From Patescibacteria group bacterium (GTDB taxonomy: Bacteria; Patescibacteriota; Patescibacteriia; Patescibacteriales; JBAZCA01), in NCBI GenBank assembly GCA_041671125.1, contig JBAZCA010000003.1, positions 689 to 64,688 of the forward strand: a stretch of DNA of 64,000 bases. Direction: 5' to 3'. The notes beneath the pieces were generated by a model. That model did no database searches and had not been told where the DNA came from. It worked only from the letters and a program-made list of their open reading frames with translations. A program made the position numbers and the translations under genes. This document shows, one piece after another, positions 1 through 64,000 of this stretch (within the stretch, counting starts at the first letter, position 1; every line of letters starts with the position of its first letter).

Positions 1-40
1 TAATTGATCATTGGAAATTGTTCATTGATCATTGATTTCT

Positions 41-1414
41 ATGCATTGCCTAATACTCTGCGGGGGTTCCGGTACCCGCCTTTGGCCATTGTCGCGAAAA
101 AATTACCCGAAACAATTTCTTAAACTCTGCGGCGATTACTCCCTGCTTCAAGAAACTTTTTTAAGGATGAAAAAAATCATTCCGCCGGAAAATATTTATT
201 TGATCACCAACCGGGAAAACTTTTTTAACGCCTTAAACCAGATAAAAGAAATAGCGGACGATTTTAAAGAAGCGCAGATAATAGTAGAGCCAAAAAGCCT
301 GGACACGGCTCCGGCCATAGCGCTGGCAACAAGATACCTCGTTGAAAAAGTGAATATCAATCCCGAGGAAACTATAATTGAAGTCCATTCGGATCATTAC
401 ATAACCGAAGAAAATAAATTTCTGGAACTCGCCAGACTCGCTTTAAGGGAAACCGGCGATAACGTCGGGGCAATCGGCATCACCCCGGCAAAAGCCGAAA
501 CCGGCTACGGCTATATTAAAAAGGGTAAAAAAAAAGGCAGCCATTTTTCAGTCTCGCGATTCGTTGAGAAACCGGATCATGAAACCGCTTCCGGATACGT
601 CGCTTCCGGCGATTATCTTTGGAACGCCGGCATTTATCTTTTTACCCCGAAGACTCTCGCGCGCGAGCTTGAACTCCACGCTCCGGAAATATTTTCCATT
701 TATAAAAAAGATTATAAAACTTTCCTGAAAAACTTTTCCAGTTTAGGTCCGATAAGTTTTGACGTGGCTATATCAGAAAAGTCATCCAGCATCATCGTTT
801 TTGAAGGCGATTTCGGCTGGAATGATATCGGGTCGTTTGATTCTTTGGCCGAACTTAACCTGCCCGGCGCCAACCCGCGCCACATAAGCATTGACTCAAA
901 AAATATTTTCATCCAAGGCTCGGGAGACCGGCTGGTCGCGACCGTCGGCGTGGAAGACCTTATCATTGTTGATTCAAGCGACAGCATCCTTATCCAAAAA
1001 AAAGGCCGAAGCCAAGAAGTAAAAAAGGTCGTTGAACGCCTGAAAGAAAAAGGGATGAAGGAAGTTGAGCATAATCTCATCGGTTACCGGCCCTGGGGGA
1101 AGTACGAAGTGCTTATTGACCGGCCGAACCACAAAGTAAAAAAACTAATTGTCTATCCGGGCGCCAAGTTAAGTCTCCAATCGCATGAACGCCGGGCCGA
1201 ACATTGGGTAGTTATAAAAGGGACGGCAAAAATAGTCAACGGAGGAAAAGAAACCAGCCTCAAAAAAAATGAAAGTACGTTTATCCCGGTAAAAACAAAA
1301 CACCGGCTTTCAAATCCTGGCAAAGCCGACCTGGAAATTATTGAAGTCCAGACCGGCGATTATCTTGAAGAAGATGATATAAGAAGATACGATGACGTTT
1401 ACAACAGGTTGTAG
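41..1414 (+). CDS. manC: mannose-1-phosphate guanylyltransferase / mannose-6-phosphate isomerase (ManC/CpsB type)
   Basis: N-terminal nucleotidyltransferase motif LILCGGSGTRLWPLSR and C-terminal cupin segment LSLQSHERRAEHWVV. ATG at 41 preferred over the TTG at 32 used by the ORF track. Confidence 0.9.
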   Translation: MHCLILCGGSGTRLWPLSRKNYPKQFLKLCGDYSLLQETFLRMKKIIPPENIYLITNRENFFNALNQIKEIADDFKEAQIIVEPKSLDTAPAIALATRYLVEKVNINPEETIIEVHSDHYITEENKFLELARLALRETGDNVGAIGITPAKAETGYGYIKKGKKKGSHFSVSRFVEKPDHETASGYVASGDYLWNAGIYLFTPKTLARELELHAPEIFSIYKKDYKTFLKNFSSLGPISFDVAISEKSSSIIVFEGDFGWNDIGSFDSLAELNLPGANPRHISIDSKNIFIQGSGDRLVATVGVEDLIIVDSSDSILIQKKGRSQEVKKVVERLKEKGMKEVEHNLIGYRPWGKYEVLIDRPNHKVKKLIVYPGAKLSLQSHERRAEHWVVIKGTAKIVNGGKETSLKKNESTFIPVKTKHRLSNPGKADLEIIEVQTGDYLEEDDIRRYDDVYNRL

Positions 1415-1439
1415 CGAAAATCGGACTATAATTTTTCAC

Positions 1440-2528
1440 TTATACTTTTCCAAGCTCTTTTTTAAACCAGTTTACCCAGGCAACGTATTTCGGATCAACT
1501 CCGTTTAAGAGGCCTAAGTAATAACTGATCCATAATCCCGACTGGTAAATCTCAAAAGCCTCGCTAAGCTTAGTTTTGCCCGTTAACCCGATTTCTAAAA
1601 ATTTTATCCCGTTCTTGCTTACTACTTTTTTCGTCAGCGCGAGCCTTTTTAAAATTCTCGGGTGATACAGCTTTGAATCAAAAAATACAAACAGTAAATC
1701 CTTTCTGTTTAATTTGGGATGGCTTAACCCTTCCATGGCGTGATGGTTTAATTCGGGAACCGTTAGGTAGGCGCAGAAATTCTTGGCGCTTTCGTTTATC
1801 TGGTTCCTAAAAATATGCAGGTTGCCTTCAAACTGGTCTCCGGCAATAAGGACCGGAATCGTATTAAACATCTGCTTCGCGATTAGCTTCGCTTCATTAT
1901 TCTTCGCGGCAACGGCCGGCTCAAGCTTGCCGTTATTTTTTCTAAGTTCGCTCGCGATTGCCCTAATCTCCGCTAAATTGATTTTTAGCGCCCCAATTTC
2001 GTTAAGCAAAACCAAAGTTCCGGCCACTAAATACCCGAGCCCCATTCTCGGCTCCAACGAAGGATTATGTTTTGGGTTAAAAACGTAATTTGGCAAATCA
2101 TGCTTTTTTATTAATTTCAATAGCAGGTTATTTTTATCCTTTCCTTCGCTGGCGGTTATGGAGATTATTTTCGCCCCTTTTTTCCTGGCCGCGGCCAGGG
2201 TGGAAAGCGGCTCTTCGGTCGTACCGGAATATGAACAGATAATATACAAAGTTTTCTCATCTATAAAATCAGGCAGGACATAACCCGGCTCAATTATAAA
2301 CGGGATTTTTAATTCCCCTGCAAAAAGAGATTTTATCATCCGGGCGCCGAGGTTAGAGCCGCCCATGCCGTTAAGGACAATTTTATCAATCTCCTTGTAA
2401 TCTTTAGGTATTTTAATCGCGTCAATTTCATCCAAAACCTGCTCAACCTGATCCGGCAAAGCCGAGATAGATTCGGCCACGAATCCTGTGTCCAGTTTTT
2501 TTATCGCTTTAAGGTTGTTTAAATTCAT
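1440..2528 (-). CDS. bifunctional phosphoglucose/phosphomannose isomerase (SIS domain)
   Basis: SIS-domain motifs NGMGGSNLGA and ICSYSGTTEEP. Length and C-terminal region are typical of archaeal/bacterial PGI/PMI. Convergent with manC. Confidence 0.7.
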   Translation of the reverse strand: MNLNNLKAIKKLDTGFVAESISALPDQVEQVLDEIDAIKIPKDYKEIDKIVLNGMGGSNLGARMIKSLFAGELKIPFIIEPGYVLPDFIDEKTLYIICSYSGTTEEPLSTLAAARKKGAKIISITASEGKDKNNLLLKLIKKHDLPNYVFNPKHNPSLEPRMGLGYLVAGTLVLLNEIGALKINLAEIRAIASELRKNNGKLEPAVAAKNNEAKLIAKQMFNTIPVLIAGDQFEGNLHIFRNQINESAKNFCAYLTVPELNHHAMEGLSHPKLNRKDLLFVFFDSKLYHPRILKRLALTKKVVSKNGIKFLEIGLTGKTKLSEAFEIYQSGLWISYYLGLLNGVDPKYVAWVNWFKKELGKV

Positions 2529-2676
2529 ATTTTTCAGACAGCAAAAAAATTAATCCCAAACAATAACACAATGTATAATTAATATAATTATACTAGTAAC
2601 TTTCAACTATGTAAACATTGATTTCAGCCCGAAAACATGTTAATTTTATAATAGTCAAGCATAAATTGTAAATCCT

Positions 2677-3402
2677 ATGTCCGGACACTCCAAATGGGCG
2701 ACAACCAGAAGGCAAAAGGCCGTCGTTGACGCGAAAAAAGGTGCAATTTTTACAAAACTAGGCAACCTGATTACCATAGCGGCGAGGGAAAAGGGCGGCG
2801 ATCCGGCTATTAATTTTTCTTTGCGCATTGCCATAGAAAAAGCCAAAGCCGCCAATATGCCCAAAGATAATATTGAGCGGGCGGTTAAGCGCGGCACCGG
2901 AGAACTCTCCGGCGCCGAGATTGCCGAAATCTATTACGAGGCGATCGGCCCGGCCAATTCGCAATTCATCGTAAAGTCCTTAACCGACAACCGCAACCGC
3001 TCCGCCTCAAACATCCGCCATATTTTTACAAAGCACGGCGGCCAGTTCGGCGCCGTCGGTTGGAATTTTGGAAAAAAAGGCATTATAAGAATTGCGAATG
3101 AAGAATTAAAAAATAAGAATATAAATCCGGAAGAATTAGAGCTGGAATTGATTGATGCGGGAATAGATGATTTTATAAAGGAGGAGGAAGGAATAACAAT
3201 TTACACCACCATGGACAATCTTCAGAAAATCCGGGAATGGCTGGAAACGAAAAAAATTTCCGTTGAATCGGCAGAAATTGAATTTGTCGCTAAAGATAGC
3301 CTCCAGGTCGGCGGTGAAGACCGGGAAAAATTGGAAAAAATCATTGAAGAACTGGAGGATAATGAGGATGTTTCCGATTATTACGCCAACGTCAATATCT
3401 AA
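2677..3402 (+). CDS. yebC: YebC/PmpR family DNA-binding transcriptional regulator
   Basis: Hallmark N-terminus MSGHSKWATTRRQKAVVDAKKGAIFTKL; 241 aa. Confidence 0.9.
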   Translation: MSGHSKWATTRRQKAVVDAKKGAIFTKLGNLITIAAREKGGDPAINFSLRIAIEKAKAANMPKDNIERAVKRGTGELSGAEIAEIYYEAIGPANSQFIVKSLTDNRNRSASNIRHIFTKHGGQFGAVGWNFGKKGIIRIANEELKNKNINPEELELELIDAGIDDFIKEEEGITIYTTMDNLQKIREWLETKKISVESAEIEFVAKDSLQVGGEDREKLEKIIEELEDNEDVSDYYANVNI

Positions 3403-3474
3403 TGGGAGCCAAACATTTAAACGATTTATCTCAGCTTAGCGCGGCAGAATAAGGTCTTTCTAATATTTATCATT

Positions 3475-4005
3475 ATGCAAATATTTCTGTCATTCGCCGG
3501 TATTGTCATTTTTCTTGAAATTATTTTTGTTATCGTCGCTTTCTGGACATTCTTCACTATCTTTTTCACCCGGGTTCCTTTCGCGCCGACGCCGAAAAAA
3601 AACTTTAAACAGATTTTTAACGAGCTTGATCTCCGGCCGGGCGCCGAAATTTACGATTTAGGCTGTGGCGACGGCAGTTTTTTGTTTGAAGCCGAAAGGC
3701 TCGGTTTTAGAGCCTCAGGCTTTGAGCTTTCCCCTTATCCGTATTTCCTTTCCCTTTTAAAAAAATTCCGGCTAAAAAGCCGGGTAAAAATATCCAGAAA
3801 AAACTTTTTTAAAGAAGACATAAGCCGGGCGGATGCGGTGTTTGTTTTTTTAATCGCGAGCATCATGACAAAAGTCGGCGAAAAGCTGAAAAAAGATTTA
3901 AAACCCGGCACTCCAGTCATTTCTTACGGGTTCCAAATTCCCGGCTGGTCGACCGTAGAAATACTGGACACAAAACCGAGTAAAACTTTTATTTACCGCG
4001 CATGA
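3475..4005 (+). CDS. membrane-anchored class I SAM-dependent methyltransferase
   Basis: N-terminal hydrophobic helix followed by SAM motif I, YDLGCGDGSF. Its stop overlaps the ruvC start (ATGA). Confidence 0.6.
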   Translation: MQIFLSFAGIVIFLEIIFVIVAFWTFFTIFFTRVPFAPTPKKNFKQIFNELDLRPGAEIYDLGCGDGSFLFEAERLGFRASGFELSPYPYFLSLLKKFRLKSRVKISRKNFFKEDISRADAVFVFLIASIMTKVGEKLKKDLKPGTPVISYGFQIPGWSTVEILDTKPSKTFIYRA

Positions 4006-4490
4006 AAACCCGCTCTTCCATTATTCTCGGCATTGATCCCGGTATCGCCGATACCGGCTGGGGCGTCGTTTTTCGCGAAGGCCATAATTTAACCTGCCGG
4101 GACTATGGCTCAATCAAAACTCGTGCTAAAATGGAATTAAGCGAACGGCTTTTCATAATCCATAATGAACTCGGAAAAATTATAAAAAAATACCGGCCTG
4201 ACTTAATCGCCGTTGAAGAGCTCTTTTTCTGCAAAAACGTCAAAACCGCCCTTGTAGTCGGCCAGGCTCGCGGAGTGATTCTTCTAACCGCCCGCCAGTA
4301 TAACGCGCCGATTACTGAATTTACGCCGCTCCAGGTTAAGCAGGCGGTTTCCTCCTACGGCGCGGCTTCTAAAATGCAAGTGCAAAAAATGGTTAAATTG
4401 ATTCTAAATCTAAGAGAAATCCCTAAGCCCGACGACGCCGCCGACGCGTTAGCCATAGCCATTTGCGCCAGCAACGCGCGCTACACATAA
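4002..4490 (+). CDS. ruvC: crossover junction endodeoxyribonuclease RuvC
   Basis: ILGIDPGIADTGWGVV catalytic Asp motif and C-terminal DDAADALAIA motif; 162 aa. Confidence 0.9.
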   Translation: MKTRSSIILGIDPGIADTGWGVVFREGHNLTCRDYGSIKTRAKMELSERLFIIHNELGKIIKKYRPDLIAVEELFFCKNVKTALVVGQARGVILLTARQYNAPITEFTPLQVKQAVSSYGAASKMQVQKMVKLILNLREIPKPDDAADALAIAICASNARYT

Positions 4491-4533
4491 CAAATAACAG
4501 CCTGTGTTACGTGTTCCATGTTATGTGTTATGT
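4484..4533. repeat. inverted heptamer array (CATAACA-type units) between ruvC and the first pilin-fusion gene
   Basis: acacataacaaataaca / loop / tgtgttacgtgttccatgttatgtgttatgt. The two arms are reverse-complementary arrays with a 7-nt period. Confidence 0.7.
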
Positions 4534-4547
4534 TTAGATAAAACTCC

Positions 4548-5459
4548 ATGTCTAAAAAATCCGTAAAAATTCTTATCATCTCTAATTTGCTGTTTTTAGT
4601 TTTTTGTTTCACGCTTTTTCCCTCTTTGGCAAACGCCTGTAATTGCATGTGCTCTTTTAGCGGCGGCGCGGAACAATACGTCGGTACAGCTTCTGATAAT
4701 AATTGCAATTATTTTTGGTGCGATACTACCAAAGGCATGTCCGGCAGTCCGCATTGCGCTACTGACTCAACCCAGCAAACCGGCGCCGCCAATTTCACCC
4801 CCCAAATCGGCATTCCGGGTTCGGAGTTCCAGCAGGGCGCGTCCATCGCGGTTTCCAATAATACGGCCACTATCGCCAATTATGTCAAAGCCATTTACAA
4901 ATATTTAATCGGCATCGTCGGGATTACGGCGGCCATAATGCTTATGGTCGGCGGCGTAGTCTGGCTTACGGCCGGCGGCTCGCCGGAGCGAGTCAAACAG
5001 GCGCAGGATTATATCGTCGGCTCTCTAACCGGATTAGCCTTGGCTTTAGGATCTTTTTTAATTTTGGGCATGATAAATCCAGCCTTGGTGAATTTCAGGA
5101 TTTCGGGGATTGGAACGGTAAGTAGCCCTGCTCCATCCTCATCCACGACAGTGTCGGGCGTATCAACTACGGGATGTTGTAACGGCAGATATGGTTGCAT
5201 TGCTCCGTCAAAAGATGATTGCAATAATAATGGCGGAAACTGGCTTGACGCGACTAGCATAAATTACACGTGTGAAAACAACTATACTTGTACTGAAATA
5301 AAGAAAGAAGAGTTGGGGTGTTGTGAATTTTACGCGTTTATGAAGATTGGAAAAACCTGCCAGGGAAATCTTAATTATAGTGCCTGCATGAAGCTAGTAG
5401 ATAACCCCACCTTTAGTAAGGGTTACACGTGCGTTAGTCCTAATTGTGTTCCTCATTAA
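4548..5459 (+). CDS. secreted/membrane protein: VirB2/TrbC-like pilin core with Cys-rich N- and C-terminal regions (P1)
   Basis: Signal peptide MSKKSVKILIISNLLFLVFCFTLFPSLANA. Two-helix core IYKYLIGIVGITAAIMLMVGGVVWLTAGGSPERVKQAQDYIVGSLTGLALALGSFLIL, then a Ser/Thr linker and a C-terminal head with many Cys. Confidence 0.6.
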   Translation: MSKKSVKILIISNLLFLVFCFTLFPSLANACNCMCSFSGGAEQYVGTASDNNCNYFWCDTTKGMSGSPHCATDSTQQTGAANFTPQIGIPGSEFQQGASIAVSNNTATIANYVKAIYKYLIGIVGITAAIMLMVGGVVWLTAGGSPERVKQAQDYIVGSLTGLALALGSFLILGMINPALVNFRISGIGTVSSPAPSSSTTVSGVSTTGCCNGRYGCIAPSKDDCNNNGGNWLDATSINYTCENNYTCTEIKKEELGCCEFYAFMKIGKTCQGNLNYSACMKLVDNPTFSKGYTCVSPNCVPH

Positions 5460-5539
5460 AGCCATACTTTCTTCCCCGCGCCCGGCGGGAGTTTCCAGCA
5501 GGGACTCCCGCTCAAAGAAAAACAATTCTACAAATCCCC

Positions 5540-6724
5540 ATGCTAAAAAATTTCTTAAAACCGCTATTATTTTTCTGTTATCTGTTATCTGTTTTCTGTT
5601 TTCTGGCAATTCCCGCTCAGGCCATAAGTGATAGTTCTCCATACTGGGGCGATTTTGTCGCGCCACCCATACAAATCCCTATTCCGACCGTAAGTATAAC
5701 CAAAGATTCGGTTAAGTGCGAAGGCGACTACTGCGAAATCCCCTGGATCGGCCAATACGTCGCCGGCATCTATAAATACGCGATCGGCGTGGTCGGGATA
5801 ATCGCGGCCATCATGCTCATGGTCGGCGGAGTCAGATGGCTAACAGCCGGCGGCAACGCCTCAGCCGTGACAGACGCTCAAAGTTACATAACCGGCAGTC
5901 TCACCGGTCTGGTCTTAGCGCTTTTATCCTACACAATTCTTTATACCATCAACCCGGCGCTCGTATCATTTAAGCCGATCAGGGTAAAGATGGTGGAGAA
6001 GGTAGATATAATGAGCAATACCGGGGGATTAAGCTGCAGCGCTATAACCAATGAAAGCGAATGCAATGCGGATAAGCAACAATTAGGCTATGAATTTTAT
6101 AAAGGCGCGGAGTGTCCTGGCGCGGCTGATGCCTGCAAAAACAATCTCGAAGATTACAACGGTTGCATGAGCGGAAGAATGTGCTGTTGCACGAGAAGCG
6201 CGCAAGCTGGGTGTTCCTGGGCAACAGATCCAACGGATACCACCTGCGGAAATAACGCCCGGCAGGTTTCCGAGTACAGTAAATGCGGAACCAATACCGG
6301 AGGCATGTCCACTTGCTGTTGCAATTGGGCGAGCGAAGGGGGAGGGGACGCACAAAAATTATTAAACTGCATACAGGGCGCAACATCCGGTTTTGGAAGC
6401 GGTTCAATAAAAGGCTCAACTGAATCAAATAAACAGTGTTGCGAAAATTGGACTCCAAGTTGCGGACACTCCCAAACTAGATCAAATTCTTGCCACTTTG
6501 GATGCAAGAATGGATACCAGACCATGGCTATCGATTGGGGGTTGGGAGGTTCTAGAGATTGTAATAAAATTTGCGAAACAGCAAAAAATATTAGCTCGAA
6601 ATGTTCAGGTGACATCAAAGGTTCAATACTTGGACCTACTTTCTGTCCATCATGTAGCGGTTATAATCCATATCAAGATCATGACGATCATTTTCATATG
6701 AGTGTTAAGGGATGTATTCAATAA
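5540..6724 (+). CDS. secreted/membrane protein: pilin-like core fused to a Cys-rich head, possibly a LAS-type metallopeptidase (P2)
   Basis: Start moved to the ATG at 5540, giving signal peptide MLKNFLKPLLFFCYLLSVFCFLAIPAQA. Core IYKYAIGVVGIIAAIMLMVGGVRWLTAGGN and linker FKPIRVKMV. The head has CC/CCC runs and ends SCHFG..AIDWG..DHDDHFHMSV. Confidence 0.6.
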   Translation: MLKNFLKPLLFFCYLLSVFCFLAIPAQAISDSSPYWGDFVAPPIQIPIPTVSITKDSVKCEGDYCEIPWIGQYVAGIYKYAIGVVGIIAAIMLMVGGVRWLTAGGNASAVTDAQSYITGSLTGLVLALLSYTILYTINPALVSFKPIRVKMVEKVDIMSNTGGLSCSAITNESECNADKQQLGYEFYKGAECPGAADACKNNLEDYNGCMSGRMCCCTRSAQAGCSWATDPTDTTCGNNARQVSEYSKCGTNTGGMSTCCCNWASEGGGDAQKLLNCIQGATSGFGSGSIKGSTESNKQCCENWTPSCGHSQTRSNSCHFGCKNGYQTMAIDWGLGGSRDCNKICETAKNISSKCSGDIKGSILGPTFCPSCSGYNPYQDHDDHFHMSVKGCIQ

Positions 6725-6729
6725 ATACT

Positions 6730-7302
6730 ATGAGCAAAAAAAAATTGATAATTATTTTTTTGATAACAACAGTATTAACTATGGGAGGATTTTTTCTGTT
6801 CCGAAAAAAAATTTCAAAAAAATGTGTTAATTTAAAAGGAGACAACCAAGCCATTTGCATAAAGGAAGAAGCGGTTAATAGCGGCAATTTAAAAATGTGC
6901 GGACAAATTTTCAATAATAACTTGAAATACTGGTGTTATTATGAAATCGCCGATAAAAACAACGATCATAAAATATGCAAGAACCTAAGTGAATCCGACA
7001 ATTGTTACTTGAAAATCGCCATAAACTTAAAAGATGAAAAAATTTGCGAAAAAATTTTTCAAAAAGATATTAAGGCTTATTGCATAATCAACGCGGATCC
7101 CGAATGTCTTCCAAGTAAATTCTATACAATAGACAACGAAGGAAAATTCAATTGCGCTGACTCAAAAATCAAAAAAGAATGCGAGGTGAATGTAAACTGC
7201 CAGTGGAGTTATTATGAAAATAATACCGGCTCAAGCGACTGTACCTGCTGTCCCAAAGACCCGAATAAACAGCCTGACCGGTGCCTGGAAAAGGGGGAAT
7301 AA
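6730..7302 (+). CDS. membrane-anchored/secreted Cys-repeat protein (P3)
   Basis: ATG at 6730 lies 5 nt after the P2 stop. N-terminal hydrophobic helix, then about three 24-aa repeats of the form IC..I......C(Y)..IA... Confidence 0.5.
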   Translation: MSKKKLIIIFLITTVLTMGGFFLFRKKISKKCVNLKGDNQAICIKEEAVNSGNLKMCGQIFNNNLKYWCYYEIADKNNDHKICKNLSESDNCYLKIAINLKDEKICEKIFQKDIKAYCIINADPECLPSKFYTIDNEGKFNCADSKIKKECEVNVNCQWSYYENNTGSSDCTCCPKDPNKQPDRCLEKGE

Positions 7303-7337
7303 ATTTGTAATAGCTGATTACTAAATTAATTCGGAGC

Positions 7338-8528
7338 ATGAATAAAAAACTGAAAATATTTTTAACTTTTTTCCTTTTTGTCGCTTCTGTTTTTTTCTTC
7401 CCTTTTATTGCCCTGGCCGCCGACAAATGGATTCCGCCGACTTTGCAAATATCCATTCCGACCCTAACCGGATTCAGCGCGCCGGAGAAGTGCGATACGG
7501 CGCCGGACGGCCAGCCGATTTATTGCGTCGGTTGGATCGGCGAATATATCGGCGCGATCTATAAATACGCGATCGGCATTATCGGCATTGTCGCGGCTAT
7601 CGCCTTAATGATTGGCGGCGCTAGATGGCTTACGGCCGGCGGAAATCCTTCGGCCGTTAAAGACGCCCAAAGCTGGATTACCGGCGCGATTACCGGCCTC
7701 ATAATCGGCCTCGCTTCATACCTAATACTCTATCAAATCAATCCGAACCTGGTGATTTTTAAGCCGATCAGGGTAAAGATGGTAAAAGAAGTAGCAATCA
7801 GCTCGGTAAACGATCGTCTTATAAATTGCTCAATAAAATCGGCTTCGGAATGCGCCATCGGCTCTAACGGAATGAAAACTGACGATTCATGGAATAAATG
7901 CGCCAAACCAACTTGCGCCCCGGATGATATAGGCTGTCTGTCGCAAGTCTGCTGTTGTTTTGAAAGTCCCCTGCCTAACTGCCAATGGGAAACTGACTGC
8001 TCCGCTGGACGCGAACCGGCCGACGGCGCCGGTTGCGGAACTTTTTACGGCGGACTGGCTGAGAAATGCTGTTGTTCAAAGGCAACCGGAGGATGTAATC
8101 CGGCGGAAACAGGAGCTTGCTCGCCGAAACTTCTTCAGGCAAACGGCGGCAACTGTTTTGGAAGCAACATAAATGAAGCATCAGCAATATGCCAAAAAGA
8201 AAGTTCCGGAAACGAAACAAATACCAATCCTCAGGCAAAATGCAGTTATAATGGTAATAAATATCCTGTCGTAATCGGCTTATTTCAAATTAATATCAGC
8301 GCCAATATAGTAAGAGATTCGTCAGGTAACTCTTACAACTGCCGTTCCGCTTTTGACAAGCCATATTCTGATAAATCACCAAACTGCAACATAAATAATT
8401 GGGGTTTGTACGACCAATGCAAAAAACTTATGGAATCAGCCGCCAATAATATTGCGACTGCATGCAGTTTATCAAACAACGGAAGCAACTGGGGTAAATG
8501 GGTGGCCAACGATAATTGTAAATATTAG
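7338..8528 (+). CDS. secreted/membrane protein: pilin-like core fused to a Cys-rich linker and an SLT/lysozyme-like head (P4)
   Basis: Signal peptide. Core IYKYAIGIIGIVAAIALMIGGARWLTAGGN and linker FKPIRVKMV are shared with P2. The C-terminus carries ICQKESSGNE....VIGLFQIN, resembling the ES...GLMQ signature of lytic transglycosylases. Confidence 0.6.
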   Translation: MNKKLKIFLTFFLFVASVFFFPFIALAADKWIPPTLQISIPTLTGFSAPEKCDTAPDGQPIYCVGWIGEYIGAIYKYAIGIIGIVAAIALMIGGARWLTAGGNPSAVKDAQSWITGAITGLIIGLASYLILYQINPNLVIFKPIRVKMVKEVAISSVNDRLINCSIKSASECAIGSNGMKTDDSWNKCAKPTCAPDDIGCLSQVCCCFESPLPNCQWETDCSAGREPADGAGCGTFYGGLAEKCCCSKATGGCNPAETGACSPKLLQANGGNCFGSNINEASAICQKESSGNETNTNPQAKCSYNGNKYPVVIGLFQINISANIVRDSSGNSYNCRSAFDKPYSDKSPNCNINNWGLYDQCKKLMESAANNIATACSLSNNGSNWGKWVANDNCKY

Positions 8529-8532
8529 AAAT

Positions 8533-9123
8533 ATGCAAAAATATTTTTTTAAAATTTCCGCATTTATATTAATCATCATTCTTGTCTCTATTGGTGTATA
8601 TTATTATAATAGAACGAACCGAGAATTAATAATTATTTCAACGCCGCAAGGAGAGATAAAAATCGATAATATATATAAATTGGAAGGGGTCAAGGCTTTA
8701 TCCCTGAACGGAATAGCATTTAAAGAAACGGACAAATATTATTTGGCTTATTATCCCGAAGATCAAGGGTTTATAATCGCGATCTTAAATCCAAACATAG
8801 AGGACTCAAGAAAAGAAGCGGAAAAAGAGTTCATAAAACTGCTGGGTATAAATAAAACTGAGGCATGCAATCTGACCGTAGAATTATCTGTCCCATACAG
8901 CATAAATAAAGAAGTGTCTGGTAAAAACTACGGCCTCAGCTTCTGCCCGGACGGAATTCCATTTGACCAAACAGTATCCGAAGGGCAGGCCGAAAATTCA
9001 AGCGCTTCGCAGTCCGACTCCCTTCTGCAAAAACTTATGAACATTTTTAAAAATCCCCTCACCGTCGCCTTAGGAGCGGCGTTCGTTATAGTCGCCGGAA
9101 TCATTTTATTCGCGAGAAGATAA
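8533..9123 (+). CDS. bitopic membrane protein of unknown function (P5)
   Basis: ATG at 8533 lies 5 nt after the P4 stop. N-terminal TM helix, a soluble middle, and a C-terminal hydrophobic helix ending ...ILFARR. Confidence 0.45.
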   Translation: MQKYFFKISAFILIIILVSIGVYYYNRTNRELIIISTPQGEIKIDNIYKLEGVKALSLNGIAFKETDKYYLAYYPEDQGFIIAILNPNIEDSRKEAEKEFIKLLGINKTEACNLTVELSVPYSINKEVSGKNYGLSFCPDGIPFDQTVSEGQAENSSASQSDSLLQKLMNIFKNPLTVALGAAFVIVAGIILFARR

Positions 9124-9141
9124 TAAGCCTGCGCCAATCAT

Positions 9142-9360
9142 ATGATCCATTTTACCAAATACGCCGAAAAAAAATTTGAAATACTGAACGCTCACAAGGT
9201 TTTTATTACCCGCGAGCAGGTTGAAGAAACTGTTAAACTGCCGGACAAAGTTGAAAAGAAAGGCCGGCTAACTTCAGCTTGCCGGGACGGCGTGGGCGTG
9301 GTATATAAGAGGGAGGGGGAAGTTATTAAAGTATTAACTTTTTATCCGATAAAACAGTAA
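9142..9360 (+). CDS. small protein, DUF4258-like putative toxin
   Basis: 72 aa, immediately upstream of a DUF2283-like gene. The pairing and size fit the DUF4258/DUF2283 toxin-antitoxin arrangement. The sequence match is by recollection only. Confidence 0.4.
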   Translation: MIHFTKYAEKKFEILNAHKVFITREQVEETVKLPDKVEKKGRLTSACRDGVGVVYKREGEVIKVLTFYPIKQ

Positions 9361-9381
9361 CCGCGTTTATAAAATTTATTT

Positions 9382-9591
9382 ATGCTTTACGACCCCGAAT
9401 CCAACATATTATCCTGGGAGCTTGCAAAAGGGCCGATAAGCCGCGCCCGATCTTTCGGCAATTTTATAATCCACCTTTCCAAAGCCGGCCAGCCGGTTTT
9501 AATTGAAGTCTTAAACGCTTCCCGCTTCGTCGGGCAGTTTGAAAAAATTAAAGAACTTGGGAAGTTAAAAGCAGTTCAAACCGGAAATTGA
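9382..9591 (+). CDS. DUF2283-like putative antitoxin
   Basis: Pattern YDPESNILSWEL......PVLIEVLNAS matches the YD.E.D.L.I.L....G.IVGIEIL.AS signature of DUF2283. Confidence 0.55.
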   Translation: MLYDPESNILSWELAKGPISRARSFGNFIIHLSKAGQPVLIEVLNASRFVGQFEKIKELGKLKAVQTGN

Positions 9592-9608
9592 AAAATCAAA
9601 TATTTTTT

Positions 9609-10529
9609 ATGACAACTAATCCCGTCCAAGTTAAACCTAAATCAAAGCAACTCCTTTCCCCCGGTCATCGGGCTTGCGCCGGTTGCGCGCAGTTAATCGC
9701 CGCCCGAACCGTAGCCGAAGCGCTCGGACCGAACGTCATTATCGCTAACGCCACCGGCTGTCTTGAAGTTACGACCACCCCTTACCCTGAGTCAGCCTGG
9801 GGCATGCCGTGGATTCATTCGTTGTTTGAGAATGCCGCTTCTATAGCCTCCGGGGTTCAGGCGGCATTAATTTACAAAAACAAAATTCAAAGTTCCGTGA
9901 TGCCGAAGGTAGTCGCTCAAGGCGGGGATGGTTCCACTTTTGATATCGGTTTCGGAAACATTTCCGGCATGTGGGAACGGGGAGAGGATATCCTCTATAT
10001 CTGCTACGACAACGAGGCTTACGCCAATACCGGCGTTCAGGCTTCCGGCGCGACGCCTCCGGGCGCCAATACGACAACTTCCCCTTCGGGTCGGCAGTCA
10101 ATCGGTTCTGATTTAAGAAAAAAAGACATGATTGCCGTAGCGCTGGCTCATGGCTTAAAATACGTCGCGCAGACTACCGCCGGTTTCCCTTTAGACATAA
10201 CCGCCAAAGTAAAAAAAGCCATCGCCACCCCGGGTCCAAGTTATATCCAGATCATGGTGCCGTGCGTTCCTGGCTGGGGAATTGAACCGGCTGATTCAAT
10301 CCGGCTCGGAAAATTAGGCGCCCAAACCGGACTTTATCCGGTAATAGAATATATTGACGGCCGGTTTTCTGGCTCAATGAAAATTCCGAAGCCGACGCCG
10401 AGAGTGGAAGAATATTTAAAAGCCCAAAAACGGTTCGCCCATCTATTTAAATCCGAAGAAGGAAAAAAACAGATTGAGTTTTTGCAAATGATAGCCGATG
10501 AAAACATCAGAAAATACAATCTGAATTAA
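9609..10529 (+). CDS. porB: pyruvate/2-oxoacid:ferredoxin oxidoreductase beta subunit (TPP-binding)
   Basis: GHRACAGCAQ, GGDGSTFDIGFGNISG and YDNEAYANTGVQAS motifs. ATG at 9609 preferred over the TTG at 9588. Confidence 0.85.
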   Translation: MTTNPVQVKPKSKQLLSPGHRACAGCAQLIAARTVAEALGPNVIIANATGCLEVTTTPYPESAWGMPWIHSLFENAASIASGVQAALIYKNKIQSSVMPKVVAQGGDGSTFDIGFGNISGMWERGEDILYICYDNEAYANTGVQASGATPPGANTTTSPSGRQSIGSDLRKKDMIAVALAHGLKYVAQTTAGFPLDITAKVKKAIATPGPSYIQIMVPCVPGWGIEPADSIRLGKLGAQTGLYPVIEYIDGRFSGSMKIPKPTPRVEEYLKAQKRFAHLFKSEEGKKQIEFLQMIADENIRKYNLN

Positions 10530-10555
10530 AATGCAAAATGACAAAATTATTTTAT

Positions 10556-10635
10556 CGTCATCCTGAGCGTAGCGAAGGATCCCGTGAACAGAGCTATTGC
10601 CACGAGATTCTTCGGCCTTCGGCCTCAGAATGACG
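10556..10635. repeat. GC-rich double-hairpin repeat (CGTCATCCTGAGC...CTCAGAATGACG family), copy 1
   Basis: Outer arms cgtcatcctgag / ctcagaatgacg and inner arms gaaggatcccgtg / cacgagattcttc. Flanked by inverted AAAATGN heptamers. A second copy lies at 37624-37726. Confidence 0.75.
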
Positions 10636-10661
10636 AATTCAATTTTTACATTTTACATTAT

Positions 10662-10694
10662 AAAAAGACAGCCCTTCCGCAGGCTGTCTTTTAT
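10662..10694. terminator. bidirectional intrinsic terminator between convergent porB and rpoC
   Basis: Stem gacagcc/ggctgtc with an 8-nt loop, an A-run on one side and TTTTAT on the other. Confidence 0.6.
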
Positions 10695-10732
10695 ATTCTT
10701 AAATTCGTTTAGGCGAATGGCGTCCGCGCCTT

Positions 10733-13700
10733 TTATATCTGCTGAAACTTCTTGTTCGGATTAAATCCGGTTCCCGAAGGGATTAGGCGGCCGATAATTA
10801 CGTTTTCTTTCAGTCCTTCAAGATAATCAATTTTGCCGTTAATGGCGGCTTCAATTAAAACGCTTGACGTATTCTGGAACGAGGCGGCCGAGAGGAAGCT
10901 GTTCGTTGTAAGCGATGATTTGGTTATGCCAAGGAGTAATGTTTCCCCTTCAGATTCTTTTAATTTTTTTGATTTGGCTTCAATATTAGCGCGTTCAAAA
11001 ACGGCCTTTTCAACGATTTCTCCGGATAAAAGATCAGTGCCGCCGGCATCCTGGACGTAAATCCGGGAAAACATCTGCTTGGCGATTATTTCAATATGCT
11101 TTTCGTTTAAAGGCTGGCCTTGGGAAGAATATACGAACTGAATCTCTTTAATAATATTCTTTTGGGCCTCAAATTTCCCTTTAAGCCGGTAAAGCTGCTG
11201 GAGATCGAGCGACCCTTCCGTGAGCTGGTCGCCCTTATTAACAAGATCACCATCCTTAACCCAAACGGCAAAGCCTTTTGGAATTATGAACTCTTTGACT
11301 TTTTCGGCGCTTACTTTGACTTTGACGCATTTTTTATCCACCTGAACCAAGCCTTCTTTCTTGGCTTTTATTTCTTTCGCGCCGATAGTGAAAAGCGTGT
11401 CATTGGCTTTAACTTCGTCTCCGTCGGCCACGAGAATATTCGGTTTTAGCGCTTTCACCTTTTTCGTTTTTACCGCGAGGCCGTCCTTTTTATCCGATTT
11501 TTCCGAAGCCAGCTGCGCGTCTTTTATCGCTTCGGCAAAATAATATTTATCCGAATCAGTCCCTTCATAATAAACTTTTAAAATCTTGCTTTGAGAATTA
11601 TTGACGACCATTTTTCCCCGCTCATCCTCAATTATCCTTTCTGCCATTTCAATTTCCACCCGGCCGGAAACGTCAGCCATGTAGGCTTTTCTCTTCGGTG
11701 GACGGGCTTCAAAAATTTCTTCCACCCGGGGAAGACCCTGAGTGATGTCTTCCAATCCGGCTACGCCTCCGGTATGGAAAGTTCTCATGGTGAGCTGGGT
11801 TCCTGGTTCGCCGATTGATTGGGCGGCGATAATGCCAACCGCTGTTCCCATTTCCACCAGCTTGTTATAACCGAGATCAAAGCCGTAGCATTTGGCGCAG
11901 ACCCCACGGTTTAAATGACAGCTTAATACCGAGCGGACGCTGGCTTCGTTGATATTTTCCTTAGAAAGTTCTTCGGCTATTTTCTCCGAAATAAGTTCTC
12001 CGGCTTTAACCAGAACTTTTCCTTTGGCGTTTTTTAAATCTTTCGCCATCACCCGGCCGATAAGCCGCCGGGAAAGAGGAACGTTCATTTCCTCACTCTC
12101 GGTTAAGGTGATTAAGATGCCTTCTTCGTCGCCACAATCGTCCTTAGTAATAATTACGTCTTGGGCCACGTCTATGAGACGCCGGGTAAGGTATCCCGCG
12201 TTAGCGGTCCTTAGGGCCGTATCAGACAAACCTTTGCGAACGCCATGAGTGGAAATAAAATATTCAAGCACTTCAAATCCGGTTTTAAAGTTTCCTTTGA
12301 CCGGCAATTCAATAATATCTCCGGTCGGGGAAGTAACAAGGCCTTTCATTCCAAGAATCTGCGTCAGCTGGGCCCAGGAACCGCGCGCCCCGGACTCAAT
12401 CATGGAATAGATCGGCCCGTCTACCGGCAGACTGGCTTTGCATATTTCAGTAACCCGGTCTTTTACGCCGGTCCAAAGCTCAATGATTTTACTGTAGCGC
12501 TCGGAATCGGTTAAAAGTCCTTCTTCATACTGTTCCTGAATAATATCAACCTGTTTTTCGGCGTCACCTACCAACTTATCCCGTTCGGGTAAAGCCGGCA
12601 AATCGCCGATGCCCCAGGACAATCCGCTTTTGGTTATGTAGAAAAAACTGGCGGTTTTTAAGTTATCCAAAAAGTCCACGGTTTCTTCTTCGCTATAATG
12701 GAGCAGGCTCTTCCTTATAAGTTTTTTCAGCATTCCCTTGTCCGCCACTTCATTGACATAGCGGAGCTTTTCCGGCAGGACTTCGTTAAAAATTATCCGT
12801 CCGACGGAAGTTTCAACCATCTCTTTGCCTATTTTCACTTTTACCGAATGGTTCAATTTTACATGGCCGAGCTCATAAGCCAGCTTGGCCTCTTCCGCTC
12901 CGGAAAAATATTTCATTCCTTTTTCCCCGTTTTTCTCCACCGCGCCTGAAGGCTTTTTCTCGTCGGCCAGATTAGTCAGATAAAAGGCTCCCCAGACCAT
13001 ATCTTGCGAAGGCGCGACTATCGGGTCGCCGGTCGCCGGTTTTAAAAGGTTATGGGAAGAAAGCATTAAATCCCGGGCTTCGGCAATAGCTTCCTCGGTA
13101 AGAGGAACATGGACGGCCATCTGGTCTCCGTCAAAGTCGGCATTAAAAGCCGAACAAACCAAAGGATGAATCTGAATAGCTTTTCCTTCTATGAGTATCG
13201 GGCGGAAAGCCTGAATGCCGAGGCGGTGCAAGGTCGGGGCGCGATTCAAAAGCACGTATGACTCTTTGGTAATATTTTCTAAAATATCCCAGACTTCATT
13301 ATGGCCGGCTTCAATATAACGGCTGGCGCTCCGGACGTTATGGACCAACCCCATTTCAATAAGTTTACTGATTACAAAAGGCTTAAAAAGCTCCAAAGCC
13401 ATTACTTTGGGAAGGCCACATTCGTAAAGCCGCAGTTTGGGGTTGACGACGATTACGCTCCGGCCCGAATAATCAACTCTTTTTCCGAGGAGGTTCTGCC
13501 TGAAGCGTCCCTGCTTTCCTTTTAAGGAATCAGCCAGAGATTTTAGATTCCTTTTCTGGCCGGTGGAAGCGGTAACGGTTTTAGTATGGCGAGCCGAATT
13601 GTCAATTAAGGCGTCAACGGCTTCCTGAAGCATCCTTTTTTCGTTGCGGCAGATTACTTCCGGGGCGTTTAGCTCTAAAAGCTGTTTTAAGCGGTTATTC

Positions 13701-14731
13701 CGGTTTATTACCCGGCGATAAAGATCGTTTAAATCCGAAGTGGCAAACCGTCCGCCGTCTAAAGCGACCATCGGCCGCAGGTCCGGCGGAATGACGGGGA
13801 CGATGGACATAATCATCCATTCGGGGCGGATGTTGTTATGATGGAAGCTCTTAAAAGTTTTTAAGCGCTTGATCATTTTTTCCTTCTTTGATTCAACCGC
13901 TCCGACCAGCTCCTCTTCCAGCTCTTTGATGGACTTTCCCAAATCAATTTTTTCCAAAAGCTTCCTGATTGCTTCGGCGCCGATGCCGGCTTCAAAAATA
14001 TGACCGTACTTAAGGCTTAAATCCTGATAGGCGCTTTCCGAAATAATCGCCATCGGTTTCAGGTCTTTTAATTCTTTTATGGCCTTTTCAAAAACTTCGG
14101 CCAAGTCGCTTAACTTTTCGTCTTTAGCTTTTTGGAGCGACTCCAGCTCCTTGGACGAGGCGGGGTTGTTTTTACCGTCATCAGATTTTCCCTGCCTGCT
14201 TCTCACTTCTCCGGCCTGTTTTTTAAAATCGTTTTCAATCTGGAGTTTTTTTGACTTATATTCATCTTTTATCTGACTGATCGTGTCCTGCCTAAGCTGT
14301 TCGTTAACATCGGTTACGACGAACGAGGCAAAATAAATCACCTTCTCAAGCGCGAGCATGGAAAGGTCAAGGACTATTCCGAGCTTGGAAGAAAGGCCTC
14401 TTAAAAACCAAATGTGCGAAACCGGCGACTGGAGTCTGATGTGACCCATGCGGATCCGACGGACAATGCTTCTCGTCACTTCAACACCGCACTTGTCGCA
14501 GACAATGCCCTTGTAGCGGATTTTTTTGTACTTGCCACAATAGCACTCCCAGTCCTTAGAGGGGCCGAAAATCTTCTCGCAGAAAAGCCCGTCTTTTTCC
14601 GGCTTCTGGGTCCGGTAATTTATGGTTTCCGGCTTTAATACTTCGCCGTGAGACCAGGATAAAATGTCTTCCGGAGAAGCCAGCTTGAGTTTGATGGCTT
14701 CAAAATCGGTCGTTTTTATTGGATTTAACAT
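10733..14731 (-). CDS. rpoC: DNA-directed RNA polymerase subunit beta'
   Basis: 1332 aa with the Zn-finger CYCGKYK..CDKCGVEV and catalytic NADFDGDQMAVH. Confidence 0.97.
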   Translation of the reverse strand: MLNPIKTTDFEAIKLKLASPEDILSWSHGEVLKPETINYRTQKPEKDGLFCEKIFGPSKDWECYCGKYKKIRYKGIVCDKCGVEVTRSIVRRIRMGHIRLQSPVSHIWFLRGLSSKLGIVLDLSMLALEKVIYFASFVVTDVNEQLRQDTISQIKDEYKSKKLQIENDFKKQAGEVRSRQGKSDDGKNNPASSKELESLQKAKDEKLSDLAEVFEKAIKELKDLKPMAIISESAYQDLSLKYGHIFEAGIGAEAIRKLLEKIDLGKSIKELEEELVGAVESKKEKMIKRLKTFKSFHHNNIRPEWMIMSIVPVIPPDLRPMVALDGGRFATSDLNDLYRRVINRNNRLKQLLELNAPEVICRNEKRMLQEAVDALIDNSARHTKTVTASTGQKRNLKSLADSLKGKQGRFRQNLLGKRVDYSGRSVIVVNPKLRLYECGLPKVMALELFKPFVISKLIEMGLVHNVRSASRYIEAGHNEVWDILENITKESYVLLNRAPTLHRLGIQAFRPILIEGKAIQIHPLVCSAFNADFDGDQMAVHVPLTEEAIAEARDLMLSSHNLLKPATGDPIVAPSQDMVWGAFYLTNLADEKKPSGAVEKNGEKGMKYFSGAEEAKLAYELGHVKLNHSVKVKIGKEMVETSVGRIIFNEVLPEKLRYVNEVADKGMLKKLIRKSLLHYSEEETVDFLDNLKTASFFYITKSGLSWGIGDLPALPERDKLVGDAEKQVDIIQEQYEEGLLTDSERYSKIIELWTGVKDRVTEICKASLPVDGPIYSMIESGARGSWAQLTQILGMKGLVTSPTGDIIELPVKGNFKTGFEVLEYFISTHGVRKGLSDTALRTANAGYLTRRLIDVAQDVIITKDDCGDEEGILITLTESEEMNVPLSRRLIGRVMAKDLKNAKGKVLVKAGELISEKIAEELSKENINEASVRSVLSCHLNRGVCAKCYGFDLGYNKLVEMGTAVGIIAAQSIGEPGTQLTMRTFHTGGVAGLEDITQGLPRVEEIFEARPPKRKAYMADVSGRVEIEMAERIIEDERGKMVVNNSQSKILKVYYEGTDSDKYYFAEAIKDAQLASEKSDKKDGLAVKTKKVKALKPNILVADGDEVKANDTLFTIGAKEIKAKKEGLVQVDKKCVKVKVSAEKVKEFIIPKGFAVWVKDGDLVNKGDQLTEGSLDLQQLYRLKGKFEAQKNIIKEIQFVYSSQGQPLNEKHIEIIAKQMFSRIYVQDAGGTDLLSGEIVEKAVFERANIEAKSKKLKESEGETLLLGITKSSLTTNSFLSAASFQNTSSVLIEAAINGKIDYLEGLKENVIIGRLIPSGTGFNPNKKFQQI

Positions 14732-14735
14732 ATAG

Positions 14736-14841
14736 AATTTTTAATTTTGTAATTTTTAATTTCAAAATAATTTCTAATGTTTTAATGTTTAAAAATTTAA
14801 GCATTAATACATTATTTACAAAATTAAAAATTAAAAATTTT
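14736..14841. repeat. inverted AT-rich heptamer arrays in the rpoB-rpoC spacer
   Basis: gaatttttaattttgtaatttttaatttc (14736-14763) is reverse-complementary to acaaaattaaaaattaaaaatttt (14818-14841); 7-nt periodic units AATTTTN. Confidence 0.65.
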
Positions 14842-14855
14842 ATTATGTATCTTAT

Positions 14856-17800
14856 TTATTGCGCTCCTTCTTTCTTCTCGTCTTTATCGGCAATATAGTT
14901 TTCTCCGAAATCCACCTTTTGCATGTCTTCGTTTAAAAGCTCAACATCCAGACCAAGGCCTTTTAATTCCCTGACTAAAACATTGAAAGATTCCGGCACG
15001 TTTAGTTTCCTGATTTTTTCGCCCTTAATAATGGATTCATAAGCCTTGCTTCTTCCCGGAACGTCATCCGATTTAATAGTGAGCATTTCCTGCAGGGTGT
15101 GGGAAGCGCCATAGCCTTCCAGTGCCCAAACTTCCATTTCCCCAAACCGCTGTCCGCCGAATTGGGCTTTACCTCCCAAAGGCTGCTGGGTAATAAGCGA
15201 GTAAGGGCCGATTGACCGCTGGTGGACTTTATCTTCAACCATATGGTTAAGCTTTAGCATATACTTATAGCCAACGGTTATTTGGTGGTCATACGGGACG
15301 CCGGTCTTACCGTCATAAAGCGTCACCTTACCGTGTTCGGGCAGTCCGGCCCGCTTTAGTTCATCGGTAATGGTTTTCTCGCTGATTCCGTTTAGAGCCG
15401 GAGTGGCGACCGAGTAGCCGAGCTTTTTCGCGGCAAACCCAAGATGAGTTTCTAAAAGCTGCCCGAGATTCATCCGGGAAATAATGCCTAAAGGCGAAAG
15501 GATAATATCCGCCGGAGTGCCATCCTCAAGATACGGCATATCTTCCACCGGGACAATTTTGGAAATTACGCCTTTATTGCCGTGGCGGCCGGCCATTTTG
15601 TCGCCGATCTGAATTTTCCTTAAATTAGCTACTGAAATCTGGATAGTTTTTATCACGCCCGAAGAAAGCTTGTCGCCTTCTTCGCGGGAAAATATTTTTA
15701 TATCAACAACTTTCCCGTGTTCGCCATGTTCAAGATATAAAGACGAATCGCGGACGTCTTTGGCTTTCTCACCAAAAATCGCCCGGAGCAGTTTTTCCTC
15801 GGCTGAAAGTTCAGTCTCGCCCTTTGGGGTAATCTTGCCGACTAAAATATCGCCGGAAGAAACTTTAGCCCCGATCCGGACAATGCCTTCTTCGTCCAGA
15901 TTCTTTAGTTTTTCTTCCGAAATATTAGGAATATCGGAAGTAACCGCTTCAGGACCGAGTTTTGTGTCGCGAACGTCAATGGAATAGTCTTCAATATATA
16001 TGGAAGTATAAGTATCGTTAGCGACCATGCGTTCGGAAATAATAATCGCGTCTTCGTAGTTAAAACCCTCCCAGGTCATGAAGGCGACTAAGACGTTTTT
16101 TCCCAAAGCCAGCTCGCCTTTGTCAATCGCCGATGAATCGGTCAATACCTGCCCTTTTTTCACTTTCTCGCCTTTGGATACGATTGGTCGCTGATTGATG
16201 CAGGTGGAAGCGTTGGACCTTAAAAATTTCGTAAGCTGGTAGGATGCGGTTTTTCCGCCTTTCTCGCGAATGGCGATTGATCCGGAATCGGATTTTATCA
16301 CTTCGCCATCTTCTTCGGCGATTAAAATATGGCCAGAATAGCGGGCGGCCAGAGCTTCAACCCCGGTGCCGATAATCGGCGCCTCGGCGTTAATAAGCGG
16401 CACGGCCTGGCGTTGCATGTTGGTACCCATGAGCGCCCGTTGGCCGTCGTCATGTTCCATAAAAGGTATGAGCGAGGTGGCGACTGAAATTATTTGGTTA
16501 GCCGCTACCCCAAGATAATCTACTTTATCAGTATCCTCGGTGGCCGGCTGGCCGAATTTTCTCACTTCGGCCCTTTCAACCGTAAAATGATTATTATTAT
16601 CGGTCGGGGTAGTCGCCGACGTCGTAATGCTTCTTTCTTCTTCCAGGGCGTCAAGATAAACGATTTCATCGGTTACTACCGGCTTGATCGGGATAGTCTT
16701 GTTGTGTGGCACTTTTTCCCGAATTTCCCTAGCCTTTTCCTTACTAATCACTTCGCCCGCTTTAACCAACAGTTTGCCTTTAATTTCTTTCTGATCCTCT
16801 GTTTGGGATTCCCGCCCGCCTGACGCGTTCGGGCGGGTGGAATTTTGAATTTGTAATTTTATCTCGTGTATATCTTTCCGGGCGATTTTTCCTTCGGTAA
16901 TTTTCGGATCATTTTCCACGTCATGCAAAACCTTGCGGTAAGGCGCTTCCAAAAATCCATAATTATTCAGCCGGGCAAAACTCGCCAAATGGTTGACCAG
17001 ACCGATATTCGGGCCTTCAGGCGTCGCGATCGGACAAATGCGGCCGTAGTGAGTGGAGTGCACGTCCCGGACGTCAAAACCGGCCCGTTCACGGGTTAAG
17101 CCCCCGGGACCCATGGCTGAAAGCCTTCTTTTATGCTCCAGCTCGGACAACGGGTTGGTCTGATCCATGAACTGGGAAAGCTGGGAAGACATGAAAAATT
17201 CCCGCACCACGCCGATTACCGGACGGGCGTTAATAAGTTTGTTTGGCGTCAGGGCGTCCATGTCTATGGTGCTCATCCGGTCGCGAATAATCCGCTCCAT
17301 TCTCGCTAGTCCGACGCGAAATTTATTTTGCAAAAGTTCGCCGATGGCCCGAACGCGGCGGTTCCCGAGGTGGTCAATATCATCTTCTTTTTTCTGAGTG
17401 ATATTCAGGCGGATGATTTCGGATAAAATGGCAATCAAATCCTCTTTTCTTAAAATCCTGGTTTCTTTATTTACCGGAATGTCAAATTTAAAACGCTTAT
17501 TCAGCTTATAGCGGCCGACCCGGCCGAAATCATAACGGTCAAAACGGAAAAACATGGAGTAGATAAGCTGGCGGGCGTTGTCAGTCGTAGCGAGATCGCC
17601 CGGCCGGATCCTTTTATAGACTTCTTTTAAGCCGTCGGCTTCGTTCTGCGCTGCGTCCTTACCTATAGTCGCGGCAATGTAATTTTCCGCTTCGTCAAAT
17701 TCTTTATATAGACTTTTAAACAAAGCGTGAATTTCTTCGTCGGCGCCGAATCCGAAAGCCCGAAGAATAGAAGTGGCGGCCACTTTTCTTTTCCGGTCAA

Positions 17801-18323
17801 TCCGCACCCAGATGACTTTATTGGCGTCGGTTTCAAACTCAAGCCAGGCGCCGCGGTTAGGGATTATTTTAGCGCCGTAGTACTTTCGGCCGCGGATATT
17901 TTCCGATGAAAAAATTACGCCGGCTGACCGGATAAGCTGGGAAACAACGACCCTTTCAATTCCGTTAATAATAAAAGTACCATTCTTGGTCATGATCGGC
18001 AGGTCGCCCAAAAATACTTCCTGCACGGCGCTTTGGCCGGTGCGCTTATTCGTCAGCCTGGTTTTTACGCGGAGCGGAGCTTCGTAGGTGATATTTTTAG
18101 CTTTGCTTTCGCTTTCGTTGAATTTCGGGTCATCCAGGTAATAGTCTTCAAAGTATAATTCCAGGTCCCGGCCGATAAAATCCGTTACCGGGGATATTTC
18201 ATCAAACAAATCAGTTAGTCCTTCGCCCATGAACCAGTCAAAAGAATTTTTCTGAAGCTCAATCAGGTTTGGAGTGAAGGATACTTTTGGAACTTCGGCT
18301 AAATACTTTCTTTTATTAGACAT
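14856..18323 (-). CDS. rpoB: DNA-directed RNA polymerase subunit beta
   Basis: 1155 aa with conserved GDKMAGRHGNKGV and RFGEMEVWALEGYGA. Sits upstream of rpoC in the canonical order. Confidence 0.97.
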   Translation of the reverse strand: MSNKRKYLAEVPKVSFTPNLIELQKNSFDWFMGEGLTDLFDEISPVTDFIGRDLELYFEDYYLDDPKFNESESKAKNITYEAPLRVKTRLTNKRTGQSAVQEVFLGDLPIMTKNGTFIINGIERVVVSQLIRSAGVIFSSENIRGRKYYGAKIIPNRGAWLEFETDANKVIWVRIDRKRKVAATSILRAFGFGADEEIHALFKSLYKEFDEAENYIAATIGKDAAQNEADGLKEVYKRIRPGDLATTDNARQLIYSMFFRFDRYDFGRVGRYKLNKRFKFDIPVNKETRILRKEDLIAILSEIIRLNITQKKEDDIDHLGNRRVRAIGELLQNKFRVGLARMERIIRDRMSTIDMDALTPNKLINARPVIGVVREFFMSSQLSQFMDQTNPLSELEHKRRLSAMGPGGLTRERAGFDVRDVHSTHYGRICPIATPEGPNIGLVNHLASFARLNNYGFLEAPYRKVLHDVENDPKITEGKIARKDIHEIKLQIQNSTRPNASGGRESQTEDQKEIKGKLLVKAGEVISKEKAREIREKVPHNKTIPIKPVVTDEIVYLDALEEERSITTSATTPTDNNNHFTVERAEVRKFGQPATEDTDKVDYLGVAANQIISVATSLIPFMEHDDGQRALMGTNMQRQAVPLINAEAPIIGTGVEALAARYSGHILIAEEDGEVIKSDSGSIAIREKGGKTASYQLTKFLRSNASTCINQRPIVSKGEKVKKGQVLTDSSAIDKGELALGKNVLVAFMTWEGFNYEDAIIISERMVANDTYTSIYIEDYSIDVRDTKLGPEAVTSDIPNISEEKLKNLDEEGIVRIGAKVSSGDILVGKITPKGETELSAEEKLLRAIFGEKAKDVRDSSLYLEHGEHGKVVDIKIFSREEGDKLSSGVIKTIQISVANLRKIQIGDKMAGRHGNKGVISKIVPVEDMPYLEDGTPADIILSPLGIISRMNLGQLLETHLGFAAKKLGYSVATPALNGISEKTITDELKRAGLPEHGKVTLYDGKTGVPYDHQITVGYKYMLKLNHMVEDKVHQRSIGPYSLITQQPLGGKAQFGGQRFGEMEVWALEGYGASHTLQEMLTIKSDDVPGRSKAYESIIKGEKIRKLNVPESFNVLVRELKGLGLDVELLNEDMQKVDFGENYIADKDEKKEGAQ
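16811..16858. repeat. GC hairpin plus heptamer array lying in frame inside rpoB
   Basis: cccgcccg..9 nt..(tt)cgggcggg followed by tggaatt ttgaatt tgtaatt. Translated as KLQIQNSTRPNASGGRES. The same CCCGCCCG...TTCGGGCGGGTG hairpin plus heptamers occurs intergenically at 52412-52507. Confidence 0.7.
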
Positions 18324-18867
18324 AAAAATACGCTCACTCCGCCTTTTGTCCGGACAGAGGAGACGATTTTAATTTTTTAATCAGGAGAGGTTTGAGTTTA
18401 AAAACACTTATTTTATTATCCCTTCCGGCGTATATGCCGGCCGGAAAAAAATTTATTTCAAAAACACAAAAAAAACGGGTTTTAATTTTCCGCCCCGTTC
18501 CGCGATGCCGCGGGATTAAGGAGGACAATTCCGTTTTTCAGTAAGTCCCGACTCTATCCATGGATTTTTTCGCCTTTTTAATCAAAGACGAATGGTTATT
18601 TAAAATTTGCGAAAAAATCAGCCAAAAAAGAAGTTCTTTTAATTAAGATTATATTAACAAACTCTTTCCAGAAAGTCAAGCCATTATATAAAATATTTTA
18701 AAAAAATGCAAGCTATTTATTTATGGCTAATATTAAATTAATTTTCAAACATTTCTATTAGCGTCATTCGCGCGCATTAGCATATTGGTGTTTCGTTCAC
18801 GTTGTAATATAACGCCAATACGCGAATTTATGCGAATACCGCGAATGAATATTGAAATTCCTTTGCG

Positions 18868-20289
18868 TTAAATTAATTTTAATTCTTCGCGAACAACCGC
18901 CCGATCATCCCAAAGTAACTTTTCCCCATTAGCTACGCATATCGCCTGCTCGGATCCTTTACCGGTAATTAAAACTATGTCTCCGGTTCCGGCTGATCGC
19001 AAAGCTTTTTTTATAGCCATCCGGCGGTCAAGGACTTTAAATAAATTTTCGTTCATTGTTTTGCCGTTGTTCTCCGCTCCTAAAGATACTTGGTCAATAA
19101 TCACTCCCGGATCGTCGTCATAAGGGTCTTCGTTCGTAACGATGATCATGTCGGCATTGCGGGCGGCGATTCGTCCGAGTTCCGGGCGCCGGGCCTCATC
19201 CCTTCCGCCGCCGGCCGATCCGAGGACATGGATAATTTTTTTATGGGGAACCATGGCAACAAGCTCGTAAAGCTTAATTATCGCTTTGGGCTCAAAAGCG
19301 TAATCCACAATCACCGTGAACGGCTGGCCTTCATCAATTCTCTCCAACCGGCCAGGGATGCCGGAAATTTTTTCCAGGCCAATTTTTATTTTTTCCAAGG
19401 CTATCCCCTGCGATATGCCGAGGCACGCGGCCAGGCCGGCGTTCACCGCGTTAAATTCACCGAGCAATTTTAAATCTATTCTTTTATCTAAAATTCTAAA
19501 GCTCACGCCTTCTGCGCCAGCTTTCACACCATCAAGCGATATTGTCTCTACTCCCGAATCAAACTTTCTGTTTACTATTTCCTCTGCCTTGCTGGCAGGT
19601 AGGTGTTTACTATTTACTAAAACATATTTTTCTTCGGCCCAGAATTTAATAAAATATCCCGCCTGTTCGTCGTTGCCGTTAACGATAATCGTTTTTTTCA
19701 CCCGGTTTAATTCAATTTTTTTCAGGCTGGATATTCGGCCGCTCACTTTCTTTTCTTCGTCGCAGTATTTTGTTTTACATTTTTTTAAATGGGCGAATAA
19801 CCGGCCTTTAGCTTCTTTATAATTTTCAAAACTGCCGTGCGATTCAATATGTTCCGGGTAAAGCCCGGTAAAGATTAAAACATCATAATTGATAAACCGA
19901 TGGCGAAACTGCGTTATCCCTTCGGAAGTAGTCTCCACGATGGCGTATTGGCAACCGTTTCGGGTCATGTCCCGCAAAATTTTCTGGGTAAAAAACCGGC
20001 CGACCATGGTCATTTTTTTATCATTCAGCCACTCTTTTTTTCCGTCATTAAATATGGCAGTTGAAGTAAAACCGGCTCTATAGCCGGCCGCCTCAAGCGT
20101 CTTAGCGATAAGGTAAGCACAGGTGGTTTTTCCGGTCGTGCCGGTCACGCCAATGACGATTAATTTTTCCGAAGGCCGGCCGTACCACATAGCCGCCACA
20201 GCGCCCATAATAAAATGATAGGCCGGTTGCAAGGCTTTGAATATTTTTTTTGGGATTAGTTTTTTAATAAAATTTAATATCTTATTCAT
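18868..20289 (-). CDS. Mur ligase family protein (MurE-like UDP-MurNAc-dipeptide--amino acid ligase)
   Basis: P-loop VIGVTGTTGKTT and Mur ligase middle and C-terminal regions (GSAGGGRDEARRP, VTNEDPYDDDP). Substrate specificity is not assignable by eye. Confidence 0.7.
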   Translation of the reverse strand: MNKILNFIKKLIPKKIFKALQPAYHFIMGAVAAMWYGRPSEKLIVIGVTGTTGKTTCAYLIAKTLEAAGYRAGFTSTAIFNDGKKEWLNDKKMTMVGRFFTQKILRDMTRNGCQYAIVETTSEGITQFRHRFINYDVLIFTGLYPEHIESHGSFENYKEAKGRLFAHLKKCKTKYCDEEKKVSGRISSLKKIELNRVKKTIIVNGNDEQAGYFIKFWAEEKYVLVNSKHLPASKAEEIVNRKFDSGVETISLDGVKAGAEGVSFRILDKRIDLKLLGEFNAVNAGLAACLGISQGIALEKIKIGLEKISGIPGRLERIDEGQPFTVIVDYAFEPKAIIKLYELVAMVPHKKIIHVLGSAGGGRDEARRPELGRIAARNADMIIVTNEDPYDDDPGVIIDQVSLGAENNGKTMNENLFKVLDRRMAIKKALRSAGTGDIVLITGKGSEQAICVANGEKLLWDDRAVVREELKLI

Positions 20290-20290
20290 A

Positions 20291-20319
20291 TTGACAAAAC
20301 TATCAACTTAAACTAAGTT
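20291..20319 (+). promoter_or_regulatory. putative sigma70-type promoter for the small ORF at 20364
   Basis: TTGACA (20291-20296), 17-nt spacer, TAAGTT (20314-20319). Confidence 0.35.
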
Positions 20320-20363
20320 ACAAACTATAAGAGAAAATCGTTCACTCAACTAAGGAGGAGTAA

Positions 20364-20582
20364 ATGGCTAAAAAGGAAGAGGCAGTCGTGTTCGTAAATC
20401 GAGGCTTTGCCCCAAGAGATGAGGCTGAAGCAAATTTTCCTTGCGAATTCAGAGACCCCCCGTACTTTCTCGATGGCCAATTGGTCATTGACATAGTTGG
20501 CCGGGGGAGAGAGGTCCACACTGTGCCCATTAAAATCGGAGGAGATAACCTTACCATCGCTTCAAAGCTACCATGGAAATAG
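20364..20582 (+). CDS. hypothetical small protein (72 aa) with a canonical Shine-Dalgarno sequence
   Basis: AAGGAGG lies 5 nt upstream of the ATG, which is rare in this window. Has its own promoter-like and terminator-like signals. Opposite strand to both neighbours. One hand-counted 60-nt line gives 31/60 GC. Confidence 0.5.
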   Translation: MAKKEEAVVFVNRGFAPRDEAEANFPCEFRDPPYFLDGQLVIDIVGRGREVHTVPIKIGGDNLTIASKLPWK

Positions 20583-20624
20583 AACCTGTCGGTATTATCC
20601 CCCCGCATCCTACCTGACTCATCC

Positions 20625-20649
20625 CGAGGAAACTCCTCGAGATTTTTTT
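20625..20649 (+). terminator. weak intrinsic terminator after the small ORF
   Basis: cgagga / aac / tcctcg stem-loop followed by a T7 run. Confidence 0.35.
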
Positions 20650-21679
20650 AAAAAAATTTTCTTAAGACTCTAAAAACACTATATACCTTATACCACTTAT
20701 TTTCAAAGACCATATCAAACGTCCCCGGATAACTTATTTCTCTGCCGCCGAATCCCCGTTTAAAGCGTGTTACGCCCGGCCATTTTTTTTCGTCAATGCC
20801 GTAAAAATCATAATACCGGTAACCCTGGCACTTTGCCAGCTTAATCGTTTCCCACTGCAGAAGAAAAGGCGCCATTACGTTCCGGGATTCGCTTGAAGAG
20901 GCGCCGTGGATATAAGTAACCGTGTCCCCAAAAAATCCAACAATATTGGCCGCTATAACTCTACTGTTATATACGGCAAAATATAATTTAATCTTCAAGT
21001 TCTCCTTGCTGTTTTTTTCCCGGCTACAGTCTAATGACAGCATTTTGTCATAATATTTCTCCCCATGCAAACGAAAACCATCCCTCTTGCAGGTATCATC
21101 CAATAAGCACCAAAAACTATCAAATTCACCTGCCTCGGCCTCCCTGATAATTACCCCTTTTTTTTCCGCCAGCCGGATATTATATCTCGTTTTCGGATGC
21201 ATTTCTTTTAACAACTCTTCCTCGCTTACTGACAGGTTAAGGATTGCGGTTTTTGACGGCTGAACATCCAGCGTCCGCGCAAATTCCAAATTCTCCGCCA
21301 AAGGCGGATCCGCCTCGGGCAGGCAAATTCCAAATTCCAAATTATTTTCCGGTTCAAAACGCAGGAATATCGCATTTTGCTGTTTCGCCAAATCTTTAAT
21401 TGCGTCAAAAAATAATTTGTAATTTGGAATTTGTAATTTGTAATTAACGATCGGTCCTCTCGGACAATAAAAATAACTCTTGCCGAAAAAAAGCGGCTTT
21501 TTTATGAGTGTAGCCGCGGCAACCAGTTTTCCGCCGTCCTCCGCCCCCAGCCTGAATACTTTCTGTCCGGCCTTTTCCTGAAATTCTCCCCATTCCCAGG
21601 ATTGGTGAAAAACGCTGTTATCGGAATTACCAATAAATTCATTCAATATTTCTTTATGTTTAATAAAAACAATATTCAT
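20648..21679 (-). CDS. FemAB-family peptidoglycan interpeptide-bridge aminoacyltransferase (FemX-like)
   Basis: FHQSWEWGEFQEK, RYNIRLAEKKGV and YIHGASSSESRNVMAPFLLQWETIKLAKCQGYRYYDFYGI are typical of FemAB. Confidence 0.8.
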   Translation of the reverse strand: MNIVFIKHKEILNEFIGNSDNSVFHQSWEWGEFQEKAGQKVFRLGAEDGGKLVAAATLIKKPLFFGKSYFYCPRGPIVNYKLQIPNYKLFFDAIKDLAKQQNAIFLRFEPENNLEFGICLPEADPPLAENLEFARTLDVQPSKTAILNLSVSEEELLKEMHPKTRYNIRLAEKKGVIIREAEAGEFDSFWCLLDDTCKRDGFRLHGEKYYDKMLSLDCSREKNSKENLKIKLYFAVYNSRVIAANIVGFFGDTVTYIHGASSSESRNVMAPFLLQWETIKLAKCQGYRYYDFYGIDEKKWPGVTRFKRGFGGREISYPGTFDMVFENKWYKVYSVFRVLRKFF

Positions 21680-21703
21680 CTTGAATTGATTGATAATTGG
21701 TAA

Positions 21704-22279
21704 TTATTTTCCTAATTTTCTTAAAGCCTGGCGAATCCGCTCGCCCGAATCCTTGATATTCGCGTCCACTTCCCGCAAAGCCTCCCGCGCCTGCCCGAGA
21801 GAATAACCTAAGGCCATCAAAGCGTCAATCTCGTCGCCGGACGCTCCCATGCCGCCCGTACTTTTCTCGCCAGCCGGAAGATAGGCAATCTTATCCCTTA
21901 ATTCCAATACCACGCGTTCAGCAGTTTTTTTTCCGATGCCGGAAACTTTAGTTAAGAGGTGCGGGTCGCCGTGACTTATCGTTTCCTTTATTTCTTTGGG
22001 GCTGGCGATGGAGAGAACGCCCAAAGCCGACTTCGGGCCGATGCCGGAAACCGAGAGAAGCAGTTCAAAAAATTCCAGCTCTTCCAAAGTTTTAAACCCG
22101 AAAAGATCCAGCGAGTCTTCCCGGACATGCTGGTGGGTATAAAATTCCGCCGGCTCCCCGGCGGAGATTTCGCTAAAAGCCGGCGGACTTAAAAAAATCT
22201 TATAGCCGACGTCATGGGCTTCTAAAATCACGTAACCCTGGCCTTTGGCTAAAATTTTTCCTTTTAAATAAGAAATCAT
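21704..22279 (-). CDS. ruvA: Holliday junction branch migration complex subunit RuvA
   Basis: MISYLKGKILAKGQGYVILEAHDVGYKIF start and HhH motifs GIGPKSA / GIGKKTAERV. Start moved to the internal ATG at 22279 to remove the overlap with the upstream gene. Confidence 0.9.
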   Translation of the reverse strand: MISYLKGKILAKGQGYVILEAHDVGYKIFLSPPAFSEISAGEPAEFYTHQHVREDSLDLFGFKTLEELEFFELLLSVSGIGPKSALGVLSIASPKEIKETISHGDPHLLTKVSGIGKKTAERVVLELRDKIAYLPAGEKSTGGMGASGDEIDALMALGYSLGQAREALREVDANIKDSGERIRQALRKLGK

Positions 22280-22292
22280 AATATCCCGCGAC

Positions 22293-23612
22293 TCATAACC
22301 CATAGACCACAACACCTCTATTATCCGGGGCATGCTTTATAAGTCTTCTTAAGACGCTAAACTCAGGAATTAAAAAATTGCTTTCTATTAAAATCACCCG
22401 GTCGCTCCCGCCGTGCGCCTCAGCCAGATATTCGCCGGTCTCGGCGTCAGTCATATTATTCAGCTTCATTTTTATTATATCATAAACCGGGCTCACAATC
22501 TCAATTTCTTCGCCGACCCTTAACGTATTATGCACTTTAATACCTAACAAATATTTCTTATTTCTTACTTCTAACTTCTTGATTTTTACCACCTGCCCGC
22601 AAAATTCCCAATCGCAATTTTCTTTGGAAGTCGCGAGATTTTGCGCCAGCTTTCCCTCGTTAAAAAGAAACCCGGTCGTATAACCGCGGTTAAAAATTTT
22701 CTCTTCCAGATCGCTTTGCAACCGGCTGACCAGTTTAGCGTTACTCAAATTTTCCATGGCTTTTTTGTAAGCGCCAACCACGGTCGCGATATAATACACG
22801 CTCTTGGTCCGGCCTTCAATTTTAAAAGAAGTAACCCCGGCTTCAGCTAATTCCCGCAGATGTTTTATCAAGCACAAATCTTTTGAATTCAAAATATAAG
22901 AATAACCATCTTCCTCATAAAGTTCAAAGATGCCATTAACACCATCAGGGATGATCAACTTCTCACTTTTTACTTCTAACTTCTTACTTTTAACTTGATA
23001 CGGCCACCGGCAGGGCTGGACGCAGTCGCCGAGATTGGCGCTCCGGCCGGTTAAATATTTTGATAAAAAACAGCGACCCGAATAGGCCATGCACATGGCG
23101 CCATGGACAAAATATTCCAGTTCCAGTTTTGGCGCGGCTTTTTTTATGGCTTTAATATCTTTGAGGCTGGTTTCTCGCCCGAGAACAATCCGGCTGACAC
23201 CCTCTTTAAACCAGAACTTCGCGGCCGATGAATTTATACAATTCGCCTGGGTGGAAAGATGGATTATCGCTTTTGGCCAGATTTTTTTTACCGCGCTCAG
23301 TATGCCCGGATCGGAAATCACCAGGGCGTCCACTTTCATTTTTTTCATCTCCCGGATAATGCCGGGCAGTTTCTTAAAATGATCCTCGTGGGCGAAAATA
23401 TTAAACGTCGCGTAAACCCGCTTTTCCATCTTATGAGCGTAATCCACGGCTTTCTTAACAGACTTTAAATCAAAATCGTTAATCCGCGCCCGGAGCGAAT
23501 AATCCGGGATGCCGAGATAAACCGCGTCCGCCCCGAAAGCGAAAGCGGTCTTCATTTTTTCCAGGTTGCCGGCGGGAGCCAGGAGTTCAATTCTATTATT
23601 ATTCCTCATCAT
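22293..23612 (-). CDS. peptidase U32 family protein
   Basis: ELLAPAGNLEKMKTAFAFGADAVYLG and the ...EGR.KS..Y.. region. Contains two in-frame ACTTCTN heptamer arrays (22553-22587, 22958-22999). Confidence 0.85.
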   Translation of the reverse strand: MMRNNNRIELLAPAGNLEKMKTAFAFGADAVYLGIPDYSLRARINDFDLKSVKKAVDYAHKMEKRVYATFNIFAHEDHFKKLPGIIREMKKMKVDALVISDPGILSAVKKIWPKAIIHLSTQANCINSSAAKFWFKEGVSRIVLGRETSLKDIKAIKKAAPKLELEYFVHGAMCMAYSGRCFLSKYLTGRSANLGDCVQPCRWPYQVKSKKLEVKSEKLIIPDGVNGIFELYEEDGYSYILNSKDLCLIKHLRELAEAGVTSFKIEGRTKSVYYIATVVGAYKKAMENLSNAKLVSRLQSDLEEKIFNRGYTTGFLFNEGKLAQNLATSKENCDWEFCGQVVKIKKLEVRNKKYLLGIKVHNTLRVGEEIEIVSPVYDIIKMKLNNMTDAETGEYLAEAHGGSDRVILIESNFLIPEFSVLRRLIKHAPDNRGVVVYGL

Positions 23613-23625
23613 TATTAATTCCCTT

Positions 23626-25053
23626 TTACGCCTCTAAAAAAGCTTTGTAAGCGAGGTAGGCGCAGTAGAGGTCGCCTTTGGACGAAATTTCCAGCGGAGC
23701 GTGCATGTTAAAAAGCGGGATGCCCATATCAACCACCTCAATGTTGCGGTTGGCCAGGTACTTTGCGATCGTTCCGCCGCCGCCGGTATCAACTTTGCCG
23801 ATGCCGCCGCCAATCTGATAAATAATATTTTTGTCTTTCTTAAAAATAGTCCTTAATTCGGCGATAAATTCGGCCGAGGCTTCAGAGGTAGAATACTTTC
23901 CTCCGACGCCGGTATATTTTTCAATCGCCGCGCCGTAACTTAGGCGCGCGGCATTTCTTAAATCAAAAACATCCTTGTAATCAGGATCAACAGCTACTGT
24001 TACGTCCGCCGAAATGGCATGGCTCATGGAAAAAATATTATAAACGTCTTCCATGCTGGCCGCTCCGCCCGCGAGCTTTGATAATTCCAGGATAAAAGAT
24101 TCTAAAAAATAGGAGCGGGCGCTCGTATTGCCTTCGGAACCGATTTCTTCCCGCTCGGTCCAGACGGCGATCTGGGTTTCATTGGCCAGCTTCGCGTCCG
24201 CCATTGATTGCAATACGGCGTAAGAACAGGAACGATCATCCTGGCCGAAAGCGGAAATCATGGATCGGTCAAAGCCTAAATCGCGGGCTTTTTCAGACGG
24301 CACTACCTGCAGTTCGGCTGACGACAAATCTTCCTCTTTGATGCCGTATTCAGTATTTAAATACGTAAGAACCGCCAGCTTAACTTTTTCTTTTACTTTT
24401 TCATTTTCCACCGGCATGGATCCGACTACCAGGTTTAAATCTTCACCCTGCACTTCGCGGTTTTTCGGCGGAGTTCCCGGACCGCCGGCCCGGTCAAGAT
24501 GAGGCAGAAGATCGGTAATCATAAATATTGGGTCGTTCTCTTTTTCACCGATTACGATTTCCACGTCTTTGCCGTTTTCAAGATGGACGACACCGTGCAG
24601 GGCGAGGGCGATTGTCGGCCATTGGTATTTTTTAATTCCGCCGTAATAATGGGTCTTTAAAAAAGCCACGTTTTCTTCCTCGTACAACGGCTGGATTTTT
24701 AAATCAAGATGCGGCACGTCAACGTGCGACATCAGCATGCGAAAACCGTTTTTCAGCCCCTTTTTTCCGATCCGGGCGAGAAAAAGATTCCGGCCCCGGT
24801 TAACGGCGTAAACTTTATCGCCGACTTTTAAATTCTTCGCCTCTTTAATATCGCGAAACCCGGCCTGTCTGGCGAGCTTAACGCCTTGTCTAACGACCTC
24901 TCTTTCGGTTTTTCCTTTGTTTAGAAATTCCTTATAGGGTTCGGCGAAACGCATTGCTTCATTTTTAGTTTTTTCGTCCCAAACCTCCCAGACATTTTTC
25001 TTCGGGGTTTTTAACTCTTTTTCCAGTTTCTCGTAATCAATTTTTTTTGCCAT
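23626..25053 (-). CDS. M18-family aminopeptidase (aminopeptidase 1 type)
   Basis: MSHVDVPHLDLK, GQDDRSCSY and EREEIGSEG metal-site motifs. Start moved to the ATG at 25053 (MAKKIDYEK). Confidence 0.75.
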   Translation of the reverse strand: MAKKIDYEKLEKELKTPKKNVWEVWDEKTKNEAMRFAEPYKEFLNKGKTEREVVRQGVKLARQAGFRDIKEAKNLKVGDKVYAVNRGRNLFLARIGKKGLKNGFRMLMSHVDVPHLDLKIQPLYEEENVAFLKTHYYGGIKKYQWPTIALALHGVVHLENGKDVEIVIGEKENDPIFMITDLLPHLDRAGGPGTPPKNREVQGEDLNLVVGSMPVENEKVKEKVKLAVLTYLNTEYGIKEEDLSSAELQVVPSEKARDLGFDRSMISAFGQDDRSCSYAVLQSMADAKLANETQIAVWTEREEIGSEGNTSARSYFLESFILELSKLAGGAASMEDVYNIFSMSHAISADVTVAVDPDYKDVFDLRNAARLSYGAAIEKYTGVGGKYSTSEASAEFIAELRTIFKKDKNIIYQIGGGIGKVDTGGGGTIAKYLANRNIEVVDMGIPLFNMHAPLEISSKGDLYCAYLAYKAFLEA

Positions 25054-25084
25054 ATGGTTAATATAATAGTTAATATTTAGCGGG

Positions 25085-26182
25085 TTAGATAAAAAGGAAA
25101 TATATAAGCGCTCCGGCCGCCACGAGGAAACTATAGTTAATTTTAGCCGTAATGACAAGAGCTAACCCGTAAATGATTATCCGTCCGGCGTTAACCATTA
25201 TTTCCCGGGTAACAATAAATTCATCAATATTTTCGCTCTTGGCAAGGGAATAATTTATGGAATTAATGGGCACGGCCATTAAAATCATAAAAAATCCGGC
25301 TAAAATTGAAAGTATATAATAGACTTTTTCGTCCACGGCGAAATATCTTAAAATCCAGATAATAATCATGAACGCGGCTCCGATTTTCAGAAGCTTTTGC
25401 TTATTATATTTATCGGAAAATTTGCCGATTAGAAGGGTAAAAATAATTGCTCCAGCTCCGGCCATGGCGCCGATTGTTCCGACGGAAATGATGTTTTTAA
25501 ACGCGAGAAAAACAAAAATCGGCAATATAACCCCTTCAGCCTCGGCTACCAGATAATAATTCATGCTGGCGAAAAAAAATTTCCTGTGCTTTTTGAATAA
25601 TCGCCAGATTATTTTCGGCTGGAACCTAATTTTTGATTGCCAGTTTTTAAGGTAAAATAGCGGAACTGCGGCGATCAGGTGGACGGCGGCGCTTAAAAGA
25701 AATAGAAAATTATAGCCAAATTTAGCGGCGACCAGCGCGCCCGACAACGGAGCGACGATGGATAGAGCCTGAGTGTAAGCGCTTAGTTTTCCGACGTCCC
25801 GCCCCATCCGGTCTTCGCTCGCGGTCTGGGTAAAAATAACGTGATAGGGAAACCAATAAAAAGAAATCTGGATCGCGTGGATTATAGCTAAAGGAAAAAA
25901 TAGAAAGCCCGCCCGGGGAAGAAAAAAAAGCATTCCGAGCTGAAGGAACCGGAGCGGCAATCTCGCGAACAAACATCCTTTTACCCCGAACCGGGTGGCA
26001 AAAAAACCGGCGATAAAAAAGAAAACCGCGATCCCAAAACAGCAAATCAAAAAGTAAGTAAGAATTTTGGAAATTGAATAACCGAGGGAAATGAAATAAA
26101 TAGGAAGCAAAATTCCTATGAGAGTATAGGCAAACCAGTCAACGGAATGCATCACGTATAAAGCCCGAAGCTGTTTTTTCAT
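25085..26182 (-). CDS. MFS-type transporter
   Basis: 365 aa that is almost entirely hydrophobic helices, with a GKFSDKYNKQK loop resembling the MFS D-R/K-x-G-R-R/K motif. Confidence 0.6.
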   Translation of the reverse strand: MKKQLRALYVMHSVDWFAYTLIGILLPIYFISLGYSISKILTYFLICCFGIAVFFFIAGFFATRFGVKGCLFARLPLRFLQLGMLFFLPRAGFLFFPLAIIHAIQISFYWFPYHVIFTQTASEDRMGRDVGKLSAYTQALSIVAPLSGALVAAKFGYNFLFLLSAAVHLIAAVPLFYLKNWQSKIRFQPKIIWRLFKKHRKFFFASMNYYLVAEAEGVILPIFVFLAFKNIISVGTIGAMAGAGAIIFTLLIGKFSDKYNKQKLLKIGAAFMIIIWILRYFAVDEKVYYILSILAGFFMILMAVPINSINYSLAKSENIDEFIVTREIMVNAGRIIIYGLALVITAKINYSFLVAAGALIYFLFI

Positions 26183-26190
26183 AAAGAAAA

Positions 26191-27111
26191 CTAGACATTC
26201 ATCCCCCGAAGCGCCGCGATTCTTTCCTCTACCGGCGGGTGGGTCATGAAAGCTTTGGCAAAAAATCCGGTTTTCTTCCGTCCGATCGCGTCGGATTTAA
26301 AGGGCGAAACAATATAAAGGTGGGCGGTCGCCCGGTTGGCGGCTTCCAGCGGTTCCCGGTCAGAGGAAATTTTTTCTAAAGCCCGGGCGAGTCCTTCGGG
26401 ATAGCGGGTTAAGAGCGCGCCGTCGGCGTCAGCGGCGAATTCGCGTTTTCGGGAAATGGCCATTTGCATGAGCATGGCAAAAATTGGCGCCAGAATGGAA
26501 AGAGCTATGGCGACAATCATGATTATGAGCTGTAATTGTCCGCCGCCGCGTTCTGAGTCCCGCCTTCTTCCGCCGAAAAAAGACCAATGCCGAAACCAGT
26601 CGGCGAGTAAAACTATCAAACCGACCATAACGGTTACGATAGTAGAAATTAAAATATCCCGGTTGCCGACATGCGATAATTCATGGGCGATCACGCCTTC
26701 CAACTCAGCCTTTTCCAGTTTCTGCAATATGCCGGTGGTAACCGCTATAACCGCGTGTTTTGGGTCGCGGCCGGTCGCAAAAGCGTTCGGCGCCGTGTCA
26801 TTAATAATATAAATTTTCGGCATTGGCAGTCCGGCGGTAATGCAAAGGTTTTCAACAATATGGTAAAGTTCCCTATTAGAATCGTGGTCAATGGGCCGGG
26901 CAGAGCTCATGGCTAAAACAATTTTATCGGAAAACCAATAGCTCGCGAACGAGGAAATCATGCTAAAACCCACGGCAATATATAAAATCGCCGAGTCGTT
27001 CATGGCCTGCGAAAAAACATAACCGACAATCATTATAAACACGAAAAACCCGGTCATTAGTAGCCAGGTTTTTCTTTTATTGGAATCGCTGTGAGTATAG
27101 AGGGTGGGCAT
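26191..27111 (-). CDS. htpX: zinc metalloprotease HtpX (M48)
   Basis: HELSHV zinc motif, four TM segments, and adjacency to lemA. Start moved to the ATG at 27111; the upstream MLCVTCPMLRV extension is encoded by a heptamer array. Confidence 0.9.
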   Translation of the reverse strand: MPTLYTHSDSNKRKTWLLMTGFFVFIMIVGYVFSQAMNDSAILYIAVGFSMISSFASYWFSDKIVLAMSSARPIDHDSNRELYHIVENLCITAGLPMPKIYIINDTAPNAFATGRDPKHAVIAVTTGILQKLEKAELEGVIAHELSHVGNRDILISTIVTVMVGLIVLLADWFRHWSFFGGRRRDSERGGGQLQLIIMIVAIALSILAPIFAMLMQMAISRKREFAADADGALLTRYPEGLARALEKISSDREPLEAANRATAHLYIVSPFKSDAIGRKKTGFFAKAFMTHPPVEERIAALRGMNV

Positions 27112-27181
27112 AACACGTAACATAGGACACGTAACACATAACAATTAATTATTTTTGTTACGTGCTATGTGTTGCGTTCAG
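27112..27181. repeat. inverted heptamer arrays (YRTAACA units) in the lemA-htpX spacer
   Basis: cataaca cgtaaca taggaca cgtaaca cataaca ... tgttacg tgctatg tgttgcg. The arms are mutually complementary. Confidence 0.7.
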
Positions 27182-27733
27182 CTAAAATTTTACCTTCACC
27201 GCTTCTTTTTCAGCCTCGTCAGCCGCGAAGAATTCTCTTACTTTGAAGCCGAGCATGTTTCCGATCAGGTTAGTCGGGAAAACCTGCAGTTTAGTATTGA
27301 AGTCCCGGACATTGCCGTTATAGAACCGGCGGGCGGCCATAATTTTATCTTCGGTATCAGTCAGTTCGCGCTGTAATTCTAAAAAGTTCTGGTTGGCTTT
27401 TAAATCCGGATAGGCTTCGGCTAAAGCGAAAATTGATTTCAAAGTCTGCGAAAGGGCGTTTTCGGCTTTAGCTTTTTCTTCGGCTCCGCCGGCGGACATG
27501 GCCGCGTTCCGGGCTTTAATTACCGAATCCAGAGTCTCGCGCTCATGCTTTGCGTAACCTTTCACGGTTTCTACCAGGTTAGGGATAAGGTCATACCTTC
27601 TTTTTAACTGGACATCAATATCCGACCAGGCTTCGTCAACGCGGACTTTTAAACGGACCAGTCCGTTATAAAGCCCGATGAGCGCGATAGCCAGAACCGC
27701 TAAGACGCCTAAGACGATAAGTGTAATTTCCAT
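27182..27733 (-). CDS. lemA: LemA family protein
   Basis: N-terminal TM helix and LYNGLVRLKVRVDEAWSDIDVQLKRRYDLIPNLVETVKGYAKHE. Confidence 0.9.
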   Translation of the reverse strand: MEITLIVLGVLAVLAIALIGLYNGLVRLKVRVDEAWSDIDVQLKRRYDLIPNLVETVKGYAKHERETLDSVIKARNAAMSAGGAEEKAKAENALSQTLKSIFALAEAYPDLKANQNFLELQRELTDTEDKIMAARRFYNGNVRDFNTKLQVFPTNLIGNMLGFKVREFFAADEAEKEAVKVKF

Positions 27734-27758
27734 AAGAGTTTAGTTCCCGGGGAACTGG

Positions 27759-28136
27759 TTATGAGTTAATATTAAAATTTTCTTCAACTCCTTCTGCATA
27801 AGCATTTACTAAGTCCGGCCTCTCGCATAATTTAGAAGCTTCAATGGCGATTTTAAACAATAATTTTTTATTTACTACCGGATTATCCAATAGTTGGCGC
27901 ACTTCAACCGCTAATTCATCCAACCTAGTAATAATGTTTTTTTCTTTCTCTGATACTTTAAAGGGAAGGCCACTGAAAGTCATATCAGGATATCTTTCGG
28001 AAAATCCACGCGGAAGACGAGGCTTGGCCTTTATGTTTCCAAGCATATCAAAAAAAGAAATATATTCATTCATATAATCTCCTCTCAATAATTTTCTACA
28101 AGCATCTACAGGATGCTCGTAAGACAGTTGCTCCAT
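27759..28136 (-). CDS. hypothetical protein (125 aa)
   Basis: Intact ORF on the same strand as the surrounding operon, with tight spacing. No recognisable motif. Confidence 0.4.
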   Translation of the reverse strand: MEQLSYEHPVDACRKLLRGDYMNEYISFFDMLGNIKAKPRLPRGFSERYPDMTFSGLPFKVSEKEKNIITRLDELAVEVRQLLDNPVVNKKLLFKIAIEASKLCERPDLVNAYAEGVEENFNINS

Positions 28137-28143
28137 ACTACAT

Positions 28144-29379
28144 CTATTTTATCCTTATATTTAACATTACCTTTTTTCCCCTCGCCTTAGTCGCGTAATA
28201 ACCGGTTAACAGTCCGGCAATCTCCAAAATATCTTCTTCACTCTTTATTTTCTCCATTTCAAGCCTCATTAAATCAAATTTTTCCGGAATTTTCATTTCT
28301 AATAAATCATTCTTAATTTGTAATTTGTAATTTGTAATTCGCATAAGCGTCGTCGGCCCCATCGTCCTTTCCAATCTTACCACGATATCCCCTTTTTTCG
28401 CCAGTCTTTCCAGTTTTTCGCTCTCAGCCTTATCCCGGCCGACTACAACTAAAACCCAATGGAAATTTATGTCGGCTTCCACTTTTACGTCTTTCAAATT
28501 CGCGCCGGTGAGCGATTTTAATGAATTCTTTAAAAATAAAGTAACTTTTGGCGTTTTTTGGCGTTTTCTCGCGGCTTCCGGCATGGCTAATTTCAGCCAA
28601 AACACCCGCCCGTGTTTTAACAATTCTACGTCTTCGGTTTTGCAATCCGGGCAATGAGTAATAATATCTAAAACTTTTTTTGACCCTTCCGGGTCGGTTA
28701 AAAGACAGCCGCCGGCGGGCGTTGGATAATCTTTAATGCCAAATTTTCCAGCCAATTTCATCTGCTCTTCTCTAGATCGGCCTTCAATATTCAGAAGCTT
28801 TTCCCGCTTTACCAGGCCTTTCTTTTCCATAGCCGTTTCCGGCAGGAGCCTCGCTGACAATGGCCGCAAAACCTCCACCCCCGCCATCCTTACCACTCTT
28901 AATAATGCTTCTTTATTTTGAGAAAACGGCCGCTGGCCAAGCACCTCGCCGGTAGCGATAAAGTCAAAAATGTCACATCCCCTCCCCGCGACGTCAGGAG
29001 TCGGGGAGGGGTTGGGGGTGGGGTGTTGCGGGAAAGACGAAGAAAGAATTTTCCGAGGAGCGGCTCCAGGTTTTAAATACTTACCAGCTTCGCGGATCAT
29101 GAGACTGTGGCAGTCTATGCAGGGATTCATGTTTTTTCCGTAACCGCAGGACGGGCATTTCACGATTGATAAAATCTTTTCCGCAAGATCCTCTTCAATC
29201 AAATTAATCTTAAGTTCCTTCGCGCTCTCCCGCGCCCGCTCGCAATTAAAAAAATTACTGGAAAAACAGATTCCAATAACTTCTATCCCCTGATTCATTA
29301 GCACTTTGGCGGCGAGCATTGAATCCAGTCCGCCGGAAAAAAGGACAAGAGCTCTCGCTTCATTTTTGCTTTTTCCCAT
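28144..29379 (-). CDS. PP-loop ATP pyrophosphatase family protein, tRNA-thiolation-like (ThiI/MnmA-related)
   Basis: SGGLDS PP-loop, NPCIDCH and ATGEVLGQRPFSQ motifs. Carries an in-frame GC palindrome (28979-29027) and a TAATTTG heptamer array (28314-28341). Confidence 0.55.
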   Translation of the reverse strand: MGKSKNEARALVLFSGGLDSMLAAKVLMNQGIEVIGICFSSNFFNCERARESAKELKINLIEEDLAEKILSIVKCPSCGYGKNMNPCIDCHSLMIREAGKYLKPGAAPRKILSSSFPQHPTPNPSPTPDVAGRGCDIFDFIATGEVLGQRPFSQNKEALLRVVRMAGVEVLRPLSARLLPETAMEKKGLVKREKLLNIEGRSREEQMKLAGKFGIKDYPTPAGGCLLTDPEGSKKVLDIITHCPDCKTEDVELLKHGRVFWLKLAMPEAARKRQKTPKVTLFLKNSLKSLTGANLKDVKVEADINFHWVLVVVGRDKAESEKLERLAKKGDIVVRLERTMGPTTLMRITNYKLQIKNDLLEMKIPEKFDLMRLEMEKIKSEEDILEIAGLLTGYYATKARGKKVMLNIRIK

Positions 29380-29467
29380 AGTTTATTTTTTTGCCGACAT
29401 TTATTTATTTTATCGGAATACTAGCTTCAGACGCTAAGGCTTAACAATTATTTCATTAAACGGTTGG

Positions 29468-30994
29468 TTATCTCTTCTTTAATAACCTGCCTAACCTTTC
29501 TTTCATGCCCGGCCAAGTACTATAATATCCAAAGCCCTGGCGATTCTTAATTTTTTCGTAAACCATTGTTTGTAGTTCATCATCCTTAAAAATCAAACGG
29601 TCCACTGGATTGTGTAATTTTCCCGAAACAAACAGGCTGTAACGATCTATGTAGGAATCCAATATCACGCTAATATTTATATCTTGATTATACTTGGCTA
29701 ATTTCCATAACGCCTCTAAATATTTATTTTCCCACAGCTGTCCGGGGATCTTGTTTATTTGACTGATTAAACCTTCCGGAATTGGGCCGTAATAATTATT
29801 TTGGATTACTAGCGTAAGAGCGCGGCCCAAAAAATGGCTACGTTGAAAATTATAATCTTCACATTCCTCTAATAAATCTGTCAATTTTGTTTTTAATTTT
29901 TTTGGCAAAGACAAAAAGGGCGGACTTTTTTTAAGCTGCTCATAATTTTCTGCCTTATAAATGAGTTTTGATTCATCATAATCTTCAAAAAATTCTTTAA
30001 TTTGACCGGGTTTGAAATCTAACTTTTCCTCAACAGCATTTTTTAAAACAACCCTCTCAACCAGCATCTTCTTAAGCAATTCGCCGTAATATTCAATAAC
30101 TTTAATTAAATTGTCGCTGGTCGCTTGTTCCTCTTCCATCAATTCAAACACAATCGGCTCAATTCTTGGAAGAGTGTTGTCAAAATCAACCGCTTTTCCC
30201 GTTTTTTCATCAAAAGTCCCCCAAGTAACATCAGGAACACAAATTTGAACTCTTTGTTCATTATCAATGTTTAAAAATAAATTCCATGAATGCAACAACT
30301 CATCTTCTGAACGGGCAGGAAGATGAACGTCGTAATCCGTTCCCACCTCATAAAGACAATATGAATTTTTTACGGCTCCATCTTCAGACTGGCAAGCTTT
30401 TATCGCGTTAAAAACGGCTTTGACGCTAGAGGCAAAAGTGCGGCAAACTCCCGTGCCAATCCAATCAGGATTTTCACAATTTTCCAATCCCTTTCTCAAC
30501 ACTTCCAGCGCCGTAGAATCGTCAGTTTGAGATGCAAGGATAGTTTGACCGTTATCTAAGTCTCTCGGAGAGTCATATACTTCAAAATCGTTATATTTTG
30601 TAAGTTTGCTTACTATTCCTAGTGATAAGCCAAAAAGCTGTCTGGGAGAGAGACCATCTAATTTATCAACCGCGTAAGCATCTGCAATATTTTTGCCTTT
30701 ATTATTTAAAAAATTTCTCACAAAGTCATAAAGCTCGTCTTCCCACCCTTTCTTCTCTATCGTATTCTCAAAAACGTAGTTTTGTCTGGAACCCCAGTCC
30801 TTTTCCTGCTTAATAAATCTTTTATTTAAAATTCTATTAATCTCCTCGGGAATAAAAAATGTCTCTTTAGAACCCTGAGGATTAAAATTTTCCCATTCGG
30901 AAAATACAATCCTGGTGCCGTCTTTCAGCTCTAAATCCAATAACGGGCCTCTTTCCCTCTCTGAACTTTGCTCCCTTAAACCTTCTATGCTCAT
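29468..30994 (-). CDS. hypothetical 508-aa protein with a possible transglutaminase-like Cys-His-Asp core
   Basis: GVCRTFASSVKAVFNAIK ... HSWNLFLNID......VPDVTWG resembles the G.C..FA / H.W / D.T arrangement of transglutaminase-like cysteine proteases. Weak, by-eye call. Confidence 0.4.
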   Translation of the reverse strand: MSIEGLREQSSERERGPLLDLELKDGTRIVFSEWENFNPQGSKETFFIPEEINRILNKRFIKQEKDWGSRQNYVFENTIEKKGWEDELYDFVRNFLNNKGKNIADAYAVDKLDGLSPRQLFGLSLGIVSKLTKYNDFEVYDSPRDLDNGQTILASQTDDSTALEVLRKGLENCENPDWIGTGVCRTFASSVKAVFNAIKACQSEDGAVKNSYCLYEVGTDYDVHLPARSEDELLHSWNLFLNIDNEQRVQICVPDVTWGTFDEKTGKAVDFDNTLPRIEPIVFELMEEEQATSDNLIKVIEYYGELLKKMLVERVVLKNAVEEKLDFKPGQIKEFFEDYDESKLIYKAENYEQLKKSPPFLSLPKKLKTKLTDLLEECEDYNFQRSHFLGRALTLVIQNNYYGPIPEGLISQINKIPGQLWENKYLEALWKLAKYNQDINISVILDSYIDRYSLFVSGKLHNPVDRLIFKDDELQTMVYEKIKNRQGFGYYSTWPGMKERLGRLLKKR

Positions 30995-31027
30995 AAATAA
31001 TATCTCCGCCTAAAATAAAAAACAAAA

Positions 31028-34000
31028 CTATTTTTTTACTATCCCTAGCCAAAGCTCTTGTCCTTCCACTTTCACATTTTTTTCCGCGAGAATTGCTTCG
31101 CTCCCGCCTTCGGCCAAAGCGTCGGCCAAAGTGTCCTTTATTATTGAGTCCCTGTAATTACTTATGGCTTTTTTTATTTCTTCATCAGCAGTCGCGTAAT
31201 AAATTTCAATCCGGTCTTTAATTGTCAGTCCGGCATCTTTTCGCATGCCATTCACCAGGCGGACAATTTCGCGTTTTACGCCTTCCTGCTTTAATTCAGG
31301 GGTGATTTTCGTGTCCAGCTCCACTTCCATATTACCTTTTCCGGAGCTCACAATCACATTTTTAACATTCACCTCGTCTTTTATTAATTCAACAAACTCA
31401 TTATCAATTCGTAATTCATAATTCTTAATTTTTAATTCATTCAATGGTTGTCTGACTTTTATTCCCGCCTCATCCCTTTTCGCCAGCGCCAATTCCACGA
31501 TTTGTCTGACCGTTTCCATATCTTTTAAAATTCTGTTGTCTGTTATCTGCTGTCTGTTGTCTAATTTTGGCCACGCTTCCAAATGCACCGATTTATTCTC
31601 ATCCTTAAAATCATTCCCGGTTATTCTCTGCCAGATATTTTCCGCCGAGAACGGCATATAGGGCGCCATGACTTTTACGAGCTGTGAAAGAACATGGGCG
31701 GTAGTCTTTATAGCCGCTTCTTTGTCTTTCTCGTCATCAGATTTAAACCGATCCCTTGACCTTCTTAAATACCAGGTTGATAAATCGTCAATAAATTCGG
31801 TAATCGGCCGGGCGCCGGAAGGCAAATCGTATCTTTCCAAAGCCGCGGTTACCTCTTTGGTAAGCTGGTTAAGCCGCGTCAGTATCCATTCATCCAAAAT
31901 ATTTTTTTTCCTTTCTTTAGAAACTCCCTCTCCCTGATCCGCCAGTTGGCGGAGAATAGGGGGAGGGACGGGGAGGGGGCTTGCGCCATCACCCGCAAAC
32001 ATTTCGTAAAACTTATAAACATTCCAAAGCAGGATTACGTTTTTCCGGAGCGAAGTTTGCAAATCCGTTTCCGAAAGGCTCATGTCGTCGCCGAGCATGA
32101 TAGGAGAAGACATAAAATACATTCGTAGAGCGTCGGAGCCGTATTTTTCCAGGGTCGCTTTCGGATCCGGGTAATTGCCGTAGGACTTGCTCATCTTCCG
32201 GCCGTCAGTCCCGGCGAGTACTCCGGTAGTAATAACATTTTTAAAAGCCCGGTCGCCAAACAAAGCGTTGCCAAGGACATGGAGATAATAGAACCAGCCG
32301 CGGAGCTGCCCGGTATATTCAATGATAAAATCGGCCGGGAAAAGATTTTTCCACTCATTTTTTCTTTCAAAAGGGTAGTGAAACTGCCCGAACGGCATAG
32401 CGCCGGACTCAAACCAACAATCCAAAACCTCCGGCACCCGGCGCATCAACCCGCCGCATTTATCGCAAGGAAATTCTGTTTCATCAATTCCGGGCTTATG
32501 CAAATCAGTTATTTTTTTCCCGCTTAACTTTTCCAGCTCTTCAATTGACCCGACCACTTTTATTTCCTTGCACTTATTCTCTTCCGCATTTTTGGAATTT
32601 GGAATTTGGAATTTGGAATTTCCCGTGCATTTCCAGACCGGTATGGGCGAGCCCCAGTAGCGCGAACGGGAAAGGCACCAATCCGGAGCCGATTCAAGGT
32701 TGTAGCGAAACCGGCCTTCTTTAAAATGTTCCGGCACCCAATTTATTTTTTCGTTAGTCTTAATCATCTTTTCCCGAATATCGGAAATCTTTAAGTACCA
32801 GGCTTTCTGCGCCTTATAGATCAAAGGCGTGCCGCAACGGTAGCAAAAAGGATAGCTATGGGTGTAGTCAAAAGAGGAAAATAGCCTTTCGCCCAAATCT
32901 TCAAAGACTTTTTTTCCGGCTTTGGAAAAATACTGCCCGGCCCAATCACCGGCGTTTTTCGTGTAAATCCCGTTTTCGTCCATCAAATCCACCATCGGTA
33001 AACCGGATTTTTTTCCCAGCTCAAAATCGTCCTCGCCGAAATTCGGGGCGATATGGACGATTCCGGTCCCTTCTTCGGTATTAACAAACCCGCCCGCGTA
33101 AATTTTAAACGCGTTCCTGTTTTCTTTTATTATTTCATTGCCTAAATCAAACAAAGGCTCGTATTCCAGTCCGAGTAAATCCTTGCCTTTTAATTCGGAG
33201 AGTAGCTTATATTCTTTTTCTTTAAAAATTTCTTCTGTTTTTTCCTTGGCTAAAACATATATTTCTTTACCGATCGCAACAACCTGGTAAACCACATCTT
33301 CTCCCACCGCCAGCGCTAAATTTCCCGGCAAAGTCCAAGGCGTCGTCGTCCAGGCCAGCATATAAACATCGCTGTTGACTTTTTCTTTCGGTAAATTCTT
33401 AATTCTTAATTCGTAATTCTTAATTCTAAATTTCACCACCACCGACTTTTCCCGGACATCTTTGTACGACCCGGCGTCCATGGTAATTTCAAACTTGGAC
33501 AAAGGCGTGGCGCAGCGCGGGCAATGGAGTGACGAACGGTAGCCTTCATAAATAAGGCTATCGTCATACAACTTTTTAAAAGCCCAGATAACGCTTTCCA
33601 TAAAAGAAAGATCCATGGTTTTGTAAGCGTTTCGCATGTCCACCCATCTTCCGATCCGGTTAATATACCATTCCCATTGTTCCGAGCCGACATTAACATA
33701 ATTGCGGCAGGCGGCGATGAATTTATCCACTCCGAGTTTTTCAATATCTTTTTTATTTCGGAGGCCTAGTTCCTGCTCAACTTTATTTTCGGCCGGTAAA
33801 CCGTGGCAGTCCCAGCCCCAAACCCGCTCCACCCGGTAACCTTTCATGGTCCAGTATCGCGGAACGACGTCTTTGGCAATGCTCGGCAATAACGTGGCGT
33901 AATGTGGCAGGCCGGTGATAAACGGCGGGCCATCGTAAAAAACATAATCAGGCGGATTTTTTCCCTCCTCACTAAGGAGGGGACTAAGGGGAGGTTTTGC

Positions 34001-34105
34001 TACAGATTTTTCAAAAATTTTCGCCCGATTCCAAAATTCCAAAACTTCCTCTTCCATTTTTGGAAAGGGATTTGATGAGGCTTTTTTATCTTTTTCATTA
34101 GTCAT
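31028..34105 (-). CDS. ileS: isoleucine--tRNA ligase (type 2)
   Basis: PFITGLPHYATLLP (HIGH-like), WTTTPWTLPGN and KMSKSYGN; 1025 aa. Contains at least six in-frame repeat insertions (see findings). Confidence 0.97.
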   Translation of the reverse strand: MTNEKDKKASSNPFPKMEEEVLEFWNRAKIFEKSVAKPPLSPLLSEEGKNPPDYVFYDGPPFITGLPHYATLLPSIAKDVVPRYWTMKGYRVERVWGWDCHGLPAENKVEQELGLRNKKDIEKLGVDKFIAACRNYVNVGSEQWEWYINRIGRWVDMRNAYKTMDLSFMESVIWAFKKLYDDSLIYEGYRSSLHCPRCATPLSKFEITMDAGSYKDVREKSVVVKFRIKNYELRIKNLPKEKVNSDVYMLAWTTTPWTLPGNLALAVGEDVVYQVVAIGKEIYVLAKEKTEEIFKEKEYKLLSELKGKDLLGLEYEPLFDLGNEIIKENRNAFKIYAGGFVNTEEGTGIVHIAPNFGEDDFELGKKSGLPMVDLMDENGIYTKNAGDWAGQYFSKAGKKVFEDLGERLFSSFDYTHSYPFCYRCGTPLIYKAQKAWYLKISDIREKMIKTNEKINWVPEHFKEGRFRYNLESAPDWCLSRSRYWGSPIPVWKCTGNSKFQIPNSKNAEENKCKEIKVVGSIEELEKLSGKKITDLHKPGIDETEFPCDKCGGLMRRVPEVLDCWFESGAMPFGQFHYPFERKNEWKNLFPADFIIEYTGQLRGWFYYLHVLGNALFGDRAFKNVITTGVLAGTDGRKMSKSYGNYPDPKATLEKYGSDALRMYFMSSPIMLGDDMSLSETDLQTSLRKNVILLWNVYKFYEMFAGDGASPLPVPPPILRQLADQGEGVSKERKKNILDEWILTRLNQLTKEVTAALERYDLPSGARPITEFIDDLSTWYLRRSRDRFKSDDEKDKEAAIKTTAHVLSQLVKVMAPYMPFSAENIWQRITGNDFKDENKSVHLEAWPKLDNRQQITDNRILKDMETVRQIVELALAKRDEAGIKVRQPLNELKIKNYELRIDNEFVELIKDEVNVKNVIVSSGKGNMEVELDTKITPELKQEGVKREIVRLVNGMRKDAGLTIKDRIEIYYATADEEIKKAISNYRDSIIKDTLADALAEGGSEAILAEKNVKVEGQELWLGIVKK

Positions 34106-34137
34106 AAATGACGGTAATTTACTGAATTATATGATTT

Positions 34138-34166
34138 ATTCTATTCTAAAATTAGCTGAATGTCAA
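34138..34166 (-). promoter_or_regulatory. putative sigma70-type promoter of ileS
   Basis: On the minus strand: TTGACA (34166-34161), 17-nt spacer, TAGAAT (34143-34138). About 30 nt upstream of the ATG. Confidence 0.5.
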
Positions 34167-34430
34167 AATTATCAGCCATTTTCGCTAGACCTTATTAATG
34201 CGACGCGCTAGCCATCGGTATGCGACGCGCTAAATTTGACATAACGCAACTGTGCTTAAATCAAGGGTCGTTTAACGACCCTATTTTGATTGGTTTCCAA
34301 TCAGGAATAGTAGTTATTATTCCATAAAAATCGCCGGAAACAAACTCTTTAAAAACCGGAAAACTCACACAAGCCAGAAGATTTTCCCCTCCCTGGAGCG
34401 AAGCGATTGGGGAGGGGTTAGGGGGCTCCG

Positions 34431-34472
34431 CCAAAAAACAAAAGCGCGTCCACTATTTTGCGGATGCGCTTT
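34431..34472 (-). terminator. intrinsic terminator downstream of pilin paralogue A
   Basis: aagcgcgtcc / ggatgcgctt imperfect stem, followed on the minus strand by TTTTGTTTTTT. Confidence 0.55.
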
Positions 34473-34496
34473 TTTCTTGGGATTGTTTTAAAAAAT

Positions 34497-34913
34497 TTAC
34501 GGCGACCCGCCAGGTCCTCCCGTTCCTCCCCACGGTAAAACTGTGAAGACAAAATAGGTGATGGCATAGGCGGCGATTATTATAATAAGGCCGATGACAG
34601 CGTGGCGGATCTGATCCAGGGATTCTTTGGTTTTCTGCTCGTCGCCGCGGGCGTTCATATATTTCCAGCCGGCTAAAATTATGAGAATAATAAAAATGAT
34701 CCCCAATAGAGCCATGAAACCCATAATCACCGCCGTAATAATGGAACCAATGGAAACTGTATCGCCGAAACCGGCGCCTGTTTTTAGGGGGTCGGTTTGG
34801 GACGTAATCGCCGACTTACCCGTATCGCTTAAAAGTCCGGCTCGACAAAAAGACGGCGTTAAAATTAACACCGAAGCCGCCATATAAATAATCTTAAGCA
34901 AATTTTTCCGCAT
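34497..34913 (-). CDS. VirB2/TrbC-like (T4SS-pilin-like) small membrane protein, paralogue A
   Basis: Signal peptide plus two-helix core LLGIIFIILIILAGWKYMNARGDEQKTKESLDQIRHAVIGLIIIIAAYAITYF. Confidence 0.65.
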   Translation of the reverse strand: MRKNLLKIIYMAASVLILTPSFCRAGLLSDTGKSAITSQTDPLKTGAGFGDTVSIGSIITAVIMGFMALLGIIFIILIILAGWKYMNARGDEQKTKESLDQIRHAVIGLIIIIAAYAITYFVFTVLPWGGTGGPGGSP

Positions 34914-34942
34914 ATCACATTAAACCTAAGCGCTTAACAAAC

Positions 34943-35081
34943 CCTCACCCCCGGCCCCTCTCCCGCTCCTAATCGTCGCGGTAAAGGGGAGCTGAAATAA
35001 TAAGGGTATTTTTTATTAAATTCATTCCTCTGGCTCCCCTCTCTATTAACATCAGTTAATGGAGAGGGGTTGGGGGTGAGG
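34943..35081. repeat. about 140-nt GC-armed structured element between pilin paralogues A and B
   Basis: Outer arms cctcacccccggcccctctcc / ggagaggggttgggggtgagg differ only by G.T-type mismatches. An inner 15-bp hairpin, cccctctctattaac/gttaatggagagggg, competes for the same right arm. Confidence 0.6.
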
Positions 35082-35092
35082 CAAACCCCATT

Positions 35093-35482
35093 TTAAGCCC
35101 CAACAAAATATTTAAACACAAAGCCCCAAATCGCATAGGCGCTAATGGTAATAATCAGCCCGACAATCGCCTGCCGGATGGTCGCGAGTGATTTTTTTAC
35201 TTTTTCTTCCTCGCCCCGAGCCATCATATATTCATAGCCGGCAAATACTATTAAAACAATAAAGATTACTCCGAGGACTGAAATAAAAACCCCAATCACC
35301 TGTCCGGCGATCGCGCCGATTGAAAGACCACCCGAATCGCTTTGCGACTGGTATCCGGCCGGTTCGGCGACTTTTTTTAGCTTATCCAACGGCCCATCGC
35401 CCTCGGCAAAAACGAAAGCGGGTAGTAAAAGAAATAAAAACAGAAAGCCGCTGATCGCTAATTTTTTAAAAAAAATAATCAT
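35093..35482 (-). CDS. VirB2/TrbC-like small membrane protein, paralogue B
   Basis: Core VLGVIFIVLIVFAGYEYMMARGEEEKVKKSLATIRQAIVGLIITISAYAIWGF. ATG at 35482 preferred over the TTG at 35500. Confidence 0.65.
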   Translation of the reverse strand: MIIFFKKLAISGFLFLFLLLPAFVFAEGDGPLDKLKKVAEPAGYQSQSDSGGLSIGAIAGQVIGVFISVLGVIFIVLIVFAGYEYMMARGEEEKVKKSLATIRQAIVGLIITISAYAIWGFVFKYFVGA

Positions 35483-35510
35483 AATAATGGCTTTAAGCAA
35501 TAATCTAAAA

Positions 35511-35942
35511 CTACTGCGGAGTTGAAGATGACTTTATCAGCCCGCTTCCGAGCTGATAAATCACAAAATAACTTATAACATAAGCGGCAAGGACAATAAC
35601 TAAACCGATTACCGCGTTTTTCATTATGTCTTTGGCTTTGGTAACTTTGGCTTCGTCGCCGCGAGCTGTCATCCATTCAAACCCGGCGTAAATCAAAAGG
35701 GCTAAAAAAATCACCCCTAAGAGCGAAAGGGCAATATTAATAATCATTCCGATAGTAGTATAAACAGTTTCTTCGCCGCTGCCCGTAACCGGCTTATAGC
35801 CGGCTTTACCGGCAAATTTGCCTAAAGTGCCTTCGCCGAAAGCGTCGCTAATTCCGACGGCCTGAATAACCGGGACTACGGAAGAAAAAATCAACGCTCC
35901 GAAAAAAATAATGGTAAAAACCGTAACTAGTTTTTTTCGCAT
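35511..35942 (-). CDS. VirB2/TrbC-like small membrane protein, paralogue C
   Basis: Core LLGVIFLALLIYAGFEWMTARGDEAKVTKAKDIMKNAVIGLVIVLAAYVISYF. Its stop (35511) lies about 28 nt upstream of paralogue B's preferred ATG (35482). Confidence 0.65.
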   Translation of the reverse strand: MRKKLVTVFTIIFFGALIFSSVVPVIQAVGISDAFGEGTLGKFAGKAGYKPVTGSGEETVYTTIGMIINIALSLLGVIFLALLIYAGFEWMTARGDEAKVTKAKDIMKNAVIGLVIVLAAYVISYFVIYQLGSGLIKSSSTPQ

Positions 35943-35948
35943 AAAAGA

Positions 35949-36374
35949 TTAAGTGCCGGTTGTCGGTTTCGTTAAAATTTCCCCGGCAAACTTCGTAATA
36001 ACGTAAGCCGAAAGGACAATAACGAGGCCGATTACCGCCTGCTGAATAAGTTCCTTGGCCTTGTCGGCTTCCTGCTGGTTACCGCGGGCGAGCATCCACG
36101 TAAATCCGGCATAAATCATGATCCCTAAAAAAATTATTCCGATAAATGAAAGAGCTATTCCTAAAATTGACCCGGCCCGGTCGTAAAAATCAATGGCTTG
36201 AGGTTCAGTTCCATAACCCGCTTTAAAAGTTTCCAGCAGTCCGGCCGTGGTTTTGCCGGTAAGGCCGGTGGGCGCGGGAGTTTGAGCCAAAACCGCCGAG
36301 ATGCTAAAAAAAATAAAAAATAAAAACAGACTGGACAGAATAAAAGCTTTAAATATTTTTGAAGCATTTGACAT
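35949..36374 (-). CDS. VirB2/TrbC-like small membrane protein, paralogue D
   Basis: Core FIGIIFLGIMIYAGFTWMLARGNQQEADKAKELIQQAVIGLVIVLSAYVITKF. ATG at 36374 preferred. 6 nt from paralogue C. Confidence 0.65.
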   Translation of the reverse strand: MSNASKIFKAFILSSLFLFFIFFSISAVLAQTPAPTGLTGKTTAGLLETFKAGYGTEPQAIDFYDRAGSILGIALSFIGIIFLGIMIYAGFTWMLARGNQQEADKAKELIQQAVIGLVIVLSAYVITKFAGEILTKPTTGT

Positions 36375-36554
36375 AATTTTCACAAAGAGAAACAAAAAAA
36401 AGGAATTGTCTGAACTTATTTTCGTTACGCGTTACACTATTTTTCAGTATAATTGCCTTAAACATGAATTTTTCGCGTCCTGTCCAAAGCAATGGGCCCG
36501 TCCGCTGTCTTCTCGTATTTGAGTCTCTGAAGACAGGCCCGAAGAATTTCCATA

Positions 36555-36950
36555 TTATACTGCCGGGGTTCCGCCGGTGGCCTCAAAAATCGTATTAATA
36601 AGAAATTGGGTGATTCCAAAGGCGGCGAGTACTATAACCAAACCGATAGCGCCGGCTTGGATCAATTTTCTCGCTTCCGTGATTTTGTCGTCGTTTCCCT
36701 GCGCGGTCATCCATTTAAAACCGCCAATCAGGATGATGATAACGGCTATCAGGCCGAGAAAGCCTAAAATAACCCTGATAACGTTTACGATAATGCTTTT
36801 TGGATCTTCATTTCCTAATCCGATATCGTTGGCGTCGTTAAGTCCGAGATCGTTGGTTGTCAGCGCCTGGGCGTTAACCGTTACGGCGACGGACAAAAGC
36901 GGGATGATAACCATCATCGCCATCATCAGCTGAATAAGTTTTTTCTTCAT
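36555..36950 (-). CDS. VirB2/TrbC-like small membrane protein, paralogue E
   Basis: Core FLGLIAVIIILIGGFKWMTAQGNDDKITEARKLIQAGAIGLVIVLAAFGITQF. Confidence 0.65.
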   Translation of the reverse strand: MKKKLIQLMMAMMVIIPLLSVAVTVNAQALTTNDLGLNDANDIGLGNEDPKSIIVNVIRVILGFLGLIAVIIILIGGFKWMTAQGNDDKITEARKLIQAGAIGLVIVLAAFGITQFLINTIFEATGGTPAV

Positions 36951-37016
36951 AATTCACCCCCTTTCCTTTCCAAAGAGAAAAATTTATATTCTCTTTATGT
37001 TAAAAGTAAAAACAAA

Positions 37017-37406
37017 TTAATCGTTGACAACATTATTCTGGATAGTGGTAATGAGAAAATTAGCAATAGCAAAAGCGGCCAGAACAATTAATAGCCCGAT
37101 GGCGCCGTTAACTATATACTTCCTGCCCTGGGTTACCTTGTCGTCGTTGCCTCCGGCAGTCATCCAGAGGAATCCGCCGATTAGGATAACAACAACGGCG
37201 ATAATGCCTAGAAAGCTTAAAGCCACCTGGATAATGTTAACAATAACATTCTTCGGGTTGGCATTTTGAAGCCCGATGTTGTTGGCAAAATTGAGGCCAA
37301 AATTACCGAGATTATCTTGTGCTAAAACTGCCGTTGATGGCAGAAGGACAGCCGCTAAAAGAAACGCCGCCGCCGCTAACTTAATCTTCTTTGTCCATTT
37401 ACACAT
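37017..37406 (-). CDS. VirB2/TrbC-like small membrane protein, paralogue F
   Basis: Core FLGIIAVVVILIGGFLWMTAGGNDDKVTQGRKYIVNGAIGLLIVLAAFAIANF. Closest to E and to the cores of P1/P2/P4. Confidence 0.65.
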   Translation of the reverse strand: MCKWTKKIKLAAAAFLLAAVLLPSTAVLAQDNLGNFGLNFANNIGLQNANPKNVIVNIIQVALSFLGIIAVVVILIGGFLWMTAGGNDDKVTQGRKYIVNGAIGLLIVLAAFAIANFLITTIQNNVVND

Positions 37407-37623
37407 AATTTTTCTTCTCTTTTAAAGAGAGTATAATAAATAGTTTAATTAAGGTTTTTTCCTCTGCAATAATTTTAGCATTTTCAGGATTTTGTTGCAA
37501 TGCTCACCTTGTATCATGTATTATGTATATTGTATCATGTATATCTTTTACCGCAACAGTAAAAATACCAGAACTTGCGCGTTTCGCGAATAAATATATT
37601 TTTTCATTCCGGCATTTCTTATC

Positions 37624-37726
37624 CCCCGTCATCCTGAGCGGAGTGAAACGGAGCGAAGGATCTCGTGTTTAGCGGAAATGCCACGAGATTCTTCGTCCCG
37701 AGTGCTCGGGACTCAGAATGACGGGG
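37624..37726. repeat. GC-rich double-hairpin repeat (CGTCATCCTGAGC family), copy 2
   Basis: ccccgtcatcctgagc...gaaggatctcgtg...cacgagattcttc..gtcccgag tg ctcgggac tcagaatgacgggg. Same orientation as copy 1 at 10556-10635. Confidence 0.75.
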
Positions 37727-37768
37727 TAAAAAAGCATTTCGTAATTCAAAGTAATATCAATAACAATC

Positions 37769-39433
37769 ATGAATAAAATTTCCTTTAAGACGATATTCTG
37801 GACGCTTTTTTACGTTTTTCTTTTCTGCCTGCTTTTGAACAATTCTTTCGGCTATCTTGATCCGGACTTGGGCTGGCATCTTAAAGCCGGGGAAGATATT
37901 CTAAGAGAAAAAAGCGTGCCTCATCTTAACTATTATAATTATACCTTGGAAAGGACGACTTGGGTAGACCATGAATGGCTTATTAATCTCGTCTCGTTTC
38001 TAATTTATTCTCGCTCCGGCAATATTGGCCTGAATATTTTTTTCGCCCTGCTGGCGCTTTCGACCTTAGCCGCTTTGCATGTTTTCGCGAAAAAACAGCT
38101 AGCAGGTTCAGAGGACAGTCCCGGCAATGTCCTTTTGGTTGTCTTTTTTATGATTTTAGGAGTTATCGCCATGTCGCCGCACCTCGGAGTCAGGATGCAG
38201 GAAACCGCCCTTTTATGCCTCGTGTTCCTATATATAATTTTGCGCCGCTATGATGAAAAAAAAGATTTTAAAATCCTTCTTATCCTGCCCCTGCTTTTTT
38301 ATTTCTGGGCTTCGGCTCACGCCAGCTTCCTGATTGGACTTTTCCTTATTTTTTTAAGGCTCATTACCATGCTTATGGAGAATACTCTAATTAAATATTT
38401 TCCCGGCTCAAAAATCAGTTCTTTTTTCGGGCTAAAAACGCCGTTGGATAGAAGGCATATCGCGTCTCTCGCTGTTTTTTTTGGCCTCAGCCTTATTGCC
38501 ACGCTCCTCACTCCTTACGGCCTGGAGCTTTACGGGTTCTTAAGTGATTACGGTAATACTTTTTACATGACCCATATAGCCGAATGGCTGCCGGCCTGGT
38601 ATTTGCCGATCGCTTACTGGCAGATGGCCTACATGGCTTTTGCCTTGGCCGGCCTTTTGCTTTACTCGCTTAACAAAAATAAGGAAGAGGGGGCTGGTTT
38701 ATGGGAATTTTCGCTTTTTTTCCTTTTCATGGCTCTGGCCTTTAAATCCAAAAGGCATTTCCCGCTGTTTTTTATCAGTTCCTTTCCTCTAATATTGAAT
38801 AGCTACGGAAGCGTTCTTTGGGGCGAATCGGCTCTCGGCGCGTCCTCCGGTCGTAACGAAGACGCCGGGGCCGGCGCTTCTTCCGGATTTTTTAGCGACG
38901 CGCCAAAATTCCCCCGGGTAATCCTCATTACTACCATAATCCTTGTTTCCGCGAGCCTTCTTCTAAAAACTAATTTTATATCCAACCCTTTTAAATATTT
39001 TTGCGGCGACTATCCTTGCGGGGCGTCTTCATTTTTAAAAGCCAGCCCCCAATATGAAAAACTGAACATCTTTAATGAATACGCCTGGGGCGGTTATCTT
39101 ATCTGGACTTACCCGGAAAGAAAACTTTTTATTGATGGCCGCCTGCCGCAACTGCCTTTCAAAAAACACACTTTTTTAGAAGAATATTTTGAATTGCTTG
39201 ATAAAGATAAGCTCGCCGCGAAGCTTAATGAATACGATATCCGGCTGGTTTTAATCCGAGCCAGCGAAAGGAAAATAAGATTCAATTTTATTGAAAAGAA
39301 AATCCTCGGACTTAACGAAGAAAAAGAAAATAAAGGCAAAAACGAACTGGCCGAGTTTTTAAAAAGTTCCGGCGCCTGGCGCGAAATTTACCGCGATGGT
39401 TTGGCGGTTATTTACTTATATGAAAACCGTTGA
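37769..39433 (+). CDS. large polytopic membrane protein, possible GT-C-type glycosyltransferase
   Basis: 554 aa with many hydrophobic helices, an early loop motif LDPDLGWHLKAGEDIL..VDHEWL, and a soluble C-terminal domain. Followed by, and overlapping, a GT2 gene. The functional call is tentative. Confidence 0.45.
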   Translation: MNKISFKTIFWTLFYVFLFCLLLNNSFGYLDPDLGWHLKAGEDILREKSVPHLNYYNYTLERTTWVDHEWLINLVSFLIYSRSGNIGLNIFFALLALSTLAALHVFAKKQLAGSEDSPGNVLLVVFFMILGVIAMSPHLGVRMQETALLCLVFLYIILRRYDEKKDFKILLILPLLFYFWASAHASFLIGLFLIFLRLITMLMENTLIKYFPGSKISSFFGLKTPLDRRHIASLAVFFGLSLIATLLTPYGLELYGFLSDYGNTFYMTHIAEWLPAWYLPIAYWQMAYMAFALAGLLLYSLNKNKEEGAGLWEFSLFFLFMALAFKSKRHFPLFFISSFPLILNSYGSVLWGESALGASSGRNEDAGAGASSGFFSDAPKFPRVILITTIILVSASLLLKTNFISNPFKYFCGDYPCGASSFLKASPQYEKLNIFNEYAWGGYLIWTYPERKLFIDGRLPQLPFKKHTFLEEYFELLDKDKLAAKLNEYDIRLVLIRASERKIRFNFIEKKILGLNEEKENKGKNELAEFLKSSGAWREIYRDGLAVIYLYENR

Positions 39434-40175
39434 TATCTGCCTGCCGATATATAATGAAGAAAAAATCCTGGAAAAAAATGTCCTGTTCCTTCTTGATTTT
39501 CTGAAAAAACAAAATTATCCTTTTAGCTGGAAAATCGTAATACTGAATAACGGCTCCACGGATAAATCAAAAGAAATAGGCGAACGCCTGGCGGAGTGGG
39601 GCATAAAAATGGAGAACGCTTTAAGACCGGGAAAAGGCGGGGCAATAAAAGAGTATTGGATGAAAAGCCGGGCTGATATTGCTTGCTACATGGATATTGA
39701 TCTGGCCGTGTCTTTAGAAAATATTTCCGACTTGCTTGTCCCGTTGGTTAACGAAAATTGCGACATGATCATTGGCTCCCGCTTGCTCTATGAATCCAAA
39801 ATTGACCGGTCGCTCATCCGGGAAATAAGCTCCCAGGGCTACAACCTTCTTTCGCGGCTAATCTGCGACCATAAATTCTCGGATCTGCAATGCGGATTTA
39901 AAGCGGTCCGAACCGATATTTTTAAAAAAATCGCGCCTTTTATCACTGACCGTAAATGGTTTTTTGATACAGAATTGGTTATTTACGCGGGAAAACTGGG
40001 CTACAAAATAAAGGAGGTTCCGGTTGAATGGTCGGAAAATCGTTATGATAAAAGAAAGAGTAAAGTGAACCTTTTTAAGGACACTCTTACCTTTATCATC
40101 AATCTTCTTAAACTTAACCGCAGAATGAAAAAGCAAGGGGCCGGAGCGGATCGCCTTGAAATCCCTAATATTTAA
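39420..40175 (+). CDS. family 2 glycosyltransferase (polyprenyl-phosphate glycosyltransferase-like)
   Basis: ICLPIYNEEKILEKNV, ILNNGSTDKS and MDIDLA (DxD). ATG at 39420 overlaps the upstream stop by 14 nt. Confidence 0.8.
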   Translation: MKTVDICLPIYNEEKILEKNVLFLLDFLKKQNYPFSWKIVILNNGSTDKSKEIGERLAEWGIKMENALRPGKGGAIKEYWMKSRADIACYMDIDLAVSLENISDLLVPLVNENCDMIIGSRLLYESKIDRSLIREISSQGYNLLSRLICDHKFSDLQCGFKAVRTDIFKKIAPFITDRKWFFDTELVIYAGKLGYKIKEVPVEWSENRYDKRKSKVNLFKDTLTFIINLLKLNRRMKKQGAGADRLEIPNI

Positions 40176-40250
40176 TGATATATTGCAATCACATCGGCAA
40201 CCGTTAATAACCTGATAAATTTTCTCCTAGCAATTTAAGACACCAATCCT

Positions 40251-41381
40251 ATGGCGCGAAAAAAAACAACTAAACCAATAATTTTTTCCGGCATCCAGCC
40301 TTCGGGAAATCTCCATCTCGGTAACTATCTCGGGGCGATCGTCCAGTGGGTGGAACTGCAGGATCAGTACGACTGCGTATTTTGCGTCGTTGATTATCAC
40401 GCCATTACCGTTAAGCAGGATCCGAAAATTTTAAAGGAGAAAATCGTAGAAATCGCTAAAATCTATTTAGCCTCGGGCATTGACCCGAAAAAATCCATAA
40501 TCTTTCAGCAATCAGCCCGGCCGGAGCATACTGAATTAGCGTGGATTTTAAATACGATAACCAGAATGTCTGATTTATTCAGGATGACTCAGTTTAAAGA
40601 TAAATCTGGCGCGGTTATCTTGAAGAAAAAATTAAAAATAAAACATAAAGAGAAAATAAATGGTGAGGTTAAATCTGTGAGAGAAGATGTTTTTGAAATC
40701 GGTCGGGAAAAACTAAGTCCTGAGGAATATAGTCAATATTTACTAAACAGAACCGGGGTAGGGCTTTTCGACTATCCCGTCCTCATGGCCGCCGACATAT
40801 TATTGTATGACACTGATTTAGTGCCGGTCGGCGAAGACCAGTCTCAGCATGTTGAACTTTGCCGGACACTGGCAAGAAGATTTAATCAGCAATTTAACGA
40901 GACTTTTAAAATACCGGAAGTTAAAATAAAAGAAGAATCGGCCCGGATCATGGGGCTGGATGACCCGGCAAAAAAAATGAGTAAGAGCGCGTCCAGTGAG
41001 AATAATTACATTGCCCTAACCGATTCTCCGGAGAAAGCCGGAAAAAAAATAACTCGCGCCGTTACTGACTCGGGTTCGGAAGTTAAATATGATAAAATCG
41101 CGAAGCCGGCCATTTCCAATTTAATGACTATCTATTCGCTTCTCGCGAACACATCTTTTGAAAATATTGAGAAAAAATATAAAGGCAAGGGTTACGGCGA
41201 ATTTAAAAAAGACCTCGCTGAAATTGTCGTGGATTTTTTAACCGCTTTCCAGAAAAAATACAACGCCATCCCGGACGAAGAAGTAAAAAAAATCCTGGCG
41301 CAAGGCGCGGAAAAATTAGCGCCGATCGCCAAAAAAAATATGGAGAAAGTAAAAAATAATATCGGCGTGCTGTTAGAATAA
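40251..41381 (+). CDS. trpS: tryptophan--tRNA ligase
   Basis: IFSGIQPSGNLHLGNYLGA (HIGH region), YPVLMAADIL and KMSKS. Contains a Lys-rich insertion of about 45 aa after QFKDKSG. Confidence 0.95.
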   Translation: MARKKTTKPIIFSGIQPSGNLHLGNYLGAIVQWVELQDQYDCVFCVVDYHAITVKQDPKILKEKIVEIAKIYLASGIDPKKSIIFQQSARPEHTELAWILNTITRMSDLFRMTQFKDKSGAVILKKKLKIKHKEKINGEVKSVREDVFEIGREKLSPEEYSQYLLNRTGVGLFDYPVLMAADILLYDTDLVPVGEDQSQHVELCRTLARRFNQQFNETFKIPEVKIKEESARIMGLDDPAKKMSKSASSENNYIALTDSPEKAGKKITRAVTDSGSEVKYDKIAKPAISNLMTIYSLLANTSFENIEKKYKGKGYGEFKKDLAEIVVDFLTAFQKKYNAIPDEEVKKILAQGAEKLAPIAKKNMEKVKNNIGVLLE

Positions 41382-41404
41382 CCTTCAAAAACAATTCGGA
41401 AATA

Positions 41405-41442
41405 AAACACCCCACTTTTTAAAAAAGGTGGGGTGATTTTTA
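41405..41442. terminator. bidirectional intrinsic terminator between convergent trpS and valS
   Basis: caccccac / gtggggtg stem flanked by an A-run and a T-run. Confidence 0.65.
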
Positions 41443-41470
41443 ATTCCGCGACAATCAAGGTTTTAATTTC

Positions 41471-44137
41471 TTAATTTCCACTTTTAAGCTTTTCCAGCTC
41501 AATTTTCCAATTTTCCAGTTTTTCTTTTTCCTTTTTAATTATTTCCTCCGGCGCTTTTTCCATAAATTCTTTATTTTCTAAACGCCCGGTAAGCCCGCTG
41601 ATCATTTTTTCCAAACGCTCCACTTCTTTTTTTATCCGCTCTTTTTCCTTTACTTCATCAATCGCACCGACAAGGTAAATTTCAACGCCGCCGACTGCCG
41701 CGTGGATCGCTTTTTCAATTTTCTCTCCGGTTTCCAGAATTTCCAGTTCGTTGATACCGGTCCGAAGTCCTTTTATTAATCCGGCCTGCGATTCAATCAA
41801 TTTAATATCCTTTCCGGCATAAATTATGGCTTTGACTTTTTTCGCCGGTTCAACTTTATTTTCCGCCCGCGCGTTCCTTATGGACTTAATCACTTCAATT
41901 ACTATATCAAATCCGCTCTCCTCATATTCCGCCGCTTTTTCCTCCGGCCACTCGGTTATCAAAAGCGGCTTATCAGCGCCTAGTCCGCTCCAGACGGCCT
42001 CAGTAATAAAAGGGATAAAAGGATGCCAGAGTTTTAGTAATCCCTCAAGGACATATTTAAGAACTTTGTTCTTTTCGGATGTTTTTTCAAATTTGCTTAA
42101 TTCAAGATACCAGTCAGCAAATTCGCTCCGGGTGAAATCTCTTAGCTTTTCGCCGGCCTGGGAAAACCTAAAGTTGCTAAAATCATTATTAACCTGTTTT
42201 ATCAAAGCCTGAAATTTCGCCAAAATCCATTTATCCGCCAAAGTCAGATTAGCATTATTAAATTCCGAATTCCCAACGCCATTCTCCTGGTTAGAAAAAA
42301 CGAATAAGGAAATATTCCAGAGTTTAGTGATAAAATTCCTCGCGCCGATAATTTTTTCCTCGTAAAATTTTGAATCATTTCCCGGCGATACTCCTAAAAG
42401 GAGGCTCAGGCGGAGCGAATCAGTGCCATAGTCCCTTATTACGTCCAGCGGGTCAATATTATTGCCGGATGATTTTGAAAACTTCCGGCCCTTTTCGTCG
42501 CGCAACATGCCGTGGATATATACGTCGCGGAAAGGAATTTCATCTAGCGTGTAAGTCGTCATTAAAATCATCCGCGCCATCCAAAAAAATAAAATTTCAT
42601 AACCCATCTGCATCCAGGCAGTCGGATGGAATGTCTTTAAATCATCATTATCGGCGGGTTTACCCGCCGTAGCTTCAGCGGAGGCGGGCCACCCAAGGGT
42701 TGAAAAAGTCCATAACGCCGAAGAATACCAGGTGTCCAAAGTATCTTCGTCTTGGATCCACCCCTCGCCTTCCGGAGGTTCAATCCCAACATAAATATCT
42801 TCCAAATTTTTGGAATTTGGAATTTGAGATTTGGAATTTGCATACCATACGGGTATGCGGTGTCCCCACCAAATTTGCCGCGAAATGCACCAGTCGCGCA
42901 AATTATCAATCCAGTTTAAATAAGTCTTATGGAACCTCTCCGGAATGATGGTTATTTTTTGAGCCGGATCGTTATTTAAGCCGGCCTCAACCGCTTCCCG
43001 CATCAGGTCTTTTAAACTTTTTCCTTTTCCCGGGATGATTTTATTGACGCTTACGAACCACTGCTCTTTTATCTGAGGTTCAACCAAACCATCACTCCGA
43101 TCCCCTTTGGCGACCCGATGAATATAATCTTCTTCCACCTTAACCAAAAGATTTTTTTCTTTTAATCTTTCTATTATCTTCGGTCTGGCTTTTAGAATAT
43201 CCATTCCTGCAAACTCACCCGCGATCGGCATCAATTCGCCGTTAAAATCAATAATTTGTTCTCCCTCTAAATTGTGTCTTTCCGCGATTTCAAAATCAAC
43301 CATGTCATGCCATGGCGTAATAGTCATGACTCCGGTTCCAAATTCCGGTTCAATGATACTATCCTTAATTATCGTTGCCGTAACCTTTCCATTAATCCAT
43401 TCACATTCAAACTTATCACCGTGTTTGTATTGCGCGTACCGTTCATCATCCGGATGCATAACTACATATTTGTCGCCAAATTTGGTTTCCGGGCGGGCGG
43501 TCGCGATTACGAATGGGCCGTATTGAAGATAATAAAAGGGCGCTTTTTCCTCGTGCCAAACTATCTCGTCGTCGGAAATTGTAGTTTGGAGTTTTGCATC
43601 CCAATTAACAATCCTTTTTCCGCGATAGATAAGCCCGTCGTCGTACATTTTTTTAAAAACCGTATTAACCGCCAGGTTGCGCTCGTCGTCAAAAGTATAA
43701 GCCAGGCGCGACCAGTCGCAGGAAGTCCCCATCTTCCGAATCTGCGAAAGGATGGTGGCTTTTGATTCTTCGGCATATTTTTTTATCTCTTTTAAAAGCC
43801 CCTCACGCCCGAGTTCCTGCCTCGGATTTTTTACGCCCTTTTCCATTAAGAGTTTTTCCACTTTAGCCTGCGTGGCCACGGCCGCGTGATCGGTTCCGGG
43901 GACGAGAAGAACTTTTTTTCCGCACATCCGCTGATAACGAGCCATGACGTCCATGAGGGAGTTTTCTAAAGCATGCCCAAGATGCAAAACTCCGGTAACG
44001 TTCGGCGGCGGCATCATGATTGAATAGGGATCGCCTTTCAGATTATCAGGATTAAAAAAACCCGACTGTTCCCATTTTTCATAAATTCCGTCTTCGTGCT
44101 CGGCTGGGTTATAGGTTTTGGGCAATTCTTTTTTCAT
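41471..44137 (-). CDS. valS: valine--tRNA ligase
   Basis: PPPNVTGVLHLGHA, KFSKSSGN and a C-terminal coiled coil; 888 aa. In-frame TGGAATT array at 42811-42838. Confidence 0.97.
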   Translation of the reverse strand: MKKELPKTYNPAEHEDGIYEKWEQSGFFNPDNLKGDPYSIMMPPPNVTGVLHLGHALENSLMDVMARYQRMCGKKVLLVPGTDHAAVATQAKVEKLLMEKGVKNPRQELGREGLLKEIKKYAEESKATILSQIRKMGTSCDWSRLAYTFDDERNLAVNTVFKKMYDDGLIYRGKRIVNWDAKLQTTISDDEIVWHEEKAPFYYLQYGPFVIATARPETKFGDKYVVMHPDDERYAQYKHGDKFECEWINGKVTATIIKDSIIEPEFGTGVMTITPWHDMVDFEIAERHNLEGEQIIDFNGELMPIAGEFAGMDILKARPKIIERLKEKNLLVKVEEDYIHRVAKGDRSDGLVEPQIKEQWFVSVNKIIPGKGKSLKDLMREAVEAGLNNDPAQKITIIPERFHKTYLNWIDNLRDWCISRQIWWGHRIPVWYANSKSQIPNSKNLEDIYVGIEPPEGEGWIQDEDTLDTWYSSALWTFSTLGWPASAEATAGKPADNDDLKTFHPTAWMQMGYEILFFWMARMILMTTYTLDEIPFRDVYIHGMLRDEKGRKFSKSSGNNIDPLDVIRDYGTDSLRLSLLLGVSPGNDSKFYEEKIIGARNFITKLWNISLFVFSNQENGVGNSEFNNANLTLADKWILAKFQALIKQVNNDFSNFRFSQAGEKLRDFTRSEFADWYLELSKFEKTSEKNKVLKYVLEGLLKLWHPFIPFITEAVWSGLGADKPLLITEWPEEKAAEYEESGFDIVIEVIKSIRNARAENKVEPAKKVKAIIYAGKDIKLIESQAGLIKGLRTGINELEILETGEKIEKAIHAAVGGVEIYLVGAIDEVKEKERIKKEVERLEKMISGLTGRLENKEFMEKAPEEIIKKEKEKLENWKIELEKLKSGN

Positions 44138-44146
44138 ATACCATTT

Positions 44147-44854
44147 TTATTTTATAATCGTCCCGACGCATTTTTTTCCGGCCAGGCAGTCTTTTAAGTT
44201 GGCTAAATTTTTTCCGTTCATGATCACTATTTCCATGCCGAGCTTATGGGCTTCCCGCGACGCGATCGGATCAAAGGGGGCGTTTAGGCCCGGATCCCAT
44301 TTATCGCCGACGATTTTCCGGAAATCGCTCCAGGAAATATTTTCAATTTTTCTGGCATCTTTAAATTTTTTCGGATCCTTGTCGTAGACGTGAGAAATAT
44401 TGGAAAGGTTAATAATGGTTTTTGCCCCGAGCCTTTTCGCGAGAACTACCGCGTCGTGGTCGGTTGAAAATCCCGGACGCCAGCCGGCGGCGACCATGAG
44501 CCCTTCGCCTTTTTTAAAATGTTTATTTAAATCTTCCTTAGTATTTGGATTTTTATTAATCCGCGGATGGGCGTAGTCGCGGAAAATAGTTTTTATGAGA
44601 TGGGCGTTTAATCGGGTGGTATGGATCCCGAGCCAATCCCGGTCGTCGTCGGTCAATTTCATCACCTTGCTCGCCGCCTGCTGGTAATCCCGGCAGGTTC
44701 TTCCGCCGCCGGTTACGATTATGAAGCGGTCGCCGTCCTTTATCCGCTCAATTATCAACTGCCTGAATTTTTTTAAAAATTTCCAGTCAATTCCGCCAGC
44801 CGGAACGATAAGTGATCCGCCGAGCGAGATAACATAAATTTTTTCTTGAGTCAT
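44147..44854 (-). CDS. pyrH: UMP kinase, archaeal type
   Basis: IYVISLGGSLIVP, IIVTGGGRTCRDY, GWRPGFSTDHDAV and NISHVYDKDPKK parallel archaeal PyrH. Start moved to the ATG at 44854. Confidence 0.8.
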   Translation of the reverse strand: MTQEKIYVISLGGSLIVPAGGIDWKFLKKFRQLIIERIKDGDRFIIVTGGGRTCRDYQQAASKVMKLTDDDRDWLGIHTTRLNAHLIKTIFRDYAHPRINKNPNTKEDLNKHFKKGEGLMVAAGWRPGFSTDHDAVVLAKRLGAKTIINLSNISHVYDKDPKKFKDARKIENISWSDFRKIVGDKWDPGLNAPFDPIASREAHKLGMEIVIMNGKNLANLKDCLAGKKCVGTIIK

Positions 44855-44957
44855 AAATTTAATAACCGATTTCCAGAAAACAGACAAACTCCAATGCGGC
44901 TTGGCTATATCTACCGTCTGGCCATCAATAATCCGGACGCGATAATTTATTAGCCGG

Positions 44958-45677
44958 CTACTTTCCGGCGATTAAATAATAATTAAATTCGTCTTTAAAA
45001 ACGCTTTCTACTTTTAACCCGGATTTTTCCGCTGTTCTTTTTAGTTCTCCGGCGGTAAAGGCGTGATAATAGCGAAGGCTCATAAGCCCCTGGCCTTTCC
45101 AGTGGAAAAAAATATCGCCGAAGTCATATTCATACAGTCCGAAAACCTTTTTCAGCGAACTCGTAAATAAACGCGGCCAAAACTTTTTCTGACCCCAGAT
45201 ATTCCAGGCGGTTAAAAGGATTTTCCCGTCTTCCTTGAGGTATTTTTTTGCCTCATTCAGGAATCGCTCCCTGACTTCGCTCCCGGGAAGGTGGTGCAGG
45301 ACAGCCAGGCAGAATATGTAATCATATTTTTTTTCCTGAATTTCGCCGATTTTTTCCAGTTCAAGAATATCGCCGGTTAAAAATTCAACCGAACTGCTAA
45401 TATTGCCAAAATTCTTTTTCGCGTATTCTATTATTTCCGGAATAAAATCAATCCCCGTGTAAATTATTTTGTTATCTTCAAAAGCCTGCAAAAGCCTTCC
45501 GTTGCCGCAACCTAAATCAAGAATAGAACTGCCCTCTTTTGCTTTGCCGGCGAATTTTATCACTTCGGACCAAAGCGGCCCGAGATGCCGCTTTCTTGTT
45601 TCATTAAAATCGTCAACAATCTCCGTGTAGTTTTTTTTGACTATCGCATGTAATTTTTCCTGGGCCTTTTCATTCAT
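44958..45677 (-). CDS. class I SAM-dependent methyltransferase
   Basis: ILDLGCGNGRL motif I and a downstream acidic loop GIDF. Confidence 0.7.
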   Translation of the reverse strand: MNEKAQEKLHAIVKKNYTEIVDDFNETRKRHLGPLWSEVIKFAGKAKEGSSILDLGCGNGRLLQAFEDNKIIYTGIDFIPEIIEYAKKNFGNISSSVEFLTGDILELEKIGEIQEKKYDYIFCLAVLHHLPGSEVRERFLNEAKKYLKEDGKILLTAWNIWGQKKFWPRLFTSSLKKVFGLYEYDFGDIFFHWKGQGLMSLRYYHAFTAGELKRTAEKSGLKVESVFKDEFNYYLIAGK

Positions 45678-45690
45678 AATCCGGACTATG

Positions 45691-47820
45691 TTACGCTTTA
45701 TTTTTTCTATACTTAGCCGCGCAAAACCTTATCTCGCCATATGTAATCTCATCCCCGATCAGCTCTTTTATTGGCTTCATTTTTTCATCGCCGACGAGTT
45801 TTATGGCCGCCATAATTTTCTTTTCCGCCTTTTCGGGAAGCCATTCGCTTAAATCTTTAATTAGATCCCTTTCGTATAAATAGACAATATGCTTTTCCAC
45901 CGTCTCAACGGTTAATTCTCTTTCCTCGGCTATTGCTTCAAGGCTCATCCCTTCCTTAAATAAATCATATGTTGCCAATTGAGTCAATTTTGTCTCCAGC
46001 TTTATTGACGGTTCTCTTTTCTCTTTATGGCTGTATCCGGCTCGGTCGGATTTCGGCTCCCTTTTCGGCGGCGCGTTTTTTCTCGCGTAACCGGAACCGA
46101 CGAGGCAGTTATCGCATTTATCGCACTCCCGCGGCTCTTCTTCGCCAAAATAATCAAGGATATATTTCTGCCGGCAACCGAAATGGTAAACATAATTTTC
46201 CATGGCCTCCAATTTTTCGTAGGCTCGGCTTAGTTTCTCTTTGATGGCGCGGAAATCCAGCTTTACTTCTTCCTTATTCACCCTTTTTAAAATGCGGATC
46301 TCGGTTCCTTTGAAAGGCGGGCGGTATTCAAGAAAACCTTGCTCGGCCGATTTGCGCAATGCCCGGTTCAGGCTGTCTTTTTTTATCCCTAACACCCCGG
46401 CTGCTTCTTCGGCGTTAAAATCCAGGCCCTCGTTAATTTTCCGGCCATAATAGTCAAAAAGCTTTTCCATAGTTTCAATTCGTTTCGTTGACCGGCCGGA
46501 AACGAGATTGGCCATCTTCCGTGTATCTTCAAGGAATTTTAAATAAGCATTACCGCTTTTTTCCCGCGCCCGGCTTAGATAGCCTTCCCGTTCAAGAATT
46601 TTCAACGCCGTGCCGATAGCCATATCCGGAACGTCGTGGCCAGCGAGCATCTCCTTTAAAGATGAATAGGTTACAAGTATTGGATCAGTATCCATGGAAC
46701 ATAGTATTTCATACAAATCCAGAGTCATCTCTGGCGGCGGGTTGTCGCCTTTGATAAAAAATTCCCTTAAATAGCGGTCGCGGGGCGAATAGAGAAGGAG
46801 GCATAAAGCCGGTTTGCCGTCGCGTCCGGCCCGGCCGGCTTCCTGGTAATAGGCTTCAATCGTGCCGGGCATGTCGTGATGGATTACAAAGCGGATATCT
46901 TTTTTATCAATTCCCAGGCCGAAGGCGTTGGTGGCAACAATGACGCGAGCCTTGCCAGACATAAAATCCTCCTGCACCCATTTGCGTTCTTCGGCTTCCA
47001 TGCCGGCGTGATAGCCGACCGCCTCTATTCCCTGGTTTAAAAGCTCGGTTAAAATTTCATCAGCTTTGGCTCTGGTGCCGGCATAAACGATGCCGCCGCC
47101 TTCGTTCATGGAATTAATGGTATTGAAAATAATCTGGATTTTTGTAGCCGAGTTTGCCTGGATGGCGCCGAACTGGAGACCGGGGCGGCTAAAGCCGGTA
47201 ACGACCGATGCCGGATTTTCCATTTTCAGCTGTTTTTTTATGTCTTCGCGGACTTCGGGCGTGGCCGTGGCCGTTAAAGCGATAACCGGCGGCCTGCCCG
47301 CCGAAGAAGAAGGACGCCCGACCGCGGAAATGGCTGACCAAAGTTTCATATAACTCGGGCGGAAATCATGTCCCCATTCCGAGATACAATGGGCTTCGTC
47401 AATGGCAAAAAGGCTTACTTTTAAATCTTTCAGAGCGACCATAAAATCGGCGTTGTAAAATCTTTCCGGCGCGATATAGAGAAGTTTAACGGCGCCGGTC
47501 TTCGCCTCGCCGAGCCGCCGGGCGCTTTCTTCGGGCGTTAAAGAACTGTTAATGAATGTCGCCGGAATGTTTCTTCTTTGCAGGGAGTCCACCTGGTCTT
47601 TCATTAGGGCGATTAAAGGGGAAATAACAATGGTCAGGCCGTCCATGATAAGCGCCGGGAGCTGGTAGCATAAAGATTTTCCCCCGCCGGTCGGCATGAT
47701 TATTAAAGCATCTTTGCCTTCCAGCGCGGCGGAAATCGCCCGCTCCTGTCCGGGCCGAAAATGATCATAGTTAAAATATACCTTTAAAGCCTCGCTGATT
47801 TTATTATTAATTTCAGACAT
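45691..47820 (-). CDS. recQ: ATP-dependent DNA helicase RecQ
   Basis: FRPGQERAI, MPTGGGKSLCYQLPAL, DEAHCISEWGHDFRPSY and a Zn-binding CxxC..C..C region. Start moved to the ATG at 47820. Confidence 0.9.
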   Translation of the reverse strand: MSEINNKISEALKVYFNYDHFRPGQERAISAALEGKDALIIMPTGGGKSLCYQLPALIMDGLTIVISPLIALMKDQVDSLQRRNIPATFINSSLTPEESARRLGEAKTGAVKLLYIAPERFYNADFMVALKDLKVSLFAIDEAHCISEWGHDFRPSYMKLWSAISAVGRPSSSAGRPPVIALTATATPEVREDIKKQLKMENPASVVTGFSRPGLQFGAIQANSATKIQIIFNTINSMNEGGGIVYAGTRAKADEILTELLNQGIEAVGYHAGMEAEERKWVQEDFMSGKARVIVATNAFGLGIDKKDIRFVIHHDMPGTIEAYYQEAGRAGRDGKPALCLLLYSPRDRYLREFFIKGDNPPPEMTLDLYEILCSMDTDPILVTYSSLKEMLAGHDVPDMAIGTALKILEREGYLSRAREKSGNAYLKFLEDTRKMANLVSGRSTKRIETMEKLFDYYGRKINEGLDFNAEEAAGVLGIKKDSLNRALRKSAEQGFLEYRPPFKGTEIRILKRVNKEEVKLDFRAIKEKLSRAYEKLEAMENYVYHFGCRQKYILDYFGEEEPRECDKCDNCLVGSGYARKNAPPKREPKSDRAGYSHKEKREPSIKLETKLTQLATYDLFKEGMSLEAIAEERELTVETVEKHIVYLYERDLIKDLSEWLPEKAEKKIMAAIKLVGDEKMKPIKELIGDEITYGEIRFCAAKYRKNKA

Positions 47821-47884
47821 GAGAATTCTAATTTCCAAATTTATTTTAAGCTATCCTAACATTACCAGCAATAAATTTTTCCGT

Positions 47885-47908
47885 CAAAAAAACCGCGATA
47901 AGCGGTTT
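47885..47908 (-). terminator. intrinsic terminator after folD
   Basis: aaccgc / gcggtt stem, followed on the minus strand by a T8 run. Confidence 0.55.
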
Positions 47909-47933
47909 AATTTTCAACTCTAACTAAAAGATC

Positions 47934-48782
47934 TTAGGAAATATGCCTTTTCTTATAAAGCTCCAAAGTGTTCCGTAAAGTGATCGCCACGGTCATCGGC
48001 CCGACGCCGCCGGGCACGGGAGTAATATAGCCATCCAGGTCTTTTACGTCGGAAAAATCCACGTCGCCGTAAGTTGAACCCTGGTCGCGGGTAATACCGA
48101 CGTCAATCACGATCGCGCCGTTCTTAACCATGTTCTTTTTTATGAATTTCGGCCGGCCGATTACCGGAATTAATATATCGGCTTTCGCGGTTTTCTCCGC
48201 CAGTTCCGGATCATCAGGATGAACTTTTTCCGCTTTCGCGCCTTTGCAGGCAAAAACTTTTACCAGGTTGCCGCCGAATATTTCACTTTTGGAGACCACT
48301 GCCACGTTCTTATCCCGGACGTCATATTGCAGGCTCTTTAGCATTTCAAAAATAACGCCGTAAACCGGCGGCAGGATATGGCTTGAGTCGCAGGCGGTAG
48401 TAACGGGCAGAATATTTTTCGGATGAAAGCAGTCAACGTCTTTTTCCGGGCTGATCCGGGAAACGACTTCATCAGTATCGTAACCCATGTCTTTCGGCAA
48501 AGGCAGTTGGACTAAAATCGCGTCAATCGTTTCATCCTTATTTAAAAAATCTATGGTTTTTAAAAGTTCGGCCTGACCGACATTAGCCGGACATTTATAA
48601 AGATGCGTATCCACGCCGACTTTTTTTCCGGCTTCAAGTTTTTTCCGGACGTAAAGATCCGAATCCGGATTATCGCCGACTAAAACTACTGCCAGGTTCG
48701 GCCGCTCGCCCAGCTTTATGACTTCAGCCACGGTTTGATCATTTACTTTTTCCGCCAATTTTTTTCCGTCAATTATATTCAT
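47934..48782 (-). CDS. folD: bifunctional methylenetetrahydrofolate dehydrogenase/cyclohydrolase
   Basis: MNIIDGKKLA start, LVGDNPDSDLYVRKK, ILVQLPLP and PVPGGVGPMTVA. Start moved to the ATG at 48782; the upstream MSYGLRV extension is heptamer-encoded. Confidence 0.93.
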   Translation of the reverse strand: MNIIDGKKLAEKVNDQTVAEVIKLGERPNLAVVLVGDNPDSDLYVRKKLEAGKKVGVDTHLYKCPANVGQAELLKTIDFLNKDETIDAILVQLPLPKDMGYDTDEVVSRISPEKDVDCFHPKNILPVTTACDSSHILPPVYGVIFEMLKSLQYDVRDKNVAVVSKSEIFGGNLVKVFACKGAKAEKVHPDDPELAEKTAKADILIPVIGRPKFIKKNMVKNGAIVIDVGITRDQGSTYGDVDFSDVKDLDGYITPVPGGVGPMTVAITLRNTLELYKKRHIS

Positions 48783-48869
48783 AACTCGTAACCCATAACT
48801 CATAACCTGATCTCTGCAACTTTTTGTGATGAGTGAAAGTTACGAGTTATGGGTTACGAGTTATGAGAT
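48783..48869. repeat. near-perfect inverted heptamer arrays (RTAACYC units) in the glyA-folD spacer
   Basis: ataactcgtaacccataactcataac (from 48781) and gttacgagttatgggttacgagttatgag (48839-48867) are reverse complements with one mismatch, separated by about 32 nt. Confidence 0.8.
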
Positions 48870-50114
48870 CTATATACTCGGAATGGGGTGAGCTAAACAC
48901 ATTTCACGCACTTCTTCCCTTATCCTCTCAAGCACTTCCGGTTCGTCGCGGTGCTCAATCGCGGCGTTAATCCAGGTAACGATTTTTTTAATTTCATCTT
49001 CTTTCATGCCCCGGGTAGTTATGGCCGGAGTGCCGAAGCGGACGCCGGACGGGTTGGCCGGCGGGTTGGGGTCGTTCGGGATAGTTGAGCGGCTGGAGGA
49101 AATTCCCACCTTATCCAAAATTATTTCCGTATCTTTGCCCCTTAAATTTTTTGAAGTCATATCAACGACCATTAAGTGGTTGTCGGTTCCGTCAGAAACG
49201 ATACGGTAACCCAGTTTTTTCAATTCCTCGGCCATAAGTTTGGCGTTCTTTATCACCTGCCCCGCGTATTCCTTAAACTCCGGCTGGAGCGCTTCGCCGT
49301 AAGCGACGGCTTTGGCGGCCTGGATATGGTCGTGCGGCCCGCCTTGCATGCCCGGGAATACCGCCCGATCTACCTGCTTGGCAAATTGCTCTTTGCACAT
49401 GATCATAGCGCCGCGCGGTCCGCGGAGGGTTTTATGGGTGGTGGTTGTAACAACGTCAAAGAGCGGCACCGGGTTATTCATGAGGCCAGCGGCGATTAGC
49501 CCTGCCGTATGGGCGATATCGGCGAAAGTAAACGCCCCGACTTCATCGGCGATTTCTTTGAATTTCTGCCAGTCAATTTCCCGGCTGTAGGCGCTATAGC
49601 CGGCGACGATCATTTTCGGCTTTTCGCGTAAAGCCACTTCCCGGACTTTTTCCATGTCCAGCCGGCCAGCTTCCGCGTCAAGCTCGTATTGGACGAAATT
49701 GTAAAGCATGCCGGAAAAATTTATCGGGTGGCCATGCGAAAGGTGGCCGCCGTGATCAAGGCGAAGCCCCAATACCTTATCGCCGGGCTTTAAAAAAGCA
49801 AAGTAAACCGCCGCGTTGGCCGGAGAGCCGGAAAGGGGCTGGACATTCACATGTTCGGCATTAAATAATTTTTTTGCCCGGTCAATGGCGATGTCGTCCA
49901 CTTCGTCAATGTTCTGGTTGCCGCCGTAATAGCGGTGTCCGCCGTAGCCTTCAGAATATTTATTGGTCAGAACCGTGGCCATGGCTTCCATAACCGCTTT
50001 GGAGGCGTAATTTTCCGAGGCAATAAGCTCCATCTCTTCCGACTGCCGCTTCATTTCCTTTTTTACCGCCGCCATGATTTCCGGATCTCCTTTTGATAAG
50101 TTTGGATACTCCAT
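48870..50114 (-). CDS. glyA: serine hydroxymethyltransferase
   Basis: LIASENYASKAV, TTTTHKTLRGPRG (PLP Lys) and overall length. Start moved to the ATG at 50114. Confidence 0.95.
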   Translation of the reverse strand: MEYPNLSKGDPEIMAAVKKEMKRQSEEMELIASENYASKAVMEAMATVLTNKYSEGYGGHRYYGGNQNIDEVDDIAIDRAKKLFNAEHVNVQPLSGSPANAAVYFAFLKPGDKVLGLRLDHGGHLSHGHPINFSGMLYNFVQYELDAEAGRLDMEKVREVALREKPKMIVAGYSAYSREIDWQKFKEIADEVGAFTFADIAHTAGLIAAGLMNNPVPLFDVVTTTTHKTLRGPRGAMIMCKEQFAKQVDRAVFPGMQGGPHDHIQAAKAVAYGEALQPEFKEYAGQVIKNAKLMAEELKKLGYRIVSDGTDNHLMVVDMTSKNLRGKDTEIILDKVGISSSRSTIPNDPNPPANPSGVRFGTPAITTRGMKEDEIKKIVTWINAAIEHRDEPEVLERIREEVREMCLAHPIPSI

Positions 50115-50295
50115 AAAATAAAAGAGGCAGATAACGGCCAGTAGTTTGCGCCACTTATTCCTATTATCCGCGTTAATTAGCAACTTTTCTATTTTAATCC
50201 TATGCCAAATTCAGCTGTTTGTCAAAACGCCGAACGCGCGAGCGAGGCGTCCCGCGGCCGAAGACGCGCGGGAACTCTCGCGCGGACAGAGATTA

Positions 50296-50328
50296 ACAAA
50301 ACAAAACTGTCCGAAAATATCGGACAGT
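50296..50328 (-). terminator. intrinsic terminator after the HD-domain gene
   Basis: ctgtccg / cggacag stem, followed on the minus strand by TTTTGTTTTGTT. Confidence 0.55.
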
Positions 50329-50341
50329 CTATATACCACGC

Positions 50342-50935
50342 TCACCTATATAATTTTTCGTAAGTCATCTTTTTTAATCCCTTCCACCAATCGGTAAATT
50401 TGGTTTTTTTCATTTCCTTGATTATTTTTTTGGCTGACGCGGTCTCCAGGGCTTTTTCCACGTTTTTTATCCAATCTTCAGTAAAGACGAAACCGACGTC
50501 CACGTATTCTTTGGCCTGAAAAGCGGTTTCCAGCCAGTCGGCGTCTTTAGCGATTATGCCTTCCTTAGTATTCCGATTTTCAAATTCATTAAAATAAGCC
50601 TGCCACTTTTTTTCAATCTCGCCGCCTAAGTTTTTAAGCTGGTCGCTAAAAGCTTCAGCTTCGGCGTCTTTAACGGAAAAATAGCGGGCTGATACTTTAT
50701 TCTGGTCGCCGACCCTAGCTTCGCCGTTATCATGAATTAAAACCATAGCCGCCACTTTTTCCGGATTAGCGTCTCCTTCCATGACCGCGAGAATATAACC
50801 GATCTGAGCCGCGCGCATGACATGCTCGGCCACGGTATCCGGGTTCTTAACGCCGGCCAGCTGAAACCCCGAGTGCCGCTGGCGCTTTAACTGGCTCATT
50901 TCAAAAATATGATTGACGATGTTTTTGATATTCAT
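50342..50935 (-). CDS. HD-domain phosphohydrolase (YfbR-like 5'-nucleotidase family)
   Basis: VAEHVMRAAQIGYILA ... LIHDNGEARVGDQ (H...HD...D pattern). Confidence 0.7.
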   Translation of the reverse strand: MNIKNIVNHIFEMSQLKRQRHSGFQLAGVKNPDTVAEHVMRAAQIGYILAVMEGDANPEKVAAMVLIHDNGEARVGDQNKVSARYFSVKDAEAEAFSDQLKNLGGEIEKKWQAYFNEFENRNTKEGIIAKDADWLETAFQAKEYVDVGFVFTEDWIKNVEKALETASAKKIIKEMKKTKFTDWWKGLKKMTYEKLYR

Positions 50936-50955
50936 AAAAACATTATATCACAATA

Positions 50956-52365
50956 TCACGCTTTTCCTAAAAACCTCTTCTTTCTTAAAAGCCGGTGATA
51001 GCCGATGGCAAAACGGTGGGCTTCGTCTCTGACCCGCTTAATTAAATGCAAGGCGGGCGAGGCGAGCGGCAGTTCCAAAGGAGTTTTTTCCCCGGCGAAA
51101 AAAAGCTTGTCCGGCGCTAAGGCTGATCTTAAACCTTCACCTTTTGAAATAGCGATTACCGGAATATCCAGTTTATATTTTTTCAGCGCGCGCAAAGCCA
51201 CGTTCAATTGCGCCTTGCCGCCGTCAATAATTACGAGGTCCGGCAAAGGCCAATTATCTTTCTCTCGCCCCCTCCCCTCTGATTCGCCAGCTGGCGGAGA
51301 TAGGGGGAGGTCAGGGAGGGGGTTTTTGCGAGAGAGAAAATGTTTAAATCTCCTCGCTAGCACCTCTTCAAGCATTTTTATATCCCCGCCGCGAGCCTTT
51401 AAGCCGGTAAAAATTATCTTATCCGCCTTAATCTTAAATTTCCGATACTGGCTTCTATCGGGCTCGCCGCCGGAAAATACCACCATTGATCCGACCGCCT
51501 CTCTGCCGAAAATATTAGATATATCATAGCCTTCAATCCGTTCAGGCACAACCGGCAATGACATTATTTTCGCGAGTTCCAGAACGTCGTTTTGGTATTT
51601 TTCCCCGATACTTATAACCCGGGACATTTCAATAACTTTTTCTATATTTAACAAACGATAATTAAGGAGGTCAATATTTTTTTCCAACAATTCTCTTTCT
51701 TCTCCGTTAGCCGGTAAATTTTTAATTCGTAATTCATAATTCTTAATTCTTTTCTTTATATCGTTAACCACGTCCTTTTTCCTTCCTTCTAAAAATCTTA
51801 TGACCTGTTTTACGTACTCAAGATACTCTTTATGGCTGATTTTTTTTTCGCACATTCCGGCGCACTTACCAACGTAATAATACAGGCAGGCGCGTTTTGG
51901 TAAATTATAGCAAGTTCGGTAGGGCCAGATCCGACGGATGATTTTTAAAGTTTCACGCACCGCCAGTCCTGAAATAAACGGACCGAAATATTTTCCGGAT
52001 TTATCAATCGTCCGGGTGGAGTAAATCCGCGGCCACTCCTCTTCAACGGAAACCTTTATATAAGAAAAGCGTTTGTCGTCGCGGAACAGGATATTGTATT
52101 TAGGCTGATATTTTTTTATCAGGTTAGCTTCCAGTAAAAACGCCTCTACTTCGCTTTCCACTGTTATCCATTTTACGCGCGCGATTTCCCCGACCATGCG
52201 CTCTTTGGCCGGCGTAAGACCAGAACCTTTTTGCCAATATGAAAGAACGCGGGATTTCAGGTTTACCGCTTTTCCCGCGTAAATAATTTCCCCGGCGCCG
52301 TCAAAAAATTCATAACAGCCGGGAGATTCGGGAATGTTCAATTTTTTTATTTGTTCCAGCTTCAT
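50956..52365 (-). CDS. uvrC: excinuclease ABC subunit C, short form (469 aa)
   Basis: GIY-YIG (PGCYEFFDGAGEIIYAGKAVNLKSRV) and an RNase H-like endonuclease region (IEGYDISN, DGGKAQL, DEAHRFAI). It ends before any (HhH)2 domain. Carries an in-frame heptamer array and a GC palindrome. Confidence 0.85.
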   Translation of the reverse strand: MKLEQIKKLNIPESPGCYEFFDGAGEIIYAGKAVNLKSRVLSYWQKGSGLTPAKERMVGEIARVKWITVESEVEAFLLEANLIKKYQPKYNILFRDDKRFSYIKVSVEEEWPRIYSTRTIDKSGKYFGPFISGLAVRETLKIIRRIWPYRTCYNLPKRACLYYYVGKCAGMCEKKISHKEYLEYVKQVIRFLEGRKKDVVNDIKKRIKNYELRIKNLPANGEERELLEKNIDLLNYRLLNIEKVIEMSRVISIGEKYQNDVLELAKIMSLPVVPERIEGYDISNIFGREAVGSMVVFSGGEPDRSQYRKFKIKADKIIFTGLKARGGDIKMLEEVLARRFKHFLSRKNPLPDLPLSPPAGESEGRGREKDNWPLPDLVIIDGGKAQLNVALRALKKYKLDIPVIAISKGEGLRSALAPDKLFFAGEKTPLELPLASPALHLIKRVRDEAHRFAIGYHRLLRKKRFLGKA

Positions 52366-52411
52366 GGGGTTAACGTAAAATGAATTATGCTTACTGCTGA
52401 TTTTGAAGTTC

Positions 52412-52507
52412 CATTATTCATAATTCGTAATTCATAATTCAATTTTTTCATTTTACATTGTCATTTTTATTTTCCCGCCCGACTGAACGCCAGTCGTTCG
52501 GGCGGGT
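52412..52507. repeat. heptamer array plus CCCGCCCG...TTCGGGCGGG hairpin, intergenic copy
   Basis: cattatt cataatt cgtaatt cataatt caatttt ... then cccgcccgactgaacgccagtcgttcgggcggg followed by tgattttt. Related to the in-frame rpoB copy at 16811-16858. Confidence 0.7.
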
Positions 52508-52550
52508 GATTTTTACATTTTAATTTAAACTATCATATCATCCTCCTAAT

Positions 52551-52579
52551 AAAAAACAACCCCGGATTACCGGGATTGT
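52551..52579 (-). terminator. intrinsic terminator after the ferredoxin gene
   Basis: On the minus strand: acaatcccgg taat ccggggttgt followed by TTTTTTATT. Confidence 0.6.
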
Positions 52580-52589
52580 CTGGGAGCTT

Positions 52590-52781
52590 TTATTCCTCAA
52601 TCGTTATCGCCTGAACCGGGCAGGAAGCGGCCGCGTTCTTTGTGCATTCATTTACTTCATCGTCCCGCGTAGTGCGGGGTTCGGCTTTGCCGGTCTCGTC
52701 ATTCATCTTAAAATGTTCCGGGCAAAGGGCCGCGCAGGCGCCGCAGCCGATGCAGGTGTCTTCGTCAATTTTCACGGGCAT
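52590..52781 (-). CDS. fdx: small 4Fe-4S ferredoxin
   Basis: 63 aa with CIGCGACAALCP plus a distal C..CP. Confidence 0.85.
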   Translation of the reverse strand: MPVKIDEDTCIGCGACAALCPEHFKMNDETGKAEPRTTRDDEVNECTKNAAASCPVQAITIEE

Positions 52782-52891
52782 AATTCAGGTATGGTTATTT
52801 AGTAATTAAACTTTCATTTTATTATAACAGTTATTAAAAATAATAAAAGTTTTTTTGACAAACCGGCTTTTTTCCCATAATATCAGAGTAT

Positions 52892-54133
52892 ATGAAACAA
52901 TCGCAACTTTTTACCAAAACCTTAAAACAGACTCCCTCCGACGAACAAAGCTATAACGCCCGGGCGCTTATCCAGGGAGGATTTATTAATAAAGAAATGG
53001 CCGGGGTTTATGATTTTCTGCCGCTTGGGCTTCGGGTACTGAATAAAATCATCGCCATTATAAGAGAAGAGATTAATGCCGTCGGCGGGCAGGAAACCTT
53101 TTTAGCGTCGCTCCAAAATCCGGAACTTTGGAAAAAAACCAACCGCTGGGACGACGCGATTTATGATGTCTGGTTTAAGACCAAACTGAAAAACGATACC
53201 GAACTCGGCCTCGCGACGACGCACGAAGAACCGCTGACCAACCTCTTAAGAAAACATATTTCCTCTTACAAAGACCTGCCGAAAAGCATTTATCATTTCC
53301 AGACTAAATTCCGGAACGAAACCCGGGCAAAGTCTGGCCTGATGCGGCTTCGGGAGTTTATCATGAAAGACGCTTATTCTTTCCACGCGAGCGAAGAAGA
53401 CCTTGACGCCTATTACGAAAAAATGAAAGCGGCCTATACGAATATTTTTAAGCGGGCGGGCTTGGGCGATCTGACTTACCTCACTTTCGCTTCGGGCGGA
53501 ACCTTTTCAAAATATTCCCATGAATTTCAAACCTTAACTTCGGCCGGCGAAGATATTATTTACATCTGCGAAAAATGCCGCGTTGCCCTAAACCGGGAGA
53601 TTATTGAAGACGTGAACCATAAATGCACGGAATGCGGCAACGACAAGCTGAGAGAAGAAAAGGCGGTTGAAGTCGGGAATATTTTTAAGCTAAAAACAAA
53701 ATACTCCAGTCCCTTAGGCCTTGCGTTCATGGATGAAGAAGGCGTTTCAAAAGACGTGGTTATGGGCTGTTACGGCATTGGGCCGCAAAGGCTCATGGGA
53801 ACGGTGGTTGAAACCTTGCATGACGAAAAAGGGATAATCTGGCCGGAAGCCATCGCCCCTTTTAAGGTGCATATCCTGAGCTTAAACAAAGGAACCGAAG
53901 CGGAAAAAATCTACGCTGATTTAAGCTCAGCCGGTATTGAAGTTCTCTTTGACGACCGGGAATTAACCGCCGGAGAAAAATTCGCCGACGCGGATCTAAT
54001 CGGCATCCCTTACCGCGTCGTCGTCAGCGAAAAGTCGCTCGCGGCCGGCGGGGTGGAAGTGAAAAAAAGAAGTGAGAAGGAAGGGGATATTGAAAAAGTT
54101 GAAAACTTGTTGAAGCTGTTTTTAAAAAATTAA
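52892..54133 (+). CDS. proS: proline--tRNA ligase, minimal bacterial-type form lacking the INS editing domain
   Basis: MKQSQLFTKTLKQTPSDEQSYNARALIQGGFI start, motif 2 FRNETRAKSGLMRLREFIMKDAYSF, and a C-terminal anticodon-binding domain. Only 413 aa, with CEKC...CTEC between motifs 2 and 3. Confidence 0.9.
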   Translation: MKQSQLFTKTLKQTPSDEQSYNARALIQGGFINKEMAGVYDFLPLGLRVLNKIIAIIREEINAVGGQETFLASLQNPELWKKTNRWDDAIYDVWFKTKLKNDTELGLATTHEEPLTNLLRKHISSYKDLPKSIYHFQTKFRNETRAKSGLMRLREFIMKDAYSFHASEEDLDAYYEKMKAAYTNIFKRAGLGDLTYLTFASGGTFSKYSHEFQTLTSAGEDIIYICEKCRVALNREIIEDVNHKCTECGNDKLREEKAVEVGNIFKLKTKYSSPLGLAFMDEEGVSKDVVMGCYGIGPQRLMGTVVETLHDEKGIIWPEAIAPFKVHILSLNKGTEAEKIYADLSSAGIEVLFDDRELTAGEKFADADLIGIPYRVVVSEKSLAAGGVEVKKRSEKEGDIEKVENLLKLFLKN

Positions 54134-54323
54134 GAGATGCGAGCATTGAAAAATTTCGGCGATAATCGCGAGCGTAGAAAGTGTGCAAAATTCCACTGCT
54201 TGAGGAGTCCCGCCATCAGGCGGGGCGACGAGTTTGGAATTTTGCTAGCTTTCCTAGCGAGTGATCCGAAATTTTTCCTGCTCGCGATTTTTGCGCCACT
54301 TTTTCTAAAAAAGTGGCAAAAAG
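54133..54323 (+). ncRNA. about 190-nt highly structured repeat element (unclassified), copy 1, filling the proS-proC spacer
   Basis: Nested long-range helices (gcgagcattgaaaaatttcgg/ccgaaatttttcctgctcgc; gcaaaattcca/tggaattttgc; cccgcc/ggcggg) plus a 3' hairpin gccactttttctaaaaaagtggc. The second copy at 61544-61730 shows compensatory changes. The strand and RNA nature are inferred. Confidence 0.5.
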
Positions 54324-54324
54324 A

Positions 54325-55119
54325 ATGGGCACAAAATTGAAACAATCAATCGGAATTTTCGGCTTTGGCCACATGGGTCAGGCTATTTTTAAATTACTAA
54401 AAACCAATAAAAAATTCAGTAACTGCCGGTTTTTTGTCTGCTCGCTCGGGCTGGATAAGGTTAAAGGCGCCGAACGTACTGACAACTTAAAAGCGCTCGC
54501 TGAAAAGTCCGATATTATTTTTCTTTGCGTCAAACCGCAGGAATTTAAAAAAATAGCGCCGGAGAAAATCGGCTCTTTAAAGACCATCATTATTTCCATC
54601 ATGGCTGGCGTAAAAATAGACGCTATCAGGAAGACTATCGGCGCGAAAAGAATAATTCGCGCCATGCCTAACCTCGCTCTGGCGGCCGGAAAAAGCATGA
54701 CCGGCTGGTATGCCGATAAAGAGCGGCTCACGCGATCCGAATTGCGGACAGCAAAAATAATTTTTGACGCGTTCGGCAAACAAATTTTTCTAAAAAACGA
54801 AAAACAGCTTAACGCCGTAACCGCTGTTTCCGGTTCGGGTCCGGCTTATGTTTTTCTTTTTATGGACGCCCTGGTAAATGCGGCAATGAAACTCGGTTTT
54901 CAGAGAAGCGACGCCTTAACGCTGGTAAAAGAGACGATTGCCGGATCGCTTAAGTATTCCGAAAACGAGAATGATCTGGCCGAGCTGGTTAAAAAAGTAA
55001 CCTCAAAAAAAGGCACGACTGAAGCGGCCTTAAAAAGCCTGGATGTTGTTCGGTTTTATAAACAATGGGAAAGGGCCGTAAAAAAAGCCTATGAAAGAGC
55101 TGAGGAACTATCAAGCTAG
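54325..55119 (+). CDS. proC: pyrroline-5-carboxylate reductase
   Basis: IGIFGFGHMGQAI Rossmann motif, MPNLALAAG, and C-terminal SKKGTTEAAL. ATG at 54325 preferred over the GTG at 54313, which lies inside the repeat. Confidence 0.85.
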   Translation: MGTKLKQSIGIFGFGHMGQAIFKLLKTNKKFSNCRFFVCSLGLDKVKGAERTDNLKALAEKSDIIFLCVKPQEFKKIAPEKIGSLKTIIISIMAGVKIDAIRKTIGAKRIIRAMPNLALAAGKSMTGWYADKERLTRSELRTAKIIFDAFGKQIFLKNEKQLNAVTAVSGSGPAYVFLFMDALVNAAMKLGFQRSDALTLVKETIAGSLKYSENENDLAELVKKVTSKKGTTEAALKSLDVVRFYKQWERAVKKAYERAEELSS

Positions 55120-56422
55120 AAAGCAGACAACGGAAAGCCCGCTTCGCCGGAGCGAGAGCGAGGCGAGCAAACAGCAGAAAAAAATTTTATCGGTTAAACA
55201 TGCTTCAGCCGGACTTCTTCGTCTTTCTTCAGAACAAAAAAATAAGGCGCTCAACTCTTTGGCAAGCGCTTTAATGAAAAATTCCGCTCATATTATCCTG
55301 GCTAATAAGGCCGATATCCGAGCCGCGGAAAAAAATGGAAAGAGCCGAAGTTTTATTGAACGCCTGGCTTTGGATAAAACTAAAATCAGCGCCATGGCCG
55401 ATTCTCTAAAAGACGTGGCCAGCCTGACTGACTACATTGGACAAATTTTAGAGGAAAAAAAGCGGCCGAGCGGGATTCATCTGAAAAAAATCCGGGTGCC
55501 TCTCGGCCTCGTCGCGATAATTTACGAATCCCGTCCGAACGTGACCATAGACGCTTTTGCCCTGGCTTTTAAAAGCTCTAACGCGGTTATTTTAAAAGGC
55601 GGCAAAGAAATCAAAAACACCAACCGGATTTTAGTTAAAATTATCAAAGACACTTTAAAAAAATACAACATCAGCCAGGAGATACTCCTTGATCTGACCG
55701 GACTGGATAAACCGGGGACGCTTGAACTTATGGCCGACAGAAATATTGACTGCCTTATCCCCCGCGGCGGCAAAGGCCTTATAGATTTTGTCCGTGAAAA
55801 CGCCAAAATCCCGGTTATTATCACCGGCGCTTCCGTCGTCCATGCTTATGTTGACGAAGACGCGGATCTGAAATTGGCAAGACGGGTAATTATAAACGCC
55901 AAAACCAGACGGGTTTCCATCTGCAACGCTCTGGACGTTTTACTTTTACATAAAAAAATTAGCGATCCCATGTTAAGACTGCTGGCTAAAGGCTTAGCGG
56001 CTAAAAACGTGGAAATAAGGGCGGACAAAGATAGCTATCGGATTTTAAAAAAGCTTAATTACTCAAAATTAAAACCGGCTGGTATTGCCGATTTTGACAC
56101 CGAATTTCTTGATTATATCCTCGCCGTAAAAACGGTTAACGGTTTAGATGAAGCTTTGAGCCATATAGCGGCGCACACCTTAGGCCACAGCGAAGCGATT
56201 ATTACCCGCTCAAAAGTTAAAGCCCAAAAATTTTTTCAGTCCATTGACGCCGCCTGCCTTTACCATAATACTTCCACCCAATTTTCCGACGGCGGCGAAT
56301 TCGGCCTTGGGTCGGAAATCGGCATCTCAACCCAAAAACTCCACGCCCGCGGCCCGTTCGCCCACGAGGCACTGACGACGTACAAATACATTGTTGAGAG
56401 CAAAGGTACTACGAGAAAATAG
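55091..56422 (+). CDS. proA: gamma-glutamyl phosphate reductase
   Basis: VPLGLVAIIYESRPNVTIDA, IPRGGKGL, NTSTQFSDGGEFGLG and STQKLHARGP. The only in-frame ATG/GTG/TTG is at 55091, giving a roughly 25-aa N-terminal extension that contains a GC hairpin (55137-55170). Confidence 0.88.
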   Translation: MKELRNYQARKQTTESPLRRSESEASKQQKKILSVKHASAGLLRLSSEQKNKALNSLASALMKNSAHIILANKADIRAAEKNGKSRSFIERLALDKTKISAMADSLKDVASLTDYIGQILEEKKRPSGIHLKKIRVPLGLVAIIYESRPNVTIDAFALAFKSSNAVILKGGKEIKNTNRILVKIIKDTLKKYNISQEILLDLTGLDKPGTLELMADRNIDCLIPRGGKGLIDFVRENAKIPVIITGASVVHAYVDEDADLKLARRVIINAKTRRVSICNALDVLLLHKKISDPMLRLLAKGLAAKNVEIRADKDSYRILKKLNYSKLKPAGIADFDTEFLDYILAVKTVNGLDEALSHIAAHTLGHSEAIITRSKVKAQKFFQSIDAACLYHNTSTQFSDGGEFGLGSEIGISTQKLHARGPFAHEALTTYKYIVESKGTTRK

Positions 56423-56499
56423 TATCCCGCGAATCAGCAGGCATTTTTATAAATGTATAAATATTTGTGCATTTGTGAAATAATTTGTTGATTTGTAAT

Positions 56500-57624
56500 C
56501 TATTCAAATACAAGATAATCATAATGCACGGCGATTTTTTTTCCGCCCTCAATCCTTTCACCTTCAATGTGCGATTCCTTGTGCTTCTTTATTTCCAATA
56601 CCAGCTCATCGCGGGCAAAACGGGATTGGCCTTTGGCTAAAACCGTCCCGTCAATATCACAAACCGCGATAACATCGCCTTTTTTAAACTCGCCCTCCAC
56701 GCCCTCTACGCCAGAAAGAAGCACCGAAGCCGGCTGCTTCTTTTTTAATATGTCAGCGAGATAACAGCTGGTAATTATCCTGCCTTTGGGATGGGCGGCG
56801 AGGGCGAGCCAGCCTTTCAACGGTTTTATTTTCTTTTTTATGGCCTTAAAATGAGTGCCAATTTTTTCGTTATGGAGAATTATTTTTGACAATATTTCCG
56901 GTTCAAAACCGCTTGCGATGTCCATCTCAATTCCGAGCGAAATAATTTGAGCGGCGGTAATTAATTTACTTTTCATTCCGCCCCGGCCGACTTCGCTCTT
57001 TCCCGCGCCCATGCTTTTTATCATCTTCTCAATATCTTCTAGCTCAGTTAAAAGTTTGGCGCCTTTTTCTTTCGGGTCTTTGTCGTAGACCCCAGCCACG
57101 TTGGTTAAAATTAATAATCTGTCCGCCACCAGCATGGCCGCGATCATCGCCGAAAGCTGGTCATTATCGGAAAAATCAAGCTCTTCCGGCGACAAAACGT
57201 CGTTCTCGTTAAAAATCGGGATAATGCCGAGACTTACTAAGTTTTCCGTTACTGTCCGCAAGCTTAAATATCTCTGCCGGTCGGAAAAATCCGCCCGGGT
57301 TACTAAAACTTGCGCGCAGTTAAGGCCGTGCCTTTTAAACTCAGACTTATAAACCGCCATCAATTCCGGCTGTCCGACCGCGGCAAGCATCTGCTCGCGA
57401 ATTATTTTTTTCGGCTGGCCGTCTGCTTTGACCCGGAACTCACCGACGAGTTCTTTCGCCGCCCGACCGCTCGCGACCGCTCCGGATGAGACTATGATAA
57501 TCTTTTTTCCAGCTTTAATGACCCGGGCGGCGTCGCTTATTAGGCTGGCAATTACCGGAAGGTTTAAATCGCCGCCGCTATTAGCAATAAGCTGGGAGCC
57601 AATTTTTACCACAACTTTTTCCAT
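56500..57624 (-). CDS. proB: glutamate 5-kinase with a C-terminal PUA domain
   Basis: VVVKIGSQLI, IIVSSGAVASG, and a PUA-like C-terminus. Start moved to the ATG at 57624; the longer ORF reads through the tRNA trailer repeat. Confidence 0.9.
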   Translation of the reverse strand: MEKVVVKIGSQLIANSGGDLNLPVIASLISDAARVIKAGKKIIIVSSGAVASGRAAKELVGEFRVKADGQPKKIIREQMLAAVGQPELMAVYKSEFKRHGLNCAQVLVTRADFSDRQRYLSLRTVTENLVSLGIIPIFNENDVLSPEELDFSDNDQLSAMIAAMLVADRLLILTNVAGVYDKDPKEKGAKLLTELEDIEKMIKSMGAGKSEVGRGGMKSKLITAAQIISLGIEMDIASGFEPEILSKIILHNEKIGTHFKAIKKKIKPLKGWLALAAHPKGRIITSCYLADILKKKQPASVLLSGVEGVEGEFKKGDVIAVCDIDGTVLAKGQSRFARDELVLEIKKHKESHIEGERIEGGKKIAVHYDYLVFE

Positions 57625-57628
57625 ACAG

Positions 57629-57715
57629 TTTTTGTGGACGCTAGTGGACTCGCCCGGCATCCAGCATACGCCAGACAAGTCCGCCGGGCGTCCAGCGAAT
57701 GCTGGACGAACCTTA
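57629..57715 (-). repeat. conserved tRNA-Val trailer, copy A (ends with a 24-nt duplicate of the tRNA-Val-GAC 3' end)
   Basis: Minus-strand TAAGGTTCGTCCAGCATTCGCTGGACGCCCGGCGGACTTGTCTGGCGTATGCTGGATGCCGGGCGAGTCCACTAGCGTCCACAAAAA. Nearly identical to 61453-61540. 57629-57652 repeats 57726-57749. Confidence 0.8.
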
Positions 57716-57731
57716 ACTTAAGTCATTTTTG

Positions 57732-57805
57732 TGGACGCTAGTGGACTCGAACCACTGACCTTTACGATGTCAACGTAACGCTCTAACCAACTGAGCTAAG
57801 CGTCC
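57732..57805 (-). tRNA. tRNA-Val (anticodon GAC)
   Basis: Folds by hand into a 74-nt cloverleaf: GGACGCT/AGCGTCC acceptor, GCTC/GAGC D stem, TTACG-TTGACAT-CGTAA anticodon arm, AGTGG-TTCGAGT-CCACT T arm. No encoded CCA. Confidence 0.9.
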
Positions 57806-57822
57806 TGTTAATTTTCTCCCTG

Positions 57823-57896
57823 TGCGCCCAGATGGACTTGAACCATCGACCCCGGCTTTATAAGAGCCGTGCTCTAACCAGCTGAGCTATGGGCGC
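57823..57896 (-). tRNA. tRNA-Ile (anticodon UAU)
   Basis: 74-nt cloverleaf: GCGCCCA/TGGGCGC acceptor, CGGCT-CTTATAA-AGCCG anticodon arm (TAT at positions 34-36), GATGG-TTCAAGT-CCATC T arm. Confidence 0.85.
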
Positions 57897-57950
57897 ATCT
57901 TCCTTTGTCCTTTCCATCGCGGCGACATATATAGAAGATTAACACTAATA

Positions 57951-59096
57951 TTATTCCTTTTCAAGAATGGCCTTTAATTTTTCCTCAAGCCTGCCGATTA
58001 TAAGCTTTTTCCCGGAAGAAAGCGGTTCGTTTAAATCAAATTTAACAAGGGTTCTTCCCCCGGCCGGGTTAAAACTGGCGGCGAACTCCATGGAATTTAA
58101 GCTCTTAACGGTGTGAACCCAGACCCTGGTTTTACCTTCTTCGTTTTCAAATATCAGGGCAATAACTTTGGCCGCCGGAACGCTGGTTATCATCTCTTCT
58201 ATAACCTCATCCAAATCTGACTCAGTGGATCCTGTCTTTAAAAAATCGCTCTGACTAAGCATTGACCAGATAAGCCGATCGTTTAACGAGCTTTCCAGTC
58301 GCGCCAGCACCCGGCCCCAGAGCTTTAAGACGTTAAAAGACCGCGAGCGGAAAAGATGGTTGATAATTTCATCCTTCCGGGCGCCGAAAGTAATGAGATC
58401 CGAAACCGTTTCCAGCGCTCGCGGGGTTATTGTCCTGATCCTGAAATTCCTCGTACCCGCGATCATGCCCGCGAGCAGGCAGGTAGCAATATCTTCGTCT
58501 ATGAGCGCCTGATCCAGCGACTTAAAAAACGGAAATAAAATTTCCGCGAGCGAAACCGCGGTGAGTTCCGCGAGGTTGATCTGGCCAAAGCTCTCATTAT
58601 CCGAATCGTTGTCAATATTTATGAGAGGAGTCTTATAAAAAAAGTCCGGATTGTCCTCAAAAATCCGGCCGAGCGACTGTAAATCAGGAGTTCCGACCGC
58701 GATGATGAGGTCATACTTATATCCGCAGGCGCAAGAGGTAACCTCCTGGCCGGTAAAAACCCCTTCTTTGGGTGTGATAATAAAATCCAGCCGCCCGTCT
58801 TCCACTACGTATTTTACCTGGTCAACTTTGGTCCGGGAAATGTCTAAAGAAACGATTAGATTCTGCAGACCGTCAGCCGCGTCTTTTATTTCGGCGAATC
58901 CGGGTAAAAAACTTAAATCTTTCTTAACGTTCAAACCCTCAATTATCAGATCCGCGCTCTTGCCCATCTTTTTTAAATACAAAAAAAGAGCCAGGGCATT
59001 AGCCGGAGCGTCTTTATTTTCATCGCGCGGGGCGACAATGAGAATATTTTCGGACTTTTTAATCAGTTCTTCTGCTTGTTTTCTCTCTGATAACAT
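57951..59096 (-). CDS. DHH/DHHA1-family (NrnA-like) protein with degenerate catalytic motifs
   Basis: Overall NrnA-like layout, but motif I reads VAPRDENKDAPANA and the DHH motif position reads INIDNDSDNESFG. Confidence 0.6.
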   Translation of the reverse strand: MLSERKQAEELIKKSENILIVAPRDENKDAPANALALFLYLKKMGKSADLIIEGLNVKKDLSFLPGFAEIKDAADGLQNLIVSLDISRTKVDQVKYVVEDGRLDFIITPKEGVFTGQEVTSCACGYKYDLIIAVGTPDLQSLGRIFEDNPDFFYKTPLINIDNDSDNESFGQINLAELTAVSLAEILFPFFKSLDQALIDEDIATCLLAGMIAGTRNFRIRTITPRALETVSDLITFGARKDEIINHLFRSRSFNVLKLWGRVLARLESSLNDRLIWSMLSQSDFLKTGSTESDLDEVIEEMITSVPAAKVIALIFENEEGKTRVWVHTVKSLNSMEFAASFNPAGGRTLVKFDLNEPLSSGKKLIIGRLEEKLKAILEKE

Positions 59097-59122
59097 AAAT
59101 GGCGAGCTACCGGGGACACTTC

Positions 59123-59151
59123 AATATATATAAAAAGCAATTGACTGTCAA
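59123..59151 (-). promoter_or_regulatory. putative sigma70-type promoter for the DHH gene / tRNA-Ile / tRNA-Val / proB transcription unit
   Basis: On the minus strand: TTGACA (59151-59146), 17-nt spacer, TATATT (59128-59123). Confidence 0.5.
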
Positions 59152-59165
59152 ATTGACGCGCCATA

Positions 59166-60992
59166 CTAGGTTTCCAAAAGCTTCTTGGAAAGCTCTTTTT
59201 TAATCGTCATGGGAGTTATATTATGCGCCGTATTATACTCTTCCTGGCGTTTGCGGCGCCGGTTGGTTTCCGAGATGGCAAAACTCATGGCCGGAGTAAT
59301 TTTTTCGGCGTACATGATTACTTTGCCGTCCACGTTTCGGGCCGCCCGGCCGATAGTCTGCAGAAGCGAGGTTTCATTCCTTAAAAATCCGGACATGTCC
59401 GCGTCCAATATGGCGACGAGCGAAACTTCGGGAAGATCTAATCCTTCGCGAAGGAGATTAATCCCGACGATTACGTCAACTTTCCCGCTTCTTAAATCAT
59501 TTAAAATATCCACCCGATCCAAAGTGTCAATTTCGCTATGTAAATATTTAACTTTTATGAGGTTCTCGGTAAGGTATTCGGCGAGTTCTTCGGCCATCCG
59601 CTTAGTCAGGGTGGTAACGAGCGCCCGCTGTTTTTTTTCCACTCTCAATTTAATCTCTTTAATTAAATCTTCCAGCTGGTTTTTTCCCGGCCGGACAAAA
59701 ATTTCCGGATCCATAAGCCCGGTCGGGCGGATGATCTGCTCGGCTACCTGTTTTGAATTGCTGATTTCAAAAACGGACGGCGTGGCGCTCACGTAAATTA
59801 CCTTATTTATCTTTTTCCGGAATTCGTCAAAATTAAGCGGCCGGTTGTCTTTGGCCGACGGCAGGCGAAAACCGAAATTAACGAGGGTTTCCTTTCTTGA
59901 CTGGTCGCCAGCGTACATCCCCCGAATCTGCGGCAGGGTAACGTGCGACTCGTCAATAAACAGAAGATAATCCCTAGGGAAAAAATCTATAAGCGTTGAA
60001 GGCGGTTCGCCCGGAGCGCGGCCTGAAAGATGCCGCGAATAATTTTCAATGCCGTTGCAGTAGCCTACCTGCTCAATCATCTCAAGATCATAGTTTGTTT
60101 TCCGTTCCAGCCGATACGCCTCCACGTCCATTTTTTCTTCTTTTAATTTTTTCAGCCGTTCTTTTAATTCCTGCCGGATGCTTACGAGGGCGCCTTTTAT
60201 TTTTTCTTCCGGCGCCATGTAATGTTTGGCCGGCAGAATCATTATTTTTTCCAGTTCAATCCCGTCCTTTTCCCGAAGTCCTTCCATCCAGGGTTTTTTC
60301 GGGTCTTCAGGATGAACTGCGAACTGGGTGATCTTTTCAACCGTATCGCCGGCCATGACAATCCGGACAATAAACTCGCCGTTAACGAGAAAAATATCAA
60401 TCGTATCGCCTGATACCCGTAATTTTCCCCGGTAAAATTCTTTGTCATTCCTCTCAAACTGGATTTTGACGAGCTCAGCTAAAATCGTGTTGCGCTTCAT
60501 TTTCTGGCCGCGGAAAAAAAACCGCCCCAAAGCGAGGTAATCTTCTTTTTCGCCGATGCCGTAGATGCAGGAAACGCTGGCAATCACGATCACGTCGTCC
60601 CTGAATAATAATGACTGGGTGGCGGCATGCCGCAGGCGGTCAATTTCCTCGTTGATAGTCGCTTCTTTTTCAATGTAAGTGTCGGTATGGGGGATGTAAG
60701 CCTCGGGCTGGTAATAGTCGTAATAGGAAACAAAATAATGCACCGCGTTTTCCGGAAAAAAATGCCTGAACTCGCCGTAAAGCTGGGCGGCCAGAGTCTT
60801 ATTATGGGAAATTACGAGGGTCGGCTTTTGCGTTTTTTCTATAATCCCGGCCATGGTAAAAGTCTTTCCCGAACCAGTAACTCCGAGAAGAGTCTGGTCT
60901 TTATAGCCCTTCTTTAAGCCCTCCGCGAGTTTTTCAATCGCTTTGGGTTGGTCGCCGGCCGGCTCGTATTCTGAATGGATTTTAAATTTCAT
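59166..60992 (-). CDS. uvrB: excinuclease ABC subunit B, short form lacking the C-terminal UVR domain
   Basis: [26 protein letters not shown] and helicase motifs. Ends ...[17 protein letters not shown] at 608 aa. Confidence 0.95.
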
Positions 60993-61282
60993 AATTTTAG
61001 TATTTCCTCATAATCATCTCCTTCGGCTTTTTTTACCCTATGCCCGTACCCGCACTTCACGCAAGTATAGACTATTTTTGCCTCTCCATGTTTCAGTTCT
61101 AGCCCGGACGGTCTCATAAGACCCTGGCAGGCGGCCGCGCGATCGCCCGGGTTAACGTCAACATGCTTTGACCAAAGGCAAACCGGACAATGATCAGTAT
61201 AACCGTCGCCCTTCACCTTTACCCCGCAATTTTCGCAGGTAAAATCTTCAATCTTCCGCTGAAATTTTCTTTTTCCGGTCAT
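60989..61282 (-). CDS. RNHCP-domain zinc-ribbon protein
   Basis: [38 protein letters not shown]...CVKCG matches the RNHCP family pattern. Its stop overlaps the uvrB start (ATGA). Confidence 0.7.
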
Positions 61283-61374
61283 CTTAGATATCCCTTAAAA
61301 CGCTTTATGTTCGGTGCCTTGAAATAATATACTCTATCATGTTAATCTTATCATGTAAATGGGATTAATCAGGA

Positions 61375-61448
61375 GGACAATTAGCTCAGTTGGTTAGAGC
61401 GCACGCTTCACACGCGTGAGGTCGGAGGTTCGAGCCCTCCATTGTCCA
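61375..61448 (+). tRNA. tRNA-Val (anticodon CAC)
   Basis: 74-nt cloverleaf: GGACAAT/ATTGTCC acceptor, CACGC-TTCACAC-GCGTG anticodon arm, GGAGG-TTCGAGC-CCTCC T arm. Confidence 0.9.
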
Positions 61449-61452
61449 CGAA

Positions 61453-61540
61453 TAAGGTTCGTCCAGCATTCGCTCCCCGCCCGGCGGACTTGTCTGGCGT
61501 ATGCTGGATGCCGGGCGAGTCCACTAGTGACCACAAAAAA
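61453..61540 (+). repeat. conserved tRNA-Val trailer, copy B
   Basis: Differs from copy A only at GGAC->CCCC and CGT->TGA. Inverted relative to copy A. Confidence 0.8.
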
Positions 61541-61543
61541 ACC

Positions 61544-61730
61544 AGAGATGCGAGCATTGAAAAATTTCGGAAAAATCATGAGCGTGGAAGCCGTGTAAAA
61601 TTCCACTGTCTGAGGACCCGCCGAATCGGCGGGGACGAGTTTGGAATTTTACTAGGCTTCACAGCGAATGATCCAAAATTTTTCCTGCTCGCAATTTTTG
61701 CGCAACTTTTTCTAAAAAAGTTGCAAAAAT
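61544..61730 (+). ncRNA. about 190-nt highly structured repeat element, copy 2
   Basis: Collinear with 54133-54323. Helix changes are compensatory (gtaaaattcca/tggaattttac, gcaac/gttgc, gaagcc/ggcttc). Followed by a terminator. Confidence 0.5.
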
Positions 61731-61752
61731 CCATCGCGCAAACTGCCTCTAT

Positions 61753-61786
61753 AAAAAAACGCTTTAAACAAAAAGCGTTTTTTTTA
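61753..61786. terminator. bidirectional intrinsic terminator (end of the tRNA-Val/trailer/element unit and of clpP)
   Basis: aaaaaaacgcttt aaacaa aaagcgtttttttt; the stem is flanked by an A-run and a T-run. Confidence 0.65.
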
Positions 61787-61808
61787 ATTCACTTAAACCC
61801 GCGACTCT

Positions 61809-62387
61809 CTACTTCGTAATAATCTTATCAATAATCCCGTATTTCTTCGCTTCTTCGGCGCTCATAAAATTATCACGGTCAGTATCTTTTTCTATGGTCG
61901 CGAGTTTTTGCCCGGTGTGGCCGGCTAAAATATTATTCAGCCGGTCTTTTAATTTTAAAATCCGCTCAGCGCCGATTTTTATATCGGTCGCCTGCCCCTC
62001 AATCCCGCCCATGATCTGATGGATCATTATTTCCGAATTCGGGAGAGCGAATCTTTTGCCTTTAGCTCCGGCGGCGAGTAAAAACGCGCCCATGCTGGCC
62101 GCGAGGCCGACGCAGATTGTTGAGACGTCCGGCTTTATATACTGCATGGTGTCATAAATAGCGAGGCCGGACGAAACCGAGCCGCCCGGGGAGTTTATAT
62201 AAAATTTAATTTCCTTGTCTTTATCCTGGGCGGCTAAAAATAAAAGTTGGGCGATAACGATATTGGCCGTATGGTCGCCGATCGGTTCGCCTAAAAATAT
62301 GATCCGATCCTTTAAGAGCCGGGAATAAATATCGTAAGCCCGTTCGCCGTGGCTGGATTTTTCAATGACTGTTGGTATTAATGGCAT
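61809..62387 (-). CDS. clpP: ATP-dependent Clp protease proteolytic subunit
   Basis: [33 protein letters not shown] (catalytic Ser) and MIHQ (His). Start moved to the ATG at 62387 (MPLIPTVIE). Confidence 0.95.
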
Positions 62388-62470
62388 ATTTTTCTCATAA
62401 CTCATAACCCATATCTCGCAACGCCTGTTTATAAATCGGGTTATGGGTTGCGCTTTATGGGTTGCGAGAA
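62388..62470. repeat. inverted heptamer arrays (CATAACY/CGCAACC units) in the clpP 5' UTR
   Basis: ctcataactcataacccatatctcgcaac ... gggttatgggttgcgctttatgggttgcgag; arms are complementary. On the mRNA strand the proximal arm supplies ATG triplets at 7-nt spacing just upstream of the clpP start. Confidence 0.7.
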
Positions 62471-62480
62471 TATTATCTTA

Positions 62481-62509
62481 ACTTTAATTCAATATGCCTA
62501 TATTGTCAA
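62481..62509 (-). promoter_or_regulatory. putative clpP promoter
   Basis: On the minus strand: TTGACA (62509-62504), 17-nt spacer, TAAAGT (62486-62481). This places the whole heptamer hairpin in the 5' UTR. Confidence 0.45.
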
Positions 62510-62631
62510 AGTTTCTTTAATTTTTCATGAACATTCCCCGCGGGAAATCATAGTCCATCAAATAATCATAAAAATCATAGTTCAAGACTTATCCGCATAC
62601 CAGCCCATATTTCCATTTCCCCCGCAACATC

Positions 62632-62661
62632 TTGACAACCCTCTCTCTCGTATGCGAGAAT
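62632..62661 (+). promoter_or_regulatory. putative extended -10 promoter of the GC-rich cassette
   Basis: TTGACA (62632-62637), 18-nt spacer ending in TG-c, GAGAAT (62656-62661). Confidence 0.35.
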
Positions 62662-62667
62662 TTTAAA

Positions 62668-62992
62668 AGATGAGCCGGGGTTCCAAGTTGAAGCACCCCG
62701 CCTTAAAGAGGCTTTCCCGCCTCTTTTCATGTGGTAGCTCAAAGGGGCTACACCCGGCTCAGGCTAGTGCTCTTTTCATTTACAACGTGAACTTAACCCA
62801 AAATAGGGAAAATGCGACGCCCGGAAAGGAGAAATTAGATCGCAACGGAACACCCTCCCGGAGAATCCGGAGAGGGAGTAAAGAGGCCGCAAGGAGCCGC
62901 CTCCCTCGCATTTCGGAGGGAGGCGGCGCAACGCAAGGGCCGGTTTTATTACGGCCAAAACAACGGATTTCCAACTTTTGGAGGTGTAAAAG
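62668..62992 (+). promoter_or_regulatory. about 320-nt GC-rich multi-hairpin leader (unclassified structured RNA candidate)
   Basis: Hand-found helices:
- 62672-79/62753-60 (GAGCCGGG/CCCGGCTC), which encloses 62705-12/62719-26 and 62734-38/62747-51
- 62853-62876
- a perfect 12-bp stem 62896-907/62916-927
- 62938-62956
The leader ends in the SD GGAGGTG (62980-62986). Confidence 0.4.
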
Positions 62993-63445
62993 ATGGTACA
63001 GCAACTGATCGAGCAATACCGCCCCCCGATTCTGGCAGGAAACCGGATCCCGGCTCCCTTACTGAGTGAAGCCATGGTCGATCCTCGTCATCTGCAGCTC
63101 AACACCAAACCCTTCAACTACATCGAAGCCAAGAACCCGCTGAAACCCGACACTGTTCTGACCGTTGTTATGGAAACCGGAGCCTCTTCCCGCATCTGCG
63201 ACGCCGTGGCCAGCTCCGCTCTACTGCAGGCTCATGAAGCGCGCGTGGTCTACGTCGATGGTATCTGCTGTCTGGTTCCCGAGGGTACGCCCAACAATCT
63301 CAACAAGGGCTTCGGTGAAGATCGCAGATTCGGGCATTTCTGGCAGGGTACCGGTGCGGCGCGGATGAAGTTGCGGCAGACCGGTTGGACAAAGCTGAGC
63401 GGACATCTGGATCTCCGGCGCGACGGCAATGTCGACGGCCGGTAG
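62993..63445 (+). CDS. orphan 150-aa protein in a compositionally foreign cassette
   Basis: GGAGGTG lies 6 nt upstream of the ATG. Codon choice (CTG, GCC, AAC, ATC, CGC) is unlike neighbouring genes. Two hand-counted 60-nt lines each give 37/60 GC. No motif recognised. Several overlapping antisense ORFs look like GC artefacts. Confidence 0.5.
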   Translation: MVQQLIEQYRPPILAGNRIPAPLLSEAMVDPRHLQLNTKPFNYIEAKNPLKPDTVLTVVMETGASSRICDAVASSALLQAHEARVVYVDGICCLVPEGTPNNLNKGFGEDRRFGHFWQGTGAARMKLRQTGWTKLSGHLDLRRDGNVDGR

Positions 63446-63592
63446 CCCCACTGCTGATGGAGTACCGCCGGCTCAAAAAGCCGGCGGGTAACAAGTAGCA
63501 AAGATGGGTTCACGTTACCAAGTTCTTTTTACAATCCTCCTGAATCTATTTTCAGAGGAAGTCTCGCAATACCAGCGAGAAACGTGAATTTT

Positions 63593-63638
63593 CGCCCCGC
63601 ATCAAGCAAAGATCGCTTTTTTCGGGGTTTTTGTTTTG
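63593..63638 (+). terminator. terminator-like hairpin with a T-run closing the GC-rich cassette
   Basis: ccccg (63595-99) / cgggg (63623-27) with an internal mini-stem, followed by TTTTTGTTTTG. Confidence 0.4.
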
Positions 63639-63648
63639 TCGCGCTTTT

Positions 63649-63748
63649 GTCTGAACCACTGATTATCACTGATTAAAATGATTTCACTGATTTAATAATC
63701 AATAATCAGTGTAATCTGAGAAATCACGTGCTAATCTGTGGTTCAGAC
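63649..63748. repeat. 100-nt palindromic heptamer region upstream of the relB/dinJ-like gene
   Basis: gtctgaaccac (63649-59) / gtggttcagac (63738-48) enclose repeated cactgat(t) units and their complements (aatcagtg). Confidence 0.65.
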
Positions 63749-63818
63749 AAATAGTATTGACAATTAAATAAAAAAGCAATACACTATAATTATAAATACC
63801 AACAAAATAAATAATATT

Positions 63819-64000
63819 ATGAACGCCAACAGAGAGCAAATTCAAATCCGGATTGATTCAAAAACTAAGTCCGAGGCGAAAAAGATCCTGGATGAATTAG
63901 GCCTGGATATGAGTTCGGCAATAAAGCTTTTTTTTCGCCAGCTTATAATCGCGAGAAATTTTCCCTGCGAATTAAAGGATGCCAACGGCTTTACCCTGCG
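63819..64000 (+). CDS. RelB/DinJ-family antitoxin (partial, runs off the window)
   Basis: MNANREQIQIRIDSKTKSEAKKILDELGLDMSSAIKLFFRQLIIARNFPCEL matches the ribbon-helix-helix DinJ pattern. Not in the ORF track because there is no stop within the window. Confidence 0.7.
   Translation, partial: MNANREQIQIRIDSKTKSEAKKILDELGLDMSSAIKLFFRQLIIARNFPCELKDANGFTL

Follow-up and report, generated by a model that had tools for sequence, protein, structure and literature searches.

Patescibacteria carry type IV secretion systems (T4SSs) and arrays of VirB2-like pilins whose role was described as “completely unknown” (PMC11665869), although both have proved essential in the only species amenable to genetic work. 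In a survey covering 3,035 genomes, a recognisable VirB1 is absent from most Patescibacteria in which VirB2 homologues occur (PMC12102498). In the T4SS cluster of Southlakia epibionticum, VirB4 and six short pilins are accompanied by a stand-alone lysozyme-like/Cys-protease protein and by an M15B-like peptidase (PMC10633639). Here, we analysed a 64-kb stretch of DNA from an uncultured, ultrasmall Patescibacteria bacterium (the window), in which the gene P4 joins a VirB2-like pilin module and a lysozyme-like head on one ORF. P4 is located in a tandem array with two further T4SS_pilin genes, P1 and P2, and the features of the array are as follows.

4548..5459, + strand: paralogue P1, T4SS_pilin domain and Cys-rich C-terminal tail of about 115 aa
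5444..6724, + strand: paralogue P2, two genes upstream of P4 (the public gene call starts at 5540)
6344-6721, + strand: P2 head, similar to Hedgehog/DD-peptidase (LAS) zinc peptidases and containing HS..SCH..AID..HFH motifs
7338..8528, + strand: whole P4 gene, 396 aa plus stop (signal peptide, VirB2-like pilin hairpin, Cys-rich spacer, lysozyme-like head)
7338..7421, + strand: predicted Sec signal peptide of P4, aa 1-28 (...FIALA/AD), with a hydropathy segment at aa 3-32 and a model helix at 3-26
7527..7739, + strand: VirB2-like pilin module of P4, helices aa 67-99 and 104-134 with a short loop (...GGARWLTAGGNPS...), from Pfam T4SS_pilin, hydropathy and AF2
7770..8084, + strand: Cys-rich spacer of P4, aa 145-249, two modules each ending in CCC, common to P2
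8085..8525, + strand: lysozyme-superfamily head of P4, aa 250-396, about 147 aa with 9 Cys, divergent Pfam SLT_3 member

The P4 protein is identical to MFA6393462.1 and MFA6928052.1 at NCBI, annotated as “hypothetical protein” of a Patescibacteria group bacterium MAG. The peptide quoted in the original prediction lies in frame in ORF 7338..8528 (+), with its NNIATACSL and NWGKW segments. P4 has the layout of a T4SS pilin in hydropathy and in the AF2 model, namely a signal peptide, whose cleavage site is predicted only from its sequence pattern, and then two hydrophobic helices with a short loop. The hydrophobic segments of the pilin module cover aa 70-100 and 112-134, the pilin helices reach a pLDDT of 80-92 in the full-length AF2 model, and Pfam T4SS_pilin (PF18895; VirB2/TrbC-like) matches aa 64-131 above its threshold (28.6 bits; cutoff 26.6). 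With this match on the ORF of the head, the covalent fusion of a VirB2-like with a muramidase-like module, as had been proposed, is real.

The Cys-rich spacer that had been noticed between the modules is confirmed: aa 151-254 contain 15 Cys, among them two CCC triplets (7950-7958 and 8067-8075). No fold is predicted for it (pLDDT about 40 in the full-length model), and at about 100 aa it is unusually long, the family median being about 30 aa. None of the 26 Cys of P4 falls within a hydrophobic segment, 24 of them come after pilin helix 2, and Cys positions covary in pairs, which points to an extracytoplasmic location. P2 shares the pilin and the CCC spacer with P4 (41.6% identity to P4 aa 1-257) and carries another head. 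Pfam gave no match for the P2 head or similar second heads, and their identity is taken from a seven-sequence profile including the P2 head, which matches the Hedgehog N-domain (E 1.6e-6). With a lysozyme-like head on P4 and a zinc-peptidase-like head on P2, the array would supply a glycosidase and a peptidase, as far as the predicted activities hold.

The head of P4 starts at about aa 250-255 (window 8085-8100), as judged by profile and by AlphaFold model. The range first given for it, 8170-8528, does fall on the head but begins too late, so that helix 1 and half of the Glu-bearing helix were missed. No match came from a word-indexed search for homologues of the isolated head, and relatives surfaced only in an exhaustive phmmer search, in which 334 relatives of the 142-aa head reached E<=1e-3; of these, 112 lie at E<=1e-10 (best E 2e-35; 56% identity). 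Taken by themselves, the two short motifs would count for little, but with 334 relatives and an invariant E288 the match of the head is more than chance. Pfam SLT_3 (PF18896, “Lysozyme like domain”, of the lysozyme-like clan) scores 20.4 bits on the head alone (E 7e-4) and 17.4 bits on the whole protein, below the cutoff of 27 bits. The same model matches 46 of 47 head relatives (best 2.5e-11), several of them above the cutoff (for example 35.3, 33.9 and 29.2 bits), and PF18896 labels appear on P4 homologues in the precomputed Pfam annotation. Pfam SLT (PF01464) reaches 13.9 bits (E 0.04) over model positions 11-48 only, again below its cutoff (21.3), and matches 9 of 47 relatives at E<=0.1. 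The proposed HMM search thus returned scores from both SLT models, neither of them above its cutoff. By these profile comparisons, the head is a divergent SLT_3 member; the lysozyme-like character in the original prediction was retained, and its assignment to classical family-1 SLT or goose-type lysozymes was not. NCBIfam and PHROGs gave no relevant match.

The AlphaFold model of the head has a pLDDT of 96. The original prediction had named a non-lysozyme fold as the outcome that would count against it; the model matches lysozyme-superfamily proteins only, none significantly (best E 0.013-0.24, TM about 0.5). The c-type lysozymes come first and lytic transglycosylases next, and the top Foldseek PDB matches are c-type lysozymes with TM 0.52/0.56. 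None of the c-type lysozyme Pfam models matches the head at E<=10, phmmer found no match of the head among PDB sequences, and a 47-sequence head profile found only silkworm lysozyme in PDB (E 0.24). We do not assign the head to GH22: hhalign against hen egg-white lysozyme (HEWL) aligned only the 13-residue GLFQIN stretch, at 3% probability. A c-type lysozyme agrees at least as well as the classes originally named with the ES...G[IL][FL]QIN pattern and with the top fold matches, which are not significant.

The conserved positions of the head, counted in 133 aligned heads, are listed below.

8199..8204, + strand: Glu288-Ser289, at the C-terminal end of helix 2; candidate general acid of catalysis (E in 133/133, S in 128/133)
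8235..8237, + strand: Ala300 in P4; Asp in 121/133 relatives, in perfect covariation with position 312
8271..8273, + strand: Val312 in P4; Ser in 121/133 relatives
8277..8294, + strand: G314-L-F-Q-I-N319, after the beta-hairpin (G and Q in 133/133; L in 127, F in 130, I in 118 and N in 132 of 133)

The Glu codon had been placed correctly at 8199-8201 (GAA, E288, followed by Ser289), and the conservation of this Glu among homologues, on which the original prediction depended, is complete. Exactly 25 residues lie between E288 and G314, in agreement with the spacer of about 25 noted before, so that E-S and G-L-F-Q are 26 residues apart. The family consensus around the Glu is ESGGNP, which resembles the motif of family-1 lytic transglycosylases such as MltE. 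In the AF2 head model, helix 21-35 ends with the Glu (model residue 34 = E288) and is followed by strands 47-50 and 53-56. A C-terminal A-C-x-L-S-x-N-G stretch of P4 loosely resembles A-Y-N-x-G.

P4 belongs to a minority of 12 among the 133 heads with Ala or Thr at position 300 and Val or Met at 312, and does not have the Asp300/Ser312 pair found in 91% of the head family. Both subfamilies keep Glu288-Ser289 and GLFQIN with little or no variation. Asp300 was also considered as a second catalytic acid, which is disfavoured by its perfect covariation with Ser312 and by the Ala/Val replacement in 12 sequences. From the alignment, we argue for Asp300/Ser312 as a putative structural pair. As P4 is without this pair, its activity could be changed or lowered.

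The fusion is a recurrent Patescibacteria architecture, not peculiar to this window, and two existing Pfam families describe it, the PF18895 plus PF18896 architecture being present on homologues in precomputed Pfam tables. Among 149 complete head-bearing representatives, 99 contain the pilin domain and 50 have other N-terminal anchors; with one third of the proteins on other membrane anchors, the head family is not strictly dependent on a pilin. Pilin and head occur on one ORF in 12 of 14 species-genome loci, and four loci (L013, L015, L016, L023) are labelled Saccharibacteria. The genome scan, with a 10-sequence alignment and the pattern FQINISAN, samples only part of the family. Among proteins with the fusion, conservation of the pilin hairpin is high (our pilin profile matches with E values as low as 1e-31). 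Fused genes are located in arrays with 3-5 short pilins in several loci (L002-L004, L008-L009, L013), and in three genomes (L011, L017, L020) a VirB4-like ATPase gene lies 0-2.4 kb upstream with the head gene just downstream, which links the fusion to the T4SS. Other combinations exist: P0087 contains pilin, SLT_3 and M15-like domains, and Peptidase_C39_2 is found on the second of the L023 pilins (E 3.6e-13). No paper describing a pilin-lysozyme fusion was found in the searchable literature, most subscription-journal papers being outside its scope.

From the above, the reading we prefer, at somewhat less than even confidence, is that P4 is a VirB1-like, glycan-strand-cleaving and wall-opening enzyme built onto a VirB2-like pilin. 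P4 would be exported by Sec, and its two pilin helices would form a membrane hairpin whose ends both face outwards. Some 100 aa of disulfide-rich spacer may then keep the head clear of the membrane, within the cell wall or past it, where the head would cut the MurNAc-GlcNAc backbone with the invariant Glu288 as general acid. This would be VirB1-type wall opening in cis, that is, local clearance of peptidoglycan where the pilin array or T4SS apparatus crosses the cell's own wall, and P4 would work together with P2, whose zinc-peptidase-like head stands on the same pilin-plus-spacer stalk.

The wall that is cut may also be that of a host. Headed pilins could be polymerised into a T4SS pilus or placed at its tip, and the lysozyme head of P4 and the peptidase head of P2 would then open the host wall so that the cell could attach, take up nutrients or deliver effectors, by analogy with the tail-associated lysins of phages. 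Patescibacteria are epibionts with essential T4SSs and pilin arrays of unexplained function (PMC11665869, PMC10633639, PMC12857230), the short pilins beside headed pilins in other genomes could form the shaft, and a spacer of this length would let the head reach outwards. Moreover, one conserved stalk bears different heads in P2 and P4, and the heads vary in kind (lysozyme, LAS peptidase, C39-like peptidase), a pattern typical of outward-facing, target-adapted modules. However, the polymerisation of headed pilins is an assumption, a C-terminal load of 250 aa may not fit the pilus lattice, and the array in the window is without a short pilin. The heads on non-pilin anchors and those directly after VirB4 fit a housekeeping VirB1-like role equally well, and we consider a host target possible but rather unlikely. 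Somewhat less probable still is the general form of this idea, in which the pilin arrays and T4SSs of Patescibacteria make a pilus with its own wall-cutting heads at the tip or shaft that breaches host peptidoglycan; such a pilus would serve parasitic epibionts as an enzymatic drill, and P2 and P4, with exchangeable heads on the stalk they share, would be one set of its tools.

The pilin module itself could be read more modestly, as the two-helix membrane anchor of a housekeeping growth or division autolysin unconnected to pili or T4SS. P4 is surrounded by housekeeping genes (ruvC, yebC, rpoBC), and no VirB4 or other T4SS machinery gene was found among the largest ORFs scanned in the window, several ORFs of 100-400 aa being outside the scan. 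The other anchors on a third of the head-bearing proteins agree with this, as does the PDB fold search with the full-length model, which gave generic helical hairpins only (for example ATP synthase subunit c, E>3) and is uninformative for the pilin claim. Against it stand the T4SS_pilin match above threshold, the conservation of the hairpin in fused proteins, their position in pilin arrays and the VirB4 neighbours in three genomes, and we regard it as improbable. A non-catalytic head, related to its enzymes as alpha-lactalbumin is to lysozyme and binding a glycan or other ligand at an adhesin tip, might be suspected from the missing Asp300/Ser312 and from the alpha-lactalbumins among the fold matches. 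The near-invariance of Glu288-Ser289 and GLFQIN in both subfamilies is what a constrained active site is expected to show, and family-1 lytic transglycosylases require only a single catalytic Glu, which makes this reading very unlikely.

The headed pilins may be a concrete answer to the lack of a recognisable VirB1, with wall degradation built into pilin paralogues. As the heads are small, confidently modelled and expressible domains, a question on the apparatus becomes one of enzymology and imaging. The fusion is already visible in domain databases and P4 is an ordinary, somewhat divergent member, so the value lies in the interpretation and not in a new protein family.

Compared with known systems, P4 is closest to the Pfam SLT_3 proteins, which have the same motif set as its head (E-S, G-L-F-Q-I-N and a C-terminal W) and are commonly joined to PF18895 T4SS_pilin in Patescibacteria, but it differs from them in its score below the cutoff, small insertions, the minority A300/V312 and the long spacer. 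With VirB1 and the family-1 lytic transglycosylases (Slt70, MltE) it shares the Glu-Ser at a helix end followed by G-L-x-Q and the lack of a second catalytic carboxylate. The Glu lies about 15 residues before G-L-x-Q in family-1 enzymes, while in P4 the spacing is 26 because of a longer beta-hairpin, and the P4 head has five probable disulfides. The T4SS-associated wall-opening role, inferred from the VirB4 synteny of homologues, would be that of VirB1, which is a separate soluble protein, whereas the P4 head is fused to a pilin.

The c-type (GH22) lysozymes (hen egg-white, silkworm) resemble the head in size (about 130-145 aa), in being disulfide-rich, in the ES and G-[IL]-[FL]-Q-I-N motifs and, when the head model is set beside the secondary structure of HEWL, in the order of helices and beta-hairpin. 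Their Glu35/Asp52 pair is incomplete in P4: the Glu is present, and the position of Asp52 in HEWL, two residues before the G of the GLFQIN motif, is Val312 in P4 and Ser in most relatives. The covariation of Cys is also different, and the P4 head is bacterial and membrane-tethered.

Glycosidase and peptidase activities likewise accompany a monoderm-type T4SS in the bifunctional VirB1-like hydrolases of Gram-positive T4SSs, PrgK of pCF10 and TraG of pIP501 (PMC12102498), and in the pair SEML1_0006 and SEML1_0007 of S. epibionticum (PMC10633639). There the activities are on dedicated proteins, while here each head has its own VirB2-like pilin paralogue. Finally, phage virion-associated lysins, in which tail or tape-measure proteins bear SLT or lysozyme domains, also join a wall-cutting lysozyme-fold domain to a filament-forming structural protein, and the best viral fold matches of the head are phage SLT, LT_GEWL and “entry lysozyme” models; P4 differs from them in having no relation at sequence level, given the lack of a PHROG match, and in its carrier, which is a T4SS pilin and not a tail protein.

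P4 carries a lysozyme-like head on a VirB2-like pilin module within a single ORF, whose parts are located as follows:

7338-8528, + strand: P4 ORF, 396 aa
aa 250-396, + strand: P4 head, C-terminal part of P4
8199-8201, + strand: codon of E288, with Ser289 as the next residue
8277-8294, + strand: G-L-F-Q-I-N motif, 26 residues past E288

All peptide stretches quoted in the original prediction lie in frame in this ORF, and its reading of a Glu-Ser pair followed by a G-L-x-Q-I motif agrees with the sequence. The protein is identical to MFA6393462.1 and MFA6928052.1 (Patescibacteria group bacterium MAG), both deposited as ‘hypothetical protein’, and the window is contained in a 174-kb metagenomic contig. 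Four parts can be recognized, namely signal peptide, pilin module, spacer and head. The hydrophobic N-terminal segment ends in ...FIALA/AD (hydropathy, model), and the pilin module matches Pfam T4SS_pilin at aa 64-131 with 28.6 bits, above the 26.6-bit cutoff, and was modelled by AlphaFold as two long helices (67-99 and 104-134; pLDDT 80-92). The Cys-rich spacer that had been predicted is found at aa 145-249, where 15 Cys are distributed over two modules, each ending in CCC, and AlphaFold yields no fold (pLDDT about 40). None of the 26 Cys of P4 falls within a hydrophobic segment, and 24 come after the second helix, a placement from which we infer a topology: it agrees with an N-out/C-out hairpin whose C-terminal part is extracytoplasmic and oxidised.

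The two small CCC-ended modules are conserved between P4 (7770-8084) and its paralogue P2 (6000-6340); 12 of the 99 pilin-head relatives have CCC triplets, and one of these proteins (P0001) has a single such module. The G+C content of the head-coding part (8100-8528) is 40.3%, lower than in the segments for pilin (48.4%) and spacer (51.2%), which either module exchange or just an Asn/Ser/Lys-rich composition could explain.

Taken alone, the Pfam scores of the P4 head are only suggestive, with SLT_3 at E 7e-4 (20.4 bits; cutoff 27 bits) and SLT at E 0.04, both below cutoff. Exhaustive phmmer is decisive for homology, with 334 relatives at E<=1e-3, 112 of them at E<=1e-10 (best 2e-35), and SLT_3 is matched by 46 of 47 diverse relatives (best 2.5e-11), SLT by 9 of 47. 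In an alignment of 133 heads, E288, G314, Q317, C335 and C361 are invariant, while S289, L315, F316, N319, Y358, A375, W388 and C394 are each at least 94% conserved. The AlphaFold model of the head, built from a 31-sequence alignment, has pLDDT 96.0 and pTM 0.89; in it, E288 lies at the C-terminal end of one helix, after which come a beta-hairpin and more helices. Foldseek against the PDB ranks hen lysozyme and alpha-lactalbumins on top (TM 0.52/0.56, E 0.24), followed by MltE, phiKZ gp144 and Bdellovibrio DslA, and against viral models it returns a Rhodococcus phage ‘entry lysozyme’ (E 0.013) together with numerous SLT / LT_GEWL proteins; these matches are of the same kind throughout, with weak scores. 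Because the relatives match SLT_3 and the conserved residues, the model and the fold matches agree, the P4 head belongs to the SLT_3 family of lysozyme-superfamily domains.

The predicted SLT character was borne out in its SLT-type score, conserved Glu and lysozyme-type fold matches, while placement in the classical family-1 SLT or goose-type group found no support. In family-1 transglycosylases the spacing from Glu to G-L-x-Q is shorter than in the P4 head; c-type lysozyme has Asp52, whereas the corresponding residue here is Val; and a profile comparison with hen lysozyme aligned a short motif only. Since the SLT cutoff is also missed, we cannot place the head in the family-1 SLT, goose-type or c-type class. 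Of the 133 heads, 121 combine Asp at position 300 with Ser at 312, and the other 12, including P4 (A300/V312), have Ala/Thr and Val/Met, with no mixed cases. As the coupling is perfect, it suggests that the two residues make a structural contact, and not that the Asp is a second catalytic acid; Glu288 is left as the sole invariant carboxylate, the situation in lytic transglycosylases. The predicted enzyme may be a transglycosylase or a hydrolase, and it may be less active than the majority type. Covarying Cys pairs (261 with 285, 273 with 376, 302 with 350) are consistent with disulfides.

The covalent fusion is not confined to P4. A pilin domain is located upstream on the same chain in 99 of 149 complete head-bearing cluster representatives, mostly with a linker of 7-70 aa, so the P4 spacer (about 104 aa) is long. 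Precomputed Pfam labels give PF18895+PF18896 on homologues from Parcubacteria, Moranbacteria, Paceibacterota and Patescibacteria. One motif, run against species-representative genomes, hit 14 loci, and in 12 of these a single ORF encodes both pilin and head; most of the records are labelled Paceibacterota, Doudnabacteria, Saccharibacteria or Moranbacteria, and two carry the labels Gammaproteobacteria and Bdellovibrionales (record labels only). The remaining 50 representatives have other N-termini, including proteins of ~1000 aa with different transmembrane segments. In P0008, P0009, P0016 and some 20 more proteins (860-1190 aa), the same head forms the end, behind long low-complexity N-terminal regions and transmembrane segments, and no Pfam domain other than the head was found in this family. 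The pilin protein P0087 (682 aa), from the representative search, strings together an M15-like motif region, an SLT_3 head and a C-terminus resembling Peptidase_M15_4, which would put glycosidase and peptidase together on one pilin.

P4 is the last of three tandem T4SS_pilin genes in the window, the others being:

4548-5459, + strand: P1, T4SS_pilin 27.1 bits
5444-6724, + strand: P2, T4SS_pilin paralogue
6344-6721, + strand: P2 head, C-terminal part of P2
6461-6475, 6488-6502, 6524-6538, 6689-6706, + strand: P2 head motifs HS..SCH..AID..HFH

The pilin part of P1 shares 56-68% identity with its counterparts in P4 and P2, and the protein's Cys-rich C-terminal tail (about 115 aa) gave no family match. 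P2 and P4 share 41.6% identity across pilin plus spacer (E 2e-47) and diverge completely beyond it. The P2 head had no Pfam match; a 7-sequence profile of it and similar second heads matches Sonic hedgehog N-domains (E 1.6e-6) and, weakly, a phage L-Ala-D-Glu peptidase (E 0.9), which points to a Hedgehog/DD-peptidase (LAS) zinc-peptidase fold. Since P2 and P4 share the stalk and their heads point to a peptidase and a lysozyme fold, respectively, the window holds a peptidase-like and a glycosidase-like head on the same kind of stalk. Between them, the gene at 6712-7302 (+; public call from 6730) has 32.8% G+C against 44.4% for the window and may be a later insertion into the array; its 190-196 aa product is Cys-rich, anchored at the N-terminus and gave no family match.

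Two kinds of locus recur in other genomes. In one (L002-L004, L008-L009, L013), the lysozyme-headed pilin leads a row of three to five pilin genes, all short (106-160 aa). In the other (L014, L015, L016, L019, L023), a second long pilin comes after it and bears a different head; in L021 the second long pilin is upstream. The second head carries a Peptidase_C39_2 domain in L023 (E 3.6e-13) and LAS-type H..D / H-x-H motifs in the other four; HS..S-x-H..A-x-D..H-x-H motifs were seen in several second heads besides that of L023. A conserved 920-1040 aa protein without a Pfam match, which could be an unrecognised T4SS component, is encoded immediately upstream of the headed pilin in several loci, one of them (L007) about 10 kb from dnaA. 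In L011, L017 and L020, 0-2.4 kb separate the head gene from an upstream VirB4-like ATPase (P-loop_TraG, AAA_10, DUF87, CagE_TrbE_VirB); ahead of the ATPase are small membrane proteins, PrgI/VirB3-like by eye only. The L020 head protein directly follows VirB4 and has a charged N-terminus and a single transmembrane helix, with no pilin hairpin.

L023 8684-9706; L015 6369-7295; L016 10966-11838; L019 1538-2380; L014 12091-13005: second long pilins
L005 6826-9948; L007 7072-9906; L014 6698-9472: 920-1040 aa protein
L011 5913-7679; L017 4948-6861; L020 7565-9376: VirB4-like ATPases
L020 9380-10372: head protein

P4 is thus very probably an exported domain of peptidoglycan-glycosidase type tethered by a VirB2-like hairpin; that the head is a non-catalytic binding domain is highly improbable, with E288 kept in every head aligned. 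More tentatively, at somewhat below even chances, the P4 head would open the wall for the pilin/T4SS apparatus in a VirB1-like role in cis, with the peptidase-headed P2 as its partner. Scanning the largest ORFs of the 64-kb window turned up no VirB4, and the neighbours of P4 are housekeeping genes; a pilin hairpin that merely tethers a housekeeping autolysin is nevertheless improbable. The main rival, display of headed pilins on a pilus that attacks the host wall, seems unlikely, if less so than the other two. The function of the Patescibacteria T4SS has been described as completely unknown (PMC11665869).

The original prediction of a pilin-muramidase fusion thus holds overall, and P4 is a somewhat divergent representative of an architecture that Pfam already covers; as far as found in the literature searched, whose coverage is incomplete, pilin-lysozyme fusions are not mentioned, and the pilin-SLT_3 architecture is neither discussed nor tested. 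The T4SSs of Patescibacteria are of the monoderm type and their VirB2-like pilins stand in arrays of 2-11; a recognisable VirB1 is absent from most genomes having VirB2 (PMC12102498). Both the T4SS cluster of Southlakia epibionticum and the six short pilins belonging to it are essential (PMC10633639; PMC12857230); adjoining VirB4 in that cluster are an M15B-like peptidase and a separate protein that combines a Cys protease with two lysozyme-like domains (PMC10633639 supplement), whereas in P4 the head is fused to the pilin. P4 can be likened to the VirB1 hydrolase and the VirB2 pilin, both of them known.

Follow-up and report, generated by a model that had tools for sequence, protein, structure and literature searches.

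Results

A GC hairpin and three heptamers lie in frame within rpoB

The window examined here is the whole stretch of 64,000 nt of DNA analyzed from a Patescibacteria (CPR) bacterium, and all coordinates refer to it. Its rpoB gene contains, within a lineage-specific insertion domain, a short GC-rich hairpin adjoining three AT-rich heptamers:

14856..18323, minus strand: rpoB, an intact ORF of 1155 aa with all six RpoB Pfam domains
16677..16928, minus strand: RpoB insertion domain of ~84 aa (residues ~466-549, LHDVEND...IPIKPV)
16809..16839, plus strand: family-1 GC hairpin, short variant, TTCCCGCCCG cctgacgc GTTCGGGCGGGTG, 31 nt, in frame in rpoB
16839..16859, minus strand: three AAATTNC-type heptamers, in sense AAATTAC AAATTCA AAATTCC, encoding KLQIQNS

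The sequence and the position of the hairpin and heptamers within rpoB, given in the original prediction as 16811-16858, proved correct. The arms CCCGCCCG (16811-16818) and CGGGCGGG (16830-16837) enclose a loop of 11 nt and are followed 3' on the plus strand by tggaatt ttgaatt tgtaatt. Across this segment the RpoB ORF reads ...KLQIQNSTRPNASGGRES..., the sense-strand translation of the hairpin being (S)TRPNASGGRE (residues ~495-505). Folded as DNA, the hairpin has an energy of -10.9 kcal/mol (z = -3.2). The window has exactly two occurrences of the 23 specified bases TTCCCGCCCG..GTTCGGGCGGGTG, for which 100 shuffles gave an expectation of 0.00, and GC octamers such as CCCGCCCG occur 10 times for 3.9 expected. 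A covariance-model scan of the whole window returned the same two copies only, with 59.6 and 43.7 bits, which match by construction since both belong to the alignment from which the model was built; no third copy emerged. A weak covariance-model match in rpoC (12050-12074, 15 bits, E = 0.07) was rejected, and the DNA likeness between rpoC 12004-12035 and rpoB 16760-16791 (repeat D6) reflects the protein motif KGK[LV]LVKAGE[LV]IS, common to rpoC and the rpoB insertion domain, rather than a repeat element.

RpoB residues ~466-549 have no counterpart among solved RNA polymerases, in line with the earlier placement of the segment in a lineage-specific region, and the domain is present in CPR and Chloroflexi relatives. 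The AF2 model of the domain is beta-rich, and its strands 64-70 and 91-99 flank a coil (71-90) of lower pLDDT. With a confident strand on either side, this coil forms the tip of a beta-hairpin and corresponds to the hairpin peptide, and the peptide encoded by the hairpin and heptamers is predicted to sit in a surface loop of RpoB. The domain may be a BBM2 / sandwich-barrel hybrid motif insertion domain of RNAP beta/beta', a type defined as a beta-rich module with a motif of the G-x-[IV]-x-[AK]-G-E-x-I type, whose definition reportedly goes back to studies of 2004 and 2010. The domain appears dispensable, and one relative that is ~97% identical elsewhere (P0123, on two contigs) lacks it as a whole.

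The same hairpin occurs in non-coding DNA at 52.4 kb

The second copy in the window lies outside genes:

52412..52441, plus strand: CATAATT/CGTAATT heptamer array, 4.3 copies, 31 nt from the hairpin of copy B
52472..52508, plus strand: family-1 GC hairpin (copy B), TTCCCGCCCG actgaacgccagtc GTTCGGGCGGGTG, 37 nt, non-coding

Copy B is placed between the start of uvrC (52365) and the terminator of a ferredoxin gene (52554-52581, minus strand). A second locus combining the hairpin with heptamers had been claimed here and is indeed present, but its build is not that of the rpoB locus: on the plus strand, the heptamers of rpoB follow the hairpin on its 3' side, whereas at 52.4 kb the clearest array lies 5' and weaker repeats are found on both sides. 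Period-6/7 T-rich repeats reach copy B (52444-52473) and resume past it (ATTTTTA CATTTTA). 37-mers identical to copy B were found in three non-orthologous contexts (L026, L032, and L039), and tblastn of uvrC, the ferredoxin gene, proS, and the HD protein against all loci retrieved no context orthologous to that of copy B. A distant uvrC match in another locus (L021), ~800 nt from its hairpin, was taken as coincidence and not as orthology.

The terminator-like, consensus orientation of the rpoB copy is the plus strand, on which it satisfies the terminator rule of a GC stem followed by a T-rich tail. This strand is antisense to rpoB, and rpoB transcription would therefore not be stopped; furthermore, a mid-gene antisense location is not that of an intrinsic terminator, which lies at a 3' end in sense orientation. 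Copy B fails the terminator rule, lies downstream of the separate and better ferredoxin terminator, and has no gene upstream on its T-tail strand. Many family-1 copies have a T-rich tail after the stem; in the three copies where the consensus strand is the sense strand (TsaD, Sua5, and TatD), this tail is missing.

The hairpin belongs to a family dispersed across phyla

About 60 further copies of this hairpin, which we call family 1, were collected from CPR, Bacteroidota-like, and Planctomycetota-labelled contigs. The strict 23-base pattern retrieved 22 loci from genome_contigs, among which 14 are true family members, and 66 from metagenome_contigs, most of them members; the remaining matches, in GC-rich contigs and with unrelated loops, look like chance. 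All family members fit a single consensus of 40 nt, TTCCCGCCCG-ACTGAAYGnnnTCAGTC-GTTCGGGCGGGTG, in which the 8-bp GC outer stem is invariant, the CGTT bulge is conserved, and the inner stem varies but remains paired. The outer stem, the bulge, and the TT/TG flanks are identical across the three groups of contigs, and the family conservation is in part ascertainment since the search pattern prescribes 23 of the 40 consensus positions. Of the inner helix, 86% is paired, with compensatory changes in 2 pairs (8 cells) that none of 500 shuffles matched. The short variant in rpoB is nearly identical to that of one other locus (L006). The near-identity of at least 23 bases across phyla is more than purely neutral junk would readily explain and suggests either a function or a very active spreader, although it is in part due to ascertainment.

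Besides the identical 37-mers at non-orthologous places, an inverted doublet (L031) and nested copies were encountered. Copy number is low: the 64-kb window has 2 copies, and the ascertained loci, 443 kb in all, yielded 6 extra ones. Several intergenic copies lie directly upstream of gene starts. The scan of viral contigs gave 2 matches, both in GC-rich contigs (54% and 61% GC) and with loops unlike the family consensus; we treated them as probable chance matches, and to judge from these sequences there is no sign of phage carriage. At gathering score, Rfam 15 recognized only tRNAs and one 16S rRNA in the window and 14 hairpin loci. The hairpin sequence was found in no paper, and keyword searches of the literature turned up no account of hairpins or heptamers lying in frame in CPR.

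The window pair and many other genomes bear out the earlier statement that the same hairpin exists both as non-coding DNA and inside an essential ORF. Indeed, other in-frame copies reside in gyrB, tsaD, sua5, tatD, an nth-like (HhH-GPD) gene, and an intein, which also makes the suggested parallel with Rickettsia palindromic elements an apt one. The family-1 core of 31-40 nt adds 9-14 aa, and all ORF-embedded copies examined have a length that is a multiple of three and no stop codon in the host frame. The consensus is open in four of six frames; at full length it carries a TGA in the frame used by the rpoB copy, which is a short variant devoid of this TGA. The gyrB copy, seen in at least 6 independent assemblies, occupies the same codon in three species-level lineages and is 97.5-100% identical among them, compared with 69-92% in its flanks. 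Such identity, which the search pattern confounds, is suggestive of nucleotide constraint: among the 17 positions left free, 16-17 match, which by an estimate that is partly our own is not significant alone.

Heptamer arrays are abundant, and hairpins of several families split them

The heptamer triplet of rpoB is weak by itself and gave no TRF report at score 30, in a window for which TRF returned about 25 period-7 arrays. Its 21-mer AAATTACAAATTCAAAATTCC nevertheless has 5 other matches in the window at up to 3 mismatches (0.02 expected), all of them inside heptamer arrays of FemAB, IleRS, and ValRS. AAATTNC arrays are in frame in these three genes, and other array families are in frame in UvrC, U32 peptidase, and further genes; none of the solved structures compared with UvrC covers its heptamer-coded segment. 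The array of FemAB is itself interrupted by a hairpin of another family:

21280..21343, plus strand: CAAATTC array split by a family-2 GC palindrome, in frame in the FemAB gene (NNLEFGICLPEADPPLAENLEF)
21294-21323: family-2 palindrome TCCGCCAAAGGCGGATCCGCCTCGGGCAGG, within the FemAB heptamer array

At the orthologous FemAB site, one relative has a pure AAATTCC array (L094) and another has neither array nor hairpin (L093). When the U32 peptidase genes of the window and of L094 are compared, a 51-nt family-2 hairpin is found between two heptamer units (TTA / GAA) with no target duplication. Among the relatives compared, hairpins split heptamer arrays, and across 9 syntenic genes of four genomes, at least 7 of 12 internal indels of at least 5 aa consist of heptamer arrays and/or GC hairpins.

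The view of hairpin and heptamers as one composite repeat stands insofar as the two co-occur; a fixed unit they are not, given that arrays exist without hairpins and that different hairpin families are found in the same arrays. Over all family-1 copies, the enrichment in period 7 is modest (mean lag-7 autocorrelation of 0.367 vs 0.305 in controls), and one sediment sub-family has CTTTGTG repeats of period 10-11 instead of heptamers, which indicates that the link between hairpin and heptamers holds in some lineages and is not universal.

Empty and differently filled sites in RpoB relatives

The RpoB of a relative with 89% aa identity (P0122, locus L093) is shorter by 13 codons (39 nt) exactly at the hairpin site, the absent 39 nt corresponding to ATTCAAAATTCCA plus the hairpin, and most of the rpoB heptamer segment is missing there as well. 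In another relative (P0001), NST is directly followed by SQ (..NST|SQ.ED..), exactly 27 nt being absent, and the hairpin peptide is absent from about 70 further RpoB relatives. The segment is thus an insertion, as had been proposed, and it is not conserved at the protein level in lineages that lack the nucleotide repeat. At the same RpoB tip, two different hairpin families are represented in three other relatives: family 2 in L099/L100 and family 3 in L096/L097. For family 1, no pair of empty and filled sites close enough to fix its exact ends was found, and the rpoB flanks have diverged.

Discussion

Origin and fate of the rpoB insert

The rpoB hairpin is probably a selfish DNA element akin to RPEs and REPs, a dispersed low-copy repeat tolerated in a permissive loop. 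A family-1 copy would be a recent arrival in rpoB, acquired once the 86-89% identical relatives had branched off. Its position is next to or within an AAATTNC heptamer array, in the tip loop of a beta-hairpin. As the inserted DNA has a length divisible by three and leaves no stop in the frame used, it would simply be translated, adding 9-13 residues (..IQNSTRPNASGGR..) to a surface loop of RpoB. We read the insert as selfish DNA that may be tolerated rather than as an adaptation of RNA polymerase.

As for movement, our best guess is a trans-acting enzyme that would recognize the folded single-stranded hairpin, like the Y1 transposases of REP and IS200/IS605 elements, and would insert it without target duplication, with a preference for A/T-rich heptamer arrays as sites. 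Alternatively, such arrays could undergo template switching or gene conversion. No Pfam match to a transposase, Y1, or RAYT protein was found among all ORFs of the 64-kb window, and clustering of the ORFs from about 60 hairpin loci revealed no recurrent neighbor family except generic glycosyltransferases. It is conceivable, if somewhat doubtful, that the hairpin families and heptamer arrays together are the footprint of an undescribed trans-acting mobilization system, whose substrates would be common to Patescibacteria and diderm phyla (Bacteroidota and Planctomycetota), possibly as a result of DNA passing between episymbiont and host. In this proposal, the hairpins and arrays, having evolved to be compatible with coding (four of six frames open), would be a main source of surface-loop length variation in essential CPR proteins.

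Other explanations

The hairpin might instead be a functional nucleic-acid signal under selection, such as a protein binding site, an antisense or convergent terminator, or an mRNA structure acting in rpoB translation or decay, and be adaptive in rpoB. The identity of the outer stem, CGTT bulge, and TT/TG flanks across phyla and the covariation of the inner stem speak for such a role, as do the gyrB copy kept at one codon while its flanks diverged, the T-rich tail of many copies together with the fit of the rpoB copy to the terminator rule on the antisense strand, and the intergenic copies just 5' of gene starts. Yet the rpoB copy is missing in all sampled relatives, its host domain is dispensable as far as it appears, and unrelated hairpins occupy the same RpoB site in sister lineages; moreover, the conservation is inflated by ascertainment, no Rfam family was recognized, and the hairpin contexts have no gene in common. 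We therefore regard a selected signal in rpoB as unlikely. Skipping of the insert, by ribosomal bypass as with byp elements and T4 gene 60 or by removal from the mRNA, has in its favor the stability of the hairpin, and a precedent: in Magnusiomyces mitochondria, GC-rich palindromic inserts in AT-rich coding sequence are reportedly bypassed, as described in 2014. Bypassed elements, however, need be neither multiples of three nor free of stops, and all ORF-embedded copies examined are both; the rpoB copy is a short variant that avoids the TGA of the full-length consensus in its frame, and no take-off/landing codon pairs were seen, which makes translation of the insert far more probable than its bypass and leaves the latter with very little likelihood.

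It is just as improbable that rpoB received reads of the intergenic copy through a repeat-induced chimera. Repeats are places where a metagenome assembly may mis-join, the contig behind the window is of the k141 MEGAHIT style, and a related strain (L100) is present in the same sample; but the two copies differ in their loops (31 vs 37 nt), so that neither can be a paste of the other, and the reading frame is intact. In addition, the identical 1155-aa protein is recorded under two NCBI MAG accessions as well as in JGI and ENA, on 2 contigs, and in-frame gyrB copies recur in many independent assemblies. Coincidence, in which ordinary coding sequence for a loop rich in Gly, Arg, and Pro would account for the palindrome and AT-rich low complexity for the heptamers, draws on the excess of GC octamers in the window and on the silence of TRF over the heptamer triplet. 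It is practically refuted by the counts of the 23 specified bases shared with the second locus and of the heptamer 21-mer shared with 5 other arrays, both far above expectation, and the consensus is common to about 60 other loci, the short loop variant recurring in L006. We thus retain selfish DNA tolerated in a permissive loop as the probable explanation.

Implications

To our knowledge, small palindromic repeats translated within essential genes are textbook matter for Rickettsia only. Patescibacteria now show the same phenomenon, which affects their RNA polymerase, gyrase, and enzymes of tRNA modification and involves an element that is much smaller (31-40 nt) and recurs in unrelated phyla; essential genes of a CPR bacterium would thus tolerate selfish DNA of this kind. 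This gives a concrete account of some of the unusual insertions that hamper the alignment of CPR proteins and points to heptamer arrays as preferred seats of hairpins. In the RpoB insertion domain, hairpins of three different families have been accommodated in one loop, which could serve as a tagging site. Hairpin inserts can also mislead rpoB and gyrB marker phylogenies, through the alignment, as well as gene callers. Finally, co-occurrence analysis offers a way to test what moves a 40-nt hairpin from phylum to phylum.

Comparison with known repeat systems

RPEs are repeats of ~150 bp that form ten families confined to Rickettsia and relatives (Ogata et al. 2000; PMC10969869). Like them, family 1 is palindromic, is found both between genes and in frame in unrelated housekeeping genes, and presumably adds extra peptide segments at fold-compatible positions, in a manner read as selfish DNA. 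Unlike RPEs, which span ~100-150 bp and encode a conserved peptide of ~30-50 aa, family 1 comprises 31-40 nt and 9-14 aa, is tied to heptamer arrays, and is hosted by Patescibacteria and contigs of diderm phyla rather than by Rickettsiales. Membership in the RPE family is not supported, since size, host group, and heptamer association all differ and set family 1 apart by description.

REPs lie outside genes, are usually present in hundreds of copies per genome, are specific to a species, and possess a conserved GTAG head and a cognate RAYT gene. Family 1 resembles REPs and REPINs as an imperfect, dispersed palindrome of about 35 nt with a conserved asymmetric bulge, occasional inverted doublets (L031), and no target duplication in the one clean pair, which belongs to family 2. 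It differs from REPs by its low copy number, its presence inside ORFs, its lack of GTAG, and its occurrence with the same sequence in several phyla, and no RAYT/Y1 gene is present in the 64-kb window or recurrent near the copies. Yeast mitochondria contain GC clusters and byps; the ribosome passes over the byps, which may be out of frame. The likeness to family 1 lies in GC-rich palindromes that invade the coding sequence of an AT-rich genome, and the difference in that the copies examined here are always in frame and stop-free. MITEs are recognized by a length of 50-500 bp, by terminal inverted repeats that match an IS, and by duplication of the target site, and none of these hallmarks was found here, duplication having been tested on the family-2 pair.

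The SPRITE of pneumococcus, Correia elements, and intragenic ERIC are small non-autonomous repeats, some of which form in-frame ORF fusions (PMC10969869), and they share with family 1 a small stem-loop structure able to resemble rho-independent terminators. Heptanucleotide repeats are known as the STRR of cyanobacteria and as TAACTGA in Beggiatoaceae, Cyanobacteria, and Bacteroidetes (MacGregor 2015, PMC4679880); their arrays are mostly intergenic or at protein ends, with few within ORFs, and how they are transferred is not known (PMC4679880). The present arrays are likewise tandem, head-to-tail, scattered, and made of 2-6 heptamers, and those known arrays are also common to distant phyla. In contrast to STRR and TAACTGA, the arrays described here lie in mid-protein and in frame, in IleRS, ValRS, UvrC, RpoB, FemAB, and U32 peptidase, and serve as seats for GC hairpins.

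An in-frame hairpin repeat in rpoB

The rpoB gene carries, in frame and with no stop codon, a copy of a dispersed GC hairpin repeat (family 1), followed by three heptamers, the unit of the period-7 tandem arrays found across the window.

14856..18323, minus strand: rpoB, encoding a 1155-aa RpoB without interruption and with 6/6 RpoB Pfam domains
16809-16839, plus strand: family-1 hairpin in rpoB, TTCCCGCCCG CCTGACGC GTTCGGGCGGGTG, then GAATTTT GAATTTG TAATTTT
52472-52508: second family-1 copy, TTCCCGCCCG ACTGAACGCCAGTC GTTCGGGCGGGTG

The hairpin codons (ACC CGC CCG AAC GCG TCA GGC GGG CGG GAA) specify TRPNASGGRE and the heptamer codons (AAA TTA CAA ATT CAA AAT TCC) KLQIQNS. The original prediction of a hairpin inside an uninterrupted rpoB, with a copy at a second locus and heptamers beside it, is borne out on both counts, since the 23 specified bases common to the two copies occur twice in the window versus 0.00 expected, and the rpoB heptamer 21-mer has 5 other matches at <=3 mismatches versus 0.02 expected, all within heptamer arrays, which makes these heptamers genuine repeat members; the triplet is too short to be reported by TRF. 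The second copy is flanked by the terminator of a 63-aa ferredoxin gene and by the uvrC start, all on the minus strand, and an exhaustive covariance-model scan found no third copy in the window. The rpoB hairpin folds as DNA at -10.9 kcal/mol (z = -3.2), its terminator-like strand being antisense to rpoB. It is a short variant without the inner stem, near-identical to CCTGACGGCGTT of another locus (L006), and it thereby escapes the TGA that the full-length consensus would bring in this frame.

Consensus and distribution of family 1

Strict-pattern scans yielded 22 loci in one genome per GTDB species and 66 in JGI metagenomes; as 23 exact bases were demanded, these counts cover exact-pattern copies only. 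Matches in GC-rich contigs look like chance, their loops being unrelated to the consensus, and both matches in viral contigs were also judged chance. The remaining loci share one consensus, TTCCCGCCCGACTGAAYGnnnTCAGTCGTTCGGGCGGGTG, whose outer stem spans 8 bp and whose inner stem spans 5 bp (ACTGA/TCAGT, ACCGA/TCGGT or TACCG/CGGTA); a CGTT bulge on the 3' side is conserved. The inner helix is 86% paired, with compensatory changes at 2 pairs (8 cells) matched by 0/500 shuffles, and the alternative inner pairing AACG/CGTT is likewise conserved. The hairpin matches no Rfam family, and a literature search found its sequence in no paper.

Record titles place family 1 in Patescibacteria (CPR; Falkowbacteria, Nomurabacteria, Minisyncoccia, Saccharibacteria and others) and in Bacteroidales, Bacteroidetes, Flavobacteriaceae and Planctomycetota, these labels being the depositors' own and checked through outer-membrane genes on three contigs only. 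Because these three non-CPR hairpin contigs encode outer-membrane proteins (a TonB-dependent receptor with CarboxypepD_reg, OMP beta-barrels and OEP), the cross-phylum spread is more than mis-binning. In Bacteroidales contigs the hairpin is flanked by TACTTTTGTCTTGTGACT ... TCTTTTGTCTT, the upstream flank matching the Bacteroidetes -7 promoter motif, TAnnTTTG. An inverted, REPIN-like doublet of hairpins 35 nt apart was seen at one locus (L031, 363-401(+) and 437-476(-)), and nested copies, with a hairpin-like segment in another's loop, at two (L045, 2665-2731; L085, 630-696).

The majority of other copies are intergenic, several just upstream of gene starts. Others lie in frame within long ORFs whose identity was confirmed by Pfam.

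Family-1 copies in frame in other genes
GyrB, ahead of KIHIQRYKGLGEM (L015, L020, L058): SPARTAEASRSGGN
TsaD (L084): VSRPTERQSFGRVQ
Sua5/YrdC (L056): ISRPTEQSFGRVQ
TatD (L019): ARPTEQSFGRA
HhH-GPD glycosylase-like protein (L009): TPARTPTAGGT
Intein in a giant ORF, open for >=2992 aa and extending past the end of the locus (L039): SPARTTGVQSGGK
Small membrane protein of two Saccharibacteria (L019, L075): APARTTVQSGGK / TPARTTVQSGGK

The consensus is open in 4/6 frames and ORF-embedded copies occur in both orientations; those with the consensus on the sense strand (TsaD, Sua5, TatD) are without the T-rich tail that many intergenic copies have.

The insertion and its site in RpoB

A full-length protein search returned an identical RpoB under two NCBI MAG accessions ('Patescibacteria group bacterium'), in JGI and in ENA, together with graded relatives.

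RpoB loop tip in relatives (window tip: DIHEIKLQIQNSTRPNASGGRESQTEDQKEIKGKL)
P0122 on contig L093, 89% aa identity: tip DIYEVKLHKTKSGENEEVKGKL; DNA without 39 nt (ATTCAAAATTCCA + hairpin)
P0001, 64% aa over a 222-aa segment: tip ..ENST|SQGED..; exactly 27 nt absent, the hairpin size
About 70 other relatives, 75-81% aa: short tip, e.g. EIKDNGGQ; hairpin peptide in none
P0123 on two independent contigs (L094 10001-13252; L095 6948-10199), ~97% aa outside the domain: PYRKVL-REGKKK-PVVTDEIV; entire domain absent

Absent from all sampled relatives, the hairpin is, by this comparison, evidently an insertion, as had been proposed, and a recent one; no lineage lacking the repeat was seen to conserve the segment at the protein level. 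No solved bacterial RNA polymerase has an equivalent of the surrounding residues (~466-549): there, a link of 2-3 residues near E. coli beta residue 598 connects the conserved blocks on either side. The domain is also present in other CPR bacteria and Chloroflexi. Its motif KGK[LV]LVKAGE[LV]IS recurs in rpoC, as would fit a beta-beta' module 2 / sandwich-barrel hybrid insertion domain. In an AlphaFold2 model of the segment, strands 64-70 (IHEIKLQ) and 91-99 (KEIKGKLLV), with pLDDT >90, are joined by coil 71-90 (IQNSTRPNASGGRESQTEDQ, pLDDT ~63-66), so that the hairpin peptide is modelled as the tip loop of a beta-hairpin, in agreement with the lineage-specific loop predicted. The ~80-aa domain bearing this tip is dispensable in nature, since its whole loss in P0123 is seen on two independent contigs.

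The same tip holds other GC hairpins in sister lineages. Contigs L099 and L100 carry a perfect 30-nt palindrome at 11471-11500 (TCCGCCAGAGGCGGATCCGCCTCTGGCGGA, SARGGSASGG; family 2), and L096 and L097 a third type (CCCCTCTCCC...GGGAGAGGGG, TPNPSPTP..GAGEGS; family 3). Three unrelated hairpins at one tip argue for a permissive site with repeated, independent insertions and against a conserved function of the family-1 sequence in RNA polymerase. L099 and L100 show 85.7% nt identity to the window in rpoB; L100 and the window contig are two coexisting related populations of ENA sample ERZ27249449 and, with different hairpin families at the same codon, offer a natural system for insert turnover. 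In relatives, in-frame GC hairpins were also observed in nearby genes, namely a Mur ligase gene (L099, 8068-9570; PERPPARQNRSGGE) and a TPP-enzyme gene (L094, 17412-18353; PLSSHRRGAGG), one being diverged family-1-like (CCAGCCCGAACGAC...CGTTCTGGCGGG) and the other family 3 (CCCCTCTCC..GGAGAGGGG).

Heptamer arrays as seats of hairpins

TRF reports ~25 period-7 arrays across the 64-kb window, many in frame within genes.

In-gene arrays of the window (peptides)
IleRS, 4 arrays: LKIKNYELRIDN, DNRQQITDNR, NSKFQIPNSKN, FRIKNYELRIKNLP
ValRS, 1: NSKSQIPNSKN
UvrC, 1: RIKNYELRIKNLP
FemAB, 2: PENNLEFGI; VNYKLQIPNYKLFF
Peptidase U32, 2: KIKKLEVRNKKY; VKSKKLEVKSEKL
ThiI-like gene, 1: ITNYKLQIKND
Pilin-like gene, 1: LLFFCYLLSVFCFL
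Positions: 5574-5605, 21324-21343, 21413-21445, 22552-22585, 22957-22996, 28314-28339, 31406-31440, 31532-31562, 32591-32621, 33394-33432, 42809-42840, 51717-51751

These arrays (TAATTCN, TTTGGAA, TAATTTG, TCTGTTR, AACTTCT), all mid-gene, encode peptides with a 7-aa period (NYELRIK, NSKFQIP and KKLEVRN, for example), and are indels between close relatives. A comparison of the window with three relatives in nine syntenic genes turned up 12 internal indels >=5 aa, of which heptamer arrays and/or GC hairpins make up at least 7. Insertions of this kind are common in this clade.

Three sites differ in being split or intact. The AAGAAGT-type array of U32 is intact in the window and split in L094 by a 51-nt family-2 hairpin (about 6159-6209; TCCGCCCGAGGC..27 nt..GCCTCGGGCGGA) placed after TTA and before GAA, without any duplication of the target. 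At FemAB site 1, L094 has a pure AAATTCC array, and in the window a 33-nt family-2 palindrome interrupts a TTTGGAA array of reverse orientation.

21294-21323: family-2 palindrome, core GGCGGATCCGCC, in frame in FemAB (20648..21679, minus strand), splitting the array

At FemAB site 2, AATTTTC/AATTTCC arrays are split by 21-nt hairpins in L094 and L099, and the AATTACA array of the window is intact. On these sequence comparisons, hairpins and arrays are separable modules, with arrays as preferred hairpin seats and the rpoB composite as one instance. The link is not universal in family 1: the flanks show only a modest rise in lag-7 signal, and in one sediment sub-family CTTTGTG repeats of period 10-11 are arranged as a larger palindrome. 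In this sub-family (metagenome Ga0209536, WOR8 contigs; including L027, L030, L031, L036, L037, L041, L047, L054, L063, L067 and L068), the hairpin centres the palindrome, with CTTTGTG x3 upstream at 10-11-nt spacing and TGYNATAGCTCTTAA then CACAAAG motifs downstream.

Other repeats of the window

CATAACY/GTTATG-type arrays occur as inverted pairs that could form long hairpins: 48779-48806 and 48839-48866 (96% complementary, 32 nt between arms, bounded by the folD start and the glyA end), and also 62386-62422, 4503-4533 and 27109-27143, with 4503-4532 and 27109-27138 90% complementary to each other. Two medium-length repeats, 57629-57715 versus 61453-61539 (inverted, 94%) and 54224-54322 versus 61631-61729 (direct, 89%), adjoin tRNA-Val genes and surround an unannotated ORF (61442..61819). 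Beside ruvC, three tandem paralogous genes (4548-8528) with common repeats of 108-262 nt form a small gene-family expansion, with weakly T4SS-pilin-like counterparts in related loci. ARAGORN detects a tRNA-Ile with anticodon TAT (57822-57896, minus strand); AUA is read in most bacteria by a lysidine-modified CAT anticodon, and this tRNA may therefore point to an unusual way of decoding AUA.

How the hairpin may have moved

We infer that the rpoB insert is translated and near neutral, and its orientation probably avoids stopping rpoB transcription. As the likeliest route, a trans-acting enzyme would recognise the folded single-stranded hairpin and move it, on the model of REPs (dispersed palindromes) and IS200/IS605 ends, which are recognised by Y1 transposases. 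Such a Y1-like enzyme is plausible in that the one clean family-2 pair shows no duplicated target, the asymmetric bulge is conserved, and hairpins occur as an inverted doublet and in nested form; Pfam searches found none in the window, and none was found near other hairpin copies. Alternatively, heptamer arrays may be where template switching or gene conversion transfers the hairpin.

The main rival explanation is that the hairpin is functional in its own right, either binding a protein or acting as an antisense terminator, for which its sequence identity across phyla and the gyrB copy retained in three lineages speak. However, the search pattern itself raises both figures, and a function of this sequence leaves the three different hairpins at the rpoB site unexplained.

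Comparison with known systems

Rickettsia palindromic elements (RPEs) are in-frame palindromic selfish DNA of Rickettsia housekeeping genes (PMC10969869). The parallel originally drawn with them stands for this behaviour and fails for membership, as family 1 differs in size, host group and heptamer association. With REPs, family 1 shares size and shape, but not the extragenic location, the copy number or the GTAG head with its RAYT partner. Heptamer arrays common to several phyla are already known, namely the TAACTGA repeats (PMC4679880) and cyanobacterial STRR, and their reported places are mostly between genes or at the ends of proteins (PMC4679880). Since our literature search found no description of the hairpin, nor of hairpin-plus-heptamer inserts in CPR genes, the finding is new as a variant of a kind of phenomenon that is already known, and not categorically new.

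Follow-up and report, generated by a model that had tools for sequence, protein, structure and literature searches.

In-frame heptanucleotide arrays and GC-rich hairpin elements in ileS and other genes of a Patescibacteria bacterium and its CPR relatives

We analysed a 64,000-nt stretch of the genome of a tiny, uncultured Patescibacteria (CPR) bacterium (contig JBAZCA010000003.1 of assembly GCA_041671125.1, positions 689 to 64,688; hereafter the window) in which the isoleucyl-tRNA synthetase gene ileS carries six repeat segments. These segments and their counterparts in other genes are likely slippage-prone, copy-prone repeat DNA, composed of heptamer arrays and GC hairpins, that is filtered by selection and translated within its host genes. 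The initial annotation of this DNA had treated the repeats as a peculiarity of one gene. This treatment had to be given up, given that the arrays are genome-wide and clade-wide, with hotspots common to dozens of CPR lineages.

Results

In the ORF list, ileS corresponds to the minus-strand ORF 31028-34105 (1025 aa). Its product was 100% identical to the IleRS of an NCBI Patescibacteria MAG and matched solved IleRS2 structures, including 8c8v, with E = 1e-197, which bears out the gene identity proposed earlier. All six segments described in the initial annotation were found, with coordinates exact or off by at most 1 nt, and the peptides it had read from them agree with the 1025-aa ORF. The full-length ORF is intact, and its frame runs through all six repeats. 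Two classes could be distinguished among the segments, heptanucleotide tandem arrays (four) and GC-rich hairpin elements (two). Segment sizes ranged from 21 to 55 nt (7-21 aa), and their lengths were multiples of 3.

The segments had been proposed to be six loop insertions. Insertion calls, based on 59 orthologues, a solved IleRS2 structure and the pLDDT of a predicted model, upheld this for three of them: only sites 1 (9-10 aa), 3 (16 aa) and 4 (14-17 aa) were clean lineage-specific insertions relative to the 59 orthologues. Site 1 (33963-33994, minus strand), a GC-rich hairpin element recognized in the sequence, encodes PPLSPLLSEEG (aa 38-48) immediately N-terminal of the first Rossmann strand. 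It is a 21-nt insertion missing from the relatives L001 and L124 and from the 59 orthologues, and the model has pLDDT <50 at residues 41-49; its predicted fold (-13.4 kcal/mol, z = -2.0) is weaker than that of site 4. Site 3 (32591-32621, minus strand) is a perfect (AAATTCC)x4.4 array, with 100% match in TRF, read as GNSKFQIPNSK (aa 495-505). It splits the zinc knuckle, which is C-x2-C in orthologues and C-x18-C here, with pLDDT <50 at residues 498-510. Site 4 (31924-31980, minus strand), a GC-rich nested palindromic element of ~51-55 nt also recognized in the sequence, encodes ASPLPVPPPILRQLADQGEGV (aa 708-728) and is a 51-nt insertion relative to L001. The predicted fold of the segment, a nested hairpin, has an energy of -28.3 kcal/mol (z = -3.5), matched by 0/200 shuffles, and residues 707-732 have pLDDT <50.

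The other three segments did not hold up as loop insertions. Site 2 (33394-33432, minus strand; TRF and lag scan), an AAGAATT x5.6 array on the coding strand encoding (F)RIKNYELRIKNL (aa 225-238), lies in the hairpin preceding the WTTTPW editing motif. This hairpin is hypervariable across all orthologues, being here 3 aa longer than the family median and 13 aa longer than in P. megaterium IleRS2. Site 5 (31532-31562, minus strand; TRF) is an AGACAAC x4.4 array whose peptide, LDNRQQITDNR (aa 848-858), lies at the beginning of helix 850-880, while site 6 (31406-31440, minus strand; TRF, period 7 x5.0), an A[N]GAATT array encoding NELKIKNYELRI (aa 889-900), makes strand 888-894 of the C-terminal domain. 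Each of these two sites adds 2 aa, the helix start and the beta-strand are shared by every orthologue and by the solved structure, and the length at site 6 is unchanged relative to 8c8v. At sites 5 and 6, the repeat overwrote pre-existing sequence and was mostly not added. Across the whole protein, 47/47 query-specific residues lie inside the six segments, and the repeats explain the entire lineage-specific length gain of IleRS. The model has six low-pLDDT segments, namely the three clean insertions, the N-terminal 10 residues, residues 200-204 and the 633-643 loop.

Further repeats were found at other loci of the window. In valS (41471-44137, minus strand), a CAAATTC x4.6 array (TTTGGAA-type; 42809-42840, minus strand; TRF) constitutes a 33-nt insertion with the peptide ANSKSQIPNSK. 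It reads ANSKSQIPNSKN right after RIPVWY, in agreement with the claim that the post-IPVW position of valS, structurally equivalent to that of ileS, carries the same array, and it has no counterpart in the 85%-identical orthologue P0122/L124. The uvrC gene holds an AAGAATT x5 array (51717-51751, minus strand; TRF; peptide KRIKNYELRIKNL), for which L124 uvrC has another, degenerate heptamer array at the equivalent site, as well as a homologue of the ileS site-4 element, likewise GC-rich and palindromic (51268-51322, minus strand; predicted fold -26.4 kcal/mol), ~16 aa of which are missing from the L124 orthologue. An intergenic AATTCNT array (52412-52441; TRF) adjoins a GC hairpin at 52474-52506. 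On the minus strand, repeats in a FemAB-family ORF (21281-21445) comprise AAATTCC-type arrays around GC hairpins (21281-21343) and a TAATTTG array (21413-21445) encoding NYKLQIPNYKL; a U32 peptidase ORF has two AGAAGTN arrays (22552-22579 and 22958-22996; KKLEVRNKKY and QVKSKKLEVKSEKL); a ThiI-like ORF has a perfect (AATTACA)x3.7 array (28314-28339; RITNYKLQIK) and a GC hairpin (28979-29011); and rpoB has a GC hairpin with AAATTNC heptamers (16811-16851; KLQIQNSTRPNASGGRE), a segment shorter than the others. On the plus strand, an ORF of unknown function carries a TCTGTTA x4.6 array (5574-5605), the lone T-rich array of the window, which encodes a hydrophobic segment, FCYLLSVFCFL, near the N-terminus.

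Seven was the sole over-represented tandem period in the window, with 16 arrays at lag 7 versus 0-3 at other lags (4-13) and ~0.1 in dinucleotide shuffles; 13/16 of the lag-7 arrays were inside ORFs. TRF reported period 7 at four ileS sites and at ~15 further places. Window arrays typically have ~3-5.6 units, mostly contain AATT and are A-rich on the coding strand, and the GC hairpins (21-55 nt) are often associated with them. AATTCNT dimers had 16 matches versus 1.5 expected, and TGGAATT dimers had 8 versus 0.2 expected. The 19-mer AATTCGTAATTCATAATTC, previously noted at three places, has exactly three copies with 0 expected, at 31406-31424 in ileS (1 nt from the position first given), at 51724-51742 in uvrC and at 52422-52440 in the intergenic array.

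A survey of 84 CPR ileS genes (248 kb) yielded 65 period-7 arrays versus at most 7 arrays at any other lag. These arrays used 28 different units and fell into six hotspots that match the sites in the window, including 12 arrays at site 2, 15 at site 5 and 20 at site 6, the last with more than 10 different units. The hotspots fall where the family alignment varies most in length. In L155 and L163, a single unit occupies several sites. Many lineages likewise have differing heptamer-derived peptides at the valS post-IPVW site. The AATTCNT family was also found in Cyanobacteria, Bacteroidota, Ignavibacteria, Chloroflexi and CPR genomes; of the arrays from other phyla (120 contigs), 9 were within a long ORF and 111/120 outside. 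The core of the ileS-type GC palindrome was present at one further locus among those scanned (L169), which is intergenic and adjoins heptamers. A search with the neighbouring 508-aa ORF returned 3 relatives only. As a separate observation, the N-terminus of the L124 ileS product is of the HYGH type and looks like that of another IleRS lineage.

On the evidence of the reading frames, the arrays are translated. A perfect consensus would create an in-frame stop in 6/13 coding arrays of the window, and the real arrays deviate exactly there. In the ileS set, a perfect consensus would hold an in-frame stop in 14/46 arrays, again with deviations at exactly those positions, while units without stop potential are often perfect repeats. 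Among 47 distinct ileS arrays, 42 had more A than T on the coding strand (p = 2.5e-8). This A-rich orientation bias could stem from a strand-asymmetric mechanism instead of peptide selection.

Discussion

The explanation that we favor would proceed in four steps. Slipped-strand mispairing would alter the length of an array by one 7-nt unit, a change seen once, at strain level. Arrays and hairpins would be copied between loci as pre-formed modules, or would overwrite each other at one site, as we infer from shared non-periodic ends and from the differing units that close relatives carry at a given site. Given that these genomes are ~89% coding, most copies would fall in ORFs. Finally, purifying selection in essential genes would keep the net length a multiple of 3 and the host frame free of stops, such that survivors would encode hydrophilic peptides and occupy a few length-tolerant surface elements. 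The outcome would be lineage-specific loop peptides, or rewritten tolerant strands and helix ends. With neutrality assumed, the repeats would behave as near-neutral or selfish DNA, and a host function need not be assumed.

A more far-reaching version is possible, and we put it forward tentatively as the less probable one. Here, the arrays and small GC hairpins would constitute a single cross-phylum repeat system, akin to the cyanobacterial SDR/STRR system and spreading by templated copying or mobility, which would have moved into essential ORFs of gene-dense CPR genomes. It would be the dominant generator of indels and rewritten loops in core proteins, and 7-nt slippage would make essential genes such as ileS stochastically frameshift-prone in populations.

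The slippage step draws on the L001 and L143 contigs, in which 9039/9039 aligned nt are identical and the sole difference is one 7-nt unit in the ileS site-5 array, with three ACGACAG units in L001 versus four in L143. The three-unit allele frameshifts ileS into ORFs of 843 and 164 aa, and the downstream 164-aa ORF (DUF5915) is still callable. This unit-number polymorphism may result from slippage; it concerns one contig pair, whose samples may be related, and at contig as opposed to read level the difference may also reflect a faulty assembly or consensus. Given that slippage of a single 7-nt unit breaks the frame, slippage alone would be insufficient to produce in-frame arrays of ~4.5 units in essential genes. 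A unit that is not a multiple of 3, together with a one-unit difference that splits ileS and leaves a callable ORF, would also suit contingency switches, with unit slippage reversibly frameshifting essential genes and selection favoring non-growing or split-enzyme subpopulations. However, this appears improbable, as short arrays of 3-5 units, often degenerate ones, do not resemble high-rate contingency tracts, and their hosts are housekeeping genes, not surface or restriction genes. Moreover, the point deviations that remove stops lower repeat purity and hence the slippage rate, and frameshifted alleles amount to 1 among 84 ileS genes.

Copying of modules between loci is suggested by three pairs of similar arrays. 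Over 39 nt, which take in the non-periodic end AATTTACCG, the ileS site-2 and uvrC arrays show 3 differences, and the ileS site-3 and valS arrays share 33 nt with 2 differences, an identical frame and a common aberrant last unit, AAAAAT. The third pair comprises the homologous palindromes of ileS site 4 and uvrC (51268-51322), each of which is missing in a close relative and spans a whole number of codons. A same-frame reading of these two palindromes was discarded, as the UvrC translation shows that the frames agree for the first few codons only. An internal 1-nt indel places the copies in partly different frames, and their peptides differ (PPPILRQLADQGEG versus LPLSPPAGESEGRG). In addition, a 21-nt palindrome occurs in both orientations within heptamer arrays of L001 ileS (sites 2 and 6) and is intergenic in L002; its core was found in L002, L128 and L008. 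Although the three copies of the 19-mer are truly identical, they argue only weakly for copying by themselves, given that the sequence has only two variable positions, both constrained by stop avoidance. The likeness of the GGAAGA sequences following the ileS and valS arrays is probably ancestral or due to chance, since L124 valS also has GACGAA there.

Finding the same peptide at the same position of two paralogous synthetases, and again in IleRS and UvrC, could point to function instead of neutrality. The peptides, NSKFQIPNSKN in IleRS and ValRS and RIKNYELRIKNLP in IleRS and UvrC, would then be adaptive modules acquired by convergent gain, perhaps 7-residue-periodic tags for interaction or localisation. 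Such a role would fit identical or near-identical peptides that share their frame and occupy equivalent positions, and a 7-nt DNA period does translate into a 7-aa heptad period. We nevertheless give this reading little credence, as close relatives lack these peptides or have unrelated units, hence unrelated peptides. The same array family is also present in the intergenic stretch 52412-52441 and, in the opposite orientation and with another peptide, in the FemAB-family ORF, and disorder is predicted for the clean insertions.

Turnover between close relatives bears on whether anything was inserted at all. The ileS genes of the window and L001 share 80% nucleotide identity, yet their units differ completely at sites 2, 3 and 6, and the presence or absence of hairpin elements differs as well. 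At site 2, L001 has AAACTCA units and a 21-nt GC palindrome, and at site 3 both L001 and L143 have CAGACGA units. It is therefore hard to maintain that the segments consist of ancestral residues with codons that are 7-periodic by chance, or of low-complexity sequence that evolved convergently in place. What speaks for this reading is that every orthologue and the solved IleRS2 structure have the positions of sites 5 and 6, at nearly unchanged length, and that members of the family commonly show IKNYEL-like peptides at site 6. Close relatives, on the other hand, lack sites 1, 3 and 4, the valS array and the uvrC palindrome, and the many perfect repeats are incompatible with an ancient origin. 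Overall, we find this reading more doubtful still, and for sites 1-4 it is largely refuted; the objection that these are ancestral conserved residues, foreseen in the initial annotation, accordingly fails.

Removal of the repeats from the mature enzyme, whether as a mini-intron, in an intein-like manner or by ribosomal bypass, is very unlikely. The GC elements could form stable mRNA hairpins, and nothing else speaks directly for excision; there was no sign of splicing or bypass, and Rfam scans in and near ileS matched no RNA family. Segments of 21-55 nt are far below intein or intron size, and lengths in multiples of 3 and avoidance of stops in the host frame would be needless if the repeats were excised. 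An assembly or sequencing artefact, raised as a concern at the outset, has a negligible chance of accounting for the repeats: short tandem repeats are prone to mis-assembly, and the L001/L143 difference could be such an error, but the arrays (20-39 nt) are below read length and below the k = 141 of the ENA assemblies, ileS and valS fall within 23,078 nt of the window that the independent ENA assembly L205 reproduces with 100% identity, and the same hotspots recur in dozens of unrelated NCBI, JGI and ENA assemblies.

Our preferred reading, that of copied and slipping repeats filtered by selection, finds partial parallels in known systems. The SDR elements of Nostoc punctiforme are reportedly hairpins of 21-27 nt located inside tandem heptamer arrays, and they are said to vary in presence or absence among relatives and to occur in both orientations. 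By this description, they resemble the 21-nt CCTGCCTRCCGRCAGGCAGG palindromes inside the AAACTCA and GAAGTTA arrays of L001 ileS, and the GC hairpins inside the AAATTCC arrays at 21281-21343 of the window. In contrast to SDR, the elements described here belong to CPR, not Cyanobacteria, and are in frame in essential ORFs.

Long heptanucleotide SSRs have been described in bacteria (Mrazek, 2007, as summarised in PMC4679880), and examples include the cyanobacterial STRR and the GGGNATC heptamers of Xanthomonas and Nostoc (PMC4692102), the TAACTGA heptamers of Beggiatoaceae (PMC4679880) and the GGACCGG x4 elements of Geobacter metallireducens, reported within genes too (PMC2700814). The arrays studied here share with them a period of exactly 7, short arrays most often of ~4 units, many copies scattered through each genome, over-representation of heptamers as an SSR class, and slippage as the proposed mechanism. 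Published heptamer SSRs lie for the most part between genes and are depleted from coding regions (PMC4692102; PMC4679880), whereas here 13/16 are intragenic, in essential genes, translated as far as the frames indicate, and at the same protein sites across lineages. The published units CCCCAGT, TTGGTCA, CAACAGT, TAACTGA, GGGAATC, GGGGATT and GGACCGG had 0 tandem dimers in the window. A literature search for heptamer or SSR repeats in CPR or Patescibacteria found nothing.

Rickettsia palindromic elements (RPE), of ~100-150 bp and with a conserved encoded peptide (PMC10969869), are similar in that palindromic repeats sit in frame in unrelated housekeeping genes of a small reduced genome, where they are translated at fold-compatible positions. 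They differ in that the GC elements here are 21-55 nt long, encode peptides that are not conserved and come from a Patescibacteria MAG in which most repeats are tandem heptamers, not palindromes. In SSR contingency loci, for example those of Haemophilus, phase variation proceeds via frameshifts caused by changes in repeat number (PMC12721329). An intragenic unit that is not a multiple of 3, and a one-unit change that frameshifts a gene (L001 versus L143), are shared with these loci. Whereas contingency loci are long, pure tracts in dispensable, environment-facing genes that switch on and off adaptively, the hosts here are essential housekeeping genes (IleRS, ValRS, UvrC and RpoB), and their tracts of 3-5.6 units are often impure.

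Odd insertions are well known in proteins of CPR and Patescibacteria, and their origin has rarely been traced. The repeats described here are a clade-wide route by which proteins gain or change loops, and they offer a concrete, testable mutational mechanism for the gain and rewriting of loops in essential proteins of reduced genomes. The occupied sites provide a natural map of insertion-tolerant positions in class Ia synthetases, the interior of the zinc knuckle included. For annotation, they carry a warning that 7-nt slippage may make essential genes look split or pseudogenised in MAGs. Finally, they extend heptanucleotide repeats from the mostly intergenic occurrences in cyanobacteria and a few proteobacteria to apparently translated, intragenic ones in CPR.

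Results

The window encodes a 1025-aa isoleucyl-tRNA synthetase (ileS; ORF list, 31028-34105, minus strand) that shares 100% identity with a Patescibacteria MAG protein in NCBI and matches the solved type-2 IleRS structures of Priestia megaterium (8c8v) and Thermus (1ile) at E ~1e-197. All six repeat segments ascribed to this gene in the initial annotation were found in the sequence, and we number them here from the N- to the C-terminus. On the minus strand, folding identified GC-rich hairpins at site 1 (33963-33994, -13.4 kcal/mol) and, nested, at site 4 (31924-31980, -28.3 kcal/mol, z = -3.5), while TRF identified period-7 arrays at site 2 (33394-33432), site 3 (32591-32621, 100% perfect), site 5 (31532-31562), and site 6 (31406-31440). 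The 19-mer reported from ileS, uvrC, and an intergenic site recurs exactly in all three, its ileS copy beginning at 31406, one base ahead of the earlier coordinate. Given that 23 kb of an independent ENA assembly, spanning ileS and valS, matched the window without differences, the repeat segments are not an assembly accident.

The observation was thus confirmed, while its interpretation as six insertions was right in part. In an alignment of the window IleRS with 59 orthologues (60-84% identity), 47 query residues fell in columns occupied by <30% of orthologues, and all 47 lay within the six segments, so that by this measure all lineage-specific IleRS length gain is repeat DNA. Sites 1 (aa 38-48), 3 (aa 494-509), and 4 (aa 715-728) were clean insertions matching AlphaFold segments with pLDDT <50 (41-49, 498-510, and 707-732), and at site 3 the zinc knuckle, invariably C-x2-C in the family, has become C493-x18-C512. 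The hairpin containing site 2 is hypervariable across all orthologues. Sites 5 and 6 gained only two residues each. Site 5 encodes the first part of helix 850-880 and site 6 encodes strand 888-894, and both elements exist in the solved structure; here, the repeat took the place of older sequence and is not an addition.

The same positions were occupied by other heptamer-derived peptides across the orthologue alignment (e.g., QITNYELRIL, GIRNQELGVL, FSIFNFQFSI, and KVKSQKSKV). Among 84 ileS genes (248 kb; 80 metagenome loci, three loci fetched earlier, and the window ileS), we detected 65 period-7 arrays, compared to at most seven at any other period. All 65 arrays, built from 28 different units, fell in six hotspots at approximate query aa 230 (12 arrays), 274 (5), 500 (7), 720 (6), 853 (15), and 895 (20), which match the stretches of the family alignment where length varies most. 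Five hotspots correspond to window sites 2-6 and the sixth (~274) is empty in the window; none of the 65 arrays mapped to site 1, which in the window is a GC hairpin lacking a heptamer array. Similarly, the 33-nt array directly after RIPVWY in window valS is missing from an 85%-identical orthologue, and at this position other Patescibacteria (CPR) ValRS carry LDNRQQTTDDR, NFQFSISN, SKVKSQKSKV, or PNSKFQ.

Two other features of the window concern IleRS itself. The class I HIGH signature reads H-Y-A-T (aa 68-71; 33892-33903, minus strand), nearly invariant among the 59 closest orthologues, compared to HVGH in solved IleRS2 and HYGH in ileS from L124, a syntenic relative; KMSKS is intact. A tRNA-Ile with anticodon TAT (UAU; 57822-57896, minus strand) adjoins tRNA-Val(GAC). 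Bacteria normally read AUA by a lysidine-modified CAU tRNA, and UAU tRNA-Ile is rare, which is relevant to how this IleRS recognizes the anticodon.

That the repeats are peculiar to ileS was refuted. A lag scan revealed 16 period-7 tandem arrays in the window, compared to 0-3 for each other period from 4 to 13 and ~0.1 in dinucleotide shuffles. Thirteen of the 16 lay inside ORFs, as expected for an 89%-coding genome if arrays do not avoid coding sequence, and hosts besides IleRS included ValRS, UvrC, a FemAB-family protein, a U32 peptidase, and a ThiI-like protein. A shorter rpoB segment (16811-16851, minus strand) combines heptamers AAATTAC/AAATTCA/AAATTCC with a GC hairpin and encodes KLQIQNSTRPNASGGRE (aa ~485-504); it sits within an ~80-aa stretch missing from solved RpoB structures. 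Both ORFs and intergenic regions contained GC-rich hairpins of the CCCCTCC...GGAGGGG type, and uvrC holds a homologous copy of the 55-nt ileS element (51268-51322).

A RecQ-like ORF (45691-47838, minus strand) has a 21-nt insertion, GGGCGTCCTTCTTCTTCGGCG, encoding GRPSSSA at aa 174-180, which is missing from the 89%-identical L124 orthologue. TrpRS (40251-41381, plus strand) has 10 + 32 extra residues at aa 121-169 relative to its 84%-identical L124 orthologue; the DNA encoding them is A-rich, of low complexity, and weakly periodic at 7/13/15 nt. Upstream of ileS, six tandem small T4SS-pilin (PF18895) type genes (34497-37406, minus strand) are arranged as in the relative's ENA contig L001, L124, and the independent assembly L205, and GC hairpins separate some of them (34386-34417, 34955-34991, and 35034-35069). 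The ileS/uvrC palindrome core GATTCGCCAGCTGGCGGAGA is also present in L169 (5965-6040), a distant CPR genome (IleRS identity 48%), where it lies between genes shortly downstream of ileS and immediately follows AAAATTT/CAAATTT heptamers. The palindrome CCTGCCTGCCGGCAGGCAGG was present in L001 (6396-6416 and 8338-8358), L002 (2603-2622), and L008 (2055-2074), within ileS arrays and between genes in CPR relatives and beside short tandem repeats in L008 (Ferruginibacter, Bacteroidota), which hints at a distribution across phyla.

Turnover was evident between relatives. At 80% nucleotide identity to the window gene, L001 ileS lacked the site-1 and site-4 GC elements, had different units at sites 2 (AAACTCA), 3 (CAGACGA), and 6 (GAAGTTA), and carried a 21-nt GC palindrome within its site-2 and site-6 arrays, in opposite orientations. 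In L124, neither the array in valS nor the palindrome in uvrC was present, and the uvrC array site held a degenerate heptamer array unlike that of the window. L124 ileS (22342-22661) has another GC-rich N-terminal insertion, NPASAGLRGISPFPK versus NPFPK, and apparently belongs to another IleRS lineage despite conserved synteny, suggesting gene replacement.

L001 and the JGI contig L143 aligned over 9039 nt with no mismatches and one gap, which equals a single ACGACAG unit of the site-5 array; the window has four diverged units there. With four units, L143 encodes an intact 1013-aa IleRS (3001-6039), while the three units of L001 frameshift ileS, called as 843-aa and 164-aa (DUF5915) genes (5725-8759). 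This contig pair records, at assembly level, at least one strain-level unit-slippage event. The difference may be a consensus error, but the array (24-31 nt) is far shorter than the assembler's k-mer. Heptamer arrays may thereby create false pseudogenes in MAG annotation. The repeats may also serve the host, through phase switching or as peptide modules, but nothing observed in this analysis favors such a function.

Excision or bypass of the repeats is argued against by their composition. For six of the 13 window coding arrays, a perfect consensus-unit array would hold an in-frame stop codon, and these six depart from consensus at exactly the would-be stops; in ileS site 2, a lone ACG unit among AAG units changes TAA to TAC. 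Arrays of units without stop potential (AAATTCC and AATTACA) were perfect or almost so. Stop-avoiding deviations were also seen in 14 of 46 arrays from the ileS set, where 14 of 32 stop-free arrays were perfect. A exceeded T on the coding strand in 42 of 47 distinct ileS arrays (p = 2.5e-8), an orientation yielding K/N/E/Q/R/T/I-rich peptides, while the sole T-rich window array encodes a hydrophobic N-terminal stretch. Rfam scans in or near ileS found no families. Together, these patterns argue for repeats that are translated ordinarily and filtered by selection.

Several arrays appear to have been copied as entire modules. A 39-nt stretch, which takes in the non-periodic end AATTTACCG, differs at three positions between ileS site 2 and the array of uvrC; both translate as RIKNYELRIKNLP. 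The array of valS and ileS site 3 have 33 nt in common with two differences, in identical frame, and both finish with the aberrant unit AAAAAT. Homology also links the palindromes of ileS and uvrC, and in loci L155 and L163 one unit occupies three ileS hotspots within a genome. Given that single-unit slippage breaks the frame, the most economical source of the ~4.5-unit arrays in essential genes would be insertion of, or conversion by, pre-formed in-frame modules.

Discussion

Nostoc SDR elements are reportedly small hairpins embedded in heptamer arrays (Elhai, 2008, cited in PMC3116915), and some of the small GC hairpins in the window and L001 lie within heptamer arrays in a similar way. In-frame palindromic insertions in housekeeping genes also resemble Rickettsia RPE (PMC10969869). 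As relayed in PMC4679880, Mrazek (2007) found that heptanucleotide arrays outnumber every other long SSR class in many bacteria and proposed polymerase slippage as their cause. Known examples include cyanobacterial STRR, the GGGNATC arrays of Xanthomonas and Nostoc (PMC4692102), TAACTGA arrays in Beggiatoaceae (PMC4679880), and intragenic and intergenic four-unit GGACCGG elements in Geobacter metallireducens (PMC2700814). None of the published units was found as a tandem dimer in the window, and whereas published arrays are mostly intergenic, those of the window are mostly intragenic. A pattern scan matched the AATTCNT family in Cyanobacteria, Bacteroidota, Ignavibacteria, Chloroflexi, Saccharibacteria, and Gottesmanbacteria, with only nine arrays in a long ORF among its 120 contigs. 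Our literature search found no description of heptamer-repeat or palindrome insertions in Patescibacteria. Our preferred reading is that the feature is a new variant, intragenic and translated, of heptamer-repeat and small-palindrome systems already known, with hotspots of insertion in essential proteins across the clade and at least one slippage event at strain level that frameshifts ileS.
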